Position numbers and translations under genes: made by a program
Assembly (NCBI GenBank): GCA_964575955.1
Contig: CAZNTG010000015.1
Location: 19,943 to 83,942 of the forward strand
Origin: an uncultured Thermoproteaceae archaeon
Lineage (GTDB): Archaea > Thermoproteota > Thermoprotei > Thermoproteales > Thermocladiaceae
Reading direction: 5' to 3'
DNA length: 64,000 nt
Part shown: piece by piece, positions 1 to 64,000 of the stretch
Layout of the letters: every line of letters begins with the position of its first letter
How positions within the stretch are numbered: the first letter of the stretch is position 1
Notes under the pieces: generated by a model
Seen by the model: the letters and a program-made list of their open reading frames with translations, nothing else
The model's database searches: none
Told to the model about the DNA's origin: nothing

Positions 1-2
1 GA

Positions 3-164
3 CTATTGATAGGGCTTAGTAGTGGTGCTGTTGTTACTGTCTTAGAGAGATTTGCTATGGAGAAGTTTGGTAGAGATAAGACATATCTACTGATATTTCC
101 TGACGATATATTTAAGTACATTGATACTCTAGATAGAGTATTAAGCATGTTAAAAGTATCTTAA
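3..164 (+). CDS. 3' end of PLP-dependent cysteine synthase-family enzyme (truncated by window edge)
   Basis: Manual translation [11 protein letters not shown]...[11 protein letters not shown]...* matches the G.SSGA and FPD..KY C-terminal motifs of CysK/CysM-type enzymes. Confidence 0.75.
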
Positions 165-250
165 CTAAATAACACCGAAAGTTTCACCCCTCTCTATAAG
201 TAATATTTTGCGATAGTTTAAAAAGGAAGTATACTGAATGTATACATAGA

Positions 251-490
251 ATGTTTAGAGTATATGTTAATCACATTAAAGGAAGAGTATTAATAAGTGG
301 TAGAGATGAAGATAGAGAACTAATTAGACAAGGTTGGAAAGTTGTGTACAGAACAACATCATGGAGAAAAGCTTACGAATATGCTAGAAAATTAGCAAAC
401 AAGTACGACTACATACTTGAGTGGTATCTTGAAGAGATGTTAACATTCACAACTGAGAAAATATCAACAAAACTCCTTAGTCTTAACTAA
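251..490 (+). CDS. small hypothetical protein
   Basis: 79-aa ORF with typical codon style; TATA-like TTTAAAA ~30 nt upstream. Confidence 0.65.
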   Translation: MFRVYVNHIKGRVLISGRDEDRELIRQGWKVVYRTTSWRKAYEYARKLANKYDYILEWYLEEMLTFTTEKISTKLLSLN

Positions 491-1393
491 TCCCGTTAAT
501 GTAGGAATAACTATTGCTCTACCATCAGGTAGATATTTAATATCTATAAATCCAGATCTCCATAACTTGAGTATAGACTTATCAACGACAGACTTATCAA
601 CACCGTACTGATGTGATATACTCTCTCTTAAAGCTTGTAGAGACATAAATCCAAGTTCTGATAATGTTGATAATATCTCTAAATCAATCCTCTCAAGTCT
701 TTGAGATGATAGTGAAAATGCAATATTACCAATATTGGAGATATGTGTAGATAATTTACATCTAACAATACTATCATCTCTAATCTTAAATACACCACAC
801 TCCTTAGGTATTGATGGAATATTTTGAATATATAGTTCATCAAATATATTTAAAAATCTTGGAGGTCTACAGGTAAATATGTAGGTACTATACTTCCTGA
901 ATATTAGAACGATATCTAAAATTTGATCAACATCATGTACATAGCATAGTACAGGTTTTTCACTCTTTAATATATTCCTAATATAGTATAGTATTAAGAT
1001 TGATAAGAATGTTGCAATATTGTCAAATGGTGGAATTATTATACAATTAGCTTCATTTGATTTATCAGAATCTTGACAAATACCTTTTAAAATATCTATG
1101 AGATAGTTAAGTTTAACATCTCTAAAGCTGTAGTTTAGTAGATTATCAATAATTTCACATAAATTTCTAGATCTAGATATTACATCTCTAAGTATTCCAT
1201 ATTCTTCATTTGTAATGTTGAATAGTTTTAATATTAAACTCATGATAAATGTCTTAAACTTACTATCTGAGGTATCTATACTCTTATAAATGTTGTAAGT
1301 TCCTTCAAATGGTGTTATTAATATTCCTCCACATTTCTTAACTTTACTATACACTACATCAAATGCTCTTAATCCAACTACAATACTTATCAT
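464..1393 (-). CDS. hypothetical protein with C-terminal winged-helix domain
   Basis: C-terminus LEILSTLSELG...VDKSILKLWRSGFIDIK...IVIPTLTG has a wHTH pattern; N-terminal part not recognised. Confidence 0.55.
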   Translation of the reverse strand: MISIVVGLRAFDVVYSKVKKCGGILITPFEGTYNIYKSIDTSDSKFKTFIMSLILKLFNITNEEYGILRDVISRSRNLCEIIDNLLNYSFRDVKLNYLIDILKGICQDSDKSNEANCIIIPPFDNIATFLSILILYYIRNILKSEKPVLCYVHDVDQILDIVLIFRKYSTYIFTCRPPRFLNIFDELYIQNIPSIPKECGVFKIRDDSIVRCKLSTHISNIGNIAFSLSSQRLERIDLEILSTLSELGFMSLQALRESISHQYGVDKSVVDKSILKLWRSGFIDIKYLPDGRAIVIPTLTGLVKTKEFC

Positions 1394-1440
1394 GTAATTT
1401 TCTACTCTACTTCTAGACTATTAGAGCTTATGTTTAAAGA

Positions 1441-2094
1441 TTGAGTATGTTAATATATGGCATGATAATTCACGATATACTGAACAAGATAGTTAGATAC
1501 TACATATCTAAATACTTTAGCTGGCTCTTTGAAGGACCTAGAGAGAATAGCTATGCTGTATATGAGGTGTTAGAGTGTAAAGCTAAGGTTGAGTTTACAA
1601 GATCACTACCATATACCATAGTTAGCACATTTATGTCTCCATCATCAATAATAGGATTGCTTGTTCATGAAGGATTTGGATCTATATTCTCAGATGTGTG
1701 TTCTACATATTGTAAAGTATATTCTAAAGAAGTTGAAGTTGATGGTGTTAAATATGTTATAAATGGGTGGCCAGACTACTACGACGGTTATAGGGTGATA
1801 GAGTTGAAATATACTTCTCATCCTGTGAAAGAACCTGAAAATAGACATATACAACAGGTAAGAATGTATCTATGGCTTACAGAAGCTAGAAAAGGGTATC
1901 TACTATACATAACTCCTAGGAAGGTATATGAATTTGAAATTGATAATCCAATGACAAATGAGGAAGTTGTTGAATTAATAAAGAATTGGACATCACCAAG
2001 AGATCCTTCAGAATGTACACAATGCATATTTAGATCAGTATGTCCTTACAGTGTTGAGAGAGTTGAAAGACAGTCAAAAGAGCAGAGAGAATAG
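1441..2094 (+). CDS. cas4: solo Cas4-family PD-(D/E)xK nuclease with Fe-S cluster
   Basis: N-terminal Cys (LECK), GLLVH, GWPD...IELK, QVRMY and C-terminal CxxCxxxxxC (CTQCIFRSVC); no array or other cas genes nearby. Confidence 0.85.
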   Translation: MSMLIYGMIIHDILNKIVRYYISKYFSWLFEGPRENSYAVYEVLECKAKVEFTRSLPYTIVSTFMSPSSIIGLLVHEGFGSIFSDVCSTYCKVYSKEVEVDGVKYVINGWPDYYDGYRVIELKYTSHPVKEPENRHIQQVRMYLWLTEARKGYLLYITPRKVYEFEIDNPMTNEEVVELIKNWTSPRDPSECTQCIFRSVCPYSVERVERQSKEQRE

Positions 2095-2095
2095 T

Positions 2096-2830
2096 TTATT
2101 CAAAATTTTGATAATCAGATACAACACTCTCAACCTCTCTCAAAATGAGATCTCTATAAATACTATACTTAAAAGCTTCTCCATGACCGGGAAGTATTAA
2201 TGTACTATTATCAAGAATATTATCAATCTTCATAATACTTTCAAACATCTTTCTAGGATTAGAATGTGGTAAATCAACTCTACCAATACCACCTTCAAGT
2301 ATTGTATCACCAGTAATTGCTAGGTCTACATCTTCAAAATATAGTACTGAACTACCCATAGTATGTCCAGGAGTGTGTATTAACAATATGTTTAGATTAT
2401 CGATACATATTCTATACCCATCTTCAAGTAATATGTCAGGTCTATGTTTTCTATGTCCAAATATGTCAGGATCGTAGTCATATAATCCTAAAGTCATCTT
2501 AATTAATTCATGTTCTGTATAGTCATCAAGTAGGTATGCATCAGCTCTATGTATCATAATTCTACAATTTATAAACTCTTTAAAATCAACATTAGCACAA
2601 GTATGATCAAGATGTCCATGAGTGTTAAATATATCAACTCTATTAACATCATTTAAAAACTTATGAATTATCTCAGCTATGATGTGTTTATTAGAGATGT
2701 TAAATCCTGGATCGACTATAAGTGCATATTCTCCACATTTAACTACGTATGTATTTGTTCTATAGTGGTTAGATATTACTCTAAATATCTTTAACTTATC
2801 ACTATCTAACAATATTTCCATTAATCTCAC
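2096..2830 (-). CDS. MBL-fold metallo-hydrolase (glyoxalase II-like)
   Basis: THGHLDH, HTPGHT, TGD and PGHG motifs. Confidence 0.9.
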   Translation of the reverse strand: MRLMEILLDSDKLKIFRVISNHYRTNTYVVKCGEYALIVDPGFNISNKHIIAEIIHKFLNDVNRVDIFNTHGHLDHTCANVDFKEFINCRIMIHRADAYLLDDYTEHELIKMTLGLYDYDPDIFGHRKHRPDILLEDGYRICIDNLNILLIHTPGHTMGSSVLYFEDVDLAITGDTILEGGIGRVDLPHSNPRKMFESIMKIDNILDNSTLILPGHGEAFKYSIYRDLILREVESVVSDYQNFE

Positions 2831-3873
2831 TCTTCAATTATTATCTCTTCACTTATTGGTATAATTTTGTCATTAAATATCACAACTCTAATATGAGAAC
2901 CTTCAGGAATATCTAGATATCCTAGATCTATTACTCTATCTTTAAACTCAGCTATTGTTTTATCACCTCTCTTACGTATCTTCGCAGTATGTATTTCAAC
3001 TTTTAATTTTCTTATATCTCTCTTAATTATGTCGTTTATATTCATTCTAACGTTTTGTTGTGTATCTAGGTCTTTCATATATACACTATTTCTAGATACT
3101 GCAAGTATGTAGTATGCACCTCTACCATCTATAGATATTACATCACCTCTCTTTATATTTAAAATATGTATACTTATTGTTAGTCTTGTAATTGGTCTAC
3201 CACTTCTATCCATTCCAACAAGCTTATGAGACTCTATCATCCTACTTGGAAATGTTCTATGAATTGCAGATGCTATAGCTCTAGCTATTGTATTATTTGT
3301 AAGTTTAATATCAAATCCGTAATCTCTCTCTTCAATATCTATAACAGCACCTCTTTGAACTTCTTCACTTTTAGCAAGTACCTGATTTATTATATGCCTA
3401 ATAAGCATTAGATCATCTTTAGTATAGTTCTCACCAACATATCTAACCTGTATAAGTGCCTTCTCTTTACCAATAATTATACTTCTACATGTTGGACATA
3501 CATCTGGTACAAGCTTAATGTATACCTTGTACTCTTCACAATACTCTTCACTAATCTTATCACTAGCCTTACCACATACTACAATTGGAACTTCCTGTTC
3601 ACCTTCCTGTAATTCGAAATCACCAATATCTACTCTAGATATTATACCTCTAGTTTTTAATAATTCTAAAATATGTTTCTTAATAACATCTATCCTTCTA
3701 GTCCATCTACCTCTATAAAGTACTGAACCACAGTTTACACATACCTTAAATGTTAACCTATCAATACTTGGAAGATTTTTAACTAGAGGATTATTTTTCC
3801 TGAAACAATTTTCACAAAGACCATCAATAAGCCTATCCGTCTCTCTACCACATATAGGACATATACGTCTCAT
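2827..3873 (-). CDS. nmd3: NMD3-family ribosome biogenesis protein
   Basis: Four CxxC pairs (CPIC, CENC, CVNC, CPTC), ALIQVR and KLVGMDRSG...R.TIS motifs. Confidence 0.9.
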   Translation of the reverse strand: MRRICPICGRETDRLIDGLCENCFRKNNPLVKNLPSIDRLTFKVCVNCGSVLYRGRWTRRIDVIKKHILELLKTRGIISRVDIGDFELQEGEQEVPIVVCGKASDKISEEYCEEYKVYIKLVPDVCPTCRSIIIGKEKALIQVRYVGENYTKDDLMLIRHIINQVLAKSEEVQRGAVIDIEERDYGFDIKLTNNTIARAIASAIHRTFPSRMIESHKLVGMDRSGRPITRLTISIHILNIKRGDVISIDGRGAYYILAVSRNSVYMKDLDTQQNVRMNINDIIKRDIRKLKVEIHTAKIRKRGDKTIAEFKDRVIDLGYLDIPEGSHIRVVIFNDKIIPISEEIIIEE

Positions 3874-3923
3874 ATCTTCAAGAGTATACTCTCAACATAA
3901 TAAAATTTTATAAAGATGTAAGA

Positions 3924-3980
3924 TCCCCGCGGCTCGTCAGGTAGCCTCACAGGAAGCCGCCTCGGCTTCCTCAGCTACCA
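3924..3980 (-). ncRNA. GC-rich K-turn hairpin small RNA; candidate non-canonical H/ACA-like guide
   Basis: Minus strand GGTAGC-TGA-GGAAGCCG-AGG-CGGCTTCC-TGTGAG-GCTACC forms two stems with tandem G.A pairs and a 3-nt bulge (K-turn); TTTATAAA box at 4002-4009 is ~25 nt upstream. Confidence 0.6.
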
Positions 3981-4050
3981 TCTCTAGATTATGGAAGTGT
4001 ATTTATAAACCTTCTATCAAGATATTTAAATACCCCAGCACAGCTGACAT

Positions 4051-4099
4051 GTGAAGAGGGGCCTCTCGGCCTGACTTGGTGATGGTCTTAGAAAAATGA
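4051..4099 (+). ncRNA. box C/D sRNA candidate 1 (degenerate boxes)
   Basis: C GTGAAGA 4051, guide GGGGCCTCTCGGC, D' CTGA 4071, C' GTGATGG, D ATGA 4096; TTTAAATA promoter at ~4025. Confidence 0.5.
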
Positions 4100-4145
4100 T
4101 GATCTGGACCTTCAATGATTTGGTGATTAGGCTGAGCTAGGCTGA
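4096..4145 (+). ncRNA. box C/D sRNA candidate 2
   Basis: C ATGATGA 4096-4102, guide TCTGGACCTTCA, D' ATGA, C' TGGTGA, guide TTAGGCTGAGCTAGG (antisense to tRNA D-arm-like TAGCTCAGCCT), D CTGA 4142-4145. Confidence 0.75.
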
Positions 4146-4176
4146 TAAAAAGAAAAAGATCTTAACCTATATTTTA

Positions 4177-5994
4177 TTGAGAGATGTGTTAAAGTTTAGT
4201 AAGCAAATTAGAGATCCAGTACTTGGATGGATATGGTTGACAGACGAGGAGACTAGGCTTATAGATTCCTGTCCCTACATACAGAGATTGAGATATGTAC
4301 ATCAGCTAGGTCTTGCACATCTAGTATATCCAACAGCTAGACATACAAGATTTGAACATAGTCTAGGTGTAATGCATATTTCTACAAAAATGTTTCAAAC
4401 ACTTGTAGATAGAGAAAAGAGTTCAAAAATACTTCAAGATCTTATAGATAAACTAGGTATTAAAGATCAAAAAATGTCAACACTACTACAACACTTAAGG
4501 ATAGCAGCATTACTACACGATATAGGTCATTACCCATTTTCACACAGTCTAGATAACTTCTTATCATCAATACTTTCAGAGATATTGAAGATACCAGAAT
4601 TTAGAGACATACTAGATGTAGAGGATAGAGATGTAAAATATATAGAAAATATATCATCATCACTATACATAGCTAAAGAACATGAATGTATAACATATAC
4701 ACTACTATCAAAGAATTTGGAATTATTAAAAGTAGTGGAAGAATCCATACCAAATATCGATATTAGACTAGTTAAAGATATACTATTCACAGACATATTT
4801 AATCAAATTATAGAACTTAACATAAATATAGAATATATGAAAGATGATATTGATAGAGTTAAAAAATATGATAAAGATATTTTAAAAGGCTTAAAACTGC
4901 TTCACAATATAATATCAAGTAGTTTAGACTCAGACAGGATAGACTACATGTTAAGAGATCTATACTTCACAGGTGCTAGTGTAAGTACAAACATAACTCT
5001 AGGAGACGTTGAAAGAATATTAACAAATATGGATGTCATTGAAGATGATGAAGGAGTATTAATAACATATAATGAAAAAGCTAGAGCATCATTAGAAGGG
5101 TTTGTAATAGCTAGATACAACTTATATAAATGGGTATATCTTCATCATAAAGTTACACTAATGTCAACACTCATGAGACTACTATACATGTTAATATTGA
5201 CAAATATTGATAAAATTGTAAATATTGAAATGGTTATAAGACATGTTAAAGATATTATAGAATTCTTAACAGGATGTATAGATAGTGTAAGTATTATGAG
5301 ATTAACAGACTACTACGTATATACAATGTTATCAAGACATTATAAAGAACTTATAGAAGTTTTAGGAAATGCTGGTAAATATATAATAGAAAGTCTACTT
5401 ATAAGAAAGAATTACTTTAAACCAATATGGAAGAGAGATGTAGAGTTTGAACATATATTAAAAATTGCAACAGGTGAAGATGCTAATCAATTCAATGCTA
5501 GAATTGGAGCATTAATATATGAAGTTAGTAAGAATCCAAAAATATTTAATGAACTATTATCAATATTCTATAGAAGATTAATACATGAATTGAAGATAGC
5601 TTCAGAAATATACAATATTGATAATCACACCAGAGAGTGTATTGAAAAACTATGCTCAAACTTAGAGAAGGATCCCATAGTTAATGTTGTTATAGGATAT
5701 GTATACTTTGAACCTGATGTAAATATATACATATCGTCTATAGATAGGAGTAAGGTTGATCTAAAAGATATATCACCACTAACAGTGTCAGTAAAAGAGG
5801 CTTGGGATAGATCACCAAAGATATTCATATATATAAATAGTAGTGAAATATCTAACATATGTACTAAAGATAATATTGAAACACTTATGAAGATATTGAA
5901 GATATGTATTATAAAGGCTCTAGATTCATCAATTAAGGACTTAGTAAATATATATCCTAAATCTTCCTTGCATAAAGTCCAAATCCTTCAATAG
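4177..5994 (+). CDS. HD-domain phosphohydrolase (dNTP triphosphohydrolase/SAMHD1-like)
   Basis: IRDPV, QRLRYVHQLG, HTRFEHSLG, LLHDIGH, LDSDRIDY and VYLHHK motifs. Confidence 0.9.
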   Translation: MRDVLKFSKQIRDPVLGWIWLTDEETRLIDSCPYIQRLRYVHQLGLAHLVYPTARHTRFEHSLGVMHISTKMFQTLVDREKSSKILQDLIDKLGIKDQKMSTLLQHLRIAALLHDIGHYPFSHSLDNFLSSILSEILKIPEFRDILDVEDRDVKYIENISSSLYIAKEHECITYTLLSKNLELLKVVEESIPNIDIRLVKDILFTDIFNQIIELNINIEYMKDDIDRVKKYDKDILKGLKLLHNIISSSLDSDRIDYMLRDLYFTGASVSTNITLGDVERILTNMDVIEDDEGVLITYNEKARASLEGFVIARYNLYKWVYLHHKVTLMSTLMRLLYMLILTNIDKIVNIEMVIRHVKDIIEFLTGCIDSVSIMRLTDYYVYTMLSRHYKELIEVLGNAGKYIIESLLIRKNYFKPIWKRDVEFEHILKIATGEDANQFNARIGALIYEVSKNPKIFNELLSIFYRRLIHELKIASEIYNIDNHTRECIEKLCSNLEKDPIVNVVIGYVYFEPDVNIYISSIDRSKVDLKDISPLTVSVKEAWDRSPKIFIYINSSEISNICTKDNIETLMKILKICIIKALDSSIKDLVNIYPKSSLHKVQILQ

Positions 5995-6868
5995 TCTTAA
6001 TAATTTGAAAGCCAGCCTCTTTAAGCCTCTTTATAACTCCCTTCATAACATTCAAACCTCTATATTTAGAACCTGTAGCTCCTGTATAGTGAAATAATAT
6101 TCCACCTCTCTTCAATATTCTCCTAAATTCTTTATAAAGTTCTAGACTATATAAATCACCTGTTGTTGACATAAGTCTTGGAGGATCGTGTAGTATATAG
6201 TTAAAATATTCATCATCAATAATTTCAACAATATCTAAAATAGATGCGTTAACTATATCAACTTTATAATTTTTCAAGAATGTTGAGTATGGATTAAGTC
6301 TAGATATTTGAAGTACTTGTGAATCAATTTCTACAGACAATATGTATGATGCTCCTCTATCTAGTGCAGCACTAGCTGTATATCCTAGACATGCACAGGT
6401 ATCTAACACTTTATCTCCCTTCTTCACATACAGAACCTTCATCTTGGCATCTTCTATAGGATCTCTCTGTAATGTATGCATTACAATTCCATTAATTATC
6501 AATGTTGGAGCCCAATTTTCATATACTTGGCATAGTTTATAGAAGTTATCTTTCCAAAATACTGTCCTGTAGATACCATCTCTATCTATGTATATTAGAG
6601 ATTTACAAGTTTCATCACTCTCTCTATCAATATAATCTTCTAAGCATTCTAAAAAGTAAGATCTTTCAATACATGTATAATTACCTATTTTAACAATATC
6701 TTTATAAATCTCTATTCTGAAGTTAAAGTATGATGTATATGTATATTCTTCACTATTTCTCAATATCATTAATAATCTTTGAGCGTCCCAAAATGTGAGT
6801 ATTGGCGTATGTATTTGGTAGTTTGAAACTTTCACACACCTCACTATATAATGTAACGTAAACAACAC
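5957..6868 (-). CDS. archaeal SAM-dependent methyltransferase (COG2521-like)
   Basis: PTLIINGIVMH, VLDTCACLGYTA, HDPPR and GGILFHYTG motifs. Confidence 0.85.
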   Translation of the reverse strand: MLFTLHYIVRCVKVSNYQIHTPILTFWDAQRLLMILRNSEEYTYTSYFNFRIEIYKDIVKIGNYTCIERSYFLECLEDYIDRESDETCKSLIYIDRDGIYRTVFWKDNFYKLCQVYENWAPTLIINGIVMHTLQRDPIEDAKMKVLYVKKGDKVLDTCACLGYTASAALDRGASYILSVEIDSQVLQISRLNPYSTFLKNYKVDIVNASILDIVEIIDDEYFNYILHDPPRLMSTTGDLYSLELYKEFRRILKRGGILFHYTGATGSKYRGLNVMKGVIKRLKEAGFQIIKTIEGFGLYARKI

Positions 6869-6900
6869 CTCTTAATATCATATAACACATGTATATGTAG

Positions 6901-7125
6901 ATGAGAGACAACTTATCAATTCTAAATGTCAGACTTGAACTAGTTAAGAAACTTTCAGATAGAGAGCTACCTATTGAGGAATTTGAGAAAATTCTACTTG
7001 AGTTGAGCAGAGATTTTGAAGATATAGATAGATTGAAAATGAGTATTGCAGATCTCATAAAAGTAAAGAATAGTAGAGTATCGCTAAGCAGAGAAGGATT
7101 ACTACTTCTATCACTACTTAGATAG
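6901..7125 (+). CDS. small hypothetical protein (wHTH-like)
   Basis: 74-aa ORF ending DLIKV...VSLSREGLLLL. Confidence 0.55.
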   Translation: MRDNLSILNVRLELVKKLSDRELPIEEFEKILLELSRDFEDIDRLKMSIADLIKVKNSRVSLSREGLLLLSLLR

Positions 7126-8242
7126 AGTAGAGTAGTAGTATAAGTCCTAGGATTATCGATATTAGAAATATTGGAGTAGCATACTTATGGTAAGATTTCA
7201 TAGAGATACCCGAGAGTCTAACAGCTATGAAATTCGCTAAAGAACCTATGACTGTACCAAGACCTGCAACATTAACTCCATACAACAATGCTATCAAAGT
7301 CCTATCCTTAATTGCTTGATTTATTAGGAGTATTGTTGAAGGAACATTGCTAACAAATTGTGAAATTATTATCGAAAATAGGTATGTCCATGTAGGACTA
7401 CGTATGATATTTGTAAATATGTTACATTTTCTTAAGATAAGTGCAATTTGTCCAAAATCTGCAAACATGAGTATAAATAACAGAATTAGTAGATAGTCAA
7501 CTTTCTTAAATACTCTATAATTAGCTAGAAGTATCGCAATAACTGTCACTAGTGTTGCAATTATGATCTTATTAAACTCTATCATAACTATGTCAAAGAT
7601 TAGTAATATCGTAGATATAGTTGCAAGTTTTTTATCTATATCAACCTCAAATTTATAAAATCCCCTAGCATGCACATTTCTCTGACTTCTCAAGTATATG
7701 TAGATTATGGATAGTAAACTTATGGATAGTAGAAGTACTAGTGGTGCTGTTATTATGCAAAATTTTAAGAATGATATTTTACTAAATCTCCATATTATTA
7801 TATTTTGAGGATTTCCTATTGGTGTTAATGTTGATCCTATATTTGCACTAGCTGCAATATCTATAACTATTATAGATTTATCAATTTCTAAAATATCTGC
7901 GATATATAGTGAGAGAGGTGTAAACATTATTACAGTACAGTCGTTCATTATAAACATTGCAGATATTGATGATAGTATTGTTAGCAGTATTATTACTAGC
8001 TTTCTATTATTTCTACATCTCTCTATTATATCTATAGCTACTTTTTGAAATAGTCTAGATTCTTCAAAACTTCTTGAAAGTAGGATAAATATGAATATTG
8101 TTAATATTGTGTCTACATCTACTAATTTTGGTATTTTCTCTAAAAATCTTGGTATAGATATCGCAAATATGATGAATATTATAGCTAGTATTATTAGAAA
8201 TATCTCCTTTAGAATTAATCTCCTTATCTTATCCATTCTCAT
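7118..8242 (-). CDS. SLC13/ArsB/NhaD-family anion permease
   Basis: Multi-pass hydrophobic protein with ANIGSTLTPIGNPQN, SQFVSNVP and GSLAN motifs. Confidence 0.9.
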   Translation of the reverse strand: MRMDKIRRLILKEIFLIILAIIFIIFAISIPRFLEKIPKLVDVDTILTIFIFILLSRSFEESRLFQKVAIDIIERCRNNRKLVIILLTILSSISAMFIMNDCTVIMFTPLSLYIADILEIDKSIIVIDIAASANIGSTLTPIGNPQNIIIWRFSKISFLKFCIITAPLVLLLSISLLSIIYIYLRSQRNVHARGFYKFEVDIDKKLATISTILLIFDIVMIEFNKIIIATLVTVIAILLANYRVFKKVDYLLILLFILMFADFGQIALILRKCNIFTNIIRSPTWTYLFSIIISQFVSNVPSTILLINQAIKDRTLIALLYGVNVAGLGTVIGSLANFIAVRLSGISMKSYHKYATPIFLISIILGLILLLYSI

Positions 8243-8332
8243 CGCTAGATACTTCGTGTATATTTAGACACATCTAATTAACGATATCTAAAAGGGCAAT
8301 CTTTAAAGAGGGTTTACATATCGTGAATTTAA

Positions 8333-8641
8333 ATGCCTAGAAAAGCTAGAATTAGAATTTGGGGTACTGATCATAGAAAAGTTGAAGAGCTTGCTCGAGA
8401 GATAGTTGATATTGCTAAGAAGTGTGGTGTAAATGTGTCAGGTCCAATACCATTACCAACACGTAGATTGATAGTTACTGTGAGAAGAGCTCCTAGTGGT
8501 CAGGGATATCACACATTTGATCATTGGGAACTTAGAATTCATAAGAGGTTGATAGATATGGATGCTGATGAGAGAGCATTAAAACAACTTATGAGAATTA
8601 GAGTTCCTGAAGATGTTAAGATAGAGATAGAGCTAATTTAG
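8333..8641 (+). CDS. rpsJ: 30S ribosomal protein S10 (uS10)
   Basis: SGPIPLPT...RRAPSGQG...WELRIHKRLID. Confidence 0.98.
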   Translation: MPRKARIRIWGTDHRKVEELAREIVDIAKKCGVNVSGPIPLPTRRLIVTVRRAPSGQGYHTFDHWELRIHKRLIDMDADERALKQLMRIRVPEDVKIEIELI

Positions 8642-9660
8642 CGAGGTCTAACTTTCCTAAGCTTAATACCAACCATCTCAGAAATAGTTTGAACAACACT
8701 TCTCATAATCTTTCTCATCCAAACATCTTGACTTTTAGGAATAGCTGCAGCACCAGCCTTATCATGTCCACCACCCTGTCCATTAAACACGGTTGAAATC
8801 TTTCTACAGAGCTCAGCCATAGATATATTATTCAACTTTGTACGTGCAATAATTCTAAATTCTTCATCATGTTCAGAAACTACTACAGCAATATCACATC
8901 CAGCATCTAAAAGAACTCTTGCAAGCGATGCTTCATGTGCACTTACATGACTGATACATAATATATTATTATCAAATCTGTAAGCTTCCATCCTCATAAT
9001 ACCTTTAATTCTAGCCATCTTCTCATCAAAAGGTAACTCTCTACTGAATAATGCATTTACAATATTTTCAAACTCTATATCAAACTTCTTCAATAGATTA
9101 GACAATATCTCAAATGTTGTAGCGTTAGCCTTAGAAAATCTTCTACTATCAATCAATATTGCAGCTATTGAAAGTATTGCTAAATCTCTATCAACAATAT
9201 CTACAAGTTCAGGAATTTCTCTATAAATTATCTCACATGTTGATGTAGCATATTTATCAGCAACTATGTGTAGATCTTTAACACCTATATTATCACTCCT
9301 GATAGAGTGATGATCTATCCACAAAACTCTCTTCACTCTATTTAAAACATTTGTAAAATTTCCAATTTGAACTATAGAACTTACATCAACTATTATTAGA
9401 GTATCGAAATCTCTAATAACTAGTTTATTGAAATCATCAATATAAAACTCATCATAATGTTTCATCTTCATTTTAGTTAAGAAATCTTTAACACTTTTAG
9501 ATATTCCTTCAGGTATTGATATTATTATCTTACTAAGTCCTATACTTCTTAAATATCTATATATGAGTATTGTTGATACAAATCCGTCGAGATCTGCATT
9601 TCTATGGGTTATTATTAGTGTTGGTTCTTGAGAATTGTTTAATAATTCTTTCAATCTCAT
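8638..9660 (-). CDS. DHH-family phosphoesterase
   Basis: THRNADLDG, IDHH and GGGH..AGA motifs. Confidence 0.92.
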   Translation of the reverse strand: MRLKELLNNSQEPTLIITHRNADLDGFVSTILIYRYLRSIGLSKIIISIPEGISKSVKDFLTKMKMKHYDEFYIDDFNKLVIRDFDTLIIVDVSSIVQIGNFTNVLNRVKRVLWIDHHSIRSDNIGVKDLHIVADKYATSTCEIIYREIPELVDIVDRDLAILSIAAILIDSRRFSKANATTFEILSNLLKKFDIEFENIVNALFSRELPFDEKMARIKGIMRMEAYRFDNNILCISHVSAHEASLARVLLDAGCDIAVVVSEHDEEFRIIARTKLNNISMAELCRKISTVFNGQGGGHDKAGAAAIPKSQDVWMRKIMRSVVQTISEMVGIKLRKVRPR

Positions 9661-9976
9661 CCTTACTTACCTTAAAATTTCTTTTTAATATGTGATTAAT
9701 AACTTTATCAAGTATTTGAAAGCCATATTCAACAGCTGAATCTGCAACTTCTCTCAACATCTCATCTTTAACTAGTAGATCAGTCTCTATGTTTACATCT
9801 ATCTCGAAGTTTAGTTTCTCATAATCGAGAATTCTAACTGTGACATCGATATCTCTAATCCTCCTACCTTTCAATCTATCAATTATGTAGTCCACAACTT
9901 TTGAGGCTACTAGAGATGCTACATATCTGAGAAGTTCTTTACTATCCTCCTCCACCTCCACTTGGTGCTCCACCAC
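9602..9976 (-). CDS. DUF3194-like conserved archaeal protein
   Basis: Size, acidic beta-strand pattern and conserved position between prefoldin beta and the DHH gene. Confidence 0.6.
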   Translation of the reverse strand: MVEHQVEVEEDSKELLRYVASLVASKVVDYIIDRLKGRRIRDIDVTVRILDYEKLNFEIDVNIETDLLVKDEMLREVADSAVEYGFQILDKVINHILKRNFKVSKDEIERIIKQFSRTNTNNNP

Positions 9977-10328
9977 CCATTCCTGACTGTCTTAATGCTT
10001 CACTAATTTTTGATCTCAATTCTTCAATCTGTTTTCTCAGTAGTGATTCTTGTCTTGATAAGCTTGTTAAATTTAGTTTTAGAAGCTCTTCTCTCTCTTT
10101 CAACTCATTTAATGCTTGTTCTTTAGTTACTGATATCAGATATGTTCCAACTATTTTAAATATTCTAGCATCTTGAGGAATTTTTTCAATCTCACTTATA
10201 GTTCTTTCAATCTCCTTAATCTCATTCTCAACTTGCTGTTTTAAGACTAGGACATTTTGAAGTTGTGCCTGTAACATCTGTAGTTTCTCTATGTCAGCTT
10301 GTAGAGATGGTGGTACAGTCCCACTCAT
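9942..10328 (-). CDS. pfdB: prefoldin subunit beta
   Basis: Coiled coil with central IFKIVGTYLI hairpin. Confidence 0.92.
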   Translation of the reverse strand: MSGTVPPSLQADIEKLQMLQAQLQNVLVLKQQVENEIKEIERTISEIEKIPQDARIFKIVGTYLISVTKEQALNELKEREELLKLNLTSLSRQESLLRKQIEELRSKISEALRQSGMGGGAPSGGGGG

Positions 10329-10365
10329 AGTACTATGCTACTTTAACAATCTACTATTTATTTAT

Positions 10366-10641
10366 TTACTCAAGTTCTCCAAACTCTATGAGATAGGTCA
10401 AGTATAGACATTTTAGTAGACCGTTAATCACACTTCTAAGACTTGTAATATCTCTACCATATCCAGTAATTACTAGTCTACTTCCTGATAGTTCAATACT
10501 ACATCTACCTCTATGAAATTTTAATTCTTTTTCAAGAGGTTTCAAACTTCTATATAGGTTATGTATATGTTCTTCAGAATCTTCTAAAATAATTTCAATC
10601 TTATTACTCCAATAATCTTCAGCTATCGTTCCCTTCTTCAT
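10366..10641 (-). CDS. pcc1: KEOPS complex subunit Pcc1
   Basis: LYRSLKP...DITSLRSVING motif; adjacent to prefoldin beta. Confidence 0.8.
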   Translation of the reverse strand: MKKGTIAEDYWSNKIEIILEDSEEHIHNLYRSLKPLEKELKFHRGRCSIELSGSRLVITGYGRDITSLRSVINGLLKCLYLTYLIEFGELE

Positions 10642-11595
10642 CTATCTGTCCCCGTGTAGGGTCATCACAGACTTCTGAAGTATTGAACATAATTTATCTG
10701 CTAAAAGTCTTGCTATTCTTCTCCTAGCTTCATATGTTTCAGACCCTATGTGTGGTGTTATTATTACTCTAGGATGTTTAACAAGCTCAATCTCCCACTC
10801 TTCTTTTGGAGGTTCATTTTCTAAGACATCTAGAGCAGCTACACTTATCTTTCCACTTTTCAATGCTTCTAATAGTGCTTTAGTGTCTACAATCTCTCCT
10901 CTACTAGTATTTATGAATATTACACCATCCTTCATCATGTCAAACTCTCTCTTTGAAATCATGTGGTATGTAGATTTTGTTAATGGTACATGTAGTGAAA
11001 TTATGTCACATTTTGGTAATAGTTCTTCTAGACTGCTTGCAAGCTCTATTTTCAATCTCTCAGCTTTCTCTCTAACATCTGCAATATCGTACGCAATTAT
11101 GTGCATACCTATAACTTTAGCAATTTCCGCAACTCTAGTACCAATTCTACCTAATCCAATAATACCTAAAGTCTTACCTTGAAGTTCAAAACCTACATAT
11201 TTTCCCTTTGGCCATTGACCATCTTTTACAAGTCTATCAAATAGTGTTATGTATCTAGCAGCTGCTATCATTAGACCGATAGTTAGCTCTGCAACAGATT
11301 CTGTAGGTCCTTCAGGTGTGTTTATAACTTCAATTCCTCTAGACCTCGCATATTCAACATCAATATTGTCAAGTCCAACACCTGCTCTAGCTATTACTTT
11401 CAAATTCTTACCTTCATCAATAACCTTTCTATCAACCTTAGTTCTACTTCTAACAACTAGAACTTCATAATTTTTAACAATATTCAACAACTCATCTCTA
11501 GATATTCCAGGTCTATAGTCAACATTAAAACCTCTACTAGTCAACTCACTTATCAAATCTTCATCTACAGTATCCGTTATCAAGATTCGAACCAT
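10642..11595 (-). CDS. serA: D-3-phosphoglycerate dehydrogenase / D-2-hydroxyacid dehydrogenase
   Basis: RAGVGLDNID, GLGRIG, INTSRG and TPHIG motifs. Confidence 0.85.
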   Translation of the reverse strand: MVRILITDTVDEDLISELTSRGFNVDYRPGISRDELLNIVKNYEVLVVRSRTKVDRKVIDEGKNLKVIARAGVGLDNIDVEYARSRGIEVINTPEGPTESVAELTIGLMIAAARYITLFDRLVKDGQWPKGKYVGFELQGKTLGIIGLGRIGTRVAEIAKVIGMHIIAYDIADVREKAERLKIELASSLEELLPKCDIISLHVPLTKSTYHMISKREFDMMKDGVIFINTSRGEIVDTKALLEALKSGKISVAALDVLENEPPKEEWEIELVKHPRVIITPHIGSETYEARRRIARLLADKLCSILQKSVMTLHGDR

Positions 11596-11732
11596 TGTGT
11601 ACTTTAGTAACTATATCAGAACTAATTTAAGAGTTTTAACTATAGTATACACATACTATACTTCTCTAATACCTACCTGTGCAGAGGAACAAGACTAATA
11701 AGACTGGTATACTATAATACGTTCAGGTACAC

Positions 11733-12407
11733 ATGCCTGAGAGAGTAGTGATCAGGGGGAGACCAGAAGATTTAGAAAAGGCAGCTACAGAAGAGGCAAT
11801 TGAGAGAGGTGAAGCTAGGTCAGTAGTTGAGGAAGTTGAAGGTAGGAAAGTTCTACGTATTAGATGGATTACAGGTAAGACATCTGCAGGTAGATTATTT
11901 GGAAGGTATGGTAAAGAGGGAAGACCAGACTTCTTCAGACTACTCTTTGGAGCAATTGCAGGAAGTTTGAAAGAGCAGTTTGGTGAGAAGGGTGATGAAA
12001 TGTTTAATAAATTGAGAGAGTCTAAAGAGTTTAAGGAAAGTCTTTCAAGACTATTTGAAGAGATGAAGAGCTGGTTCTTTAATGATATTGTGCCAAAATA
12101 TGGTATTGAACCTGGAGATATATTTGTAATAACTGCAGAACTAGAAGTTGATCTAGACACAGGACGTATTGAGTGGAATAGAGATAAGACAAGTATAATA
12201 TACTGGATTAGAAGTGATAAATTACAAGAGAAGTGTAAAGAGATTGTACAGCCAAGTGAAGAGGTTGAAAAGCTCAAAAAGGCATTAGAAGAGAAAGAAA
12301 GAGAGTTAGAACAACTTAGAAGAGAGTTGGAGGAGTTGAAGAAGAAGCTTGCAGCTAAAAAGAAGACAAAGAAGAAAGAGAAAGAAGAGAGTGAAGAAGA
12401 GGAGTAA
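11733..12407 (+). CDS. ThermoDBP, Thermoproteales single-stranded DNA-binding protein (DUF2258-related)
   Basis: RWITGKTSAGRLFGRYG..GRPDFFRLLFGA and WNRDKT.IIYWIRSD match the T. tenax ThermoDBP as I recall it; C-terminal coiled coil and acidic tail. Confidence 0.9.
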   Translation: MPERVVIRGRPEDLEKAATEEAIERGEARSVVEEVEGRKVLRIRWITGKTSAGRLFGRYGKEGRPDFFRLLFGAIAGSLKEQFGEKGDEMFNKLRESKEFKESLSRLFEEMKSWFFNDIVPKYGIEPGDIFVITAELEVDLDTGRIEWNRDKTSIIYWIRSDKLQEKCKEIVQPSEEVEKLKKALEEKERELEQLRRELEELKKKLAAKKKTKKKEKEESEEEE

Positions 12408-12456
12408 TAAAACGTTAAAATTTAGACAAATCCAAAGATGAGATGAGAGATCAAAC

Positions 12457-13323
12457 ATGGCTGAGAAACCTGTAGCTAAACCAATATCTTTTGAAGAAAT
12501 TAAGAAGAGAGTTCAAGAATCTATACGAGATATAAAAGTCAAGATAGCTGTAATATCTGGAAAAGGTGGTGTTGGTAAGAGTTTCGTATCTGCATCAATA
12601 GCAGTAGGATTTGCACTTAGAGGATTTAGAGTTGGTGTAATTGATGCAGACGTCTATGGACCAACAATACCGAAGATGTTAGGTGTTTCAAGACCTAGAG
12701 AACTACTTGTAGATCAGACTGTTGAGAAGATAATACCACCACACGGTCCTCTAGGCATTAAAGTTATGTCAACAGAATTCTTACTTCCAAGTGAGGAAAC
12801 ACCTGTAATATGGAGAGGACCACTAGTAGCGAGATTGCTAGAAGAGTTCTTTACTAGAGTATATTGGGGTGGTACTGATGTTCTAGTTATAGATCTACCT
12901 CCAGGTACTGGTGATGAACCATTAACAATCGCTCAACTACTTGCAGAACAGCTTGATGGTACTGTCATAGTTACAATACCTAGTGAAATATCGAAGAGAA
13001 TTGTTAGAAAGGCTATAGAATTTGCAAGACGTGTAGAAGTTCCAATTATTGGACTTGTAGAAAATATGAGTTACTTCTACTGTCCAAAATGTGGAGAGAA
13101 GTATTACATATTTGGTAAAGAGATAGGTAAGATACTTGCTGAAGAGGCAGGTATACCATTCCTAGGATCAATACCTCTAGATCCTAGAATTAGTGAAGCA
13201 AATGACTCAGGTATACCATTCATATTGAAATATCCTGATTCAGAAGCTACAAAGGCAATACTAGACATAGTTGACAAACTACTAGACAAGTTTATGCCAA
13301 AACTCACAGGTAGACAAGGATAG
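12457..13323 (+). CDS. Mrp/ApbC/Nbp35 Fe-S cluster carrier ATPase
   Basis: SGKGGVGKS, IWRGP, DLPPGTGD and ENMS...CPKC motifs. Confidence 0.95.
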   Translation: MAEKPVAKPISFEEIKKRVQESIRDIKVKIAVISGKGGVGKSFVSASIAVGFALRGFRVGVIDADVYGPTIPKMLGVSRPRELLVDQTVEKIIPPHGPLGIKVMSTEFLLPSEETPVIWRGPLVARLLEEFFTRVYWGGTDVLVIDLPPGTGDEPLTIAQLLAEQLDGTVIVTIPSEISKRIVRKAIEFARRVEVPIIGLVENMSYFYCPKCGEKYYIFGKEIGKILAEEAGIPFLGSIPLDPRISEANDSGIPFILKYPDSEATKAILDIVDKLLDKFMPKLTGRQG

Positions 13324-13360
13324 AGAAATCTTATAAATTTACAAAGAAGAACTCAGCATA

Positions 13361-14671
13361 GTGTCATCATTAGAAGACTCATCACTAATAGGCAAAGTTG
13401 GAGAAATATTAGACATAGTTAGGCAGCATAATGTGTGGAGAAGATTTGAAACAATAAACTTGATTGCAAGTGAAAATGTTATGTCACCACTAGCCGAGTA
13501 TGTGTATCTTAACGATATGATGGGTAGATATGCAGAAGGACCAACAGGTGCAAAATTGTATCAAGGTACTAAGTATATGGATATTCTTGAAAGAATTTGT
13601 GAAGAACTACTTTCAAAATTATTCAACTCTAAGTTTGTAGATATTAGACCAGTATCAGGAACTGTAGCTAACATAGCTGCACTATACGCCGTCACTGAGG
13701 CTGGTGATCTTGTTGCATCACTTCCAATATCTGCAGGTGCACATATAAGTCATAGAAAGGTTGGTGCTGTAGGTGTATTAAGATTAAAAACTGTAGATCT
13801 ACCATGGAATTCTGAAATATTTAATATAGATGTTGATAAGGCAGTTAAAATAATTGAAGAATATAAACCAAAAGTAGTAATTCTTGGAGGATCTGTATAC
13901 CTATTTCCACATCCAATAAAGGAGATTAGTGATGCTGCACATAGCGTTAATGCAGTTGTAATACATGATTCAGCACACGTACTTGGACTAATAGCAGGTA
14001 GAGTATTTCCAAATCCACTAGAACATGGATGTGATATAATGACAGCAAGTACACACAAGACATTTCCAGGACCGCAGGGTGGTGTAATATTTACAAATAA
14101 TGAAGAACTCTCGAAGAAAATTGAAAATGCTGTATTTCCAGGAGTAACATCAAACTATCATCAACATAGATATCCATCACTTGCAATAACAACCATAGAA
14201 ATGATGATATTTGGAGAACAATATGCAAAACAGATAGTTAAAAATGCTAAAAGACTAGCAGAAGCACTATATGAGAGAGGATTTAAAGTATTGGGTGAAA
14301 ATCTTGGATTTACACAAAGTCATCAAGTATTGATAGATGTTAGAGATCTTGGAGGTGGTGAGAAATGTGCAAAATTGCTAGAGGAAGCAAACATAATAGT
14401 AAATAAGAATATGCTACCAGGAGATAAGAATCCACAAAATCCAAGTGGTATACGCATAGGTGTTCAAGAAGTTACAAGATGGGGATTTAAAGAGGAAGAT
14501 ATGGAAGTTATTGCAGAATTTATGACAGACATATTAATAAGAGGTAAAGATCCAAAGACAATTAGACATAAAGTTGTAGAATTTAGAAAGAGATTTAGAG
14601 AAGTTAAATATGGATTCTCAATAAAAGACTTCAATGTAGATAAATGCAGTATAATAGATCTATTGAAGTAG
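13361..14671 (+). CDS. glyA: serine hydroxymethyltransferase
   Basis: INLIASEN, RYAEG, STHKTFPGPQGG and SGIRIG motifs. Confidence 0.97.
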   Translation: MSSLEDSSLIGKVGEILDIVRQHNVWRRFETINLIASENVMSPLAEYVYLNDMMGRYAEGPTGAKLYQGTKYMDILERICEELLSKLFNSKFVDIRPVSGTVANIAALYAVTEAGDLVASLPISAGAHISHRKVGAVGVLRLKTVDLPWNSEIFNIDVDKAVKIIEEYKPKVVILGGSVYLFPHPIKEISDAAHSVNAVVIHDSAHVLGLIAGRVFPNPLEHGCDIMTASTHKTFPGPQGGVIFTNNEELSKKIENAVFPGVTSNYHQHRYPSLAITTIEMMIFGEQYAKQIVKNAKRLAEALYERGFKVLGENLGFTQSHQVLIDVRDLGGGEKCAKLLEEANIIVNKNMLPGDKNPQNPSGIRIGVQEVTRWGFKEEDMEVIAEFMTDILIRGKDPKTIRHKVVEFRKRFREVKYGFSIKDFNVDKCSIIDLLK

Positions 14672-14724
14672 TGAAGTACAGGAATGTGATAACTTTAAAA
14701 TAGTAGATAACTCTCAAATACGTA

Positions 14725-15337
14725 ATGAGAAAAATATTGATAATACTAATAGCTTCAATACTTACATTAATTACAGTAATCTTAGCTATTCAATTCATAT
14801 TGAGTAAGCCTATAATAATTATTAAAGGAATATACAAACCAAAGACAAATGTTGAAGTATTTCAATGTAGATTTAATATTGGTGAAATATCTCCAGGCTA
14901 TCTCTATAAAAAGGTTTGCATGTAGAAGATCTATACAGTCAGACAATGGTTATTATGCTATTAAGTTTAATGTGGAATCTATAAATCTCTTATTTAGTAA
15001 TGATACAAATTTCACAATAGGAATTACTGATAAGTATGGAAATCTATATGCTGAATATATATGCCATCCTGATAGTGTAGTGTATACACTCTGTATATCG
15101 TCAAACAATACTACATGCCTTATTGAATATTTCAGATGTAGACCTACAATATGTGGAATTGAGAGAGTGTGTATAAATTCTAGCTGTGAAGTTCCTGAAA
15201 ATTCATGTATATTACCATCAGGTGTGTATAATGTACATGTTGATGTTAATGGATATGTAGAACATTACTACAATGTGAGCATCATTTTCAAGATATTTAT
15301 CAATGCTACCATATATAGTGTTAGAACATCTCGATAA
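14725..15337 (+). pseudogene. secreted or membrane-anchored Cys-rich protein split by a +1 frameshift
   Basis: ORF 14725-14925 (N-terminal hydrophobic helix) and ORF 14849-15337 join in frame if one A is removed from the A5 run at 14908-14912 (...GYLYK-RFACRR...). Confidence 0.6.
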
Positions 15338-15379
15338 TACTCTAGTTTAATTCAAAATAGTTAAACATTTCCTATTTTT

Positions 15380-15910
15380 GTGTCTAGTAGAGTCTTAAGG
15401 AGAATTTTGAAGACTATAGCCATACTTCTTGGAGATGATGAAGGTCTATACATATGTATGCCATCATCATTAGTACATAAGGTATTTGAGAAGATGAATA
15501 TAGTTTCAAGGGAAGGAGAATTGTTAGATCTTGTAAATGAGGGTTGTGTTAAAGTTCAGAAGTTTGGTAGAGGTTCTAGACTATGTGTTCGTAAGGATGA
15601 TGAACTTGTAAAAATTAGAGATTTCATATTTGAACCTGAGGTATCTAAGATAAGTTTAGATGAATTTGAAAAACTCTTCGATGAAACATTAATAAAACTT
15701 AGGAATAGTTCAGTTACAGGTTTTGTAGATCTTGGAAAAGTTAGAGATTTCATGATGCGTAACTATGGAATACCTGAAGACTTATTCATAAACTATGCAA
15801 CTAAGTTAATATCTTCTAAGAAGTGGAAATATGCTACATGTCATGGAGGTAGTCTAAGACTTAAGATTTGTGGTGTACAGGTAGGTCTTGTAAAGTTGGT
15901 GAGAAGATGA
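15380..15910 (+). CDS. hypothetical protein, probably two winged-helix domains
   Basis: LLDLVNEGCVKV and FVDLGKVRDFM...PEDLF patterns; ATGA overlap with the downstream ATPase. Confidence 0.6.
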   Translation: MSSRVLRRILKTIAILLGDDEGLYICMPSSLVHKVFEKMNIVSREGELLDLVNEGCVKVQKFGRGSRLCVRKDDELVKIRDFIFEPEVSKISLDEFEKLFDETLIKLRNSSVTGFVDLGKVRDFMMRNYGIPEDLFINYATKLISSKKWKYATCHGGSLRLKICGVQVGLVKLVRR

Positions 15911-16746
15911 GACATCTAATAGCATCAACTAGACATGTAGGACAGATTGTTGGTAGAAGATGGCAAGAGGCTAGAGAATTAGCGTTGAAATATATTAGAC
16001 AGGGAAGACCTATAGTAGCAATTGTTGGTAGAGCTGGCTGTGGAAAAACTCACATAATGTTGAGCATCTATGAAGAATTGAAGGATTACGTGAGATCTTT
16101 CATAGATACAACAACTCTAGAAAATAGAACATTAAGTACCATAGTTAGTGCAGTTGCATCAACACAAACAATAATAAATCTTGTAAAATATGCAAAATGT
16201 TCTAGAGGAGATGAATATTGTAAAAGACTTAGAGAACTACTATCATCAGGAATACACAACTTCATAGAATATTCAAAAAGATGGCCAATAGAATTTCTAA
16301 AGGATTTAACAAGACTAGCACAATCTAGAGGATATAGAGGACTTATAATATTCATAGATGAAGGAGCAATATCTAGTGATGATCCACAAATAACACAGTA
16401 TGTGAGAACACTACACGCATTTAGAAATCTATGCTCACAGATAGAAGGACTACACATAGTATTTAGCATACTTCCAGACGTGTTAGAGTATATAGCTAAG
16501 ATAGATGTACCACTAATGGACATATTGAGAACAGGACTAGTATACCTACCTGACTATGTTGAAAAAGAAGAAATTGAAGAATTAGCAAAAATATACCCAA
16601 CAAAGCAAGAATGTCTAAATAAGATACTTGAAAACTATGACACACTACCACCACTAACAGTAAGACAAGCAATATGTCTACTACAGGAATGTGAAAATCC
16701 AACAATATGTGGAATAGAGGAAAGCCTAGAAGTAAAAGTTGAATAG
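15907..16746 (+). CDS. P-loop (AAA+-like) ATPase
   Basis: Walker A GRAGCGKT and Walker B IIFIDE; ATG at 15907 overlaps the upstream stop. Confidence 0.85.
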   Translation: MRHLIASTRHVGQIVGRRWQEARELALKYIRQGRPIVAIVGRAGCGKTHIMLSIYEELKDYVRSFIDTTTLENRTLSTIVSAVASTQTIINLVKYAKCSRGDEYCKRLRELLSSGIHNFIEYSKRWPIEFLKDLTRLAQSRGYRGLIIFIDEGAISSDDPQITQYVRTLHAFRNLCSQIEGLHIVFSILPDVLEYIAKIDVPLMDILRTGLVYLPDYVEKEEIEELAKIYPTKQECLNKILENYDTLPPLTVRQAICLLQECENPTICGIEESLEVKVE

Positions 16747-16783
16747 AGAAAACAATTAAAACATAGAGAAAAAACAAGAACAG

Positions 16784-16999
16784 AGCGGTACTCCGCGGAC
16801 AGGCAAATAGCCGGACACCACCGGCGACGGGGTGTCCGAGGAAACTCCCCCACCGTGCCGCGGGCCCGTGGGGGTAACCCCGATATATGCGGGCGGTGGC
16901 TCAAATAAGGGCCGATGAACTACCGCGGGGGGATGGCCCGGGTAGAGCCTGAGAGGAATGTTACAGAAGGGGGGTTATGCCTGTCCGCGGAGTACCGCT
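16784..16999 (+). ncRNA. rnpB: RNase P RNA, short type T form
   Basis: GC-rich 216 nt; perfect 22-bp P1 (16784-16805 with 16978-16999); CR-I GAGGAAACTCCCCC and CR-V ACAGAAGGGGGGTTAT can form P4; too short for an S-domain. Confidence 0.93.
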
Positions 17000-17005
17000 G
17001 TCTAT

Positions 17006-17566
17006 TTATATCTTCTTCCAGTGTATTACTGTTCTAATCTTCTCTATACATCTCGTACAGTATTTTGCTTCTTTTAGATCTACCTCAATTATTGTGTTTG
17101 AGAATGACATTACACATCTCTTATCTATACAATGTTCTAGACATAGTGTATGTCCTAGTTCATGTAGAATCTCCTTCTTCAATCTTTCATAGAATAGATG
17201 TTCAACATCTTGATGTGGATAGTATGTTTGTTTTAATCTCTTTGTAAATACTATTGCAATATTTCCACACATCTCAGCAATTCCAAATATGAAGTTTAGT
17301 CCAGGTACATAACCATCATGATCAACAACTATAACATACTTTTCAGAGAAATTTTCAGGATTTATACTACTTCTCAAGAAGTTTAATAGTTCTTCACCAT
17401 TTATCTGATTTCTAGACTTGTTATAGAATTCTAATGCTAAATCTTCAATATTTTCATTAATTATAAAACTTACCTCAGTGCTAACTATACTATTCAATAA
17501 TTCATCAATATATTCAATAACTACCTCAGGTATTGATATGTGTGAAATAACGTTTATACGTAGCAT
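17006..17566 (-). CDS. amzA: archaemetzincin Zn-dependent metalloprotease
   Basis: HELGHTLCLEHC, CVMSFS and C..C motifs. Confidence 0.92.
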   Translation of the reverse strand: MLRINVISHISIPEVVIEYIDELLNSIVSTEVSFIINENIEDLALEFYNKSRNQINGEELLNFLRSSINPENFSEKYVIVVDHDGYVPGLNFIFGIAEMCGNIAIVFTKRLKQTYYPHQDVEHLFYERLKKEILHELGHTLCLEHCIDKRCVMSFSNTIIEVDLKEAKYCTRCIEKIRTVIHWKKI

Positions 17567-17583
17567 AGCTATACTTGATGTAG

Positions 17584-17633
17584 ATGATGATTGGTCCCCT
17601 CAGCAGATTGATGAAGATCCATTGCAGTGCTGA
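17584..17633 (+). ncRNA. box C/D sRNA candidate 3
   Basis: C ATGATGA 17584, guide TTGGTCCCCTCAG, D' CAGA, C' ATGAAGA, guide TCCATTGCAGTG, D CTGA 17630-17633; fills an intergenic gap. Confidence 0.8.
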
Positions 17634-17639
17634 TATTGA

Positions 17640-18170
17640 TCACCTGTAGAAGTACTTGTATGCTAATATTCCAATTATCGTCTTACCATCAACAATTTCA
17701 CCATTCTCAATCATTCTCAAAGCATCTTCAATATCTACCTCTCTAATCTCCATATACTTCTCTTCAGGACTCATCTCAGCTTGAGGTTTACCTACCTTCT
17801 TAAGATTTTCCATAACTACAATATGGATCATCTCATTAGTATATCCTGGAGTTGGGTAGAAACTTATAAGCTTCTTAACAATCTCAGCTTCATAACCAGT
17901 CTCTTCTAGAAGTTCTCTCTTAGCACACTGTACAATATCTTCTCCAGGCTTTAAAATACCTGCAGGTAGCTCATATATATGTCTATCAAGTGCTGGTCTA
18001 TACCTATATTCTAGAAGTATAGTACCTGGTCTTACAAACGCTAACATTGCAACAGCACCTCTATGCTCAATAACATCACGCTCCTGTAATCCTTCAGGAG
18101 TCTCTATAACATATCTACACAACTTAAACACCCTACCTTCATATATAGTATCTCTACGTACCAACCTCAT
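17640..18170 (-). CDS. NUDIX hydrolase (ADP-ribose pyrophosphatase-like)
   Basis: ELPAG...AKRELLEETGY Nudix box; start placed at MRLVRR. Confidence 0.92.
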   Translation of the reverse strand: MRLVRRDTIYEGRVFKLCRYVIETPEGLQERDVIEHRGAVAMLAFVRPGTILLEYRYRPALDRHIYELPAGILKPGEDIVQCAKRELLEETGYEAEIVKKLISFYPTPGYTNEMIHIVVMENLKKVGKPQAEMSPEEKYMEIREVDIEDALRMIENGEIVDGKTIIGILAYKYFYR

Positions 18171-18184
18171 AGACACACATCGCA

Positions 18185-19033
18185 TTAAGAACTTTTTAAA
18201 TATGCAATATAGATAGAATCTTGACATTGAACTTTAACATCTCTAAACTCTTCAATATCTAAATCAACGACATGTATAGAATGGTCAACTTTAAACACTT
18301 TTATAAGCTTTATAACATTTTCAAAATTTAGATCAGATATATTACAGGTAATTACGAGCTCGATATTACTATCTCTCTTAAAGCGTAGACGTTTTCTACA
18401 GGGAAATTCAAGCATGTTTATAGCAATATGTATTGGAGATACATTATTTACATAATACACACTCTCTTTACACTCAACATTCTTAATAATATTATCAACA
18501 ACATCTCTATCAAGAATCTTATCAACAAGAATAACACGAATATTTGAAGATTGAGAATTTAAAAATCTCTTAATCTCATACTGTGATAAACTTAGAATAT
18601 TATCAATATTTTCAGTAGATACAAGCTCTATAATTCTATTAGGAACATTTGGAGTATATAGAACATGTTCAGCAGATCTTAAAAGTCTAAGCGATTTTAA
18701 ATTTAAATACTTAGGTAATCCAAGACCAATATCAACAATGTACAATCCAGGCTTAATATCATCAGGTTTATGCAATTTCCAAGCCTTACCAGGAATTAGT
18801 GAATATAGAGTCCTCCTATTATTAGTTAAATCAAAAACTGTACGTACAATATTCAACTGTTTCAATATTTTTAGAACTCTCCTAATAGTTTTTGGTGAAA
18901 GTCCAGTACCTGAAACTATATCTTGAAAAGAGAGATATTGTCTACAATTGATTAAATGTTCAAGTAGCATATAGTTAATTACGCATCTAATAGTCTTAGA
19001 AGTTGCAAAGTTGTTACTGTCGCATGTGTTCAT
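18185..19033 (-). CDS. wHTH regulator fused to a degenerate tetrapyrrole-methylase-like domain
   Basis: N-terminal HTH (LSFQDIVSGTGLSPKTIRRVLKIL) followed by LYIVDIGLG.PKYL.LKSLRLLRSAEHVLY. Confidence 0.65.
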   Translation of the reverse strand: MNTCDSNNFATSKTIRCVINYMLLEHLINCRQYLSFQDIVSGTGLSPKTIRRVLKILKQLNIVRTVFDLTNNRRTLYSLIPGKAWKLHKPDDIKPGLYIVDIGLGLPKYLNLKSLRLLRSAEHVLYTPNVPNRIIELVSTENIDNILSLSQYEIKRFLNSQSSNIRVILVDKILDRDVVDNIIKNVECKESVYYVNNVSPIHIAINMLEFPCRKRLRFKRDSNIELVITCNISDLNFENVIKLIKVFKVDHSIHVVDLDIEEFRDVKVQCQDSIYIAYLKSS

Positions 19034-19075
19034 AATTCTTCACGATAAATAATGTGTAGACTATACTTTTAAAGA

Positions 19076-19501
19076 TTAGTCCAAAAACTTTATATATTTA
19101 TCAAAAATAGTGGACAATGACATATACATGCTCTCTATCAATTTCCTTAACATACGTAATACAGTATTAACTAACATGGAAATACTTAACATCTCTAAAA
19201 CTCCTCCATATACAACACATCTCCAAACTAGATAGCATAAATCATCTATAATACATCTAAAATATACTAATCTAGTAATGTCTAGACTTTGTTTCATATC
19301 GACACTCTTCAAGTATTCAATAAAGCTATCTAACTTCTTAACAAAGAATTCAAGTTGATTATATAGATATTGAAGTATCTCAATATTTCTAATATTAAAA
19401 ACTCTATGAGATGTGTAGTGTATAGTATATATATCGCATAGTAATACTCCTACAAATGTTGTTATTATATAGTAATATTTATCAAATACTTCTTCACACA
19501 T
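19076..19501 (-). CDS. hypothetical protein
   Basis: 141-aa helical ORF overlapping the stop of the upstream phosphoesterase. Confidence 0.5.
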   Translation of the reverse strand: MCEEVFDKYYYIITTFVGVLLCDIYTIHYTSHRVFNIRNIEILQYLYNQLEFFVKKLDSFIEYLKSVDMKQSLDITRLVYFRCIIDDLCYLVWRCVVYGGVLEMLSISMLVNTVLRMLRKLIESMYMSLSTIFDKYIKFLD

Positions 19502-20270
19502 AGTCTAGTATTGATTTCTTATCTTCAAATCTTAGATCTCTAATACCTTCTATAGATAATTCATATATCTTCCAACTATCATTACAACTTTCTAACACAT
19601 ATATGCAATATTTTTCAGGAAATGATGAATTTAACACTATAGATTTACCAATTTTTACAAGTCTAGTATTAGATTTATGTGCATGACCATGAATTATGAA
19701 CATTTTTCTATTTGCAATATATTTCTCAAGTTTGTCTGTTCCAAGCATTTTCCAAATTTTGACATTTTCTCCCTGTAGTGTTCTGTATGTTGGTGCGTAG
19801 TGTATTAGTAGTATGTTTATACTATTATCATCAAGTTTTTCAATTGTACTTATTAGGTATTCTAATCTTCTTCTATATATTTCATATATATTTTTTATAT
19901 TTTTTAATTGCCAAATTGTTGGTTTATCAAGTACACCTCTACTACCAATAATTTTAACATTCTTACTATCTATCTCAATCTCTTTTTCAGAATCTTCTAA
20001 CCACTCTACTTCAGGTATAGTTTTTCTAGCTTGTGCTATTACTTCTTCATAATCTTCATTACCTGGACATGCTATTATGGGTGCACTTGTTATTGATCTT
20101 ATAGTGAGTACTAGATTTTTGAGACCTTGAATATTTCCTCTCTCCATTAGATCTCCAGCAATTAGTACTAGATTGATATTTTTTAGAAAATCTCTATACT
20201 TGTTCAATAGTGTTGAAAATCGATTAAGATACTTTGGAGAATGTATATCTGCTGTAGCTAGTATTCTCAT
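19494..20270 (-). CDS. calcineurin-like metallophosphoesterase
   Basis: ADIH, AGDL, PGNED and HGHAH motifs. Confidence 0.92.
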   Translation of the reverse strand: MRILATADIHSPKYLNRFSTLLNKYRDFLKNINLVLIAGDLMERGNIQGLKNLVLTIRSITSAPIIACPGNEDYEEVIAQARKTIPEVEWLEDSEKEIEIDSKNVKIIGSRGVLDKPTIWQLKNIKNIYEIYRRRLEYLISTIEKLDDNSINILLIHYAPTYRTLQGENVKIWKMLGTDKLEKYIANRKMFIIHGHAHKSNTRLVKIGKSIVLNSSFPEKYCIYVLESCNDSWKIYELSIEGIRDLRFEDKKSILDYV

Positions 20271-20333
20271 ACTGTAACATATCTATCATCAATTAAAACA
20301 TTTTAGACACTATCACACTCTCAGTGTCAGAGT

Positions 20334-21008
20334 ATGCATAGACTAAACGTGACTATAGAGTTTAAGAATGGTAATGAGAGAGATATTGAGATAGCTGTAA
20401 ATGAACTAATAGTCTTCTCATGGACAGGTAGGAATATAGATATTGTTAAGAAGCTTGTTGAAGAAAGAGAGAAGTTTGGTATAAAACCAAAAACAATACC
20501 AGAATACTACAGACTACAGCCATACCTGATAACTACAAGTAACTATATACGTAAGATATCTGAAACACATGCAGGAGAGGTTGAGTATGTACTATTGATA
20601 CGTAATGAAGATGAGATATTTATCACAGTTGGAAGCGATCACACAGATCTAGATGCAGAGAGATGTAGCATCTTAGCAGGTAAGCATATGTATCCTAAGG
20701 TAGTTGCTAGAAGAGCATGGCCATTAGAGGAAGTTGAAGATCATATAGATAAGATAATATTGAGAAGTTGGATACTTGAAGATAGTAGAAAGGTAATATA
20801 TCAAGAAGGTTCATTAAGCCTATTAGTAAGACCAGACAAATTGATAGAGCAGGTTAAGGAGATTGTTGGAGATTTAAGAAATGTTGTAGTATTCTCAGGA
20901 ACAATACCAACAAATACAGGACAGTTAAAAGTTAGTGAATACTTTGAAATTAAAATGATAGATCCTGTACTTAATAGAGAGATATCACACTACTATTGGA
21001 TTGATTAA
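20334..21008 (+). CDS. DUF2848-family (FAH-fold) protein
   Basis: WTGRN, GEVE, VGSDHTD, VFSGT and DPVLNREI.H.Y motifs. Confidence 0.8.
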   Translation: MHRLNVTIEFKNGNERDIEIAVNELIVFSWTGRNIDIVKKLVEEREKFGIKPKTIPEYYRLQPYLITTSNYIRKISETHAGEVEYVLLIRNEDEIFITVGSDHTDLDAERCSILAGKHMYPKVVARRAWPLEEVEDHIDKIILRSWILEDSRKVIYQEGSLSLLVRPDKLIEQVKEIVGDLRNVVVFSGTIPTNTGQLKVSEYFEIKMIDPVLNREISHYYWID

Positions 21009-22276
21009 AAAACTATATTAACAATTTTAATACATTCTCTCAACATTTCTACAGGATAGAAAATACCTATAATAATGACTAAAGCTGTAAGTATTACTAA
21101 CGGTATTATCAATCTTCTACTAACATTACTAGATCTATAATTTCTATATAGCTTAATGTAGTATGGCACTGATAGTACACTATTAGCTATGACTAATATT
21201 GCAAGCCATACTTGACCACAACTCAATATGTATAGTATTATGAAGAGTTTTGGCCAAAAACCTATGAGTGGCGGTATTCCTATTAAGGATAGTGCATGTA
21301 TTAGAGATATACCTCTAACATTTCTATAATCAGTATCTAAACCTATAAATAGGGCACATTTAGAAATTGCAACAGAGATTATATGAAATATAAACACTCC
21401 AAGACATGGTAGTAGAAGTTTTTCATTTAAAAATCCTACAGATAAGACAGCAATACCATATCCTGTCTGTGCAATAGTTGAAAATGCTAATATATGTTCA
21501 ATATCTTTTGAAAATAGTGCACCGAGATTTCCAATAAACATTGTAATTATAGAGATTGTAGATAATGTTAAGAATAGTGTGTAGTTCATACTAACATCAA
21601 TACTATAAAATACTCTACATAATGCCAATATTGCAACAATCTTCATAAACGATGCAAGCATAGCTACAGACTCTCTATCACTACCCTTATATACGTCAGG
21701 TATCCACACATGTAGAGGAACAATACCAAGTTCATACGCTATTCCAAAAAGTATTAATAGTATTGGAATGATAATCACGTTACGTAAAACCTCTAGGTAA
21801 GATATTCCAAATATGAGAAGTGTTGCACCAATAGCTGAGAATACTAGATATTTAATACAGGAAATTATAGAACTTCTACTTCTAGCTCTAGCAAGTAATG
21901 GTGCAAATATTGCAGAAGTTACTAACCATATACATGCTACAGTTATGAAGTTTTTAAACAATATTAAAAATATTGATAGATAACTAATTATTAGATATAT
22001 TAGAGATTGTGCAGGTGTAAATTTATAATCAACAATCTCTAAACAGGAAGAGGAACATAGTAATACTATCAATATGACTAGTATAGGTATAGCACTACAA
22101 GATAGTTCATGATTAAGATTAGCTACATATAGTAGATATATGTATGGTATTGATGTTAAAATTATGCTTAAATATTTAGAAATTTTATACAATCTAAAAA
22201 TCCATAACAGTAAAATTATGACTATTGATACTGTTAGTAGTAATGTTAATTGTGATAATATAACTTCCATAGACAT
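21005..22276 (-). CDS. nuoN: complex I-like antiporter subunit N
   Basis: IKYLVFSAI, PLHVWIPDVY, ILAFSTIAQTGY and GIPPLIGFWPK motifs. Confidence 0.88.
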   Translation of the reverse strand: MSMEVILSQLTLLLTVSIVIILLLWIFRLYKISKYLSIILTSIPYIYLLYVANLNHELSCSAIPILVILIVLLCSSSCLEIVDYKFTPAQSLIYLIISYLSIFLILFKNFITVACIWLVTSAIFAPLLARARSRSSIISCIKYLVFSAIGATLLIFGISYLEVLRNVIIIPILLILFGIAYELGIVPLHVWIPDVYKGSDRESVAMLASFMKIVAILALCRVFYSIDVSMNYTLFLTLSTISIITMFIGNLGALFSKDIEHILAFSTIAQTGYGIAVLSVGFLNEKLLLPCLGVFIFHIISVAISKCALFIGLDTDYRNVRGISLIHALSLIGIPPLIGFWPKLFIILYILSCGQVWLAILVIANSVLSVPYYIKLYRNYRSSNVSRRLIIPLVILTALVIIIGIFYPVEMLRECIKIVNIVF

Positions 22277-22279
22277 AGT

Positions 22280-24145
22280 CTAAATAACGTGTAGAATTAT
22301 AACAAGTACTAGTAGTGTCATTACTGCTAAAATACTTGCATATGCTAAATCTCTAATAAACTTCTCAACATGTATCTTACTCACTAATCTACATACTCTA
22401 TCTACAAAACTTCTAGGAAATTTAAAGTGAATAATATTATCTATAATCTTATCAATACTATACATACTACGCATAATTTTTATAATATTAGAACTATGTA
22501 TTATAGAGTCTATAAGTGTTGAAATTTTATAAATTTCCTTAAACATTTTCATAAATATTTTAGGTATTAACATGTCTATCATGTATGGAAGTCCAAGTCT
22601 TAACTTTAAGATTTTGATAATATTTCTAAATCTAATTTTTGAGAAATATCTTATTGCTAGTAGTATACATAGTATAGATATTGTCTGAGATATTATTGTC
22701 ATTATTGTTATTTCTATACTAATCCTAAAGAAGTAGTACAGTATGTATGGCATGGTCATTATTATTAGAGTTGAATATTCCATAAATCTATCTTTAATAT
22801 CAACTTCCTCAATACTTTCAATACCTTCTTTCTTAAGTTTCCAAAATGTTAAGATTATCTTCATTAGTAGTAATATTGAGATTATGTGTGTTGTTAATAG
22901 TAGTGGTATTGTATATTGTGGTGATAATTCTATAGATTTTTCAGTCATTATAAATCCAAGACTTGGAAAGATGACACCGAACAAGTTTGCTGATGATAGT
23001 ATTAGTGCAGTATATGCTTGTCTAAATCTTAGAAATACCTTAATATCATCTATAAATCTTGTCTTAGCTACATGCATTGTGTATCCACATGTCATGAATA
23101 GACACGCTTTACTTAGACCATGTGCAAGTAGTATTACTAGTCCTAGTATTAGGTAGTCTATGTTTAGAGTATACCAGTATAGTATTGATGTGTATAGTAG
23201 TAATCCTACATATATTGTTGTTGATGCTGCTAAGATAACTTTAACTTCTCTAGATGCAAGACCTAGAATACCTGAAACTACAGTTGAGGATAGTGTATAG
23301 ATTAGTAATGGCTGTACTACACTACTTGGAATGTGTAAATATGGAGCGATTTTAAATATTGTAAATGCACCAGCATTAACAAGTGTTGTAGAGTGTATCA
23401 TGGCTGATGCAGGTGTTGGACCTGCCATAGCTGTGAATAGCCATTCTGTGAATGGTATCTGTGCTGATGGTACTAATGTTGCAAATATGATTAAGAATTG
23501 TACAAGCGTATTACTAATCTTCAACAATGATGGTAGTAGGACAGATTTAGCATATGTAAATGCTAGACAGGAAGCAATCAACATACTACACGTACCAACA
23601 CTAGTAATCATTATAGCTCTAAATGCTGCCTGTGATGGAGACCATAGTAATGACATTCCTCTACATGTATATCCTTCACCAACATATCTCTCAGGTTCAT
23701 CTCTATACCAATGACCTATGAGAGAGTAGCTACATAACTCTAAAATATTCCAAGATATTGTAATAGTTATTAAATCGTATGAAAAGAATAGTAATAATGT
23801 TCCAAAATACATAAGTGAACTAAACATGAAAAACCATCCTCTTCTATAGTCATCCCATAGATAACCTATAGAGTATAGCTCTACAAGTAGTATTATCAAT
23901 GTTGCAGATATTGCATACAATATCCATATCTTATCAATACATAATGCAAGTGTCAAGTTTCCAATATCAAAATATTTTAATACTAACCTATGCTTAGTGT
24001 AGAAGTATAGATATATTAAAAGTATGAGATCTACAAATGATGCAATACATGTAGCATAGCCTCTTCTAAGTAATAATTCTAAAATTCCTGCAAATATTGG
24101 TAATAGTAGTATTGTTAAAACTATGAATATAACCATACTACACAC
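22280..24145 (-). CDS. nuoL: complex I-like antiporter subunit L
   Basis: SYSLIGHWY, SAQIPFTEWL.TAMAGPTPASAMIHS and HGLSKA motifs. Confidence 0.9.
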   Translation of the reverse strand: MCSMVIFIVLTILLLPIFAGILELLLRRGYATCIASFVDLILLIYLYFYTKHRLVLKYFDIGNLTLALCIDKIWILYAISATLIILLVELYSIGYLWDDYRRGWFFMFSSLMYFGTLLLFFSYDLITITISWNILELCSYSLIGHWYRDEPERYVGEGYTCRGMSLLWSPSQAAFRAIMITSVGTCSMLIASCLAFTYAKSVLLPSLLKISNTLVQFLIIFATLVPSAQIPFTEWLFTAMAGPTPASAMIHSTTLVNAGAFTIFKIAPYLHIPSSVVQPLLIYTLSSTVVSGILGLASREVKVILAASTTIYVGLLLYTSILYWYTLNIDYLILGLVILLAHGLSKACLFMTCGYTMHVAKTRFIDDIKVFLRFRQAYTALILSSANLFGVIFPSLGFIMTEKSIELSPQYTIPLLLTTHIISILLLMKIILTFWKLKKEGIESIEEVDIKDRFMEYSTLIIMTMPYILYYFFRISIEITIMTIISQTISILCILLAIRYFSKIRFRNIIKILKLRLGLPYMIDMLIPKIFMKMFKEIYKISTLIDSIIHSSNIIKIMRSMYSIDKIIDNIIHFKFPRSFVDRVCRLVSKIHVEKFIRDLAYASILAVMTLLVLVIILHVI

Positions 24146-25616
24146 CTCTAGAGAGTATTATATAGTTAAATTTTGATACACCGAATAGTAACATATTCAA
24201 TACTTGAGGTATCATTAATACTATAGTCAATATTGATAATAATATTATTGGTATATCCATTGAGTAGAGTGGTCTAACTCTTCTAAGATGTTGAGCTGTT
24301 CCAAAGTATAGTCTTCTCATTGCATAGAAGCAGTATGCTATTGTTACTAGTAGTGCTATTATGTACATAATTATCATGAATATCTTAAGATTTAGAGAAA
24401 GTGCAGCAACAGTATTCAACATTGTCAATGTTAAATATATTTTTGAGAAAAGTCCAATATTAAATATTCCTGATAGACTTATAAATCCTATAATACCAGC
24501 AACAGCTACAGGTCTATAGACGTCGTAGAGTCCAAATAGATCTGTGAAAGATCTATATCCAAGCCTTGTTATACAAAATCCACCGAACATGAATAGTAGT
24601 GATTTTGCAAGTGCATGTGCTATAAATACTAGAATTAGTGCAACTTCACCAATGTAGTTACACAATGCTATACAAATAACCATGGATCCCATGTGTGAAA
24701 TTGATGAATATGCTAGAAATCTCTTAATATCATTCTCACTAAGTGCCATAGCTCCTCCATATATCATAGTTATAATACCATAGGCTGTTAATGGTATTGA
24801 TATTGATTTTAGAAGAGTGCTGTAAAATGTGTGTAATATCTCCATCAATACAAATCCTGCAATACCAATATGGACAGGACTGAGTATAGCACTGACAGGT
24901 GAGGGAGCTTCTGCATGTGCCCATGGAAGCCAGAAATGTACCATAAATGTGCCCATCTTTATTAAAAATCCTACTAAGATTAGGAAGAATGCAACATATA
25001 CATAACCTGCATATTGTATATGTATGCTAGTTATCATAAACGTACCATATTGAACATACATCAATATTATTCCACATAGTACTAACAGTGATGCAACTTG
25101 ACTCCACACTAAGTACAATAGTGCAACTCTATATCTATCTCCATAACCATACATTAAGATTAGTAGAAAACTTGTAATAGCTGCAAGTTCTAAAAATATG
25201 AACATTATAATTAAATTCCTACTATACACCATCCCCATTAGTCCAAGTATGTATAAGATGTATAGTATGTAATATCTTGAAAGATCTAGACCAATCTTCA
25301 ATTCTTCACATCTATGTTCCATATAGCTTAATGAGTATATTGATACGCATGTTGCTACAATTCCTGTTGTTAATATTATTGGTGCTGATATTGGATTAAT
25401 CCAGAAAACTACATTTCCAATATATGGTATTTGAATATACTTCTCAACTATGAGTATCGTATGCTTATAGTAGTATATTAGTGATGGTATTAGCATAGAT
25501 ATGCAGGATATTGTAGACATTATGCATCTAGCAATGTTTGATATAGTTCTAAATCTGAGTAGTCCTATCAGGATTGTTATAGCTATTGGTATGTATAGTA
25601 GAAATATTTCAATCAT
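24138..25616 (-). CDS. nuoM: complex I-like antiporter subunit M
   Basis: HFWLPWAHAEAPSPVSA, DIKRFLAYSSISHMG and HALAKS; start placed at MIEIF. Confidence 0.9.
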   Translation of the reverse strand: MIEIFLLYIPIAITILIGLLRFRTISNIARCIMSTISCISMLIPSLIYYYKHTILIVEKYIQIPYIGNVVFWINPISAPIILTTGIVATCVSIYSLSYMEHRCEELKIGLDLSRYYILYILYILGLMGMVYSRNLIIMFIFLELAAITSFLLILMYGYGDRYRVALLYLVWSQVASLLVLCGIILMYVQYGTFMITSIHIQYAGYVYVAFFLILVGFLIKMGTFMVHFWLPWAHAEAPSPVSAILSPVHIGIAGFVLMEILHTFYSTLLKSISIPLTAYGIITMIYGGAMALSENDIKRFLAYSSISHMGSMVICIALCNYIGEVALILVFIAHALAKSLLFMFGGFCITRLGYRSFTDLFGLYDVYRPVAVAGIIGFISLSGIFNIGLFSKIYLTLTMLNTVAALSLNLKIFMIIMYIIALLVTIAYCFYAMRRLYFGTAQHLRRVRPLYSMDIPIILLSILTIVLMIPQVLNMLLFGVSKFNYIILSRGV

Positions 25617-25623
25617 ACCTACA

Positions 25624-25926
25624 CTAGCTAACCTCTTCTTCAATTTCTTTTTCCTCAATAACTCTATAACCTGATCTAGCAAGATAGTACAGTAATCCTA
25701 TCATTAATGTTGTCTCCATTATTGATGATGCTATATATGTGAATGTCAGTATTGAAGATCTTATTGGACTTGTCAGATATAGTATTACTAATGCTGTAAG
25801 TCCTGATAGAAATAGCACTTCTAGACCAATTAGAAGTCTTACAAGATCTCTACTAACACTTACAACTCCTACACCTATTGATAGTACTATGAATGATAAT
25901 GCTATTAGAATATTAATAATGTTCAC
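25624..25926 (-). CDS. nuoK: complex I-like subunit K
   Basis: Three TM helices, RDLVRLLIGLE motif. Confidence 0.85.
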   Translation of the reverse strand: MNIINILIALSFIVLSIGVGVVSVSRDLVRLLIGLEVLFLSGLTALVILYLTSPIRSSILTFTYIASSIMETTLMIGLLYYLARSGYRVIEEKEIEEEVS

Positions 25927-26408
25927 TGGGTTACCCCTCTTCGGCAGAGTTGTATTACTATTAAAAACATTACTACAGTAAGTACTATTAACAGTATTGT
26001 GATAGTTCCATATTCTGAATTATTTATAAGTGATGATGTTATCACACTAAGTGAATATTTACTTACAGGATACTTAACACATAGATGCTTAATAAACATT
26101 GCTATTGAGATTCCAATAATAGATCCAAGAATGATGATAGGTAAAGCTCTTCTAAAACCTATTACAGGACTCTTCAACTCTATTGCAGATGCTGCAACAA
26201 TTATAAATGTTATAACAACACCAACATACACTATCAATACTAAGATTGTTAGAAAAATATTTGAAAATATGTAAGATATTGTAGCTATAGTAATAGCAGA
26301 TATTAATAATAGTATTGCTGCAACAACATTATCTCTAACTTTTAAAATTCCTAAACATGAGACTACACATATTGTAGATAATGTCAACAATATGACTAGT
26401 ATATCCAT
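25923..26408 (-). CDS. nuoJ: complex I-like subunit J
   Basis: Five TM helices, LIVYVGV motif, operon position. Confidence 0.85.
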   Translation of the reverse strand: MDILVILLTLSTICVVSCLGILKVRDNVVAAILLLISAITIATISYIFSNIFLTILVLIVYVGVVITFIIVAASAIELKSPVIGFRRALPIIILGSIIGISIAMFIKHLCVKYPVSKYSLSVITSSLINNSEYGTITILLIVLTVVMFLIVIQLCRRGVTQ

Positions 26409-26432
26409 ACTCTTTGAAAGATTATTGAAAAT

Positions 26433-28100
26433 TTATCTATCACACTCAGGTGGAAAGTGACCAAAACTTCCATAAATTGCAGGTACATCTGCAAGTCTAT
26501 ACCCAACCATTGCATTCATCATTCCGAGTAGATTGTAGTATGATGGTGTTACAATTCTAAATCTATACAATCTCTCACTATCTTTCTGTGGAAATATTTG
26601 AATATATGTTAAACCTCTACCTGCTTCAACATATGAGTCACATGATCTTTTTGGAAGTATTAATCTACTGAGAAGTTTAATAATATCTCTAGGTTCTCTA
26701 AATTCTATACCAACTTCTCTACATATGTTAATGAGATCTTCAGATACTACACTACCTTTAGGAAGTTTTTTCAAAATTTGTTTAATTATATTAATACTCT
26801 GCTCTATCTCTAAAATTCTTAAAAGCATTCTTGAATATGCATCACCACGATCTAGAACAGGAATTTCAAACTCAACCTCATTATAGTACTCATATTTTAG
26901 TTCTTTTCTAGCATCATAGTATAATCCTGATGCTCTTAAATTTGGTCCTACCAAATTTAGCTTTCTAGCACTATCTCTATCTAAAATACCAACATCTACA
27001 AGTCTTGCCTTTACAGCTGAATTTTCTATAAAGATATTTTTGAAAGATTTTAACCATCTCTCTATTGTGTTTACTGTATTTTCAATAAGTTTAACTATAT
27101 CTTCATTAAAATCATATCTAACACCTCCAGGTATGATACATGTTGGTGCATGTCTAGAACCTGCATATCTTGAAAATATTTCACATATAGTTTCTCTAAG
27201 TTCAAAACACCACATATATCCTGTACTATGTCCAATCATTATTGATAATATTCCAAGATCGTATAGATGTGTACCTATTCTAGAAAGTTCAGCTAATATT
27301 GTTCTAATTGCTCTAGCTCTTTCAGGTACTTTAATTTTCAAAATCTTCTCAATACAGTGTACGTATGGTAGTACTATGTTTATAGGATCTGTAAGTGATA
27401 CTCTCTCAAGTATTGGTATTATTGATATGAAGTGTCTATCTTCAACAATCTTCTCAACTCCCCTATGTACATATCCTGGATCTGGTTCTACATTTTTAAC
27501 AATATCTCCCTCTAAGAATAGTATAAATCTGAAATGTCCACTTCCTGGATGTTGTGGACCTACGACTAGACTAATCAATCTTTCATTTTTTGATAATTCT
27601 TCAACTCTCTCAATAATGAATAGGTTCCATCTAAGCCATGTTTCTCTCCTCTCTTCTCTATCAATTTTATAAGCCTTCTCAATATTCTTCTCCTGTAATA
27701 TCTTTATAGCTTTTAAAACAGCTTCAGGTAGTGGTGGACATCCAGGAACATACACATCTACAGGAACTACATCTTCAGCCTTAACAACATGATAACTTCC
27801 TGAAAATATTCCATAATTAGCTGAGCAGGAACCCATAGCTATGACATATTTAGGCTCTGGCATCTGGTCATATATAAGTCTTATATGTTTAGCCATTTTT
27901 CTCGTAATTGTTCCTTCAATGATTAGAAGATTGCATTGTCTAAGTGCTGGCATTGGTAGTACACCATGTCTCTCAGCATCGAATCCAGGTGCGAATACAT
28001 GTGCAAATTCTACACCACAACATGCAGTTACTAGATGTACTGGCCATAGTGAGTATCCTATAGCCCATCTAAGTACTCTATCTATCATATTTATACCCAT
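26433..28100 (-). CDS. nuoBD: fused complex I-like subunits B and D (no NuoC segment)
   Basis: N-terminal TACCGVE, AMGSC and VPGCPP (NuoB); then GPQHPGSGH, GYVHRGVEK, AELSRI and RGDAYSR (NuoD); no hydrogenase Ni-binding CxxC pairs. Confidence 0.88.
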   Translation of the reverse strand: MGINMIDRVLRWAIGYSLWPVHLVTACCGVEFAHVFAPGFDAERHGVLPMPALRQCNLLIIEGTITRKMAKHIRLIYDQMPEPKYVIAMGSCSANYGIFSGSYHVVKAEDVVPVDVYVPGCPPLPEAVLKAIKILQEKNIEKAYKIDREERRETWLRWNLFIIERVEELSKNERLISLVVGPQHPGSGHFRFILFLEGDIVKNVEPDPGYVHRGVEKIVEDRHFISIIPILERVSLTDPINIVLPYVHCIEKILKIKVPERARAIRTILAELSRIGTHLYDLGILSIMIGHSTGYMWCFELRETICEIFSRYAGSRHAPTCIIPGGVRYDFNEDIVKLIENTVNTIERWLKSFKNIFIENSAVKARLVDVGILDRDSARKLNLVGPNLRASGLYYDARKELKYEYYNEVEFEIPVLDRGDAYSRMLLRILEIEQSINIIKQILKKLPKGSVVSEDLINICREVGIEFREPRDIIKLLSRLILPKRSCDSYVEAGRGLTYIQIFPQKDSERLYRFRIVTPSYYNLLGMMNAMVGYRLADVPAIYGSFGHFPPECDR

Positions 28101-28441
28101 TCTTCAAGTCTTGAAGAATATCTTAAACCAATTATTAATGATAACACTATGACAATAACACACATAGCTACTAGATATGCAAATTTCAATACTTGACCAC
28201 ATGTAGATAGTACTAGTATGTACAGTGATGCACATTCAAGACATACTGCCATAAATACAAATCCGAAATATTGCATTATAAGCTTCTTTCTAACTCTATC
28301 TATAGGTGGATTACCAGCTTCAAATCTCAAGACTTTCAACCTCTTCAAACCTCTATATCTTCTAGATATTAAAACGCCTAAGATAACTATACATAGAAGT
28401 ACTAAAATGCAAAATGCGACGTATATAAATACCCAAATCAT
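28091..28441 (-). CDS. nuoA: complex I-like subunit A
   Basis: RFEAGNPP...MQYF motif, three TM helices. Confidence 0.88.
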   Translation of the reverse strand: MIWVFIYVAFCILVLLCIVILGVLISRRYRGLKRLKVLRFEAGNPPIDRVRKKLIMQYFGFVFMAVCLECASLYILVLSTCGQVLKFAYLVAMCVIVIVLSLIIGLRYSSRLEEWV

Positions 28442-28489
28442 TTCAAAATATAGAAGCTAAACGTATTAAATATCTTATCACTATACTAA

Positions 28490-30091
28490 GTGTCTTCAAA
28501 CTCTGTATCTTCACTAGAGATGGCTGTAATAGATAGAAATTGTGAGTATCTTGGAATTCCTAGAAGAATATTGATGGAAAATGCTGGACGTGAAGTTGCT
28601 AAATATATAGTTGAAAATTTTCCAAATATTAGAAAGATAACTGTAGTATCAGGACTTGGAGATAATGGTGGTGATGGTGCTGTAGCTGCTAGATATCTCT
28701 ACGAGTGGGGTAGAGATGTCAAATTTATACTACTTGGAAAAGTATCTGATTCAAAATCTGAAATTGCTAGACAAAATTTTGAAATTAATAAGAGTATTGG
28801 TATAGACTTTATAGAAATTACAAACACATTTGAACTATACGCAAACATGGAATTGATAGTTTCCTGGCCTGAAGTTGTGGTAGATGCAGTGTTAGGAACA
28901 GGAATTAGAGGTGCATTAAGAGAACCACAATACTCAGCTATAAAACTCATAAATATGTCAAAAGCATTGAAAATATCTGTAGATGTTCCAAGTGGTCTAG
29001 ATCCAGATAGTGGAGATGTTAGAGATATAGCAGTTAAAGCTGACGTAACAATAACAATGCATAAACCAAAGAGAGGACTTCTACTAGAAAAAGCTTCTAG
29101 ATATGTTGGTAAACTTGTCACTGTAGATATTGGAATACCAAGAGAAGCAGAACATGTTGTAGGTCCAGGAGATCTACTATACCTAAATTGGAGAAGGAGA
29201 AGAGAAAGTAGGAAAGGTGAGCATGGTAGAGTAGTCATTGTTGGTGGTTCTGATGAATTCGCAGGTGCACCAGCATTAGCAGCATTGTCAGCATTTAGAG
29301 TTGGTGTAGATATTGTAACAGTCATAGCACCAAGATCGGCAGCCCATGATATAAGATCACAAACACCAAATCTGATAGTGATACCTATAGAGGGAAGATA
29401 CTTCACACCACAACATGTAGATCAAGTATATCAATACTGTACAAGAGCTGACATAGTACTTCTAGGTCCTGGAATATCTACAAGAGATGAAACACTTGAA
29501 TTTGCTGCAGAATTATTTAAAAAACTTGTTGAGAGTGGTAAGAAGATTGTTATTGATGCTGACGGTATTAAAGCAATAGCAAAATATGAACTTACAAATT
29601 ACATAAAACCAAATACAATAGTAACACCACATCAGAGAGAGTATAAGATGCTTACTGGTATGGAGATACCAAACATATCAAACCCATGGAAGAGAGCTGA
29701 AGAAATTTCAAAACAGGTTAAAGAAAAGTTTAATGGAGGTATAATAGTTTTGAAAGGAAATATAGACATTGTGACAGATGGATATAGATGGAAGATAAAT
29801 ATGACAGGTAATCCAGCAATGACAGTTGGAGGCACTGGTGATGTACTTTCAGGAACTGTAGCAGCAATGTGCACTAAATGTCAAGATATGTTTGAAGCAG
29901 CATGTATATCAATATTCGTAGTAGGTCTTGCAGGTGATTTAGCAGTGAGAAAATATGGATATCACATACTTCCAACAGACGTAATTGAAAATATTCCAAA
30001 AGTGTTGAAAACTCTTCTAGAAGAGGATAGAGAGATAGATATAGTAATGCATGATCAATCTAGAAGATTGCTAGGTAAGTTTGTAGATTAG
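28490..30091 (+). CDS. nnr: bifunctional NAD(P)H-hydrate epimerase/dehydratase
   Basis: LMENAG, GDNGGDG, DVPSG, GGS..FAGAP, DADG, TPH..E and GGTGDVL motifs. Confidence 0.95.
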   Translation: MSSNSVSSLEMAVIDRNCEYLGIPRRILMENAGREVAKYIVENFPNIRKITVVSGLGDNGGDGAVAARYLYEWGRDVKFILLGKVSDSKSEIARQNFEINKSIGIDFIEITNTFELYANMELIVSWPEVVVDAVLGTGIRGALREPQYSAIKLINMSKALKISVDVPSGLDPDSGDVRDIAVKADVTITMHKPKRGLLLEKASRYVGKLVTVDIGIPREAEHVVGPGDLLYLNWRRRRESRKGEHGRVVIVGGSDEFAGAPALAALSAFRVGVDIVTVIAPRSAAHDIRSQTPNLIVIPIEGRYFTPQHVDQVYQYCTRADIVLLGPGISTRDETLEFAAELFKKLVESGKKIVIDADGIKAIAKYELTNYIKPNTIVTPHQREYKMLTGMEIPNISNPWKRAEEISKQVKEKFNGGIIVLKGNIDIVTDGYRWKINMTGNPAMTVGGTGDVLSGTVAAMCTKCQDMFEAACISIFVVGLAGDLAVRKYGYHILPTDVIENIPKVLKTLLEEDREIDIVMHDQSRRLLGKFVD

Positions 30092-30570
30092 AGTTCTATT
30101 AACTTAAGATTAGCATTTCCAGATTCACACTCTACCGATACTATATCCATTTTCTTCCCTATTTGATGTTCTATTACATATTTAACAAACGACGCTACTG
30201 GGCATGGTCTTTTTCCAAACATCTGCTTATAGACATCCCATCTCATCATTACACATCCACACAATCCTTTGAATGTACAATTCTTAACTTCTATAAACAT
30301 CTCTCTACTTCCCATCTTAAAGTTTATATCATCTACGGCTTTGATCTTACTGCTGGTTAACGCTTTCTTAATACTTCCAAGAAGTTTTTCTAAATCTTTA
30401 ACATCTTCTATTAGTCCAGATTCAACAGCAAATCTTGCAGCAAGATCTATAGCTAGCTCTATTATTGAAATCGTTGTCTCTCCACCCATGGCTATGTGTG
30501 CTGCTACTAGTAGTGTTGTTATTGCTAGATCTTTAATATCTTCGACAGGTAGTTGTAGTTGTGAGGTCAT
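30088..30570 (-). CDS. V4R/MetOD1-like Cys-containing domain protein
   Basis: IEVKNCTF..LC...PCPVASF...VEC pattern typical of V4R-like folds. Confidence 0.55.
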   Translation of the reverse strand: MTSQLQLPVEDIKDLAITTLLVAAHIAMGGETTISIIELAIDLAARFAVESGLIEDVKDLEKLLGSIKKALTSSKIKAVDDINFKMGSREMFIEVKNCTFKGLCGCVMMRWDVYKQMFGKRPCPVASFVKYVIEHQIGKKMDIVSVECESGNANLKLIEL

Positions 30571-30583
30571 TATAACACCTGTA

Positions 30584-31000
30584 CTATCTTAGTATTTCTC
30601 TTATTTTTGAAATATATCTATCAAGTTCAAGTAGTATAAGGCCTAGATTTGCATCATTAGGTGTTAATATTCCTATAAATATCTCTCGTGTATCGATGTT
30701 TATCGGTCTTATAATTAACTTACCTGAGTCTCCCTCAATGAGTATTAAACTTACATTACCATTCTTCAACTGTCTAAATATTCTCCTACTGGAACCAACA
30801 GCTGCCGTAACCATTGCAGATATAGCTCTCTCATCCATCCTCTGCTCTCTAACTCTGTATGAGAATATGACTAGTCCATCAGGTCTTGTTATCACTAGAC
30901 CCTCTATATCTGGACTACATCTCGATACGAAATCCCTAGATATCTCTTCTAACTGTCTAGTAACTGCTTCAGGACCACTAAATGGAAGTTCCGTCGACAT
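30584..31000 (-). CDS. Roadblock/LC7 (MglB-like) protein
   Basis: VITRPDGLVI, ISAMVTA, ILIEGDSG and ANLGLILLEL motifs. Confidence 0.9.
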   Translation of the reverse strand: MSTELPFSGPEAVTRQLEEISRDFVSRCSPDIEGLVITRPDGLVIFSYRVREQRMDERAISAMVTAAVGSSRRIFRQLKNGNVSLILIEGDSGKLIIRPINIDTREIFIGILTPNDANLGLILLELDRYISKIREILR

Positions 31001-31072
31001 ATATCAATTACTCTTGAATTGGAGTTAATAAACATTTACACTTTAGGCAGTTTTAGGGATATATAAATTAGC

Positions 31073-31125
31073 GTGATGAGGGATCCCAGAACTGAGAAAT
31101 TGATGAAGGTCCCCGAGGACGCTGA
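31073..31125 (+). ncRNA. box C/D sRNA candidate 4
   Basis: C GTGATGA 31073, guide GGGATCCCAGAA, D' CTGA 31092, C' TTGATGA, guide AGGTCCCCGAGGACG, D CTGA 31122-31125; all four boxes near-canonical. Confidence 0.88.
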
Positions 31126-31126
31126 T

Positions 31127-31999
31127 ATGATATTTAAGGTTGAGATACCTCTACACGTGTCAGGAATATGGACAATAGAGTGGCATAGAGATGAAGTAGA
31201 GTCAGGATCTAGAGGTGCAGGGTTAGTCCTCGAACCAACAGTTGAAGCATATGTAAAATATCAAAATAACTACAATAATGAAGTGGTAATAAATGGAGAA
31301 AAAATAGAATTAAAAAACTTCAAAGTAATAGATAGATTAATAGAGAGTAGAAGTAGATTTAGAATTGAAGTATTTGCAAAGGCAAGACTTGGATATGGAT
31401 ATGGACTAAGTGCAGCATTGTCAATAATATACTCACTATCTAAAAACATGTTTAAAGATGTTGAAAAATGTCTAAAACTTGCACATATATCTGAAGTTAA
31501 GTGCTTAACAGGTCTTGGAGATGTCATTGCTGAAGTATATGGAGGTGATATAGAAGTTAGATTAAAATCGGGAGCACCAAAAATTGGGAAAATATGTAAA
31601 GTAGTGTTGAGAAAGAAGATTAAGGTTCTAATTACAGAGCTTGAAAAATATTATGAAGATACTAGAGAGATGTTGATGTATAGATTTGAGAGAATTAAGA
31701 AGTATGGATTAAAATTTCTGAATATGTTTATTAAGAATCCAGATATTGAAAATTATATATACACATCATACCTATTCTCTAAAAGTATTGGATATATTAG
31801 AGATGATATTGAGAATTTCTTAAGAAGTTATAAGAGGTATTATGTAGGTTTTTATATTAAGAAGAGACTTTTAGTAGTAATTCCTGAGAAGGATTTTGAA
31901 CTTGATATTAAACAATTACTTTACTCTAAATTTGGTAATTGTAAGGTATTCTATACTACTAGTAATGGATTGAGAATAGTTAGCCAAGGCTTCCTCTAA
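31127..31999 (+). CDS. pantoate kinase (GHMP kinase family)
   Basis: PLHVSGIW, SGSRGAG, GYGYGLSAA and AHISEV..LTGLGDV motifs; start moved to ATG 31127 after the sRNA. Confidence 0.85.
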   Translation: MIFKVEIPLHVSGIWTIEWHRDEVESGSRGAGLVLEPTVEAYVKYQNNYNNEVVINGEKIELKNFKVIDRLIESRSRFRIEVFAKARLGYGYGLSAALSIIYSLSKNMFKDVEKCLKLAHISEVKCLTGLGDVIAEVYGGDIEVRLKSGAPKIGKICKVVLRKKIKVLITELEKYYEDTREMLMYRFERIKKYGLKFLNMFIKNPDIENYIYTSYLFSKSIGYIRDDIENFLRSYKRYYVGFYIKKRLLVVIPEKDFELDIKQLLYSKFGNCKVFYTTSNGLRIVSQGFL

Positions 32000-33512
32000 C
32001 AATACCTGCCTCTACTAGGTATTTCACACTTTCAGCTTTTCCAAAGTTTTTATAGAAGTAGTGTATTAGTTCTCTATGCTTATCTACCCATTCTTCATGT
32101 ATTGGTTCAACATTTATGTAATTTTTCAATTCTTCTAGATCATCCATGAGTAGTTTAAATGCTTTACTATCCATATACTTTCTAGCCAGTGATATATCTA
32201 GTAGTGCTAGATCAAACTCTAGGTCTTTATATATTATTGGTGATATTTCTCTAATTATCAACTCTAGAGCATCTTTACCAAGTTCCTTCTCAACTCTACT
32301 AAGTCCACGACCAAGTCCTATAATTGTTGGAGGTATACCCATTGTGTATAATGCTGCTACAAAGTTTATTGCTCTTGGAAGTACTATATTTCTATCTTCA
32401 ACAATTTCAACAATTTCTCTATCTTCACTAAACATTGCACTTTCCTGAATACTTCTAGAGTATTTTGTAACATCCATTCTATCTCTCCTCTTTGGTATGA
32501 AGCTATTTATTATTAATATCTTATCTGTCAATCTTACAATTAGTCTTAGATATTCTGCTACAAGTATTTTACATGCTTTCTTTAGAGTATTCTCCTCATC
32601 TTCACCATATATTCTAGGTGCTCTACCAACCTTATCCTGTAGATTTGATAGTACTTCTCTAACAGCATTTGGACCCATGTCAAATCTTATTCCTGACTGT
32701 ATTGTTACTGTGTAGAACCATCTATACGTATCTGCAAACTCGTTAACAGCTTCAGGACTTAGATGACCTCTAAATGGTAGTCTACCAACACCAATTATTG
32801 GGTATATCTTAACACCAAGCTCCTTGCTAAGCTTCCAAAGTTTTGAAAGTGCAATCTTTATACTAATTATAGATGGTGCATGTCCATAGATCATTGCAGG
32901 ATCAGACTTGCCAATCATTATTCTAGCCTCATTCTTCTCTGTAAATAGTGCAGATTCTACAAGCCATCTCCTTATAAGTCTATCAATCTCAAGCATTACT
33001 TCAACATCCTCTATCAATGGAATAACACTAACATCAAAACCAAGTTTTCTACCTGCCTCATCTTCAAGAAGTTTTTGAATATTCCATAATCTTCTCTGAA
33101 GTTTTAGTAATTCATCAGGACTTCCAGTCATTGGATTAATAACATACTTAACAGCTTCAGGAATCTCAATGTTCGTTATTAATGATGATATTAGAACTAT
33201 TAGATGTCTATCAAGATTTTCAAGTCTAGGATTTGGAAGTCTTGGAGTTAGTATGAAATCTCTACCAGCAACATATCCAAGTCTTGTAAGTTCTTCAGCA
33301 ATCCACTTAACTTGATGATATGGTGTTAACTTTCCCTCATAGTCAACCATCTTCTCATCACAACAATAACCACCAGATTCGAAATCCATAATATCCTTAA
33401 CAGCTTCCTGAACTTCCTCATTAGCATCAATACACCTACTAGCAGAATCAGGATGTTGAGTACACATTGCAAGCGGTATACCTATTCTAGATAGCTGCTT
33501 TACTGAACTCAC
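31980..33512 (-). CDS. ppcA: archaeal-type phosphoenolpyruvate carboxylase
   Basis: MCTQHPD, DYEGK, IPLIED, GKSDPA, LPFRGHL, TIQS and LPRAI motifs. Confidence 0.95.
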   Translation of the reverse strand: MSSVKQLSRIGIPLAMCTQHPDSASRCIDANEEVQEAVKDIMDFESGGYCCDEKMVDYEGKLTPYHQVKWIAEELTRLGYVAGRDFILTPRLPNPRLENLDRHLIVLISSLITNIEIPEAVKYVINPMTGSPDELLKLQRRLWNIQKLLEDEAGRKLGFDVSVIPLIEDVEVMLEIDRLIRRWLVESALFTEKNEARIMIGKSDPAMIYGHAPSIISIKIALSKLWKLSKELGVKIYPIIGVGRLPFRGHLSPEAVNEFADTYRWFYTVTIQSGIRFDMGPNAVREVLSNLQDKVGRAPRIYGEDEENTLKKACKILVAEYLRLIVRLTDKILIINSFIPKRRDRMDVTKYSRSIQESAMFSEDREIVEIVEDRNIVLPRAINFVAALYTMGIPPTIIGLGRGLSRVEKELGKDALELIIREISPIIYKDLEFDLALLDISLARKYMDSKAFKLLMDDLEELKNYINVEPIHEEWVDKHRELIHYFYKNFGKAESVKYLVEAGIVRGSLG

Positions 33513-33564
33513 ACAATACTCAAATCTAAAAGTTAGTCACATTTATAAGGTTAATCATGTATCC

Positions 33565-34356
33565 ATGAGAATAATGGTAGATATATATAAGGTTACCGAA
33601 TTCTTAGATAAGTATCTAGGTGTTCAAAATTTTGAAGATATAGACATAGTAGTTAATGGCCTCGAAATTGAAGGTTCTCAAGAAATTGAAAAAGCCATAT
33701 TTGCAGTAAGTCTTACAGAGAGAGTAGTAGACATATGTATAGAAGAGAATTGTAATGCAATATTTCTACATCATGGAATACTACTAAGAGGAAGTAGAGG
33801 TTCAGAAATAATCTTAAAAACAATAAGAGGAAGTTTTAGAAGAATATTAAAGAAAATACTACAAAATGATATAAACATAATAGCATACCACCTACCGCTA
33901 GACGCACATCCAGAAATTGGAAATAATATAACAATAGCAAAAATACTAAATCTAACAAACATAGAGTGGATACCTGAGAAGAGAGGACCACCAATAGGAA
34001 TTGTAGGAGAGTTAGAAAATGAAAGAGATAGAGAAGAAATACTAAAGATAGTTAAAGAGAGAATTAATGAAAAATCGGTACTACTACCTCACGGTCCTGA
34101 AAAAGTTAAGAAAATAGCCATAGTGTCCGGAGCTGGATCAGAGTATGTATATAGATTTAGGAGAGGTGAGATAGATCTACTACTGACAGGCGAGGTTAAA
34201 GAAAGTTGCGAAGTATATGCAATAAATGAGGGAATAAATATCATAGTTGCTGGACATTACCATACAGAGCTAGTGGGAATGCGAAACCTTTCCAAAATTG
34301 TATGTAGTAGATTTAGTATTAGCACTATGGTGGTAGAAGAAAGACAGAACATTTAA
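33565..34356 (+). CDS. Nif3/DUF34 dinuclear metal protein
   Basis: NGLEIEG, LHHG, YHLPLDAHPEIGNN, SGAG and AGHYHTE motifs. Confidence 0.93.
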   Translation: MRIMVDIYKVTEFLDKYLGVQNFEDIDIVVNGLEIEGSQEIEKAIFAVSLTERVVDICIEENCNAIFLHHGILLRGSRGSEIILKTIRGSFRRILKKILQNDINIIAYHLPLDAHPEIGNNITIAKILNLTNIEWIPEKRGPPIGIVGELENERDREEILKIVKERINEKSVLLPHGPEKVKKIAIVSGAGSEYVYRFRRGEIDLLLTGEVKESCEVYAINEGINIIVAGHYHTELVGMRNLSKIVCSRFSISTMVVEERQNI

Positions 34357-34424
34357 CTTTTGCGTTGAATAAACGAAGAAAATGTTTAAAATATACCGAA
34401 TGAAAATCTGTACCATAGATAGGT

Positions 34425-35516
34425 GTGAATGCAAAGAAGTACATTTTGCTTATAATTACTCTAGTTGTTATAATAGCAGTACTCGCATTTTTAACTGTAT
34501 TGAGATATATTAAACAAGGTATATACGTATCTTCACATAAATCTGAGAATGTATTATATAATATTCTTTATGAACTGCTTAAGACTCCAAGTAATGTATC
34601 AATATCATATATGCAATCTTACATAGAAGCATCTTTAAAACTTATTTCAAAAGCCGGCATGCCCTTTAGTGCATATTCGCTCAGACATGTAGTGTTAAAA
34701 TATGTGAATGTCTTTTACACGAAGAAGCCGGGATTTAAAATATTTGGCATTGATGGCAAAGAACTCAACATATGTATAACTAGTAATGTGGGAAGAGAAT
34801 GTACAAATTTTAGCGATTTCATCTACATAATATACATTTCTAATAAAAGTAGTGTTGAATGTTTTAGAGGAAGTGCTACGATATTAATACGCGGTAAGGT
34901 ATATAGATTATCAACACACGGAGTATGTATAACTCTGAGATACAACATTACACCAGATGAATTATATAGAGTATACTTAACATCTTTACGAAATATGCTA
35001 AACTTAGCTAAGTGTTTAGATGGCCTATGTAATCTAAGGGGTACTGTGAATTATGTACACATGCTAAAGTACTATATTACTAGTCAATTAGCTAGATCGA
35101 ATGTAGCTTATGTAGGAATAGTTAAGGTATATAAGGAAAGTAGTAGCTTACTAAAATTGCTTAAGCTCAATCTGTGGAAAATAGATTCCTCCGTGAATGT
35201 AAGTAAACATGAGCTTAGTGCAGAGGGGAAATTATATTCCTTAAGCAAAAATGTTAAGTGTGAAGTAAGCTTCAAGATAGTAGAAAACTATACTCTTACT
35301 AGGAGAATTAATACTAAGTATATACTTTCAATAATTAATAAGATGGAGAGGTTGAATATAAACACATTGTTACTAAAGAAATCTCTAAAAATAAAGTACT
35401 TATTATATGCAATAACACTGTTAAGAAATGTATCCATACCCACACCTCTAGTTAGTGTATACATAATGCCGGCTGAATTATCTCTCCTTATATCCCTACT
35501 GTATAAATACATATAG
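34425..35516 (+). CDS. membrane-anchored or secreted hypothetical protein
   Basis: N-terminal KK plus hydrophobic helix, beta-rich body with Cys pairs and N-x-S/T sequons. Confidence 0.7.
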   Translation: MNAKKYILLIITLVVIIAVLAFLTVLRYIKQGIYVSSHKSENVLYNILYELLKTPSNVSISYMQSYIEASLKLISKAGMPFSAYSLRHVVLKYVNVFYTKKPGFKIFGIDGKELNICITSNVGRECTNFSDFIYIIYISNKSSVECFRGSATILIRGKVYRLSTHGVCITLRYNITPDELYRVYLTSLRNMLNLAKCLDGLCNLRGTVNYVHMLKYYITSQLARSNVAYVGIVKVYKESSSLLKLLKLNLWKIDSSVNVSKHELSAEGKLYSLSKNVKCEVSFKIVENYTLTRRINTKYILSIINKMERLNINTLLLKKSLKIKYLLYAITLLRNVSIPTPLVSVYIMPAELSLLISLLYKYI

Positions 35517-35630
35517 TGTATAAAATTGTAACTCTTCTAAAGTCAACCTCATCACATAGCAACATTCTACTCGAGGAACAAAATAGTAATAAATCTCTAT
35601 ACCGATATAGAAGTTAGAGGTGAAGCATCT

Positions 35631-36008
35631 ATGAATGCTCATAAATTCTCAGATAGAAAGAAGACAGATCTGAGTAATGAGGTCGCTAGAATACTAGACG
35701 ACGTAAAGAAATTCCATGTACATAAGGCTGATGGTACAACTGTAGAGGAGGTTGTTTCAGCACTTCAAGAAGTTGAAAGTGTTATAAAACAGAGGGATTT
35801 CGAGGATAAGACCATGATAACAGAGCTCTCTAAACTAGATTTTGAAGAACTAAGAAGAAAAAGAGATTTTTTGATAACTCAAACAAGAAGTCTACTGAGA
35901 GATATTTATGTACTTTCATCGCAAATACGAAAGAATGTAAGACTTATAAAAATGATAAATAGAATACTTGAAAAGAAACTTCTAGAGAAGAGAAGCAGCG
36001 AGCTGTAA
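35631..36008 (+). CDS. cytoplasmic coiled-coil protein
   Basis: GAGGTGA Shine-Dalgarno upstream; charged heptad-rich sequence without TM helix. Confidence 0.7.
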   Translation: MNAHKFSDRKKTDLSNEVARILDDVKKFHVHKADGTTVEEVVSALQEVESVIKQRDFEDKTMITELSKLDFEELRRKRDFLITQTRSLLRDIYVLSSQIRKNVRLIKMINRILEKKLLEKRSSEL

Positions 36009-36013
36009 ATACA

Positions 36014-36868
36014 TCATGAGATTATAAATTTCACATATTCGTCTTCCTCCGTTGACAGAAAATGTTCTGCTATCTTATGTATTATATCGCTTCTATCATT
36101 CTTGATACAGTACATATAGAGTTCTAGGAAGACCTCAGGTAAATCCTTTTCAACTTCTGCAAACTTTAGTCTTCTATAGTTGATCTTGTATATACTTAAT
36201 CCATATTGCCTTCTTATACTCTCTACTTCTTCATAAACTTCTCTCCGTATGTAATCCATCATAGATAACTTTATCTTGTTTAGTATTACCTTTACATTAG
36301 GCTTTCTATTTAAAAATCGTTCAAGAGCTTCACATTGCTTTTTTAAGTATGCAACATGTTCTTTAACAGGTTCTATGACGAACACTATATCATCAACAAA
36401 CTTCAGTACATTGGCTATGGCTTCATAAAGCCTCATGGATGGTAAGTCAACTATGACAAAGATGTTTCTCTGCTTTAACGCTTGAAATACATCATTGAGA
36501 ATAGAGAAATCCGCCAATTCTTTAAGCTCATCTGGAGATGCATAGCCGGCAGGAATTATTATAAATGGTTTATTGTCGATTTGATATAGTGTTTTCCTGA
36601 TATCGCATTTACCTAACAGGTAATCTAGGAGACCATACCTTCCAGGTTCATTGTGACACGACTTGATTAAATCTCTATAGGATACTTGTCTCGATAATTC
36701 CTGGAGTATTATTCCAATTTGATTCATATCAATGCTTAGATCAACTAAAACGACTTTGTAAGGTATGTCTGGGTTTTCAACTAGTAGTATTGATGTGAAT
36801 ATACTTAGTGTCGTCTTTCCAGTTCCCCCTTTTTCGCCACTATAGAATGCCACAACTTTCGCGCTCAT
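36014..36868 (-). CDS. ParA/MinD-family ATPase 1
   Basis: Deviant Walker A SGEKGGTGKTT, VVLVDL, VIVDLP and VILNK. Confidence 0.88.
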   Translation of the reverse strand: MSAKVVAFYSGEKGGTGKTTLSIFTSILLVENPDIPYKVVLVDLSIDMNQIGIILQELSRQVSYRDLIKSCHNEPGRYGLLDYLLGKCDIRKTLYQIDNKPFIIIPAGYASPDELKELADFSILNDVFQALKQRNIFVIVDLPSMRLYEAIANVLKFVDDIVFVIEPVKEHVAYLKKQCEALERFLNRKPNVKVILNKIKLSMMDYIRREVYEEVESIRRQYGLSIYKINYRRLKFAEVEKDLPEVFLELYMYCIKNDRSDIIHKIAEHFLSTEEDEYVKFIIS

Positions 36869-36931
36869 CTAGAGTAATTGAATTGGAGAAGAGGTTTTAA
36901 TGTGTGTTCGCTTAAACTTAAATATCGAATT

Positions 36932-38365
36932 ATGAAACTGCTTAGAAAAATATACGAATCTCGCACCCGGTATAACTTCAGGACTATATTTGGGAATTCT
37001 ATAACAGTTAGAATAAGTGATGGCATGTATATAGTCGAAGATGAGGAAGAGGAAAAAGTTCCGGAAAGACTATACGAAAAGTATATCATACAGGAAATTA
37101 AACCAAGCCAACTTGTAAGCGATCTTTTAGCAAGAGAGGATTTAACAAGTGCACAAAAGTACTACATCTTCAAGAAGCTAACTTTTGGTATCTTTACAGC
37201 CCCTATATTAGATCCAGAAATAAAAAATATCAATATAAATGATAGATGTTGCATACTAACTCACTCTTTAGGTGATATTATATATGCTGTAAAATATACT
37301 CCGTCGGACGTTGAAAAAGTCAGAGTTGCTCTAGAAAGAGAACTTGAGAAGACATGTTCTCTAACAAATCCTATTCTCGAAGGATCTGTAGCTTTCATAG
37401 ACTTTGTTATGCGTATTAGCGTTACCGCGAGAGGTCTCGGAGTTGCGCCTATGACACAAATATCGATACGTAAGCATGTGAAATCGTACTATACATTAAT
37501 AGACCAAATAAAATCAAAGTTTATCAATACAACCTTGGCCGCATTGCTAGCTCTCAACTGGGCCATGCCAATAAGCGCATCTATGGTTGTATGTGGCCCA
37601 ATGGGAAGTAGAAAAACATCACTATTAGGTTGCTTGATACAATTCGTAGAACCAAACTGTATTGTCGGTATTATTCAAGACGATCCTGAGCTTGATATAC
37701 GTGAGCTACCTGGAATGTATATAGAGTGGCATTGTGCAAGAAAAACTCTCACACATGAGGGAGTGAGAGAAATAAAGTTAGTTGATTTGATATATGCAGC
37801 CTTGAGAAAAAATTATCGAAAAATAATCATTGCAGAGGTTAGAAATCCTGAAGAGATATATGCATACATTCAGCTATTGAAAGTGACGTATGGAGCTGGA
37901 ACAACAATACACGCTCTTAGCATAGATACACTCCAAAAACGTCTTCTATCTGCAAGAGCTGGAGCGTTAACTGTCGATAAATATGATCTAGAACCTATAA
38001 AGATGGCTATCATCTGTGGATTTGCTCAGAGAAAACCTAAACTACTTCAGGTAGCACATGTAGACTTCGTTAAAGAGACGTATACCATGATATCCAAGTT
38101 TGCCGAAGCAGACTGGATAATAGATGAGGAAAAGGTAACTAAGTATGTAAAGGAATTGGCAGATATAAACAATATACCTCAATCTGAAGCTATAGCGCTT
38201 CTAAATGATATAAGAAGATTTCTAGATCTAGCATCAGAGTTAGAGGTCGACCTAGATGCGTATGCATTTAGGAACTACATACTCGACTTGTACAAGTACG
38301 GCTTAGACTACGTTAAGAATGAACTGATTAGACTTATGAGCGAGATAACCGTTATAACTCTGTAA
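36932..38365 (+). CDS. type II/IV secretion (VirB11/TadA/ArlI-like) pilus assembly ATPase
   Basis: PILDPEI..ININ, ISIRK, Walker A GPMGSRKT, Asp box IQDDPEL, ALR..Y..IIIAEVR..E and His box TTIHA; ORF opens at 36878, ATG at 36932. Confidence 0.9.
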   Translation: MKLLRKIYESRTRYNFRTIFGNSITVRISDGMYIVEDEEEEKVPERLYEKYIIQEIKPSQLVSDLLAREDLTSAQKYYIFKKLTFGIFTAPILDPEIKNININDRCCILTHSLGDIIYAVKYTPSDVEKVRVALERELEKTCSLTNPILEGSVAFIDFVMRISVTARGLGVAPMTQISIRKHVKSYYTLIDQIKSKFINTTLAALLALNWAMPISASMVVCGPMGSRKTSLLGCLIQFVEPNCIVGIIQDDPELDIRELPGMYIEWHCARKTLTHEGVREIKLVDLIYAALRKNYRKIIIAEVRNPEEIYAYIQLLKVTYGAGTTIHALSIDTLQKRLLSARAGALTVDKYDLEPIKMAIICGFAQRKPKLLQVAHVDFVKETYTMISKFAEADWIIDEEKVTKYVKELADINNIPQSEAIALLNDIRRFLDLASELEVDLDAYAFRNYILDLYKYGLDYVKNELIRLMSEITVITL

Positions 38366-38946
38366 TGTGGACGCTATATATAGAGGTAGCGGCATTAATA
38401 TTGATCATAGTATTCTCATTAGCAATCTTGTTTATTTACATAGTAAACAATACATACAGTATGATTACATGCTCGTTCGACAAGATTGACATAGTAAATG
38501 TGGGAGAGAGGCTTATAATAACTTCAAGTCCCGAAGATATAGCTGTCCTTATTTACACAATATGTGTTTACTCGATAAATGGGAGCTATGTCTTAAACTA
38601 TACTACTACGACATCGATAACACCTACATATCTACCTTTGCCATCCCGAAACTGTATATATGTAGTATTATCATCTTCAAACTATAATTTAACGTCGGTG
38701 TATACTGGCACACAATCCGGAACTCTTCGTTATACTACATTATATATATCGATGTGCGGCATTCAGTATACCTCACCGGGTTCTGATTGTCAACCTTGGA
38801 TTCTCATCAACATAACATATGATGAAAATGGTTATATAACTAATGTTCAAGTTTTAGACAAAAGTGTCATGTTTACGAAATATTGTGAAGGTATTCCTAT
38901 CCTTTACGAGTGGCTGGGAGGACTTATAAAAGAAGTCGCTAGATAG
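38365..38946 (+). CDS. pilin-like protein (leaderless)
   Basis: N-terminal hydrophobic helix with early Glu (MWTLYIEVAAL), S/T-rich beta domain; coupled to the ATPase stop. Confidence 0.6.
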   Translation: MWTLYIEVAALILIIVFSLAILFIYIVNNTYSMITCSFDKIDIVNVGERLIITSSPEDIAVLIYTICVYSINGSYVLNYTTTTSITPTYLPLPSRNCIYVVLSSSNYNLTSVYTGTQSGTLRYTTLYISMCGIQYTSPGSDCQPWILINITYDENGYITNVQVLDKSVMFTKYCEGIPILYEWLGGLIKEVAR

Positions 38947-38958
38947 TCTACAACAGTA

Positions 38959-39339
38959 ATGTATACTATAATTGATTTACTCTTTGCAGGTCTCATATTT
39001 ATCATTGGCGTAGCAGTGATAATTCTACTTACTATAAGCGGAACTACTATAAACGTGTCATTAGGACAAGGGGTATTAACATGTCTATATAAGTATGTTG
39101 AAAATGGCCTACTAGAAAAACTTCTTGTAGAACATAACTATCTCAGTATTGAGTCCGTGGTTAGAGGTTGCGGAGCAGAAAATGCTATTATAGAGTGCTA
39201 TGACGGAAATTGGCAGCTTATAGAGATATATCCCTCAAACACCATTTTAGGAAAATGTGTTCAATATTTATCTTTAGGTCTCGTTTTTAATACGACAGAG
39301 ATGCAGCGTATTTATGTACTCATCATTTGTATAAAGTAA
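38959..39339 (+). CDS. minor pilin-like protein (leaderless)
   Basis: MYTIIDLLFAGLIFII resembles the T.D..FA..IF N-termini of archaeal minor pilins. Confidence 0.6.
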   Translation: MYTIIDLLFAGLIFIIGVAVIILLTISGTTINVSLGQGVLTCLYKYVENGLLEKLLVEHNYLSIESVVRGCGAENAIIECYDGNWQLIEIYPSNTILGKCVQYLSLGLVFNTTEMQRIYVLIICIK

Positions 39340-39721
39340 TAATCACGTAAAGCTGAGGTTTTCCAGTACCACTTGTAAAGTTATAGTAGGAGTAGCAATG
39401 TATCACGTGAAAACCTTGAGCAATATATAAGTTTCGTGTCTCGGTATACCTTACGTAAGTAACTATATGTACATAATCGGGAAAGGCCACCACTGTCGGA
39501 CCAACTCTCAGCTTATTAAAACTAGGTGTTACAGCTATATTACCACTACTATATACAGCCATGTTAATAGAGGATCCTGGATACTTTATGACAAAATCTA
39601 CGCATTTTACAATGTCAGTCTCAATGTTATAACTGAGTAAAATTTGCTGAACTCCAATAAATATTACACAACACATAATGCAGACAAACAACGTTATCAG
39701 TGCTAACTCGAGGGCATCCAT
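39323..39721 (-). CDS. minor pilin-like protein (leaderless)
   Basis: Start reassigned to MDALELALITLF (ATG 39721), which removes the overlap with the divergent pilin; one N-terminal TM helix. Confidence 0.55.
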   Translation of the reverse strand: MDALELALITLFVCIMCCVIFIGVQQILLSYNIETDIVKCVDFVIKYPGSSINMAVYSSGNIAVTPSFNKLRVGPTVVAFPDYVHIVTYVRYTETRNLYIAQGFHVIHCYSYYNFTSGTGKPQLYVIITLYK

Positions 39722-39764
39722 CAAGTAACCATTAAAAAATTTTGAGAAATTAACGTTTAACAGT

Positions 39765-40346
39765 ATGAAAGAGGTCCGTAAAAGAAACACATTCGGTGGT
39801 ATAAGTACGGTCATAGTAATGGCACTCGTAATTGCAGCAAGTATAGCAATAGCAGTATACTTCATAGCGTACTTCATAGGATTAAGTAGCAGTGTAGCAG
39901 GAACAGCTCAAGCAATAGCAACAGTAGGCAGTTTCTCTACAAGTGGTGTCTCAATAACGGTTAAAAATACCGGCACTGTAGGCATAGAAGGACTTGCCAT
40001 TGAAATTTCAGGAAACGAAACACAATACATAGGAGTCTATTTTAAGAACGGTACGAACTATCTATCAATAGGTTCAGGAAACACTATTACTATCTTCTGT
40101 CAACCAACAACAACGGGTCTCAATTGTACGGCCTCAACATCTCAGCCCGGTATCACAGGATCTATTATAAAAGTCTTCGTAGCGAATGGAACTCCACCCT
40201 CAACATTTAGTGATCTAATTTCCTCAACTAGTACAAATACTATACTCGAGATTAATGCAGGCCAGACATATAAGGTGTCAGTGTTAGTTTACTACGCGAA
40301 TGGAAAGACTCAGTTATTAGCTTTAGGCACATACACGGCCTCTTAG
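39765..40346 (+). CDS. archaeal type IV pilin (probable major pilin)
   Basis: Class III signal MKEVRKRNTFGG|ISTVIVMALVIA, ITVKNTG strand, AGQTYKVSV..NG C-terminus, S/T/G-rich. Confidence 0.85.
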   Translation: MKEVRKRNTFGGISTVIVMALVIAASIAIAVYFIAYFIGLSSSVAGTAQAIATVGSFSTSGVSITVKNTGTVGIEGLAIEISGNETQYIGVYFKNGTNYLSIGSGNTITIFCQPTTTGLNCTASTSQPGITGSIIKVFVANGTPPSTFSDLISSTSTNTILEINAGQTYKVSVLVYYANGKTQLLALGTYTAS

Positions 40347-40471
40347 ACTTAGGTCTTTTCCAATCTCAAAATACCTCACTCTCTAGATTTCTTTCTTACA
40401 CCTTCTGTCTTCTAATCTGTTCTCTTTAGATACTACATTGCTTTACATAAAGTAATTTTTTTAGTTATTAG

Positions 40472-41035
40472 TTGATTGTTATTAAAGATAGTCGTATGGG
40501 TTTTAGTTATGTTATAGTAATGGCGCTCGTGATTGTAGCATGTATATGCATCACGATCTATGTCCTTTCAATTATTCTACCCCCCTATATGAATCTTATC
40601 TCGTCTTACTCGGACTTTGTAGTTACATCGTACTACTTATCTTCCAAGTTTATTGAGGTTTCTATCAAGAATGTGGGTAGTATGCCCATAGTATCCATAA
40701 ATATAACAGTGGTAAATACAACAGGAGCAGATATTCTAAATATTAATTTTGGTCAAGATAATTTTGAAATACCTAGACAAGTCTCAGTATCATGTAGTTG
40801 TATTTTTAGCAGCTCCTGGTATTGTGAATGCATACCATCTACAGCAGTTAACACTAGTTCCTCTTTATATGCCTGTACTCCATCATCATCATCGATTTCT
40901 GAACATCTCTGTACTATTGAAATAGCTAACGATAAACCACTTACACCTGGGTACGTTTATAGGATATATATTTACGTTAAATTTAAAAATGGACTTATTA
41001 AAGCGAGAAGCTTAAGTATGGTTGCGTCATCTTAG
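40472..41035 (+). CDS. archaeal type IV pilin, paralog of 39765-40346
   Basis: KDSRMG|FSYVIVMALVI, SIKNVG and LTPGYVYRIYI..KNG. Confidence 0.8.
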   Translation: MIVIKDSRMGFSYVIVMALVIVACICITIYVLSIILPPYMNLISSYSDFVVTSYYLSSKFIEVSIKNVGSMPIVSINITVVNTTGADILNINFGQDNFEIPRQVSVSCSCIFSSSWYCECIPSTAVNTSSSLYACTPSSSSISEHLCTIEIANDKPLTPGYVYRIYIYVKFKNGLIKARSLSMVASS

Positions 41036-41041
41036 ACCATA

Positions 41042-42493
41042 ATGGGCTTTATTGAGAATGTGTGCGCTATAGTTGGCTGCTCTAGAGATAGTGTCAGTAA
41101 GGAGATCCTCATTATAGTAACCTCAATAGTACTGACTGTAGTCATATCGATATTACTAATCTTTATATCAGTTAGGATTCCTAGACTTAAACCAATTCTA
41201 GCAATCGTACCTCTTCTCTTTACTATTCCGACTTTGTCTATCTCCAGATGTAAGTGTATATTAGAGTACCTAAAGTTCACAAGCAGTCTAGGTAGAGAAG
41301 AACTCTATGCATGTGTAGCTATACTGGTACTTTCACTACTTGGCTCATGGAATTATGTCTCAAGGGTGCTACAACACGGATTTCCAGCAACAGCACGTGT
41401 ACTAAGAAGTAAATCAAACATAGGTTCAAAATTGTTCAAAGAAGTCAAAGACATAGTCGAAAACATAGTATTCAAGGATGGTACTCTACCACATGTAGCA
41501 CGTGAGAGAATAATGCATACACTTAGAATGAGTATAGAAGATTATGGAACTCTTACTCAAATTCTCATAACTGGCTTAGCAATGCTCTATATGTTTTTCA
41601 TAGTAATTTCATTTTTAAGTTTCATGTCCCCTATGTTTAACCCCTCCATGTTCGTATTTATTGTAACTTTTCTAACATTTATATTCTCCGCATTAATAAT
41701 GTCGAAATCCCCTATTCACGATTATGCCATTACCGAATTGAAGGAAAAAATTAAGTTAATACTACCGACGAGCATAATTGTGTTCATAATATCTCTTATA
41801 GTAATACATGATTTTTCGATATCAGCTCACATACTACTCATATCGTTTTTTATATTAGGCTTAGCATTGCTAAAATGTTCCAGGAAAATAGATAAGATAG
41901 ATAATGCTGTCGTATGGGATAGAGTTCTAAATCTTAGACTTATCAAAGGTGTACCTGTTGATCAGGCACTTCAAACTATTCTTGGTAGAGATGTTTACGA
42001 GATATATACAAGAACTTATCCGTTTAATGCAATAAAAAACCTCTTAACACATCTCGAAGATATTGGCGGACTTGGCATAGTTAGGATGTTTAGAGAGATG
42101 ATCGTGGAGATATTTAATGCTATGAACAAGGTTATGAAAAACGTTAAAGTTAATGTGTTGATGCTCGTAGGATTTGCATTAGCTATGATAGGTATGCAGA
42201 TATGGTTTGTAACGCTTCTATTACCTGCATTAAAGATGATGAAAATGTTCGGTTTTAGTTTAACCTCAGTTCCAGCATATACAAATTTGCCGATTCAGAT
42301 GTCCCCCGAAGCGATAGTACAATCATTAAATACAACAATAACATACGTACCCCCAATAGTAACACTTGCAGTATTTATGATAATGCGAGGTTGTAGTAGT
42401 AGCACCAGAGCTATGAAAATAGCACTAGTTACAGCAATAGTATTACTATGTACTCAAGTAATAGTGAAATACTTTATAGTGCCGCACCTATAA
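41042..42493 (+). CDS. TadC/ArlJ-like pilus membrane platform protein
   Basis: Two repeats of cytoplasmic helical domain plus TM bundle (T2SS F-like layout) inside the pilus cluster. Confidence 0.7.
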   Translation: MGFIENVCAIVGCSRDSVSKEILIIVTSIVLTVVISILLIFISVRIPRLKPILAIVPLLFTIPTLSISRCKCILEYLKFTSSLGREELYACVAILVLSLLGSWNYVSRVLQHGFPATARVLRSKSNIGSKLFKEVKDIVENIVFKDGTLPHVARERIMHTLRMSIEDYGTLTQILITGLAMLYMFFIVISFLSFMSPMFNPSMFVFIVTFLTFIFSALIMSKSPIHDYAITELKEKIKLILPTSIIVFIISLIVIHDFSISAHILLISFFILGLALLKCSRKIDKIDNAVVWDRVLNLRLIKGVPVDQALQTILGRDVYEIYTRTYPFNAIKNLLTHLEDIGGLGIVRMFREMIVEIFNAMNKVMKNVKVNVLMLVGFALAMIGMQIWFVTLLLPALKMMKMFGFSLTSVPAYTNLPIQMSPEAIVQSLNTTITYVPPIVTLAVFMIMRGCSSSTRAMKIALVTAIVLLCTQVIVKYFIVPHL

Positions 42494-42506
42494 AATATTC
42501 CAAGAA

Positions 42507-42836
42507 ATGCCTACTCCGGCTATAGTATACGCCATAGTGACTATCGGATTAATATCGATATGTCTATTTCTGATATACACTATGTTAGTACATAAGCTTG
42601 TTTTAAATAATAGCATTGTCGTTCTAGACTACTATGTCAGAATTGATAGATATGCAGTACTTAAGGTATCATCTAACACTAGCGTGTATGTTAAGGAAAA
42701 ACCGAATTCGTGCACGATTATAAAACCCAGCAGTGATACTGTCTATGTAATCTGTGACTGCAGATACATGAATAATACGACGTTAGTTATATGTGGAGGA
42801 AAATTCTGTAAAGCATTCTTTGTATGGTGTAAATAA
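42507..42836 (+). CDS. pilin-like protein (leaderless)
   Basis: MPTPAIVYAIVTIG N-terminal helix and small Cys-rich beta domain. Confidence 0.6.
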   Translation: MPTPAIVYAIVTIGLISICLFLIYTMLVHKLVLNNSIVVLDYYVRIDRYAVLKVSSNTSVYVKEKPNSCTIIKPSSDTVYVICDCRYMNNTTLVICGGKFCKAFFVWCK

Positions 42837-43492
42837 TGAGACTTACGTTAGCAACTTTCATAATAATGTTGACAATAATTCTAGCAATAATCTTTATTAA
42901 GTACAGACCGAACCCTATCTACTACATATCGCTTGAGAAATACTATGCTGCAGATGCACATTGTACAGCATGGGCATATTTAACAAATCAAAGCTTTGCA
43001 GAATGTCTAGATACTTTCCTATTAAGAGCTAATTCAAACATTATATATAGTATTATATTGACCAAATATCGATACGATACTGTGCTAGAGAAGTTAAATC
43101 TTCAATTGTTGAGGGAAAAGTGTGTGGATATGTATAGCATACTCACTTCGTTAATTACTTTAAGTAACGAAGGCTATATCGTAGTGAATGCCTTGAGCTA
43201 CAAATATTATAATGGTACGCTATGTCTAAATAGGCCTAAGATATGTTTAAGCTACTGTGCATATATGCTTGTCATCAAGGTAAAGCCTGGTATATACTAC
43301 GTATTCACCGATAGAGCATTACTTAGTATAAACGTAACAGTCACTAGTACGAGTAATGTCGTATGTACATACAGTAGGACATTACTCATGAGTTTAAACA
43401 TGTCAGCAATAGTTATTAAATGCAGTTCTGAAACTACAAATTACAAAATTGAAATTATTGATGAAAGAGGTATTAACGTTACTATAAGCTAG
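42836..43492 (+). CDS. membrane-anchored pilus-associated protein
   Basis: N-terminal TM helix, sequons, C-terminal IEIIDERGI motif; TAATG coupling to the upstream gene. Confidence 0.6.
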   Translation: MRLTLATFIIMLTIILAIIFIKYRPNPIYYISLEKYYAADAHCTAWAYLTNQSFAECLDTFLLRANSNIIYSIILTKYRYDTVLEKLNLQLLREKCVDMYSILTSLITLSNEGYIVVNALSYKYYNGTLCLNRPKICLSYCAYMLVIKVKPGIYYVFTDRALLSINVTVTSTSNVVCTYSRTLLMSLNMSAIVIKCSSETTNYKIEIIDERGINVTIS

Positions 43493-44246
43493 TGGTCTCT
43501 TTTAAACCCTCCATTTCTAATATCTTCTCAACAAGTCTTTTTAGATACCCACGCTTTACTATATACTGTGCCACTGTTAGAGGACTTTTCTCATCTTTAA
43601 CTACATCTAATTCTGGCACTATTGTAATATCCAGATCTTTAAGCTCTGAAGGGTCTATATTGAATAGCTTTTTAACAGTCTTGCTATCATACTTGACATT
43701 ACTAGGCCACATATTTAACACGTATAGGACTCCTATAACCTTCTCTTCTACTTTTATGGACTTCCCTATTTTACTTATCTCCTTAAGTATCCTCATGTAT
43801 GGTCTAAGTACCACAACAAGACAATCACAGATTTTTAGACACTTTTTAATACTAGTTTCTTCAATATATGTTGGAAAATCTATTATAGCGAACTTGACCT
43901 CCCTCTTTAATCTCCTATTTATTATTTCCACTATAGCCCTTATACTGTCTATCAATCTATCATTCATGTGGTCAATGTATGGCAACTGTATTGCCGTGCT
44001 TAATGATTGCTCTTCTAAAACATTTAATCTCTTTCTCTCTATACCAACTACTATGAGGTTGCCAAATATTTTTGCTCGAGGAAGTTCCATCATAGTTGAG
44101 CTTTTTAAAAGTTCATATATATGGGAACTATCGAAAAGTATCGAAAGGTCGTACTTACTAAATTCTGTAGCAAGAGCCAGCGCAATCGTGCTCTTACCTA
44201 CTCCACCAATGCCAAAACTAGTCACTCCTACAAACTTGGTCGGCAT
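43482..44246 (-). CDS. ParA/MinD-family ATPase 2 (signature Lys absent)
   Basis: TSFGIGGVGKST, AIIDFP, CDCLVVV and YVLNM. Confidence 0.82.
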   Translation of the reverse strand: MPTKFVGVTSFGIGGVGKSTIALALATEFSKYDLSILFDSSHIYELLKSSTMMELPRAKIFGNLIVVGIERKRLNVLEEQSLSTAIQLPYIDHMNDRLIDSIRAIVEIINRRLKREVKFAIIDFPTYIEETSIKKCLKICDCLVVVLRPYMRILKEISKIGKSIKVEEKVIGVLYVLNMWPSNVKYDSKTVKKLFNIDPSELKDLDITIVPELDVVKDEKSPLTVAQYIVKRGYLKRLVEKILEMEGLKETTSL

Positions 44247-44381
44247 ATTTCACTAAAACTATATCCTTTCATACTCCTTAAAATATATTTAACTTGTATG
44301 GAGTTATACTGCTAAGATTGGGAATCGTATAATGAGATTAGTATTTTAAACCCGGATCTAGCTGTAACTATAGGGGGTGCG

Positions 44382-47123
44382 ATGCTTACACGTAAAATCT
44401 ACGTAATACTACTATTAGTAACTGTGATGTCCTGTATATTAACACTAGTCACCGCATATGGCTACACATTATCAAGATTTGCTAAAGTGATACCAGTGCC
44501 TAAAACCTATAAGCCATATCCAAATTACAGAAGCATATATTTTAAACAGATATCATACGTTAAAGTTATAGGAAACGTATCCTCGAACGAACCCGGAACA
44601 TATTGTATAGACTTATCGAGTTACGTTAGAAATATACCACAGATTAGGAGAATACTGAACAGATTAGAACGTGCTGGATTTATCATAGACTTTAACGTAG
44701 AGCTATGTACGGAGTCGAGCAGACCCAAGACGATAGTATATCTCAACAATGTGAAATATATGTTAAATTCGACAGGATTTTTAAGATTAGCCGATGTTGG
44801 TGGAAAAGTTGTGAGAATTCTAAATATAGAAGGTGCTAACACGTATTTAAAGATATATGTGTTAGCAATAGATTGGTATAGTGTATTTGAGGGACAGACT
44901 TACATAACACTATCCGAGGCAAAGACATACATAGGAAAGTCAGGATTGCTAAAAGGCTACGTCTTCACAACGGCATCGTATCCTCTAGACATACTTGACC
45001 TAGTACTAGCCGTAGTTAATAAGTATTCTGGATATGACTTTTGGGGGCTTATAACTAGAGAACTATTATTACGCTTGATAGTTCTCGACTACATACTGCT
45101 TGTTGGAAGTATAGGTTATAAGACCAGAACTATATCTGGCGCATGTTTAGGTAACATATGTGTAGTATGTAACTCCTCATGGAGCTTATTTAACTCGCTC
45201 AAGAATCTAGAGGAAGCTTTAATGAATCCTACTAAATTGATTAGAGGTTTATACTCGTCATCTTCTACATGTAAGATAGTGAATATAACGTCTGGTAAAA
45301 TAGTCCCTATAAATCAGACTACGAATTTGACTATTCTCATAAAGGAGGTGTACTGTGGACTTGAACATAGCCAAAAGATAAGCCTAATTATACCGTCATG
45401 TAATAAATACTGGTGCATTGTCGGATTCGAAGAGAATTATCCAGTTAAAGAACTTGACCTTAAAAATGTTCATTCAAGGGTGTTTGTGTTCTATACACTT
45501 ATACCAGAGAAAACGTTCGTAAAAATTTCAAAGTTGTATAATGTAACACTCGCAGCATATGAATACGCATACGTATACTATAATTATACACACAGCATAT
45601 TAGTGCAACCTATTGTTGAAATAGAGGAACCATATCTATCGAACTCTACGATTAAGTACAGAATAGTTACAAAAACCGTAAGTCTATCACCTCTAGCAGC
45701 ATATATAGAGGAGAATAACACGCCAATATATAAGGCTGGGTTAACATACACTATATATAACATCAAGAATGGGGAAAATGTCGACATAGTATTGCCAATC
45801 GAGTTTAACATATATCACAACTTGACCGTGAATAGTATGTTGTTTAGAGTGAAGTATCTATGTACATTTAATAACGTAAATATCGGCACGCCCAACGTAA
45901 GTGAGAGTAGTGTCGACATATCTATACACAATGTTACTAGAGACATTATAGTTAAACCGCTATATGTCTGCAGACCGCTGGTACCAATACCATATATTGC
46001 AAGTCTAAATTGTCCTACAATGTACATACCTGGAAAACCTATAGACATAACCGCACATGTAGTGAACCTAGGATCTAACGGTACAGTGACGCTAAGCTTA
46101 CTTGACAACGGGAAGTACACTATAGAAGTCAAGAATATAACACTAATTCAAGGTTCTTCCGCAGACATTACATTTACACTAACATTTAGTGATAAGGAAG
46201 TGCACTACCTATATATCATTAGTGGAAACACAACTTTAGCAATGTGTTCTATAAGACCAACATCTATAACGAGTGTATATCTGAAGATAATTCCGATATC
46301 ATCAATAACAAGTATAGAAGACCTACTTAGAAGTATTTTAGAAAACTACAATAGTATAAATATATCCAATATATCTTATATTAAAGGTGCAAAGATAGTA
46401 TCCGTACTGATAGTTGTCAACAATACTCTAGGAAGTATAGCTAATGCATCTGTAATCATAAATGGAGAAACAATTCCTTTAAGATGCAAAGACTTGTCAA
46501 CAGATATTTTACTATGCAATCTTGAACAACCTGTAATACTAATCAATAAGACAGAGTTAATACTCGAATTTACAACAACTAACGGAAATACTGTGTACTC
46601 AAATACTGTCACAATTACTCCAACAACCCAAGTTAATATAACTAAGATAATTACTGATTGGGTTGGTGCAAACGAATTAAGAATAGTGATAATTGCTAAT
46701 GGACTTAATCTCGTAACAGTGCCAGCAACTATAGTTGGACCTGGATTATACATGTCTATGCCTATTACATTTAATAGTTCGGGAATCGGTGTAATCAACG
46801 TAACTCTTAATGAACCGCTACTGCCAGGCGATAATATAAACATAACTATTCACACCCCAGCAAAAGTTGTATCATCAAGCTTGAAAGCTGTACTTATTAA
46901 ACCGAAAATAATAGCGGAGAACATCACATTTGAGTACCAGAATAATACTATACCTAAGTGTACTTTAGTAATCCCACGATTAAATCTTGTTAACGAAGTT
47001 ACAAATTGTACTTTCAGTAGCAAATTGCTAGAGTATACGCCAATTATAGTACTTCCTGAAGGATGTGAAGGTGTTATATGCCTACCGTATAAGATCCTTA
47101 CAATAATAGTAAGACCGAGCTGA
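44382..47123 (+). CDS. large secreted adhesin-like protein with Ig/CARDB-like repeats
   Basis: Signal peptide, 913 aa, PGKPIDITAHVVNLG...ITFTLTF CARDB-like segment, many N-x-S/T sequons; GGGGGTG Shine-Dalgarno. Confidence 0.7.
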   Translation: MLTRKIYVILLLVTVMSCILTLVTAYGYTLSRFAKVIPVPKTYKPYPNYRSIYFKQISYVKVIGNVSSNEPGTYCIDLSSYVRNIPQIRRILNRLERAGFIIDFNVELCTESSRPKTIVYLNNVKYMLNSTGFLRLADVGGKVVRILNIEGANTYLKIYVLAIDWYSVFEGQTYITLSEAKTYIGKSGLLKGYVFTTASYPLDILDLVLAVVNKYSGYDFWGLITRELLLRLIVLDYILLVGSIGYKTRTISGACLGNICVVCNSSWSLFNSLKNLEEALMNPTKLIRGLYSSSSTCKIVNITSGKIVPINQTTNLTILIKEVYCGLEHSQKISLIIPSCNKYWCIVGFEENYPVKELDLKNVHSRVFVFYTLIPEKTFVKISKLYNVTLAAYEYAYVYYNYTHSILVQPIVEIEEPYLSNSTIKYRIVTKTVSLSPLAAYIEENNTPIYKAGLTYTIYNIKNGENVDIVLPIEFNIYHNLTVNSMLFRVKYLCTFNNVNIGTPNVSESSVDISIHNVTRDIIVKPLYVCRPLVPIPYIASLNCPTMYIPGKPIDITAHVVNLGSNGTVTLSLLDNGKYTIEVKNITLIQGSSADITFTLTFSDKEVHYLYIISGNTTLAMCSIRPTSITSVYLKIIPISSITSIEDLLRSILENYNSINISNISYIKGAKIVSVLIVVNNTLGSIANASVIINGETIPLRCKDLSTDILLCNLEQPVILINKTELILEFTTTNGNTVYSNTVTITPTTQVNITKIITDWVGANELRIVIIANGLNLVTVPATIVGPGLYMSMPITFNSSGIGVINVTLNEPLLPGDNINITIHTPAKVVSSSLKAVLIKPKIIAENITFEYQNNTIPKCTLVIPRLNLVNEVTNCTFSSKLLEYTPIIVLPEGCEGVICLPYKILTIIVRPS

Positions 47124-47139
47124 TATCAAAAACATAGTT

Positions 47140-47460
47140 CTACTTAGATCTTTCCCTTAAAAATCTATATATCTTTTTTGGACTGTCTTTACTAATCTTT
47201 TTCTCATTCTTCTTTTCTGCCTTAGTACTACCTTTAGTTTTTAAGAATATTTTAAAAATATTGAATTTTAGTTTACATCTATTGCTTGAAGTCTTTCTTC
47301 TCTGATTAATCTTAAGCTCTTTTTTACGCCTATCTCGCTTCTTTCTGTATCTTAATCTCTGTTTGTGTTTTCGTTGTACGTTTATGACGAATTTTATAAA
47401 TTTTTCAGGATCAATGTTGTTTAACTTAACCTTCTTCTCCTTGATCTTTTCTTGCGGCAT
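47140..47460 (-). CDS. extremely basic K/R-rich small protein
   Basis: 106 aa from MPQEK (ATG 47460); fills the gap on a purine-rich strand; divergent from 47502. Confidence 0.5.
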   Translation of the reverse strand: MPQEKIKEKKVKLNNIDPEKFIKFVINVQRKHKQRLRYRKKRDRRKKELKINQRRKTSSNRCKLKFNIFKIFLKTKGSTKAEKKNEKKISKDSPKKIYRFLRERSK

Positions 47461-47501
47461 ATACGTAAATGTTGTTAAACACTTAATTAACATATTTGTT
47501 A

Positions 47502-47822
47502 ATGAGACTAGGTAAGTCAAAGAAGGATAAGGAGGAGAATATAGAAGAATCTCTTGCTGCGGATATTCAACAGATTGGGCTATCTTGCGATGAGTTAGTA
47601 CTTGATACTTTAAGTCTGCTATCTGAATGTTTGAAATGCTTATCTGAGAAGATTATTGAGAGTTTGAGGTTAAACATAGTAGATATAAAGCTTACTGAAA
47701 GAGACATAGCATTACTTAAACAAGCATTATCAACATTAGAAACCGCGGAGAAAGAGATAGAGGCTTACATACGTAAACTGAGAAATAGAATAGAAGAACT
47801 ATCTAAGAGATGTACCTCATAG
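47502..47822 (+). CDS. cytoplasmic coiled-coil protein
   Basis: Helical heptad pattern, basic N-terminus, no TM helix. Confidence 0.65.
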   Translation: MRLGKSKKDKEENIEESLAADIQQIGLSCDELVLDTLSLLSECLKCLSEKIIESLRLNIVDIKLTERDIALLKQALSTLETAEKEIEAYIRKLRNRIEELSKRCTS

Positions 47823-47829
47823 TGAAGCA

Positions 47830-48447
47830 ATGGAGGCTATCATGACTGCGATTGTTGCTATCATAATGATTGCCGTTGGAATTATAGCTTTTTCAGCACT
47901 CTATGGAATCATTAAAACATCTTATGAGACGCTTTGGGAAAAGATGCTCATCTTTGAACTAGATACTCTACTTAGTGGTATATCTGTCAGAGTGAAGATA
48001 CCATATCCTCTGGTACAGGTAGATTATAATTACACAGTCAATATAGTGTACCTTGCAAATACCACAAACATCACACTATCAATACATAACGTTCTAGCAT
48101 ATCAGTCCAACGCATTTTCAAATGGAAAATGTACTGCATACATAAGACCTTGGTTAAAAATGGGATCGGCATGTATTAATATAACATTTTATAATATTAC
48201 GTGTACAGACATTAAGAAATGTCTTTCTCAAAATACCAACACATGTATAATCAGGATATACTCCTTGTGGAGTGGTATAGGTTTAGAGGGCTATATAAGA
48301 GCAACCACGAGAACTATAGTGTTCTTTGGAGGAACTGTAAATATAACATCAGACTATTTGAGTCTATGCGGTCTTAAGGATGAGGTAACTCTAAGAAATA
48401 AAACCATCATTATTGAAGTGATATTCTATAAGCAAGAAACATCATGA
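47830..48447 (+). CDS. pilin-like protein (leaderless)
   Basis: MEAIMTAIVAIIMIAVG N-terminal helix and beta domain with sequons. Confidence 0.62.
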   Translation: MEAIMTAIVAIIMIAVGIIAFSALYGIIKTSYETLWEKMLIFELDTLLSGISVRVKIPYPLVQVDYNYTVNIVYLANTTNITLSIHNVLAYQSNAFSNGKCTAYIRPWLKMGSACINITFYNITCTDIKKCLSQNTNTCIIRIYSLWSGIGLEGYIRATTRTIVFFGGTVNITSDYLSLCGLKDEVTLRNKTIIIEVIFYKQETS

Positions 48448-49077
48448 ACTTCCAAGGAGAGATGATAGATCGAGTTCTTCTTCTTTTTCTTTCCTCTCCT
48501 CAGCATGTTCTGATTTTTTACTTTGCTCTACTGCAGACGTTGTTTTATGAGCATATGATTCTGACAATTTAGAATCTATTATCTTATACATTATTTTTAT
48601 TATCTCGATAAGATCTTCTTTTTCAAGCTTTGATAATGCCTTGAATAGTAAATCTCTCGTTTTCTGATCTCTTACAGATTTATCAACTAGATACTCGAGA
48701 AACTCTGTCTTAAAGACCTCAAACAAGTTAGATACCGAGCCCATGTCTAGAGTATCTGACATGATGGGTTTATCTGTTTTTGCTTCTAACTTTTCACTCG
48801 ATTCTGTCTGGCTTTTTATTACATTTGTTTCTTTACTTTTTATCTCACTACTACTCTCTTCAATACTTACCATCTCTTTCTCCTCCTCCACGGATACCGG
48901 TGCCGGTTCTTCCTTCTTCTCTTCTTTAGGGGTACTCGAAAGTACTAGCTGTTCTGCTCTAGCTTCTTCGAGTCCCTGAAATACATCATGTAATTCTTGG
49001 ACCAGCTTATCACCTTCAGATTCACTTCTCTCCTTTTTCTGCCTTGAAAATAGAGAACGAAATCTCTCTGTCACCAT
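48442..49077 (-). CDS. acidic, partly disordered cytoplasmic protein
   Basis: E/K/S-rich linkers, amphipathic N-terminus ERFRSLFSR, short helical domain, tail EEELDLSSLL. Confidence 0.7.
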   Translation of the reverse strand: MVTERFRSLFSRQKKERSESEGDKLVQELHDVFQGLEEARAEQLVLSSTPKEEKKEEPAPVSVEEEKEMVSIEESSSEIKSKETNVIKSQTESSEKLEAKTDKPIMSDTLDMGSVSNLFEVFKTEFLEYLVDKSVRDQKTRDLLFKALSKLEKEDLIEIIKIMYKIIDSKLSESYAHKTTSAVEQSKKSEHAEERKEKEEELDLSSLLGSS

Positions 49078-49111
49078 GTTTAAAATTAGCTTTACGAAAT
49101 ATTAATACGTT

Positions 49112-49468
49112 ATGAGATATGCCGTAATTTATACGCTCATACTAATTTCGTTCATAGCAGTATCGATATACGTATCATACTGCATAATGCATATAGGAAT
49201 GTCATCAGAAAGGCACTATAGCATTATGACGACTCTACAATGTTTATATAGTAGAAGTATTTGTATAACAACAGAGCCGGTTAAAGTATTAAGTATTAAC
49301 TTAACAACACCTATAGGTATAGAAAGCATACACATAATAGCTATAGGAGGCATATACTTAATAGTGCCAACAAACGTGAAAACATCCGGAGAGAATTGTA
49401 CAAAACCTCCATGTATAATCATAAATACACTAAAAGAAATTAAAGTAGAAGAATTATCTACAAGTTAG
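49112..49468 (+). CDS. pilin-like or membrane-anchored small protein
   Basis: N-terminal TM helix and Cys pairs. Confidence 0.55.
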   Translation: MRYAVIYTLILISFIAVSIYVSYCIMHIGMSSERHYSIMTTLQCLYSRSICITTEPVKVLSINLTTPIGIESIHIIAIGGIYLIVPTNVKTSGENCTKPPCIIINTLKEIKVEELSTS

Positions 49469-49472
49469 TAAT

Positions 49473-50255
49473 ATGTGTAGAATATGTACATATGTAGGTA
49501 AAGTAGATAGAGAAATTTTGAATGAAATATGTGAAACAATGTTAAAAGTTTCTAGACATGACACTATAGGCATACTATCAGGAATAGATGATTACCATCC
49601 TGATGGTTGGGGAATATATGCAACATGTAGAGATGTAGAACTATACTTCAGATCTTCGAAACCAATATATGAAGATGAAGATACATTTAAAAACATAGTT
49701 AAGACACTATGCAAATTTGAAAAACTACTAACAATAATGCACATAAGGGCTGCAAGCGAGGGAGAGCCTATTGGATTTGAACATTCTCACCCATACATGA
49801 TAGATTTCGGAAATGTCAAAGTAGTACTTGCTCATAATGGTGCTGTTAAGAAGATAGATATACTAGACAGTATAGGTATGCCATATTTGAAAGATTATGT
49901 AACTGACAGTAAAGCACTTTCAATATATATTGCATACATGTTGAATAAGGGTAAGAATATTGATGATATAATTATTGAAATTATGGAAAAATATACAAAG
50001 ACAGCACTCATGACAAGTATATACATTAGAGATCTCAATAGTAGAAAACTAGTAATTACAAGTCACATAACTGAAAGAGCTAGACGTAGAGAATCATACT
50101 ATAGATTGTATAAGGTTATTGGAGATGAGTTTACAATATACATGTCATCATCTTTAGTATATAATTCACATATTGAATGTTTAAAAATTTCTAAATGTAA
50201 TACAATACAACTACCATCAAGATACTACTACGAAATTATTAATATGGATCTATAG
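49473..50255 (+). CDS. class II glutamine amidotransferase (YafJ/EgtC-like)
   Basis: MCR N-terminus, HPDGWG, HIRAAS, HSHPY, AHNG and TDS motifs. Confidence 0.9.
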   Translation: MCRICTYVGKVDREILNEICETMLKVSRHDTIGILSGIDDYHPDGWGIYATCRDVELYFRSSKPIYEDEDTFKNIVKTLCKFEKLLTIMHIRAASEGEPIGFEHSHPYMIDFGNVKVVLAHNGAVKKIDILDSIGMPYLKDYVTDSKALSIYIAYMLNKGKNIDDIIIEIMEKYTKTALMTSIYIRDLNSRKLVITSHITERARRRESYYRLYKVIGDEFTIYMSSSLVYNSHIECLKISKCNTIQLPSRYYYEIINMDL

Positions 50256-51311
50256 TTCAATAATTTCTAAACCATCTTTAACTAAATCCTGTAGTTTTGA
50301 AAAGACTTCATCTAAATTTCTCCTATATCTAAATGTTAAGATTAGTTGAATATTTCTAGATAGAGCTCTCTTAACTATTATCGTTGTAACTTTAGTAAGC
50401 AGGTCATCTCCCATGAGTGAGTCATAATCATCAACTATAAGAGTTCCGTTATTTCTCAAATTTTCAATTAGTGTACATATGTTTAGTATATTTCTAAATG
50501 ATGATTCTAGAGATGATACAGGTCTTGAAGTTGATAGATCTTCAATAATGTATTCATCTCTATTCTTAATTCTTCTAACATCTATAATTACCTCTCTATT
50601 AAATATTTCGGATAAAATTTTACTAACTCTATACTTTACACATGGATCCGTTAGTAATATCTTATATGTTTCTATATTTGGATCTTCAATATTTGGTATT
50701 ATTGAGTACTGTGCAATATTGTTATATGGTGTTAATATTTTTATACTTTCCTTTAACATGTTTGGAAATATTTCTTGGTATAGTATTATGAAGAGTTCTC
50801 TATCTAGTATTGTTATTCTTGGATATACAACTCTAACATTATATACGCAGTGTGATAGGTAGTGTGCTTCTATCTTTATACTATACTTATCATAGTTGTA
50901 CTCTCTAATAACGTATGAAAACATTGCCTGTAACATCTCTGATCTTGTTATTTTAGCATCTTCAATTTCTATACCTGTGCTAAGTGTTCCATCACTTACT
51001 GATAGTGAGAAGTCTATGTCAAATATAGCATTCTTATTAACGTATGGTAATGTTATTGTTCCTCTAGTATATATGTGTATTCTTTTTGAAATATCATTAT
51101 CTGGTAGTAGTTCTCTTACTTGATCTATAGCATAGTCATACTCTCTCAATATTGGATCTAGTAGAAATGTTTTTAAACATAGTTTTAATGCATGTACTAT
51201 ACTTGATTTTCCACTACCTGATTTTCCATATATTAAATTTATTTTTGAGAATTTGAATTCTCTCTTATCTTTAAAACATTTGAAATTTTCAATTACTATT
51301 TTCTCAAGCAT
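50250..51311 (-). CDS. ABC/SMC-type (AAA_15/AAA_21-like) ATPase, partly degenerate
   Basis: IENFKCF, YGKSGSGKSS; altered signature (LESSF), Walker B LIVDD and no His switch (QLILTF). Confidence 0.75.
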   Translation of the reverse strand: MLEKIVIENFKCFKDKREFKFSKINLIYGKSGSGKSSIVHALKLCLKTFLLDPILREYDYAIDQVRELLPDNDISKRIHIYTRGTITLPYVNKNAIFDIDFSLSVSDGTLSTGIEIEDAKITRSEMLQAMFSYVIREYNYDKYSIKIEAHYLSHCVYNVRVVYPRITILDRELFIILYQEIFPNMLKESIKILTPYNNIAQYSIIPNIEDPNIETYKILLTDPCVKYRVSKILSEIFNREVIIDVRRIKNRDEYIIEDLSTSRPVSSLESSFRNILNICTLIENLRNNGTLIVDDYDSLMGDDLLTKVTTIIVKRALSRNIQLILTFRYRRNLDEVFSKLQDLVKDGLEIIEL

Positions 51312-51357
51312 TACTAATCGGCTATATTCATGTTTTGGATATAAAAGTAGTATCTTC

Positions 51358-51771
51358 TTAATGTCTAGCTAGTCCATGTCTAACCTTATCTACATATCTT
51401 AACAAGTCTTGTGCTATTGTTGATGCTTTACAGGATATGTCATCCATATTCTCTCTTATGAACATTATGAGTTCTACACCACCCATTCTAGATATCTTAT
51501 CTAGAATTTCTTGAAGTTCTACAGCAGCTTTTACAGAGTCTGAAGATATTACACCTAGACTTCTCAACGTTTCTGCAGCTTCTCTAACTTTTCCACATGT
51601 TGTTCCGCTAGTGATGTTTCTACATATGTAGAATATCAAGTCTACAGCCATCTGAGCTATTGACGTTACTTTCCATACAAGTCTATATCCGAAATCATCT
51701 CTATTCAACATACAGCATATCTGTAGTATTGAGTTAGCTCTATGTTCTACTATTTTAATATTTAAAGGCAT
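51358..51771 (-). CDS. HEPN/DUF86-like helical protein lacking the RxxxxH motif
   Basis: IAQMAVDL...AETLRSLGVISS resembles DUF86/HepT; catalytic motif absent. Confidence 0.45.
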   Translation of the reverse strand: MPLNIKIVEHRANSILQICCMLNRDDFGYRLVWKVTSIAQMAVDLIFYICRNITSGTTCGKVREAAETLRSLGVISSDSVKAAVELQEILDKISRMGGVELIMFIRENMDDISCKASTIAQDLLRYVDKVRHGLARH

Positions 51772-51847
51772 GTATAGAATATCCTTAACTAACTATTCAA
51801 TATTGCTATTCACAGTACAATTTAATAGTTAGTCTACAATACTATAA

Positions 51848-52678
51848 TTGGACAAGATGGAGATTGATCTCAAAGGTGTTAGTGAGAGAACAATAACGCA
51901 GAACATACTTAGATATGGTATGGAGAAGCTCATAGATATCTCACAGGTAGATGTTGCAATTGTTGGTGCAGGACCTTCAGGTATGGCATGTGCATACTAC
52001 CTAGCTAAGGAAGGTTTGAAAGTTTTGATAATTGAGAGAAGACTATCATTTGGAGGTGGTATTGGAGGTGGTGGAATGTTAATACCTGCAGTTGTTGTAC
52101 AAAAATCATTGAGAAATATATTAGAGAAAGATTTCAAGATAAGATATGTAGAATCTGACGATGTGTTAATAGTAGATCCTGTTGAATTAATAGCAAAACT
52201 TGCAGTATCTGCACTAGAAGCAGGTGCAAAAATGCTACTTGGAGTAACTGTTGAAGATATAGTAACTGATAGAGAGAGAAAGAAAGTTACAGGAGTAGTA
52301 ATAAATTGGACAGCAGTACACATGTCTCAACTATGGGTAGATCCACTATTCATAAAAGCAAACGCCGTAGTTGACGCAACAGGACATGAAGCATCTGTAG
52401 TTAGATTAGCAGCAAAGAAATTAAACATAAAGATTGACGTACTTGGAGAAGGACCAGCAATACCTGAACTTGCAGATGATCTAGTAGTTAAGTATAGTAA
52501 GAAGATAATACCAGGACTATACACAACAGGAATGGCAACAGCAGCAGTATATAAACTACCTAGGATGGGTCCAATATTTGGAGGTATGATACTTTCAGGG
52601 AAGAAGGTTGCAGAAGAAATTATTAGAGATCTTAAAGAACAGAAAGAGGAGAAAGTTAGAGAAGTTGAAACTGGTTAA
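51848..52678 (+). CDS. thi4: sulfide-dependent thiazole synthase Thi4
   Basis: GAGPSG, SFGGGIGGGGM, VDP, DATGH and PRMGPIFGGM motifs. Confidence 0.93.
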   Translation: MDKMEIDLKGVSERTITQNILRYGMEKLIDISQVDVAIVGAGPSGMACAYYLAKEGLKVLIIERRLSFGGGIGGGGMLIPAVVVQKSLRNILEKDFKIRYVESDDVLIVDPVELIAKLAVSALEAGAKMLLGVTVEDIVTDRERKKVTGVVINWTAVHMSQLWVDPLFIKANAVVDATGHEASVVRLAAKKLNIKIDVLGEGPAIPELADDLVVKYSKKIIPGLYTTGMATAAVYKLPRMGPIFGGMILSGKKVAEEIIRDLKEQKEEKVREVETG

Positions 52679-52681
52679 AAG

Positions 52682-53512
52682 CTAGACTCTAATTCTCAAT
52701 CTAGATAGTAAAACTCTAGCAATAACTACAAGACCTGCAAATATACTAATAATAATTCCACAAAGACCTGAAGGTGGAATATTCAAATTTATAGATAGAA
52801 ATATCGAGATTATTAATGTTATAAAAACTAGACTAGACGTTAGAAATATTGTATATACTGGTCTAACTTTAGCATTTATTAATACTGAACCAGGTATTAG
52901 TAATACTGCATATGTTACAAATAGTCCAAGAACATATACACATGCAAGTGTTGTTAATGATATAAGTATTGAAAGTAAGTAGTATAATGCTCTCGCTCTA
53001 ATAGATGTTGAAAGTGCATAATCATAATCATATGATATCAATATAAACTCTCTATAAAACCATGTAAATAATGTAGAACAGAATAGACAAATTATAAACA
53101 TTATAAATATATCCTGGTCAGATATTAGAAATATACTACCTGTAAGAAAACTCCACATTCTAGATATCATAAATCCTGGAAGTATAGCCATGAATAGTGC
53201 AGCAATACTTAGAAATAGTGCAAATATTGTAGATAAGATAAGATCTCTTTCTGATAATTCACGAACATGTATAATAAATCCGCAAGTTATTAATGATGTA
53301 GATATTACAACAATCCAAACTAGTAGTGGATTTATAGATATGTTGAATATGTAGACTATGTAGAATAGTATTGATAATGATGCAAGTATTGCGTGAGATA
53401 CAGTAACTACTAGAAAGCTTGATCTAGAGATTGATGTGTATGTTGATGTAAATCCTGATACTATAGATATCAATGCTGATAAACATACTAACTTGACTAG
53501 TAGATTAATCAT
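52682..53512 (-). CDS. Zn/Mn ABC transporter permease
   Basis: SHA, FLTGSI and ISYD..YA motifs; multi-TM. Confidence 0.88.
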   Translation of the reverse strand: MINLLVKLVCLSALISIVSGFTSTYTSISRSSFLVVTVSHAILASLSILFYIVYIFNISINPLLVWIVVISTSLITCGFIIHVRELSERDLILSTIFALFLSIAALFMAILPGFMISRMWSFLTGSIFLISDQDIFIMFIICLFCSTLFTWFYREFILISYDYDYALSTSIRARALYYLLSILISLTTLACVYVLGLFVTYAVLLIPGSVLINAKVRPVYTIFLTSSLVFITLIISIFLSINLNIPPSGLCGIIISIFAGLVVIARVLLSRLRIRV

Positions 53513-54285
53513 GCACAGTATGGTGATCTTGTTGGTATTATTTTCCTATCTTTTTCAGGATAGTGTCTTAAGAACTTATCAATATCTTCAACCATTCTAG
53601 AGCTGTATAGTGTAGCTCTACCCTGATTAACTAGAAGCACATAGTCAGACCATGACATTGCAATTTCAATATCGTGAGTTACTAATAGTATAGTTTTTGA
53701 ATATTTTTTAGCAAGATCTTTCAAATATTCCAAAATTTCAACTTTACTAATCTCATCAACATTACTGAGAGGTTCATCAAGAATTAGAAGTTCAGGATCT
53801 TTAACTAGAGCTCTAGCTAATAATACCTTCTGTTGTTGACCACCACTAAGCTCTTGAAAATTCTTATCAAGAATATCTGAAATACCTAACTCATCAACAA
53901 TCTTGTAAACTCTATCCCACAAAAATTTAGGAATTATAAGTCTTGGTTGAGGAAGTTTTTCAAGTAATCCTGTCATCAATATATCTCTTACAGTTATTGG
54001 AACAACATAGTTAATAACATCTCTCTGAGGCATATATCCAATCTTCTCTCTAAGCTTAGTAGGATATTTAGATTTATTAGAAATTTCATAATTAAAAACT
54101 TTCAAAATACCTGAACTTGGCTTTATAAGACCAATAATAGTCTTCATTAAAGTAGTCTTACCAGCACCATTAGGACCAATAACAGCTACAAGACAAGACT
54201 TTCCAATTCTAAATGATGCATCTCTAATTATGTACTTTCCAGATATTGAGATAGATAGTCTATCTGCTTCAAGTACTAGATCCAT
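53509..54285 (-). CDS. Zn/Mn ABC transporter ATP-binding protein
   Basis: GPNGAGKT, LSGGQ, LILDEP and VTHD motifs. Confidence 0.93.
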   Translation of the reverse strand: MDLVLEADRLSISISGKYIIRDASFRIGKSCLVAVIGPNGAGKTTLMKTIIGLIKPSSGILKVFNYEISNKSKYPTKLREKIGYMPQRDVINYVVPITVRDILMTGLLEKLPQPRLIIPKFLWDRVYKIVDELGISDILDKNFQELSGGQQQKVLLARALVKDPELLILDEPLSNVDEISKVEILEYLKDLAKKYSKTILLVTHDIEIAMSWSDYVLLVNQGRATLYSSRMVEDIDKFLRHYPEKDRKIIPTRSPYCA

Positions 54286-54344
54286 GCGGATATTTAATAA
54301 TTAGAAAGGCATGTATTTTAACCTACCTCAACAGAGAAAGCACA

Positions 54345-55349
54345 GTGAGAATTGAGAAGATAATCATAATATTGCTAATATTGACCATACTAGTAGCAGC
54401 TTTAAGTAATGTAGTTCAATCTAGAGAATGTATAGTAGTTACAGCACCAATAGAGAAGTATGCTCTAGAACAAGTCTTACCTAAAAACTATACCATAATT
54501 ACAATACTTACAGGTAATGTAAATCCACACTACATACCTGTAAAACCAAGAATGATAAGTAAGGTCAAGATGTGTCAAATATATATTCCTCTATGGCATT
54601 TCTCAATTGAGTATAGATTGATAAAATATGCAAAAATAGTAACAACATTAAAAGACTATGAGAAAAATGGATTAAAATTCTTAAAATATCCATACACAGA
54701 TATAGTAAATTCACATGGATGGTGGCTATATCCAGAGAATATGAAAGCTCTCATAAAATCTACACTACCTAAACTATGCATAGTATATAGGTGTAGTAGA
54801 GATATAGTAGAGATTTATTATAGAAAGTTTGATGAAGATATTGAGAAACTTGAACAATACTTAAAATATATAGGTGAGAGAATAAAAATTGAATGTCCAG
54901 GGATAGTGATAGTATGTACATCACCAGCATTACAATATCTTGCATATAGTATGAATATTTCATGTATAGTTATTCGAGAAGGATTAAATATTCAAAACAT
55001 ATTTAAGTACTATAGAAATAGGAAGTTTATAATATTAATGGCAAGCTTTCAAAAAGGTACTAGAGAGTCATGGTATTTTAAAGATCTTATCAGAGGGGGT
55101 AGAGGAGTTATAATATACGTACCTATTCTAGGTGATGTAAACGTAAACTACACATATACAGGATTTCTCTACACACTTGCTGGAGAGATATATGGTGCAT
55201 GTATATCTCTAAACAATATGAATAATTCATTCAGAACAACTTCAGAAAACTACTACACATACATTCTCTACGTACTTTCAATCCTACTATCCATATGTCT
55301 AGTAATTATAGTGGGATTCTTAAGAAGTTATAAGGTTAGATATTTCTAA
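54345..55349 (+). CDS. Zn/Mn ABC transporter substrate-binding protein
   Basis: Signal peptide, NPHY and NSHGWW His ligands, C-terminal TM anchor; divergent from the ATPase and permease. Confidence 0.85.
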   Translation: MRIEKIIIILLILTILVAALSNVVQSRECIVVTAPIEKYALEQVLPKNYTIITILTGNVNPHYIPVKPRMISKVKMCQIYIPLWHFSIEYRLIKYAKIVTTLKDYEKNGLKFLKYPYTDIVNSHGWWLYPENMKALIKSTLPKLCIVYRCSRDIVEIYYRKFDEDIEKLEQYLKYIGERIKIECPGIVIVCTSPALQYLAYSMNISCIVIREGLNIQNIFKYYRNRKFIILMASFQKGTRESWYFKDLIRGGRGVIIYVPILGDVNVNYTYTGFLYTLAGEIYGACISLNNMNNSFRTTSENYYTYILYVLSILLSICLVIIVGFLRSYKVRYF

Positions 55350-56094
55350 ATAGTTCATAGGCTTCATCAATCATACTTATAACATTCTCATCAATCTTCT
55401 CAGATATATATCTCTTAACTACATTACCACCTTTAGCAACTACTATTAAGAATCTAAATTTTCCATGAATTTTCATTATTGTATTTAGGTAAATTCTAAA
55501 TAGTAGATATTTATCCTCGTGTATTATAGATATTTCAAGAGGTATTTGAGGTATTCTACCAATACATGATACAGATATCATTGTTTGTTCATTAAATTTT
55601 CTAACCTTACTAATGAAGTGTTTTAAAATTTTTACAGATTCTATATTCATATATCCAAAGTTTATACATAAATTTTCGCCAAGTCTACTTGGTGCTAGTA
55701 TTATTGTATCTTTATCATCTTTTGATATGTTGTTTAAGAATATTGGTAATGACATGACATTAACCCATCTACTGAAGTCTTTGTTAAATATTGAAGACTT
55801 TGTTAGATTTATCTTTGGTAACTCTACAAGATCTCCACTTCTAGTAATATAGCATACACCTTCAATACTTCCTGGATCTACTGCTTTTATTGTTGAATGT
55901 CCGAATGATGTTATTGCTACGTGACCTCTAATTAAGTCATCTTCAATTTCCAGTTGTGTCAATGTCTCTACGATATCTCTAGGTATCTCATCTGTAGGTT
56001 TTGCAATACTTATATTTCTACCCTCGATAATACATAGTGTTATTTCACTATCCTGTTTTCCAACTATTACAGTTACAGGAACTTTAATTAACAT
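55336..56094 (-). CDS. hypothetical protein
   Basis: 252-aa ORF with typical composition; no motif recognised. Confidence 0.65.
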   Translation of the reverse strand: MLIKVPVTVIVGKQDSEITLCIIEGRNISIAKPTDEIPRDIVETLTQLEIEDDLIRGHVAITSFGHSTIKAVDPGSIEGVCYITRSGDLVELPKINLTKSSIFNKDFSRWVNVMSLPIFLNNISKDDKDTIILAPSRLGENLCINFGYMNIESVKILKHFISKVRKFNEQTMISVSCIGRIPQIPLEISIIHEDKYLLFRIYLNTIMKIHGKFRFLIVVAKGGNVVKRYISEKIDENVISMIDEAYELFRNI

Positions 56095-56176
56095 ATAGAC
56101 ACCTGATGACTATCTAATACACGTTTTAGGATATTTTAAACAAGCTCTTGATTAAATATTACTCTACTAGTCTAGT

Positions 56177-56581
56177 GTGGAAATTAGTAAGTCAGTCATT
56201 GAGCGTGTTCTAACTGTAGTATTTTCAAGTAACTCTAAATGTATACCTCTATCAGATGTTGTTCCTGATGATGTAGATGTTGATAGTCTAGCTAGAGAAC
56301 TTATGAAAATTAAGAATCTAGTAGTGTACTACAACATTCCTGAAGATGAGTATTATGTATGTAGAAGAGATTCATGTAGTAGAAGGTTGACAGTTCAAGA
56401 TATTGTAGATGAGTTGAAGAGTAGGTATGATGGTGAGCTTGTACCAAAACCTGAAATTTTAGATTTTCTAAAGGAGAGAGCACCTGCAAAATATGAAGCT
56501 ATATATAACATGCTTCTAAATGATGGTGTTTTAGAGGAAGTTAACATATCGGGTATGGTATTTGTAAGAATTGTTAAATAG
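56177..56581 (+). CDS. hypothetical protein (possible tandem wHTH)
   Basis: 134-aa ORF ending YNMLLNDGVLEEV...VFVR. Confidence 0.6.
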   Translation: MEISKSVIERVLTVVFSSNSKCIPLSDVVPDDVDVDSLARELMKIKNLVVYYNIPEDEYYVCRRDSCSRRLTVQDIVDELKSRYDGELVPKPEILDFLKERAPAKYEAIYNMLLNDGVLEEVNISGMVFVRIVK

Positions 56582-56605
56582 TTACTAGACAATACTCAAG
56601 TATTA

Positions 56606-57418
56606 ATGTTGAAGATAGTAGTCCTTGTAAAGACTGTAGTACCGATAGTATCTACAGTTAAGGTAGATGAGAAGACAGGCAGTCTAATACGTGAAGGTGT
56701 TCCAACAACATTAAATCCATGGGATTATGTAGCTATAGAATTTGCAATTAAACTTAGAGATGAGTATGGTGGTAAAGTCACAGCTATAAGTATGGCACCA
56801 CCCTTCGCTAAAGATGTTTTAGAAGATGTTATAGGCATGGGTGTCGATGATGCAATTCTTGTAAGTGATAGAGCATTTGCAGGATCAGACACGTTAGCAA
56901 CATCCTACATATTAGCATCAGCTATAAAATATGCAATACCTGACTTCGATCTCATAGTTACAGGACAGGAAGCTGCAGATAGCTTAACAAGTCACGTACC
57001 TGCACAAATAGCATCAATACTATCAATACCATACATATACTATGTGAACAATATAGTCAAGATAGATCTTGTAAATAAGGTTGTAAATGTTGAGAGAATA
57101 CTTGAAGATGAAGATAGAGTTGAAGAGTATAAAGTTAAATTACCAGCAATCTTCTCAATATATAAGAAAAATATTGTAATACCAATAAGAGTATCTAGAA
57201 AGATAAATGCAAAGATAGAGAAGAAGGTTAAAATAATAACTAATAAAGAATTAAACTTAGAAAGTTCTAAGATTGGTCTAGCAGGTAGTCCTACTAGAGT
57301 TTTAAAGGTTGAAAATTATGTATATCAATATAAGAAACCTGAAATATTAGAGAAAGATTTAGAATATATCTCAAAGTGGTTAATAGATCTTATACAGAAA
57401 TTTAAGGAAGGTGAATAA
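56606..57418 (+). CDS. fixA: electron transfer flavoprotein beta subunit
   Basis: LIREGV..TLNPWD, SDRAFAGSDTLATS and GLAGSPT motifs. Confidence 0.92.
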   Translation: MLKIVVLVKTVVPIVSTVKVDEKTGSLIREGVPTTLNPWDYVAIEFAIKLRDEYGGKVTAISMAPPFAKDVLEDVIGMGVDDAILVSDRAFAGSDTLATSYILASAIKYAIPDFDLIVTGQEAADSLTSHVPAQIASILSIPYIYYVNNIVKIDLVNKVVNVERILEDEDRVEEYKVKLPAIFSIYKKNIVIPIRVSRKINAKIEKKVKIITNKELNLESSKIGLAGSPTRVLKVENYVYQYKKPEILEKDLEYISKWLIDLIQKFKEGE

Positions 57419-57420
57419 TA

Positions 57421-58398
57421 ATGACAGTACTAGTATATGTAGACTATATACCCCAAAGTAGACAACCGAGACAGGAATCTATAAGTATTGTAGATATTGC
57501 ATATAGAATATCTAAAAAGCTTAATGAAGATGTTGAAGGTGTTGTAATAAACTCAATAATGGTAACATCAAAAATTAGAGATTTAAAAATATTTAAGAGA
57601 GTATACAATGTACGTATAAAAAACATACCTGAAGGTATATATAGTCCAACACTATTTGGAGAAGCACTGTATAGATTTTGTAAATCTAGAAGTGATATAA
57701 CTACAATACTGTTTCCAGCAACATTAAGATGTAGAGAAATTGCACCATACGTAGCTGCTAAACTAGAAACAGGACTTGTAGCTGATGTATCTGATATATA
57801 TGTAGATGATAGAGGTGAGATTGTAGCTGTTAAACCAAGTTTTGGAGAAAATATTCTAGCACACATATACATACCTGATAGAAAGCCTAAGATGTTCACT
57901 GTAAGAGCATCAGCTAAGACAATTAGAGAACTATATGATACATGTGAAGTAGTTCATGAAGAACTTGATATACATGTTGAGAATATTGAATATGTTAAGA
58001 GTAGTCAAATATACGATCCTGATAGTGATATAATGCCTGAAAAGCATAAGATAGTTATTGGAGTTGGTGCAGGTGTTAATAGAGATCTCATAGATACTTT
58101 AAAAGCAATAGCTAGAAAGTTAGGAATAGGAATTGCAGCAACAAAAAAAGTAACTGATAGAGGATTATTATCAACAAAATTCCTCATAGGAGAATCAGGA
58201 AAGATAATTAGACCAAGACTCTACATAGCTCTAGGAATATCAGGAGCACCACAACATATGACAGGTATTAAAGATTGTAATACGATCATAGCAGTTAACA
58301 TAGATGAAAATGCACCAATATCGAAATACTGTACATACTTAGTGAAGTGTGATGTAAATACATTAATTAAAAAGATTGCAGACATAGTATTGAGATAA
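57421..58398 (+). CDS. fixB: electron transfer flavoprotein alpha subunit
   Basis: TGLVAD, PSFGEN, IGESG and LYIALGISGAPQH motifs. Confidence 0.92.
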   Translation: MTVLVYVDYIPQSRQPRQESISIVDIAYRISKKLNEDVEGVVINSIMVTSKIRDLKIFKRVYNVRIKNIPEGIYSPTLFGEALYRFCKSRSDITTILFPATLRCREIAPYVAAKLETGLVADVSDIYVDDRGEIVAVKPSFGENILAHIYIPDRKPKMFTVRASAKTIRELYDTCEVVHEELDIHVENIEYVKSSQIYDPDSDIMPEKHKIVIGVGAGVNRDLIDTLKAIARKLGIGIAATKKVTDRGLLSTKFLIGESGKIIRPRLYIALGISGAPQHMTGIKDCNTIIAVNIDENAPISKYCTYLVKCDVNTLIKKIADIVLR

Positions 58399-58400
58399 TA

Positions 58401-58721
58401 ATGGAATTAAAATTAACACTAATAGACCTGAGACCTGTAAGAAATACTATCATGTTAATATTTGAAGTATATTCTGAAAATTTTGAAATACCAAGAGAAC
58501 CTGCAATATTGAGATTCTCTAAGTTTGGAGACAACTGTCGTATATGTATAGACTTCATATCTGGTAAAAGTATATGCATTAATTCTGATATATGTTTAGA
58601 AGTGTGTGAAGATGTTACTCTTCAAGTATTGTTTAAGTTTAGAGATAGCAAATTTGTACTATTTAAATCATGCTACATTGAAGACTTCAAAATCTATCTA
58701 GATTATGTTGAGACTACATAG
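58401..58721 (+). CDS. hypothetical protein
   Basis: 106-aa ORF 2 nt after fixB. Confidence 0.55.
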   Translation: MELKLTLIDLRPVRNTIMLIFEVYSENFEIPREPAILRFSKFGDNCRICIDFISGKSICINSDICLEVCEDVTLQVLFKFRDSKFVLFKSCYIEDFKIYLDYVETT

Positions 58722-58777
58722 ATCTATATATGATCCTTAGTGAAAAATTAAAAAATATAAGCACAATAATCTAAACG

Positions 58778-59668
58778 ATGGAGAGACTTCCCAACACTTA
58801 TGCAACTATTCTTACAGCACTTGTCGAATTGTATAATGCGTTACGTAGACCAATAAAGTCTAGAGAAATTGCTGAGAAGCTAAATGTTAATGAAGGAACT
58901 ATCAGAAATATAATGATTGCATTGAAGATTATGGGATTTATAGATTCGAAAACAGGACCGTATGGTGGGTATATTCCAACTCAGAAAGCTTTTGAATATA
59001 TAAAATCTCCAAGTGTATCACCACTAGCACATGAGATAGTTCCAATACATATTGGCTCAATGCCTGTAAACGTGTATGCTGTAGGTATAGAGATTCTAGA
59101 TCTACTGAATCCATTTGGAAATAAGGCTATAGTTAGAACTATAGGAGATTTGAAAACTATCAGGATAGGTGATAAGGTTAGAATTGGCCCCTCACTAAAC
59201 ACTAGGATAGTTATTGAGGGAACTGTCGTTGATAAGAGTGTAACCTCAAATGAGATTGTCGTGCAGATTGATAGAATAATGATAATACCAAGAGTTAAAA
59301 TTTCAGATATTATGACTAGAAACTTGATAACAATACATAAAGATGTGACATTGAGAGAAGCTGCAGAGATATTTGCAGAACATAGAATACGTGCATTACC
59401 TGTAGTTGATGATGATGGTAGAATTATAGGATTAATAACAACTAGTGATCTAGCATCTGCAGTTGCTAAAGGTGATCTAAATGGTAAAGTTATGAACTAT
59501 ATGAGACGTGAAGTACCTGTAATACATATTGACAGTGATATATATGACGCTATTAAACTCATGTTAAGGCATAGAATTGGAAGATTGATAGTTATTGATA
59601 GCTCAGGAAAACCTGTAGGTATAGTAACTAGAACAGACGTATTGAAGTACATAGCACTACTAGAATGA
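58778..59668 (+). CDS. HTH-CBS domain transcriptional regulator (COG2524-like)
   Basis: KSREIAEKLN..EGTIRN, GPYGGYIPT and a C-terminal CBS pair. Confidence 0.9.
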   Translation: MERLPNTYATILTALVELYNALRRPIKSREIAEKLNVNEGTIRNIMIALKIMGFIDSKTGPYGGYIPTQKAFEYIKSPSVSPLAHEIVPIHIGSMPVNVYAVGIEILDLLNPFGNKAIVRTIGDLKTIRIGDKVRIGPSLNTRIVIEGTVVDKSVTSNEIVVQIDRIMIIPRVKISDIMTRNLITIHKDVTLREAAEIFAEHRIRALPVVDDDGRIIGLITTSDLASAVAKGDLNGKVMNYMRREVPVIHIDSDIYDAIKLMLRHRIGRLIVIDSSGKPVGIVTRTDVLKYIALLE

Positions 59669-59922
59669 TATGTGAAATATGTGAAGCTGAGAAGGCTGTA
59701 ATCACATGTAAGAGATGTGGTAGAGCTGTATGTGAAAAACATTACAATAAAGACCTCGAGATATGTAAAGTATGTGAATTAACACTATGCTACATATGTA
59801 GAAGAAGGTCAGCAGTAATGGTATGTGCAGTATGTGGTAGACCTATATGTGAAAAAGATAGTTCTAGGATTGGTCTTTATAGAGTTTGCAATTACTGTCT
59901 TCAACAACAGCATAGACAATAA
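59665..59922 (+). CDS. small multi-zinc-finger protein
   Basis: Repeated CxxC motifs (CEIC, CKRC, CEKH, CKVC, CYIC, CAVC, CNYC). Confidence 0.8.
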   Translation: MICEICEAEKAVITCKRCGRAVCEKHYNKDLEICKVCELTLCYICRRRSAVMVCAVCGRPICEKDSSRIGLYRVCNYCLQQQHRQ

Positions 59923-60139
59923 TTAATAAACCAACAATAGGTCCAACACTTACCTGAGCTATAGATATTGAAGTTGACACAATTCTACCCTTACCAACCT
60001 TAGCTAGAAGTTCATCATTAGCCTTCTCCAAAATTCTATTTAACTCATTTAAAAATTCTAAAATACCAAACCTCTGAACTGAGACTTGACCATACTGATA
60101 TGTTAAAGGTAGAAATTTTATAGTATATACAATTCTCAT
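59864..60139 (-). CDS. hypothetical protein
   Basis: 91-aa ORF coupled to the HIT gene stop. Confidence 0.55.
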   Translation of the reverse strand: MRIVYTIKFLPLTYQYGQVSVQRFGILEFLNELNRILEKANDELLAKVGKGRIVSTSISIAQVSVGPIVGLLIIVYAVVEDSNCKLYKDQS

Positions 60140-60663
60140 TACTCTTTCAATATTTTACTAATCTCTCTTCTTAAAGCTTGACATATATTATACATATCTC
60201 TATAAATCTCTTCATCATTAAACTCATCTGGAATATATCTATCATATTCATACCATCTAGGTATAACATGAATATGTAGATGTTCTTCAAGTCCTGCACC
60301 TGCAACTCTACCAATATTTATACCAACATTCATATAGTCTGGCTTGACAACTATGTTAATTGCTTTTAAAGTTGCTTTTAAAATTTTAGAGTAGTCTAAT
60401 AGTTCATCATCATCTAAATCTGATATACTTGGTACATGTCTCATAGGTGCTATCAATACATGACCTCTACTGTAGGGATATCTATTCATTATTACAACAC
60501 TATGTCTAGATCTGTAAACTACTAGATTTTCATCATCTCTATTCTCCTTCAAGTATTGACATATAAAACACTGCATCTTTCCTCTGAGTCCTGTCCTTAT
60601 ATATGTCAATCTCCATGGACTGAAAAGTATTTTATAGTTTGGCTCTTCCATATTTAATAACAT
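60139..60663 (-). CDS. HIT-family hydrolase
   Basis: SPWR..Y, CFIC, NRYPY..GH and HLHIHVIPR motifs. Confidence 0.93.
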   Translation of the reverse strand: MLLNMEEPNYKILFSPWRLTYIRTGLRGKMQCFICQYLKENRDDENLVVYRSRHSVVIMNRYPYSRGHVLIAPMRHVPSISDLDDDELLDYSKILKATLKAINIVVKPDYMNVGINIGRVAGAGLEEHLHIHVIPRWYEYDRYIPDEFNDEEIYRDMYNICQALRREISKILKE

Positions 60664-60686
60664 TTCATATTTCTAGGTATTTAGAT

Positions 60687-60959
60687 TTAACCAAAACGAT
60701 ACCAAACGCCAAATCCATCTTCTGGATAACTCCATCTTACAGCATTTAATGGACATACTATTCTACATGTACCACATTCTAAACATGCATCATGGTAAAA
60801 TACTATATCACCATCAGGTGTTTCTCTATAACAACCTGCAGGACATAGCTTAGTACATGGTCTTATTCTACAATTTCTACACTTGGTATAGTCAACCTCT
60901 ATGTGAGATTTTAGATGTGTTAAATATGCATTTACTCTAACCTTCTCATCAAAACTCAT
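60687..60959 (-). CDS. fixX: FixX-type ferredoxin
   Basis: CPAGCY, CLECGTCRIVCP and W.YP..GFGV.YRFG. Confidence 0.92.
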   Translation of the reverse strand: MSFDEKVRVNAYLTHLKSHIEVDYTKCRNCRIRPCTKLCPAGCYRETPDGDIVFYHDACLECGTCRIVCPLNAVRWSYPEDGFGVWYRFG

Positions 60960-60992
60960 AATTTGAATGGAGTATGCATGTATTAATATTTT

Positions 60993-62279
60993 TCACATCT
61001 TTCTAAACTTCTTAATATAATCTATAGCTATATTCCATATTGATAATCCATGTCTTCTAGATGCTATATAGAATGCTTCACTCATACTTTTAACATAATC
61101 TTTAACTTCTAGATAATTTCTAGCAAAGTCAACTATAAAACCGACATATTTCCTATATATATCCTCAGCCTTGTAATATTGGTAAACTTTTCTAAATAAT
61201 TCTAAATCTCTAATCATTGATGAATTCTTCATATACTTCATAAGATATTGATTAAATCTATCATAGGTATATTCTCTCTCCTTCTCTCTCTCCATCATAT
61301 CTACTATAGCTCTAGCTGTGAATAATCCTGAAAGTACTGCATAGTCAACACCTCTAATTATAGGTCCAATATGTACTATATAGCCACCTGCATCACCAAT
61401 AACTGCAAGTCTATTTACAGGACTTATAGATGGTAGTGGTGTTACAGGTACTAACTTTGCACCATATTCAACACGTTCACCATATTTAACAACTTGTCTA
61501 AATAGTGGTAGTTTGTATATATTTTCGAAAAATTTTATTATAGAATTCTTAATCTTGTAGTAATGTGATAGATATATTACAAATCCAATATGTACATATC
61601 CTCTATCTATATACATAAATGCACCTCCAGGAATGTATCCGAGAACTTCTCCAAGAGCTAGAACTGTCATACTTTTATCATCTTCAAGATCGAAAATCTT
61701 ATTAATATCATTAGAATCTACTCTATAGACTTCTTTTAAACCAAGTGCAACATTATCTGGAGATATCTTATCTACAAGTTTTGAATTTTCTAATAATATC
61801 CTATTAACACCTTCAGAATCTATTATGAAGTCTGCATTTAAAGTATCTACTCCACATCTAACACCTCTAACATTACCATCCTGTACTATGAGTGAGTCAA
61901 CTCTAGCACTTGTAACTAATATACCTCCACTAGACTCAACTTTCTGTGCTAAATTCTCTACAAATCTTGTCAATGATGTAACAACACCACCACTCCAATC
62001 ATCTGCTTCAATAGTGAAGTATAGTGATGTTTTTCCATATGTGAGCATTATAGTCTCACGAATAACTCTTCTACCAATCTTCTGAATATCTTTAGCAATA
62101 TCTGAAGAATGTTTTTCAATCTCAGATATGTATATCCTACCACCATACATATTTTTAGATCCAGGTCTCTTACCTCTCTCCAACACAACAACTTTAAACC
62201 CTCTTCTACATAGTTCATATGCTGCTGCTAGTCCTGCAGGTCCAGCACCAACAATGATAATATCAAACTTATGAGACAC
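60993..62279 (-). CDS. fixC: FixC-type FAD-dependent ETF:quinone oxidoreductase
   Basis: GAGPAG, ERG..PGSKN.YGG, GGAFMY and IGDAG motifs; upstream of fixX. Confidence 0.88.
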   Translation of the reverse strand: MSHKFDIIIVGAGPAGLAAAYELCRRGFKVVVLERGKRPGSKNMYGGRIYISEIEKHSSDIAKDIQKIGRRVIRETIMLTYGKTSLYFTIEADDWSGGVVTSLTRFVENLAQKVESSGGILVTSARVDSLIVQDGNVRGVRCGVDTLNADFIIDSEGVNRILLENSKLVDKISPDNVALGLKEVYRVDSNDINKIFDLEDDKSMTVLALGEVLGYIPGGAFMYIDRGYVHIGFVIYLSHYYKIKNSIIKFFENIYKLPLFRQVVKYGERVEYGAKLVPVTPLPSISPVNRLAVIGDAGGYIVHIGPIIRGVDYAVLSGLFTARAIVDMMEREKEREYTYDRFNQYLMKYMKNSSMIRDLELFRKVYQYYKAEDIYRKYVGFIVDFARNYLEVKDYVKSMSEAFYIASRRHGLSIWNIAIDYIKKFRKM

Positions 62280-62320
62280 CTATCAACTATTTTAAAGATC
62301 CTTTTCAGTTTAATGCTTCT

Positions 62321-62545
62321 ATGAGTATCGAGATTGTGTATGAGGACATTAAGAAGGATCTAGCATTACAACATCCTGATGCTTATCACGTAGATATTAT
62401 TAGAGTAGATGATTGTGGTGATAATCTGAAGATAACAGCTGAAGTTAAGACACCAACAACATATCTAGTATATGAGTATGTTATTGATAAAAATAGTATG
62501 AAAATTATTGAGAAAAAACTTCTATATGCAATACCAATGTTATGA
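62321..62545 (+). CDS. small hypothetical protein
   Basis: 74-aa ORF with ATGA overlap into the methyltransferase. Confidence 0.6.
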   Translation: MSIEIVYEDIKKDLALQHPDAYHVDIIRVDDCGDNLKITAEVKTPTTYLVYEYVIDKNSMKIIEKKLLYAIPML

Positions 62546-63843
62546 CATTAAATATTGAAGAGATAATAAACTTCATATCTAAGATACTGTACATAGTTTT
62601 GAAAAATGAAATATCTATAGATAAGGCATTTCAGAGAGTTAAAGCTAGATGGAGAAATTTAGAATCATTCAAAGTATATTATGATATAGCACAGAGTGTT
62701 GTTAGAGAATACTACAAGTTAAAATACATATCTAAAAGATTGTTTAATTCAGAATCTTGTAAAGATATTGTTAGAACATGGCTTATAGTTGAAGGTTTTA
62801 AGTATTTTAAAAAGAGAGATATTGTTGAGAAGTATGTTAAGAAATTGTTCAAGAAGAGAGGTTTGAAAATTGAAAATCTAGAGAGCTACGTATTGGACAT
62901 GATTGAAGAGTTGAAGTATGTTGACTATGCTCAATATCTATCAATAAAATATTCGTACCCTATAGAGTTTGTCAAAACATTACTAGAACTACTACATCCA
63001 AATGATGTTGAGAAAATTCTTGAAAGTATGAATAGTCAGGTAGTGTGGTTAAGAGTAAATACCTTGAAAATAGATGTTGATAAATGTATAAAGATTTTAG
63101 AGAGTCAAGGTTTGAGAGTTGAAGTAGACAGAGATATACCATACCTATTGAGAGTTGTTGAAGCTAGAAGACCTGTACATCATGTTGAAGCTGTAAGACA
63201 GTTTTTAGCAATACCACAAGATAAGGCATCAATATTGACAGTACATGCACTAGATCCTCAACCTGGAGATTACATTCTAGATCTATGTGCAGCACCTGGA
63301 ATGAAGACTAGTCTAATGATGCAAATTACAGAAAATAGAGTTCATGTAGTAGCTGTAGATATATCTAGAGATAGGTTGAGAAATATGGTATACATATTGA
63401 AGAGGTGTGGTGTTGATATTGATAGAGTAGATATAGTTCTTGGAGATTCAAAAATATTGAAATTTAGAAAACATGTAGATAAGATTCTAATTGATGCACC
63501 ATGTTCTTCAAGTGGTGCTATAGGTAAAGATCCTGCTATTAAGATAGCTTTGAGAGGATTGAAAAGATTGAGATGGTATGTAGATATTCAATATGGATTA
63601 GTTAAGAATGTTGTAGAACAATTTAAAGATATTGAAATTATATATGCAACATGTTCATTACTACCTCAAGAAGGTGAGGAAATTATAGAGAAGATATATG
63701 AGAATTATAGTATCGACATAGTTAGACCTAGAATATCTGCATCTTATGGATATTCAAAATATAGAATTTTTAATAAAGTATGTAGAACATTTCCACACTT
63801 AGATATGTGTGAAGGATTTTTTATATCTAAAATAGTTTGCTAA
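62542..63843 (+). CDS. RsmB/NOP2-family RNA m5C methyltransferase
   Basis: LRVNTLK, QDKAS, DLCAAPGMKT, DAPCS and YATCS motifs. Confidence 0.95.
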   Translation: MTLNIEEIINFISKILYIVLKNEISIDKAFQRVKARWRNLESFKVYYDIAQSVVREYYKLKYISKRLFNSESCKDIVRTWLIVEGFKYFKKRDIVEKYVKKLFKKRGLKIENLESYVLDMIEELKYVDYAQYLSIKYSYPIEFVKTLLELLHPNDVEKILESMNSQVVWLRVNTLKIDVDKCIKILESQGLRVEVDRDIPYLLRVVEARRPVHHVEAVRQFLAIPQDKASILTVHALDPQPGDYILDLCAAPGMKTSLMMQITENRVHVVAVDISRDRLRNMVYILKRCGVDIDRVDIVLGDSKILKFRKHVDKILIDAPCSSSGAIGKDPAIKIALRGLKRLRWYVDIQYGLVKNVVEQFKDIEIIYATCSLLPQEGEEIIEKIYENYSIDIVRPRISASYGYSKYRIFNKVCRTFPHLDMCEGFFISKIVC

Positions 63844-63999
63844 TTAGGCAGTTGCTTTTGGTGTTGTTAGTTTTTGTTTTATTTTTTCTATTGTTTCTGG
63901 GTGTTTTTGTTTGTAGTGTTTGTATATGTTGTTTAGTGTTTTTAGTGCATTTTCTCCTTCTTCAATCTCTTCACCACAAAGCTTACACCTCAAACCCTC
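63844..63999 (-). CDS. 3' end of a C2H2 zinc-finger protein (truncated by window edge)
   Basis: Manual translation EGLRCKLCGEE...IYKHYKQKHPE...* (CxxC...HxxxxH). Confidence 0.7.
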   Translation of the reverse strand, partial: EGLRCKLCGEEIEEGENALKTLNNIYKHYKQKHPETIEKIKQKLTTPKATA

Positions 64000-64000
64000 C

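Follow-up and report, generated by a model that had tools for sequence, protein, structure and literature searches.

A 4G-like type IV pilus cassette with two unlike ParA/MinD ATPases in an uncultured Thermoproteaceae archaeon

Analysis of a 64,000-nt stretch of the genome of a thermophilic archaeon (here called the window) revealed a real type IV pilus cassette of 19 genes, in which pilus genes are combined with two ParA/MinD ATPases and small cytoplasmic proteins. All genes of this island, which an earlier sequence-only reading had outlined, were found at the positions given below; proteins are named by the first coordinate of their genes. The cassette closely resembles 4G, a pilus type already catalogued from genomes. 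We tentatively interpret it as a horizontally acquired, now resident 4G-like type IV pilus cassette for a cell-contact or adhesion filament, in which one of the MinD proteins (MinD1) and the small protein 48442 would be of conjugative-element descent (probability about 0.45).

The pilus assembly ATPase (FlaI/TadA-like) is encoded at 36878..38365 on the plus strand, with a probable start near 36929 by homologue comparison. It is the one secretion ATPase expected from the earlier reading: its Pfam T2SSE match (E 1.6e-6) lies above the cut-off, its best solved relatives are 2OAP and FlaI (E about 1e-22), and it is 81-82% identical in congeners. Its Walker A motif is atypical, with a G-to-R change before the Lys, and the first Asp-box Glu is replaced by Gln; both changes are invariant across 10/10 alignment rows. 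The island orthologues also lack the first His-box His. Because of these atypical motifs, motor activity is not certain. No variation was seen in the Walker A Lys, the Walker B Glu or the second His, and overall conservation of the ATPase is strong. When placed among archaeal type IV pilus ATPases in free trees, it formed its own long branch (support 95.9/96), and the 4G-pattern ATPases themselves did not form one clade. AU tests rejected neither a grouping with 4G (p 0.46 and 0.63) nor the control grouping with 4B (p 0.30), and the test is therefore low in power, so that the placement gave a separate branch and no choice between the two groups. Furthermore, the ATPase agrees with Vulcanisaeta-type 4G ATPases in having a Pro-Met-Gly Walker A and in lacking the first Asp-box Glu. 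A degenerate ATPase paralogue without pilus neighbours lies elsewhere in the genome (C7:15.5 kb). The candidate for a diverged TadC/FlaJ-like platform (41042..42493, plus strand; family of six representatives) drew support from its position, an all-helical model (pLDDT 84.7) and a single match to a FlaJ-type platform profile (hhalign probability 73, E 3e-5, 154 columns), while Pfam and PDB searches were blank.

Two plus-strand genes encode candidate major pilins. Pilin 1 (39765..40346) is PilA/UpsA-like (UpsA E 0.03) with a non-canonical class III site; pilin 2 (40472..41035) is its paralogue and has a homologue in the locus G002:C90. The genes share a 48-nt repeat (79%), and profile iteration grouped both with canonical archaeal pilins. 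Of their previous designation as class III pilins, the pilin homology stands; neither matches the FlaFind-type class III pattern, and their processing can therefore only be presumed. The single prepilin peptidase gene of the genome lies in trans, outside the cassette. In addition, seven small N-terminally anchored, minor-pilin-like proteins with 5-8 Cys each were found, in line with the number estimated before. Six are encoded on the plus strand: 38365..38946 (193 aa, N-terminal TM, 6 Cys; 37% in G001 and G004; E 1.8e-4 in the related locus L175), 38959..39339 (126 aa, N-terminal anchor and Cys; L175 match E 1e-14), 42507..42836 (109 aa, N-terminal TM, 7 Cys) and 42836..43492 (218 aa, N-terminal TM, 8 Cys), the latter two without a homologue among the comparison loci fetched, 47830..48447 (205 aa, assigned from sequence features and homology in congeners) and, at the right cassette edge, 49112..49468 (118 aa; 45-51% in G001, L175 E 1e-10). 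The listed ORF of the seventh (39323..39721, minus strand, about 132 aa) extends to 39877, into the next gene; the protein's homologue in G004 (37%) starts at the corresponding Met, which places the probable start near 39721.

The left cassette edge is formed by a 363-aa surface protein (34425..35516, plus strand) with membrane anchors at both termini (TM at 7 and 342), seven Cys and orthologues of 23-26% identity in G001, G002 and G004; it would be an analogue of the 4G S-layer-like component. The gene at 44382..47123 (plus strand) encodes a secreted, adhesin-like protein of 913 aa with 20 Cys and 28 N-glycosylation sequons, with orthologues in G002 (32%) and G001 (25%, partial). Its presence had been claimed together with Ig richness, which is only faintly indicated by a Pfam match to Ig_VWA7 (E 0.015) and by Atlas neighbours that are mostly Ig-repeat surface proteins, though with TM by query below 0.3. 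No phmmer match was obtained between this protein and the 4G adhesin arCOG05616.

The presence of two ParA/MinD ATPases was confirmed, both encoded on the minus strand. MinD1 (36014..36868; AAA_31 E 7e-7) has an intact deviant Walker A motif with the signature Lys, invariant in 10 rows, a feature that defines ParA/MinD proteins (PMC7182216). It is 82% identical to congeners and falls into a clade with element-borne forms (support 96/96). MinD2 (43482..44246; ParA_partition E 3e-6; CbiA E 9e-4, under the cut-off) has Ile at the position of the signature Lys; McdA, a ParA/MinD protein without this Lys, can still be active (PMC7182216). The N-terminal 26 aa of MinD2 recur with 88% identity at two G002 contig ends adjoining the adhesin, and its C-terminal part is 48% identical in G003. 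In the MinD tree, which has no reliable root, MinD1 is sister neither to MinD2 nor to the MinD of the host genome's own Ted module. MinD2 and the Pyrobaculum-type 4G MinD both lack the signature Lys, are 18-20% identical and were not joined in the tree. The MinDs differ in kind and in origin and so do not make up a single dedicated pair. Their opposite orientation is nothing special: strands switch in 10/18 adjacent gene pairs of the island vs 661/1487 genome-wide (mechanical ORF calls), and the pilin-like gene 39323 also lies on the minus strand. Control of pilus number would be hypothetical, and polar positioning of the pilus by MinD is a plausible hypothesis. Given the affinity of MinD1 to a conjugative-type element, a VirC1-like role in DNA delivery would be an equally standard reading; the Ted MinD has been interpreted in this way (PMC9905601). 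The host genome encodes crenactin, and the cell is therefore probably rod-shaped.

Four small cytoplasmic proteins accompany the MinDs. A 125-aa helical protein (35631..36008, plus strand), convergent with MinD1, has orthologues of 47-54% identity at the same position in three congeners and a positional counterpart in L175 (weak match, E 0.044). The very basic protein 47140 (47140..47520, minus strand, probable start near 47457; pI 11.1) has homologues in G001 and G002 and an L175 match of E 7e-6, and a 108-aa helical protein (47496..47822, plus strand) is 49-50% identical to two copies in G001 (L175 E 1e-5). The acidic protein 48442 (48442..49077, minus strand; pI 4.9), the other member of the basic and acidic couple noticed previously, is modeled with an N-terminal helix, a disordered linker and a C-terminal helical domain. 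It belongs to a family of 14 members with long and short forms, of which the short form occurs in the C8 element of the host genome and in G002:C80; its L175 counterpart is positional, without a profile match. Its gene lies 11.6 kb from that of MinD1 in the window. Complex prediction for a MinD1 dimer with 48442 gave 0.48 vs 0.00 for the best of three controls. The runs (0.22, 0.52 and 0.48) agreed in at least 62% of contacts, with a partner pLDDT of about 50. The mark used was reached by 116/157 solved pairs and 2/215 mismatched pairs; at 0.60 or less, it was reached by only 18 solved pairs and by both mismatches, and the prediction therefore only weakly suggests 48442 as the partner of MinD1.

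The cassette is co-conserved in 3/6 congeners, in which both halves recur and the flanks differ from those in the host genome G000. In L175, a relative with 64% ATPase identity, MinD1 and the small genes are kept in permuted order with every strand retained. The MinD and small genes thus stay with the pilus genes, which supports the proposal of an uncharacterised adhesion or contact pilus that includes them. Identity to congeners is 81-82% for the ATPase and MinD1 vs a background median of 68-69%, a level of at least 80% being reached by 17/42 background genes (G001), and 23-51% for the surface proteins.

The sequence-only reading had also reported neither archaellum markers nor a VirB4/HerA gene in the island, and both statements held, the former for archaellin and ArlH. 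The 95% complete host genome yielded no archaellin by PF01917 (controls positive in 4/14) or by an archaellin query, and its ArlH-like matches all lie outside the island. VirB4-, VirB6- and VirB2-like genes were absent from the island in ORF and Pfam scans, and none of six DUF87 matches in the genome fell on the island's contig (C15).

Third-codon GC of the island is 0.31 vs a genome median of 0.20, which suggests that the cassette was horizontally acquired; total GC does not stand out, with 13% of 268 windows having as much. The other stretches with high third-codon GC are the C8 element and blocks with ORFs resembling CRISPR and restriction genes. G001 and G002 show a weaker contrast, and G004 shows none (0.449 vs 0.457). 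The C8 element carries, within 4 kb, a MinD1 relative (33%), a short 48442 form and an internally deleted VirB4-like gene, and its MinD is the closest non-orthologous relative of MinD1. This is the one independent case of the pairing outside a pilus locus; in G002:C80, a short 48442 form lies near a VirB4-like ATPase on a 4.7-kb contig that shows no MinD. Judged from these relatives, MinD1 seems to derive, with its small partner protein, from a conjugative element. Furthermore, a VirB4 gene adjoins the sister pilus locus G002:C90 (ATPase 35%, TadC 24%, Lys-less MinD 27%, and a pilin). Signs of an active integrative element were sought without success: the ORFs scanned include no integrase, the 20 largest direct-repeat families listed contain none at the edges of the island, and two metagenomes show no joint skipping the island (empty site). 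The island looks fixed in its species.

For Thermoproteales subclade 4G, the published inventory comprises ATPase and TadC in diverged form, pilins rich in Cys, one large adhesin, FleN/MinD and small helical proteins (Makarova et al. 2016; PMC4858521). A complex pilus locus of Thermoproteales that combines MinD with small helical proteins thus already belongs to the 4G description (PMC4858521; PMC13705601), and the pilus-plus-MinD idea is not new. Like 4G, the cassette is a complex locus. It combines a diverged ATPase and a candidate single, diverged TadC with a PilA-family pilin and numerous small minor pilins rich in Cys; an adhesin of roughly 1000 aa, a C-terminally anchored protein, a MinD-type ATPase that may correspond to the FleN/MinD of 4G, and small helical proteins of the cytoplasm add to the resemblance. 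As in MinD2, the signature Lys is missing from the Pyrobaculum-type MinD. Two weak hhalign matches to an arCOG05618-pattern 4G pilin were found, with E 5e-4 (38365) and 7e-4, 32 comparisons having been made for each. Unlike 4G, the cassette has two non-sister MinDs (the 4G-pattern loci compared have one each, beside the ATPase), four small cytoplasmic proteins, an ATPase on its own long branch with a Walker A G-to-R change, accessory genes without clear homology, and signs of horizontal acquisition. The TedC/TedA-like membrane proteins arCOG10500 and arCOG10497 of the Vulcanisaeta/Caldivirga 4G form are missing from the island, and look-alikes occur elsewhere in the genome. Profiles of 35631, 47140 and 47496, which are shallow, did not match 4G small proteins; for 48442, the comparison covered one family.

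The element-borne relative of MinD1 resembles the Ted system, known from the same archaeal order (Beltran et al. 2023; PMC9905601), in that a Lys-bearing MinD and small partner genes are linked to a VirB4/HerA-like ATPase; in contrast to Ted, the island has no TedA, TedB or TedC and would build a type IV pilus. Thaumarchaeal integrative and conjugative elements carry TadC, FlaI/PilT and pilins beside VirB4/VirD4 (Krupovic et al. 2019; PMC6563490); the island shares these pilus genes but has no VirB4, and no integrase or edge repeats were seen. A MinD-like ATPase in the pilus locus is also found with bacterial Tad pili (TadZ/CpaE), and partners of ParA/MinD cargo-positioning pairs act through their N-terminal region (PMC11407121). 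A Haloferax MinD positions the archaellum (PMC13705601); polar localisation was established experimentally in these systems and would be a prediction here.

According to our preferred reading of a resident 4G-like cassette, the ATPase would power assembly on the TadC-like platform of a shaft made of the two PilA-like pilins, cut by the single prepilin peptidase. The seven Cys-rich minor pilins and the adhesin would form base and tip, their fast divergence setting recognition. Bacterial TadZ has a degenerate Walker A, and the Lys-less MinD2 may stay largely static and serve as an adaptor by which the motor is recruited or licensed, a role proposed for TadZ. MinD1 may form an intact ATP-sandwich dimer, cycling with 48442 as activator or cargo adaptor and biasing the site or number of machines built. 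Descent from a conjugative element that lost its transfer genes would apply to MinD1 and 48442 as a pair and probably to the cassette as a whole.

Alternatively, the filament might join cells so that Ted-type or element-encoded machinery acting in trans can transfer DNA, in the way that Ups serves Ced; MinD1 and 48442 (and the basic 47140) would then act like VirC1 and a partner and bring DNA, or the complex for its transfer, to the site of contact instead of positioning the pilus. This appears unlikely, despite several supporting observations. The 4G-pattern loci L056 and L057 hold membrane genes of TedC/TedA size along with a MinD, a pair of small genes and a membrane ATPase of HerA type; the host genome has a similar module on C10 (MinD, 99 aa, 124 aa and a 696-aa ATPase with E 1e-89 to the L056 protein), a 2-TM gene adjoining a pilus ATPase on C6 and a TedA-like gene on C7. 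The VirB4 gene at the sister locus, the VirC1-like interpretation of the Ted MinD and the highly divergent surface proteins, which fit partner recognition, point the same way. However, the island contains no transfer gene, the Ted module of the genome has its own MinD, and arCOG10500/10497 correspond to TedC/TedA by size, topology and order only.

Also unlikely is a plain, fast-evolving 4G orthologue, in which the MinDs and small proteins would be FlhG- or ArlH-like regulators of assembly or expression without spatial patterning, and the element-borne copies would have been taken from the chromosome. The inventory agrees with 4G point by point, the shared ATPase motifs fit, and the MinD tree, for want of a reliable root, gives no direction of transfer. 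4G parts are reported to diverge past recognition, as a control agreed (platform vs platform within 4G, E 0.31). The AU tests are compatible with it, though also with the 4B control, and the separate ATPase branch, the single MinD of compared loci, third-codon GC and the changed flanks argue against it. A short pseudopilus or a bindosome-like secretion or anchoring device that displays the 913-aa protein with a slow or altered ATPase is very improbable: the altered ATPase motifs, non-canonical pilin cleavage sites and the degenerate paralogue speak for it, but the catalytic residues are kept in a strongly conserved ATPase, and two PilA-like paralogues with seven minor pilins fit a filament.

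We also consider, as a doubtful extension, a domesticated conjugative-element pilus with a two-tier MinD relay that places a contact pilus for partner-specific mating, with Ted transfer in trans. Forming a self-organising module in the strict sense, an intact MinD1 and a MinE/ParB-like activator, 48442, would pattern the rod membrane and pass position to a TadZ-like, Lys-less MinD2 that docks the motor. If true, a MinD positioning system of Thermoproteota would gain a named pair of ATPase and activator, and a route from a mobile element to a cell-polarity device could be traced. The link to VirB4 elements suggests a possible mating or contact role for 4G-like pili, as a counterpart of Ups. P. 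calidifontis is said to be without Ups. The MinD genes found in pilus loci of Thermoproteales have been on record since 2016, and a 2026 survey, as far as it covers them, still reports no test of them. The cassette separates two MinD types found singly elsewhere and supplies a concrete candidate partner for one of them, 48442; ATPase stimulation and membrane patterning can therefore be assayed in vitro without culturing the host.

All 19 genes of the island proposed by the sequence-only reading (34425..49468; genes are named by start coordinate) are present, and family searches bear out its identification of the pilus ATPase (36878..38365, plus strand) and of two ParA/MinD ATPases, MinD1 (36014..36868, minus strand) and MinD2 (43482..44246, minus strand). 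The platform (41042..42493, plus strand) belongs to a family with just 6 representatives among 1.84 billion proteins. It matches a FlaJ-type profile in hhalign (E 3e-5) and is predicted to be an all-helical membrane protein with a confident fold; no internal repeat was detected in it, and a fold search with the model returned generic helical matches only, which is no proof of an absent fold. Both candidate major pilins (39765 and 40472) connect to canonical archaeal pilins through profile iteration, and neither matches the usual pilin cleavage pattern. A Diphtheria_R Pfam match over 63 residues of the 913-aa adhesin (44382..47123; E 3e-4, under the cut-off) was taken to reflect nothing more specific than a beta-sandwich. 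Neither the adhesin nor the acidic protein 48442 had a usable feature match in the ESM Atlas, and PHROGs searches of eight island proteins gave just ParA-like matches and one low-complexity match. The opposite strand of the MinD genes was rejected as a mark of design: strand switches at 10 of 18 island gene pairs, against 661 of 1,487 genome-wide, are ordinary.

The novelty of a MinD-bearing pilus does not hold, since the central idea was already in print in 2016 (PMC4858521). In the account of the Thermoproteales type IV pilus subclade 4G given there, the systems are highly complex and extremely fast evolving, with diverged ATPase and TadC, PilA-family pilins, two large proteins and conserved cysteines, and all carry a FleN/MinD ATPase and two small alpha-helical intracellular proteins (PMC4858521); PMC13705601 restates this description and adds an Ig-fold adhesin. 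This is the same inventory that had been listed for the island. Gene sets of the host's family and order agree in order and length with published Vulcanisaeta and Pyrobaculum loci, which would put the host in Thermoproteales. In trees (FastTree and IQ-TREE, LG+F+G4), ATPases of the island type stand apart on a branch of their own (95.9/96), set among other long branches, and those of the 4G pattern do not fall together as a single clade. In AU tests (fast searches, 29/49 rows, 5,000 replicates), the island ATPases could be joined with 4G (p 0.46, 0.63) or, as a control, with 4B (p 0.30) without rejection; for the loci compared, the labels 4A, 4B, 4D, 4E, TedA-like and TedC-like were assigned here by gene order and size. 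When 10 island proteins were compared by hhalign with 32 small profiles, a set outside which lay 47830, 48442, 49112 and four large adhesin profiles, probability never exceeded 32. The accessory genes thus have no clear homology to 4G, yet 4G platforms also fail to match one another. The cassette would work like a 4G pilus, may belong to 4G by descent, and is distinguished by its two MinD types and its likely descent from a mobile element. Literature searches, supplementary figures aside, listed no publication that treats this cassette or a pair of MinDs within a single locus of this type. Other complex pilus loci, with long ATPases (626-928 aa), occur in the same genus and order (L073 and L093 in the congeners G006 and G003, L094 in G002, L152, L153); where placed in the tree, these ATPases lie on separate long branches.

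Compared with 2OAP, the ATPase and its island orthologues have an Arg before the Walker A Lys, a Gln in place of the first Asp-box Glu, and have lost the first His-box His, and they retain the Walker A Lys, the Walker B Glu and the second His. The Arg is confined to this clade (6 of 55 rows), and Vulcanisaeta-type 4G and Ted-linked ATPases also lack the Asp-box Glu, Ted being an archaeal DNA-exchange system. The strong conservation argues for a functional enzyme, whose rate may be unusual; a literature search found nothing on the roles of the Asp-box residues. A lone paralogue of the ATPase (C7:15516-16712 of the source genome; L028:10466-11785; 26% identity) has a further degenerated Walker A, no pilus neighbours and a native codon GC (0.17).

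The two MinDs are not sisters in the MinD tree, and an origin by duplication was rejected. ParA/MinD proteins are defined by a deviant Walker A motif with a signature Lys (PMC7182216). MinD1 preserves the complete motif (10 of 10 rows) and forms a 96/96 clade with forms from short contigs and from an element on contig C8. MinD2 has Ile at the signature position; the Lys is also absent from Pyrobaculum-type 4G MinDs (L085-L087) and from the MinDs of two pilus loci, L027 and L061. Lys-less MinDs are thus a recurrent neighbour of these motors, though the tree does not unite them.

The left part of the cassette (34425 onward, up to contig ends) is syntenic in three of six congeners (G001, G002, G004), and the right part occurs twice in G001 (on C8 and, as a partial copy, on C62) and on two contigs of G002; all these contigs end within the cassette. 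G003 holds a MinD2 fragment only, and G005 and G006 (85-87% complete) gave no match to the cassette queries used. G001 (L163, L115) and G002 (L082, L084) each carry a pair of divergent versions of the right half or of the adhesin within a single genome, possibly by duplication or strain mixture. A more distant relative, L175 (ATPase 64%, MinD1 37% identity), has a permuted order, with the right-end block immediately ahead of the 35631-MinD1-ATPase block and all strands as in the window. The ATPase, MinD1, 38365, 38959, 49112, 47496 and 47140 were matched there by sequence or profile, 35631 and 47830 weakly, and 48442 and the adhesin by position only. This 7,956-base contig is filed under a bacterial MAG and is most likely misbinned archaeal DNA. 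Two more sets of ATPase, MinD1 and 48442 homologues lie, within each set, on contigs equal in size (47,148 and 15,331 bases), which suggests that the three genes are linked there. Because MinD and small genes accompany the pilus genes in the congeners and L175, the lack of co-conservation that would tell against the sequence-only reading was not found.

The ATPase has no close relative in 400 other genomes of the phylum (best 104.5 bits, a score that any pilus ATPase reaches; 894 with itself), and metagenome scans gave no confirmed one. Of 120 genomes of the class, 3 gave a match to the 48442 profile, and each belongs to the same genus as the host. MinD1 patterns found four loci in a 185,579-genome collection, those of three congeners and L175, and among 62 genomes of the order MinD2 was matched in 4, in one case by a probable Mrp-type protein. 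Viral scans gave one distant ParA in a contig of 65% GC and no match for 48442. Within the searches made, the cassette is genus-restricted.

Contig C8 of the source genome carries, beyond 36 kb, GC of 0.42-0.51 against 0.33 for the genome, and at the left edge of this region a MinD1 relative (33%) is found together with a short 48442 form and a gene of 217 aa. The final 59 residues of this gene's product match the end of a VirB4-like ATPase on G002:C80; a further short 48442 lies 1.9 kb from that ATPase. Among the sister pilus loci, the closest is that on G002:C90, which has an ATPase, a platform, a pilin and a Lys-less MinD adjoining a VirB4 gene. The island's third-codon GC (0.31) is the second-highest stretch of the genome (median 0.20 over 1,225 windows) and falls to about 0.2 in the flanking genes, and the flanks are unlike those in congeners. 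Archaeal conjugative elements with pilus genes offer a precedent (PMC6563490). A descent of the cassette from a mobile element is likely. Against this stand the missing third-codon GC contrast in G004, the lack of any integrase or edge repeat seen at the island, and a second metagenome, where a near-identical island sits between the same flanks and is skipped by no joint; transfer may have run in either direction. The C8 region (C8:35962-58727; L030, L091) is a high-GC integrated element reaching the contig end, with a MinD1 relative, short 48442, VirB4-like relic, KaiC-like, ParB-N, helicase and GmrSD-domain genes. The small C90 pilus locus (L027) adjoins VirB4 and a MoxR-like AAA gene and is a candidate conjugative element carrying its own type IV pilus. 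In the source genome, a broken middle part of a VirB4-like gene (C6:407034-407469) adjoins a block with high GC3 whose genes resemble restriction and CRISPR genes.

A predicted complex of the MinD1 dimer with ATP, Mg and 48442 scored 0.48 (runs 0.22, 0.52, 0.48; best of three controls 0.00), with at least 62% agreement of contacts and a partner pLDDT of about 50; in calibration, 18 of 157 solved pairs passed at 0.60 or below, as did both of the mismatched pairs that passed (2 of 215). This gives weak support to the putative complex, and the odds rise modestly since the pair had been picked beforehand from its co-occurrence on C8. In the 48442 model a helix at the N terminus is joined by a disordered linker to a helical C-domain; its fold search returned generic helical matches only, again no proof of an absent fold. 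Many ParA/MinD partners work through their N-terminal region (PMC11407121). The N-terminal helix of 48442 is amphipathic and resembled MinE, yet its moment (0.60) lies only at about the 75th percentile of 852 soluble ORFs, and likeness to MinE was therefore dropped as evidence. In the 48442 protein (gene 48442-49077), an acidic-then-Asp-Leu-Ser motif stands at the C terminus in long forms and near the N terminus in short ones, and is possibly a docking peptide. Positioning is the most likely single role for the putative MinD1-48442 pair; that the pair serves DNA transfer instead is a serious rival.

The source genome (1.52 Mb, 95% complete; window on contig C15) encodes a single prepilin peptidase, outside the island, and no archaellin was found in it. 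A crenactin gene is also present, its product being 61% identical across 428 residues with a protein above the NCBIfam cut-off; crenactin accompanies rod shape. A sigma-70 scan was below chance, with a model unsuited to archaea. The window is complete in one sequencing run labelled hydrothermal vent metagenome. The Ted system and its MinD are described in PMC9905601. A Ted-like system of the source genome lies in three pieces: at C6:81-85 kb (L032), a 2-TM gene and an 825-aa membrane protein back to back with a pilus ATPase; at C10:6281-9842 (L111), a MinD, two small genes and a HerA-like membrane ATPase; and at C7:115047-115544, a TedA-like gene. Proteins of 800-1400 aa, Pfam-blank and with about five N-terminal membrane helices, adjoin pilus loci L056, L061, L067 and L032, with small 2-TM genes close by in three of these cases, and the large proteins of L056 and L061 are homologous (E 3e-33). 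Outside the island, at 30088-31000, a Roadblock/LC7 gene adjoins a 160-aa gene of unknown kind, as a small signalling-like pair.
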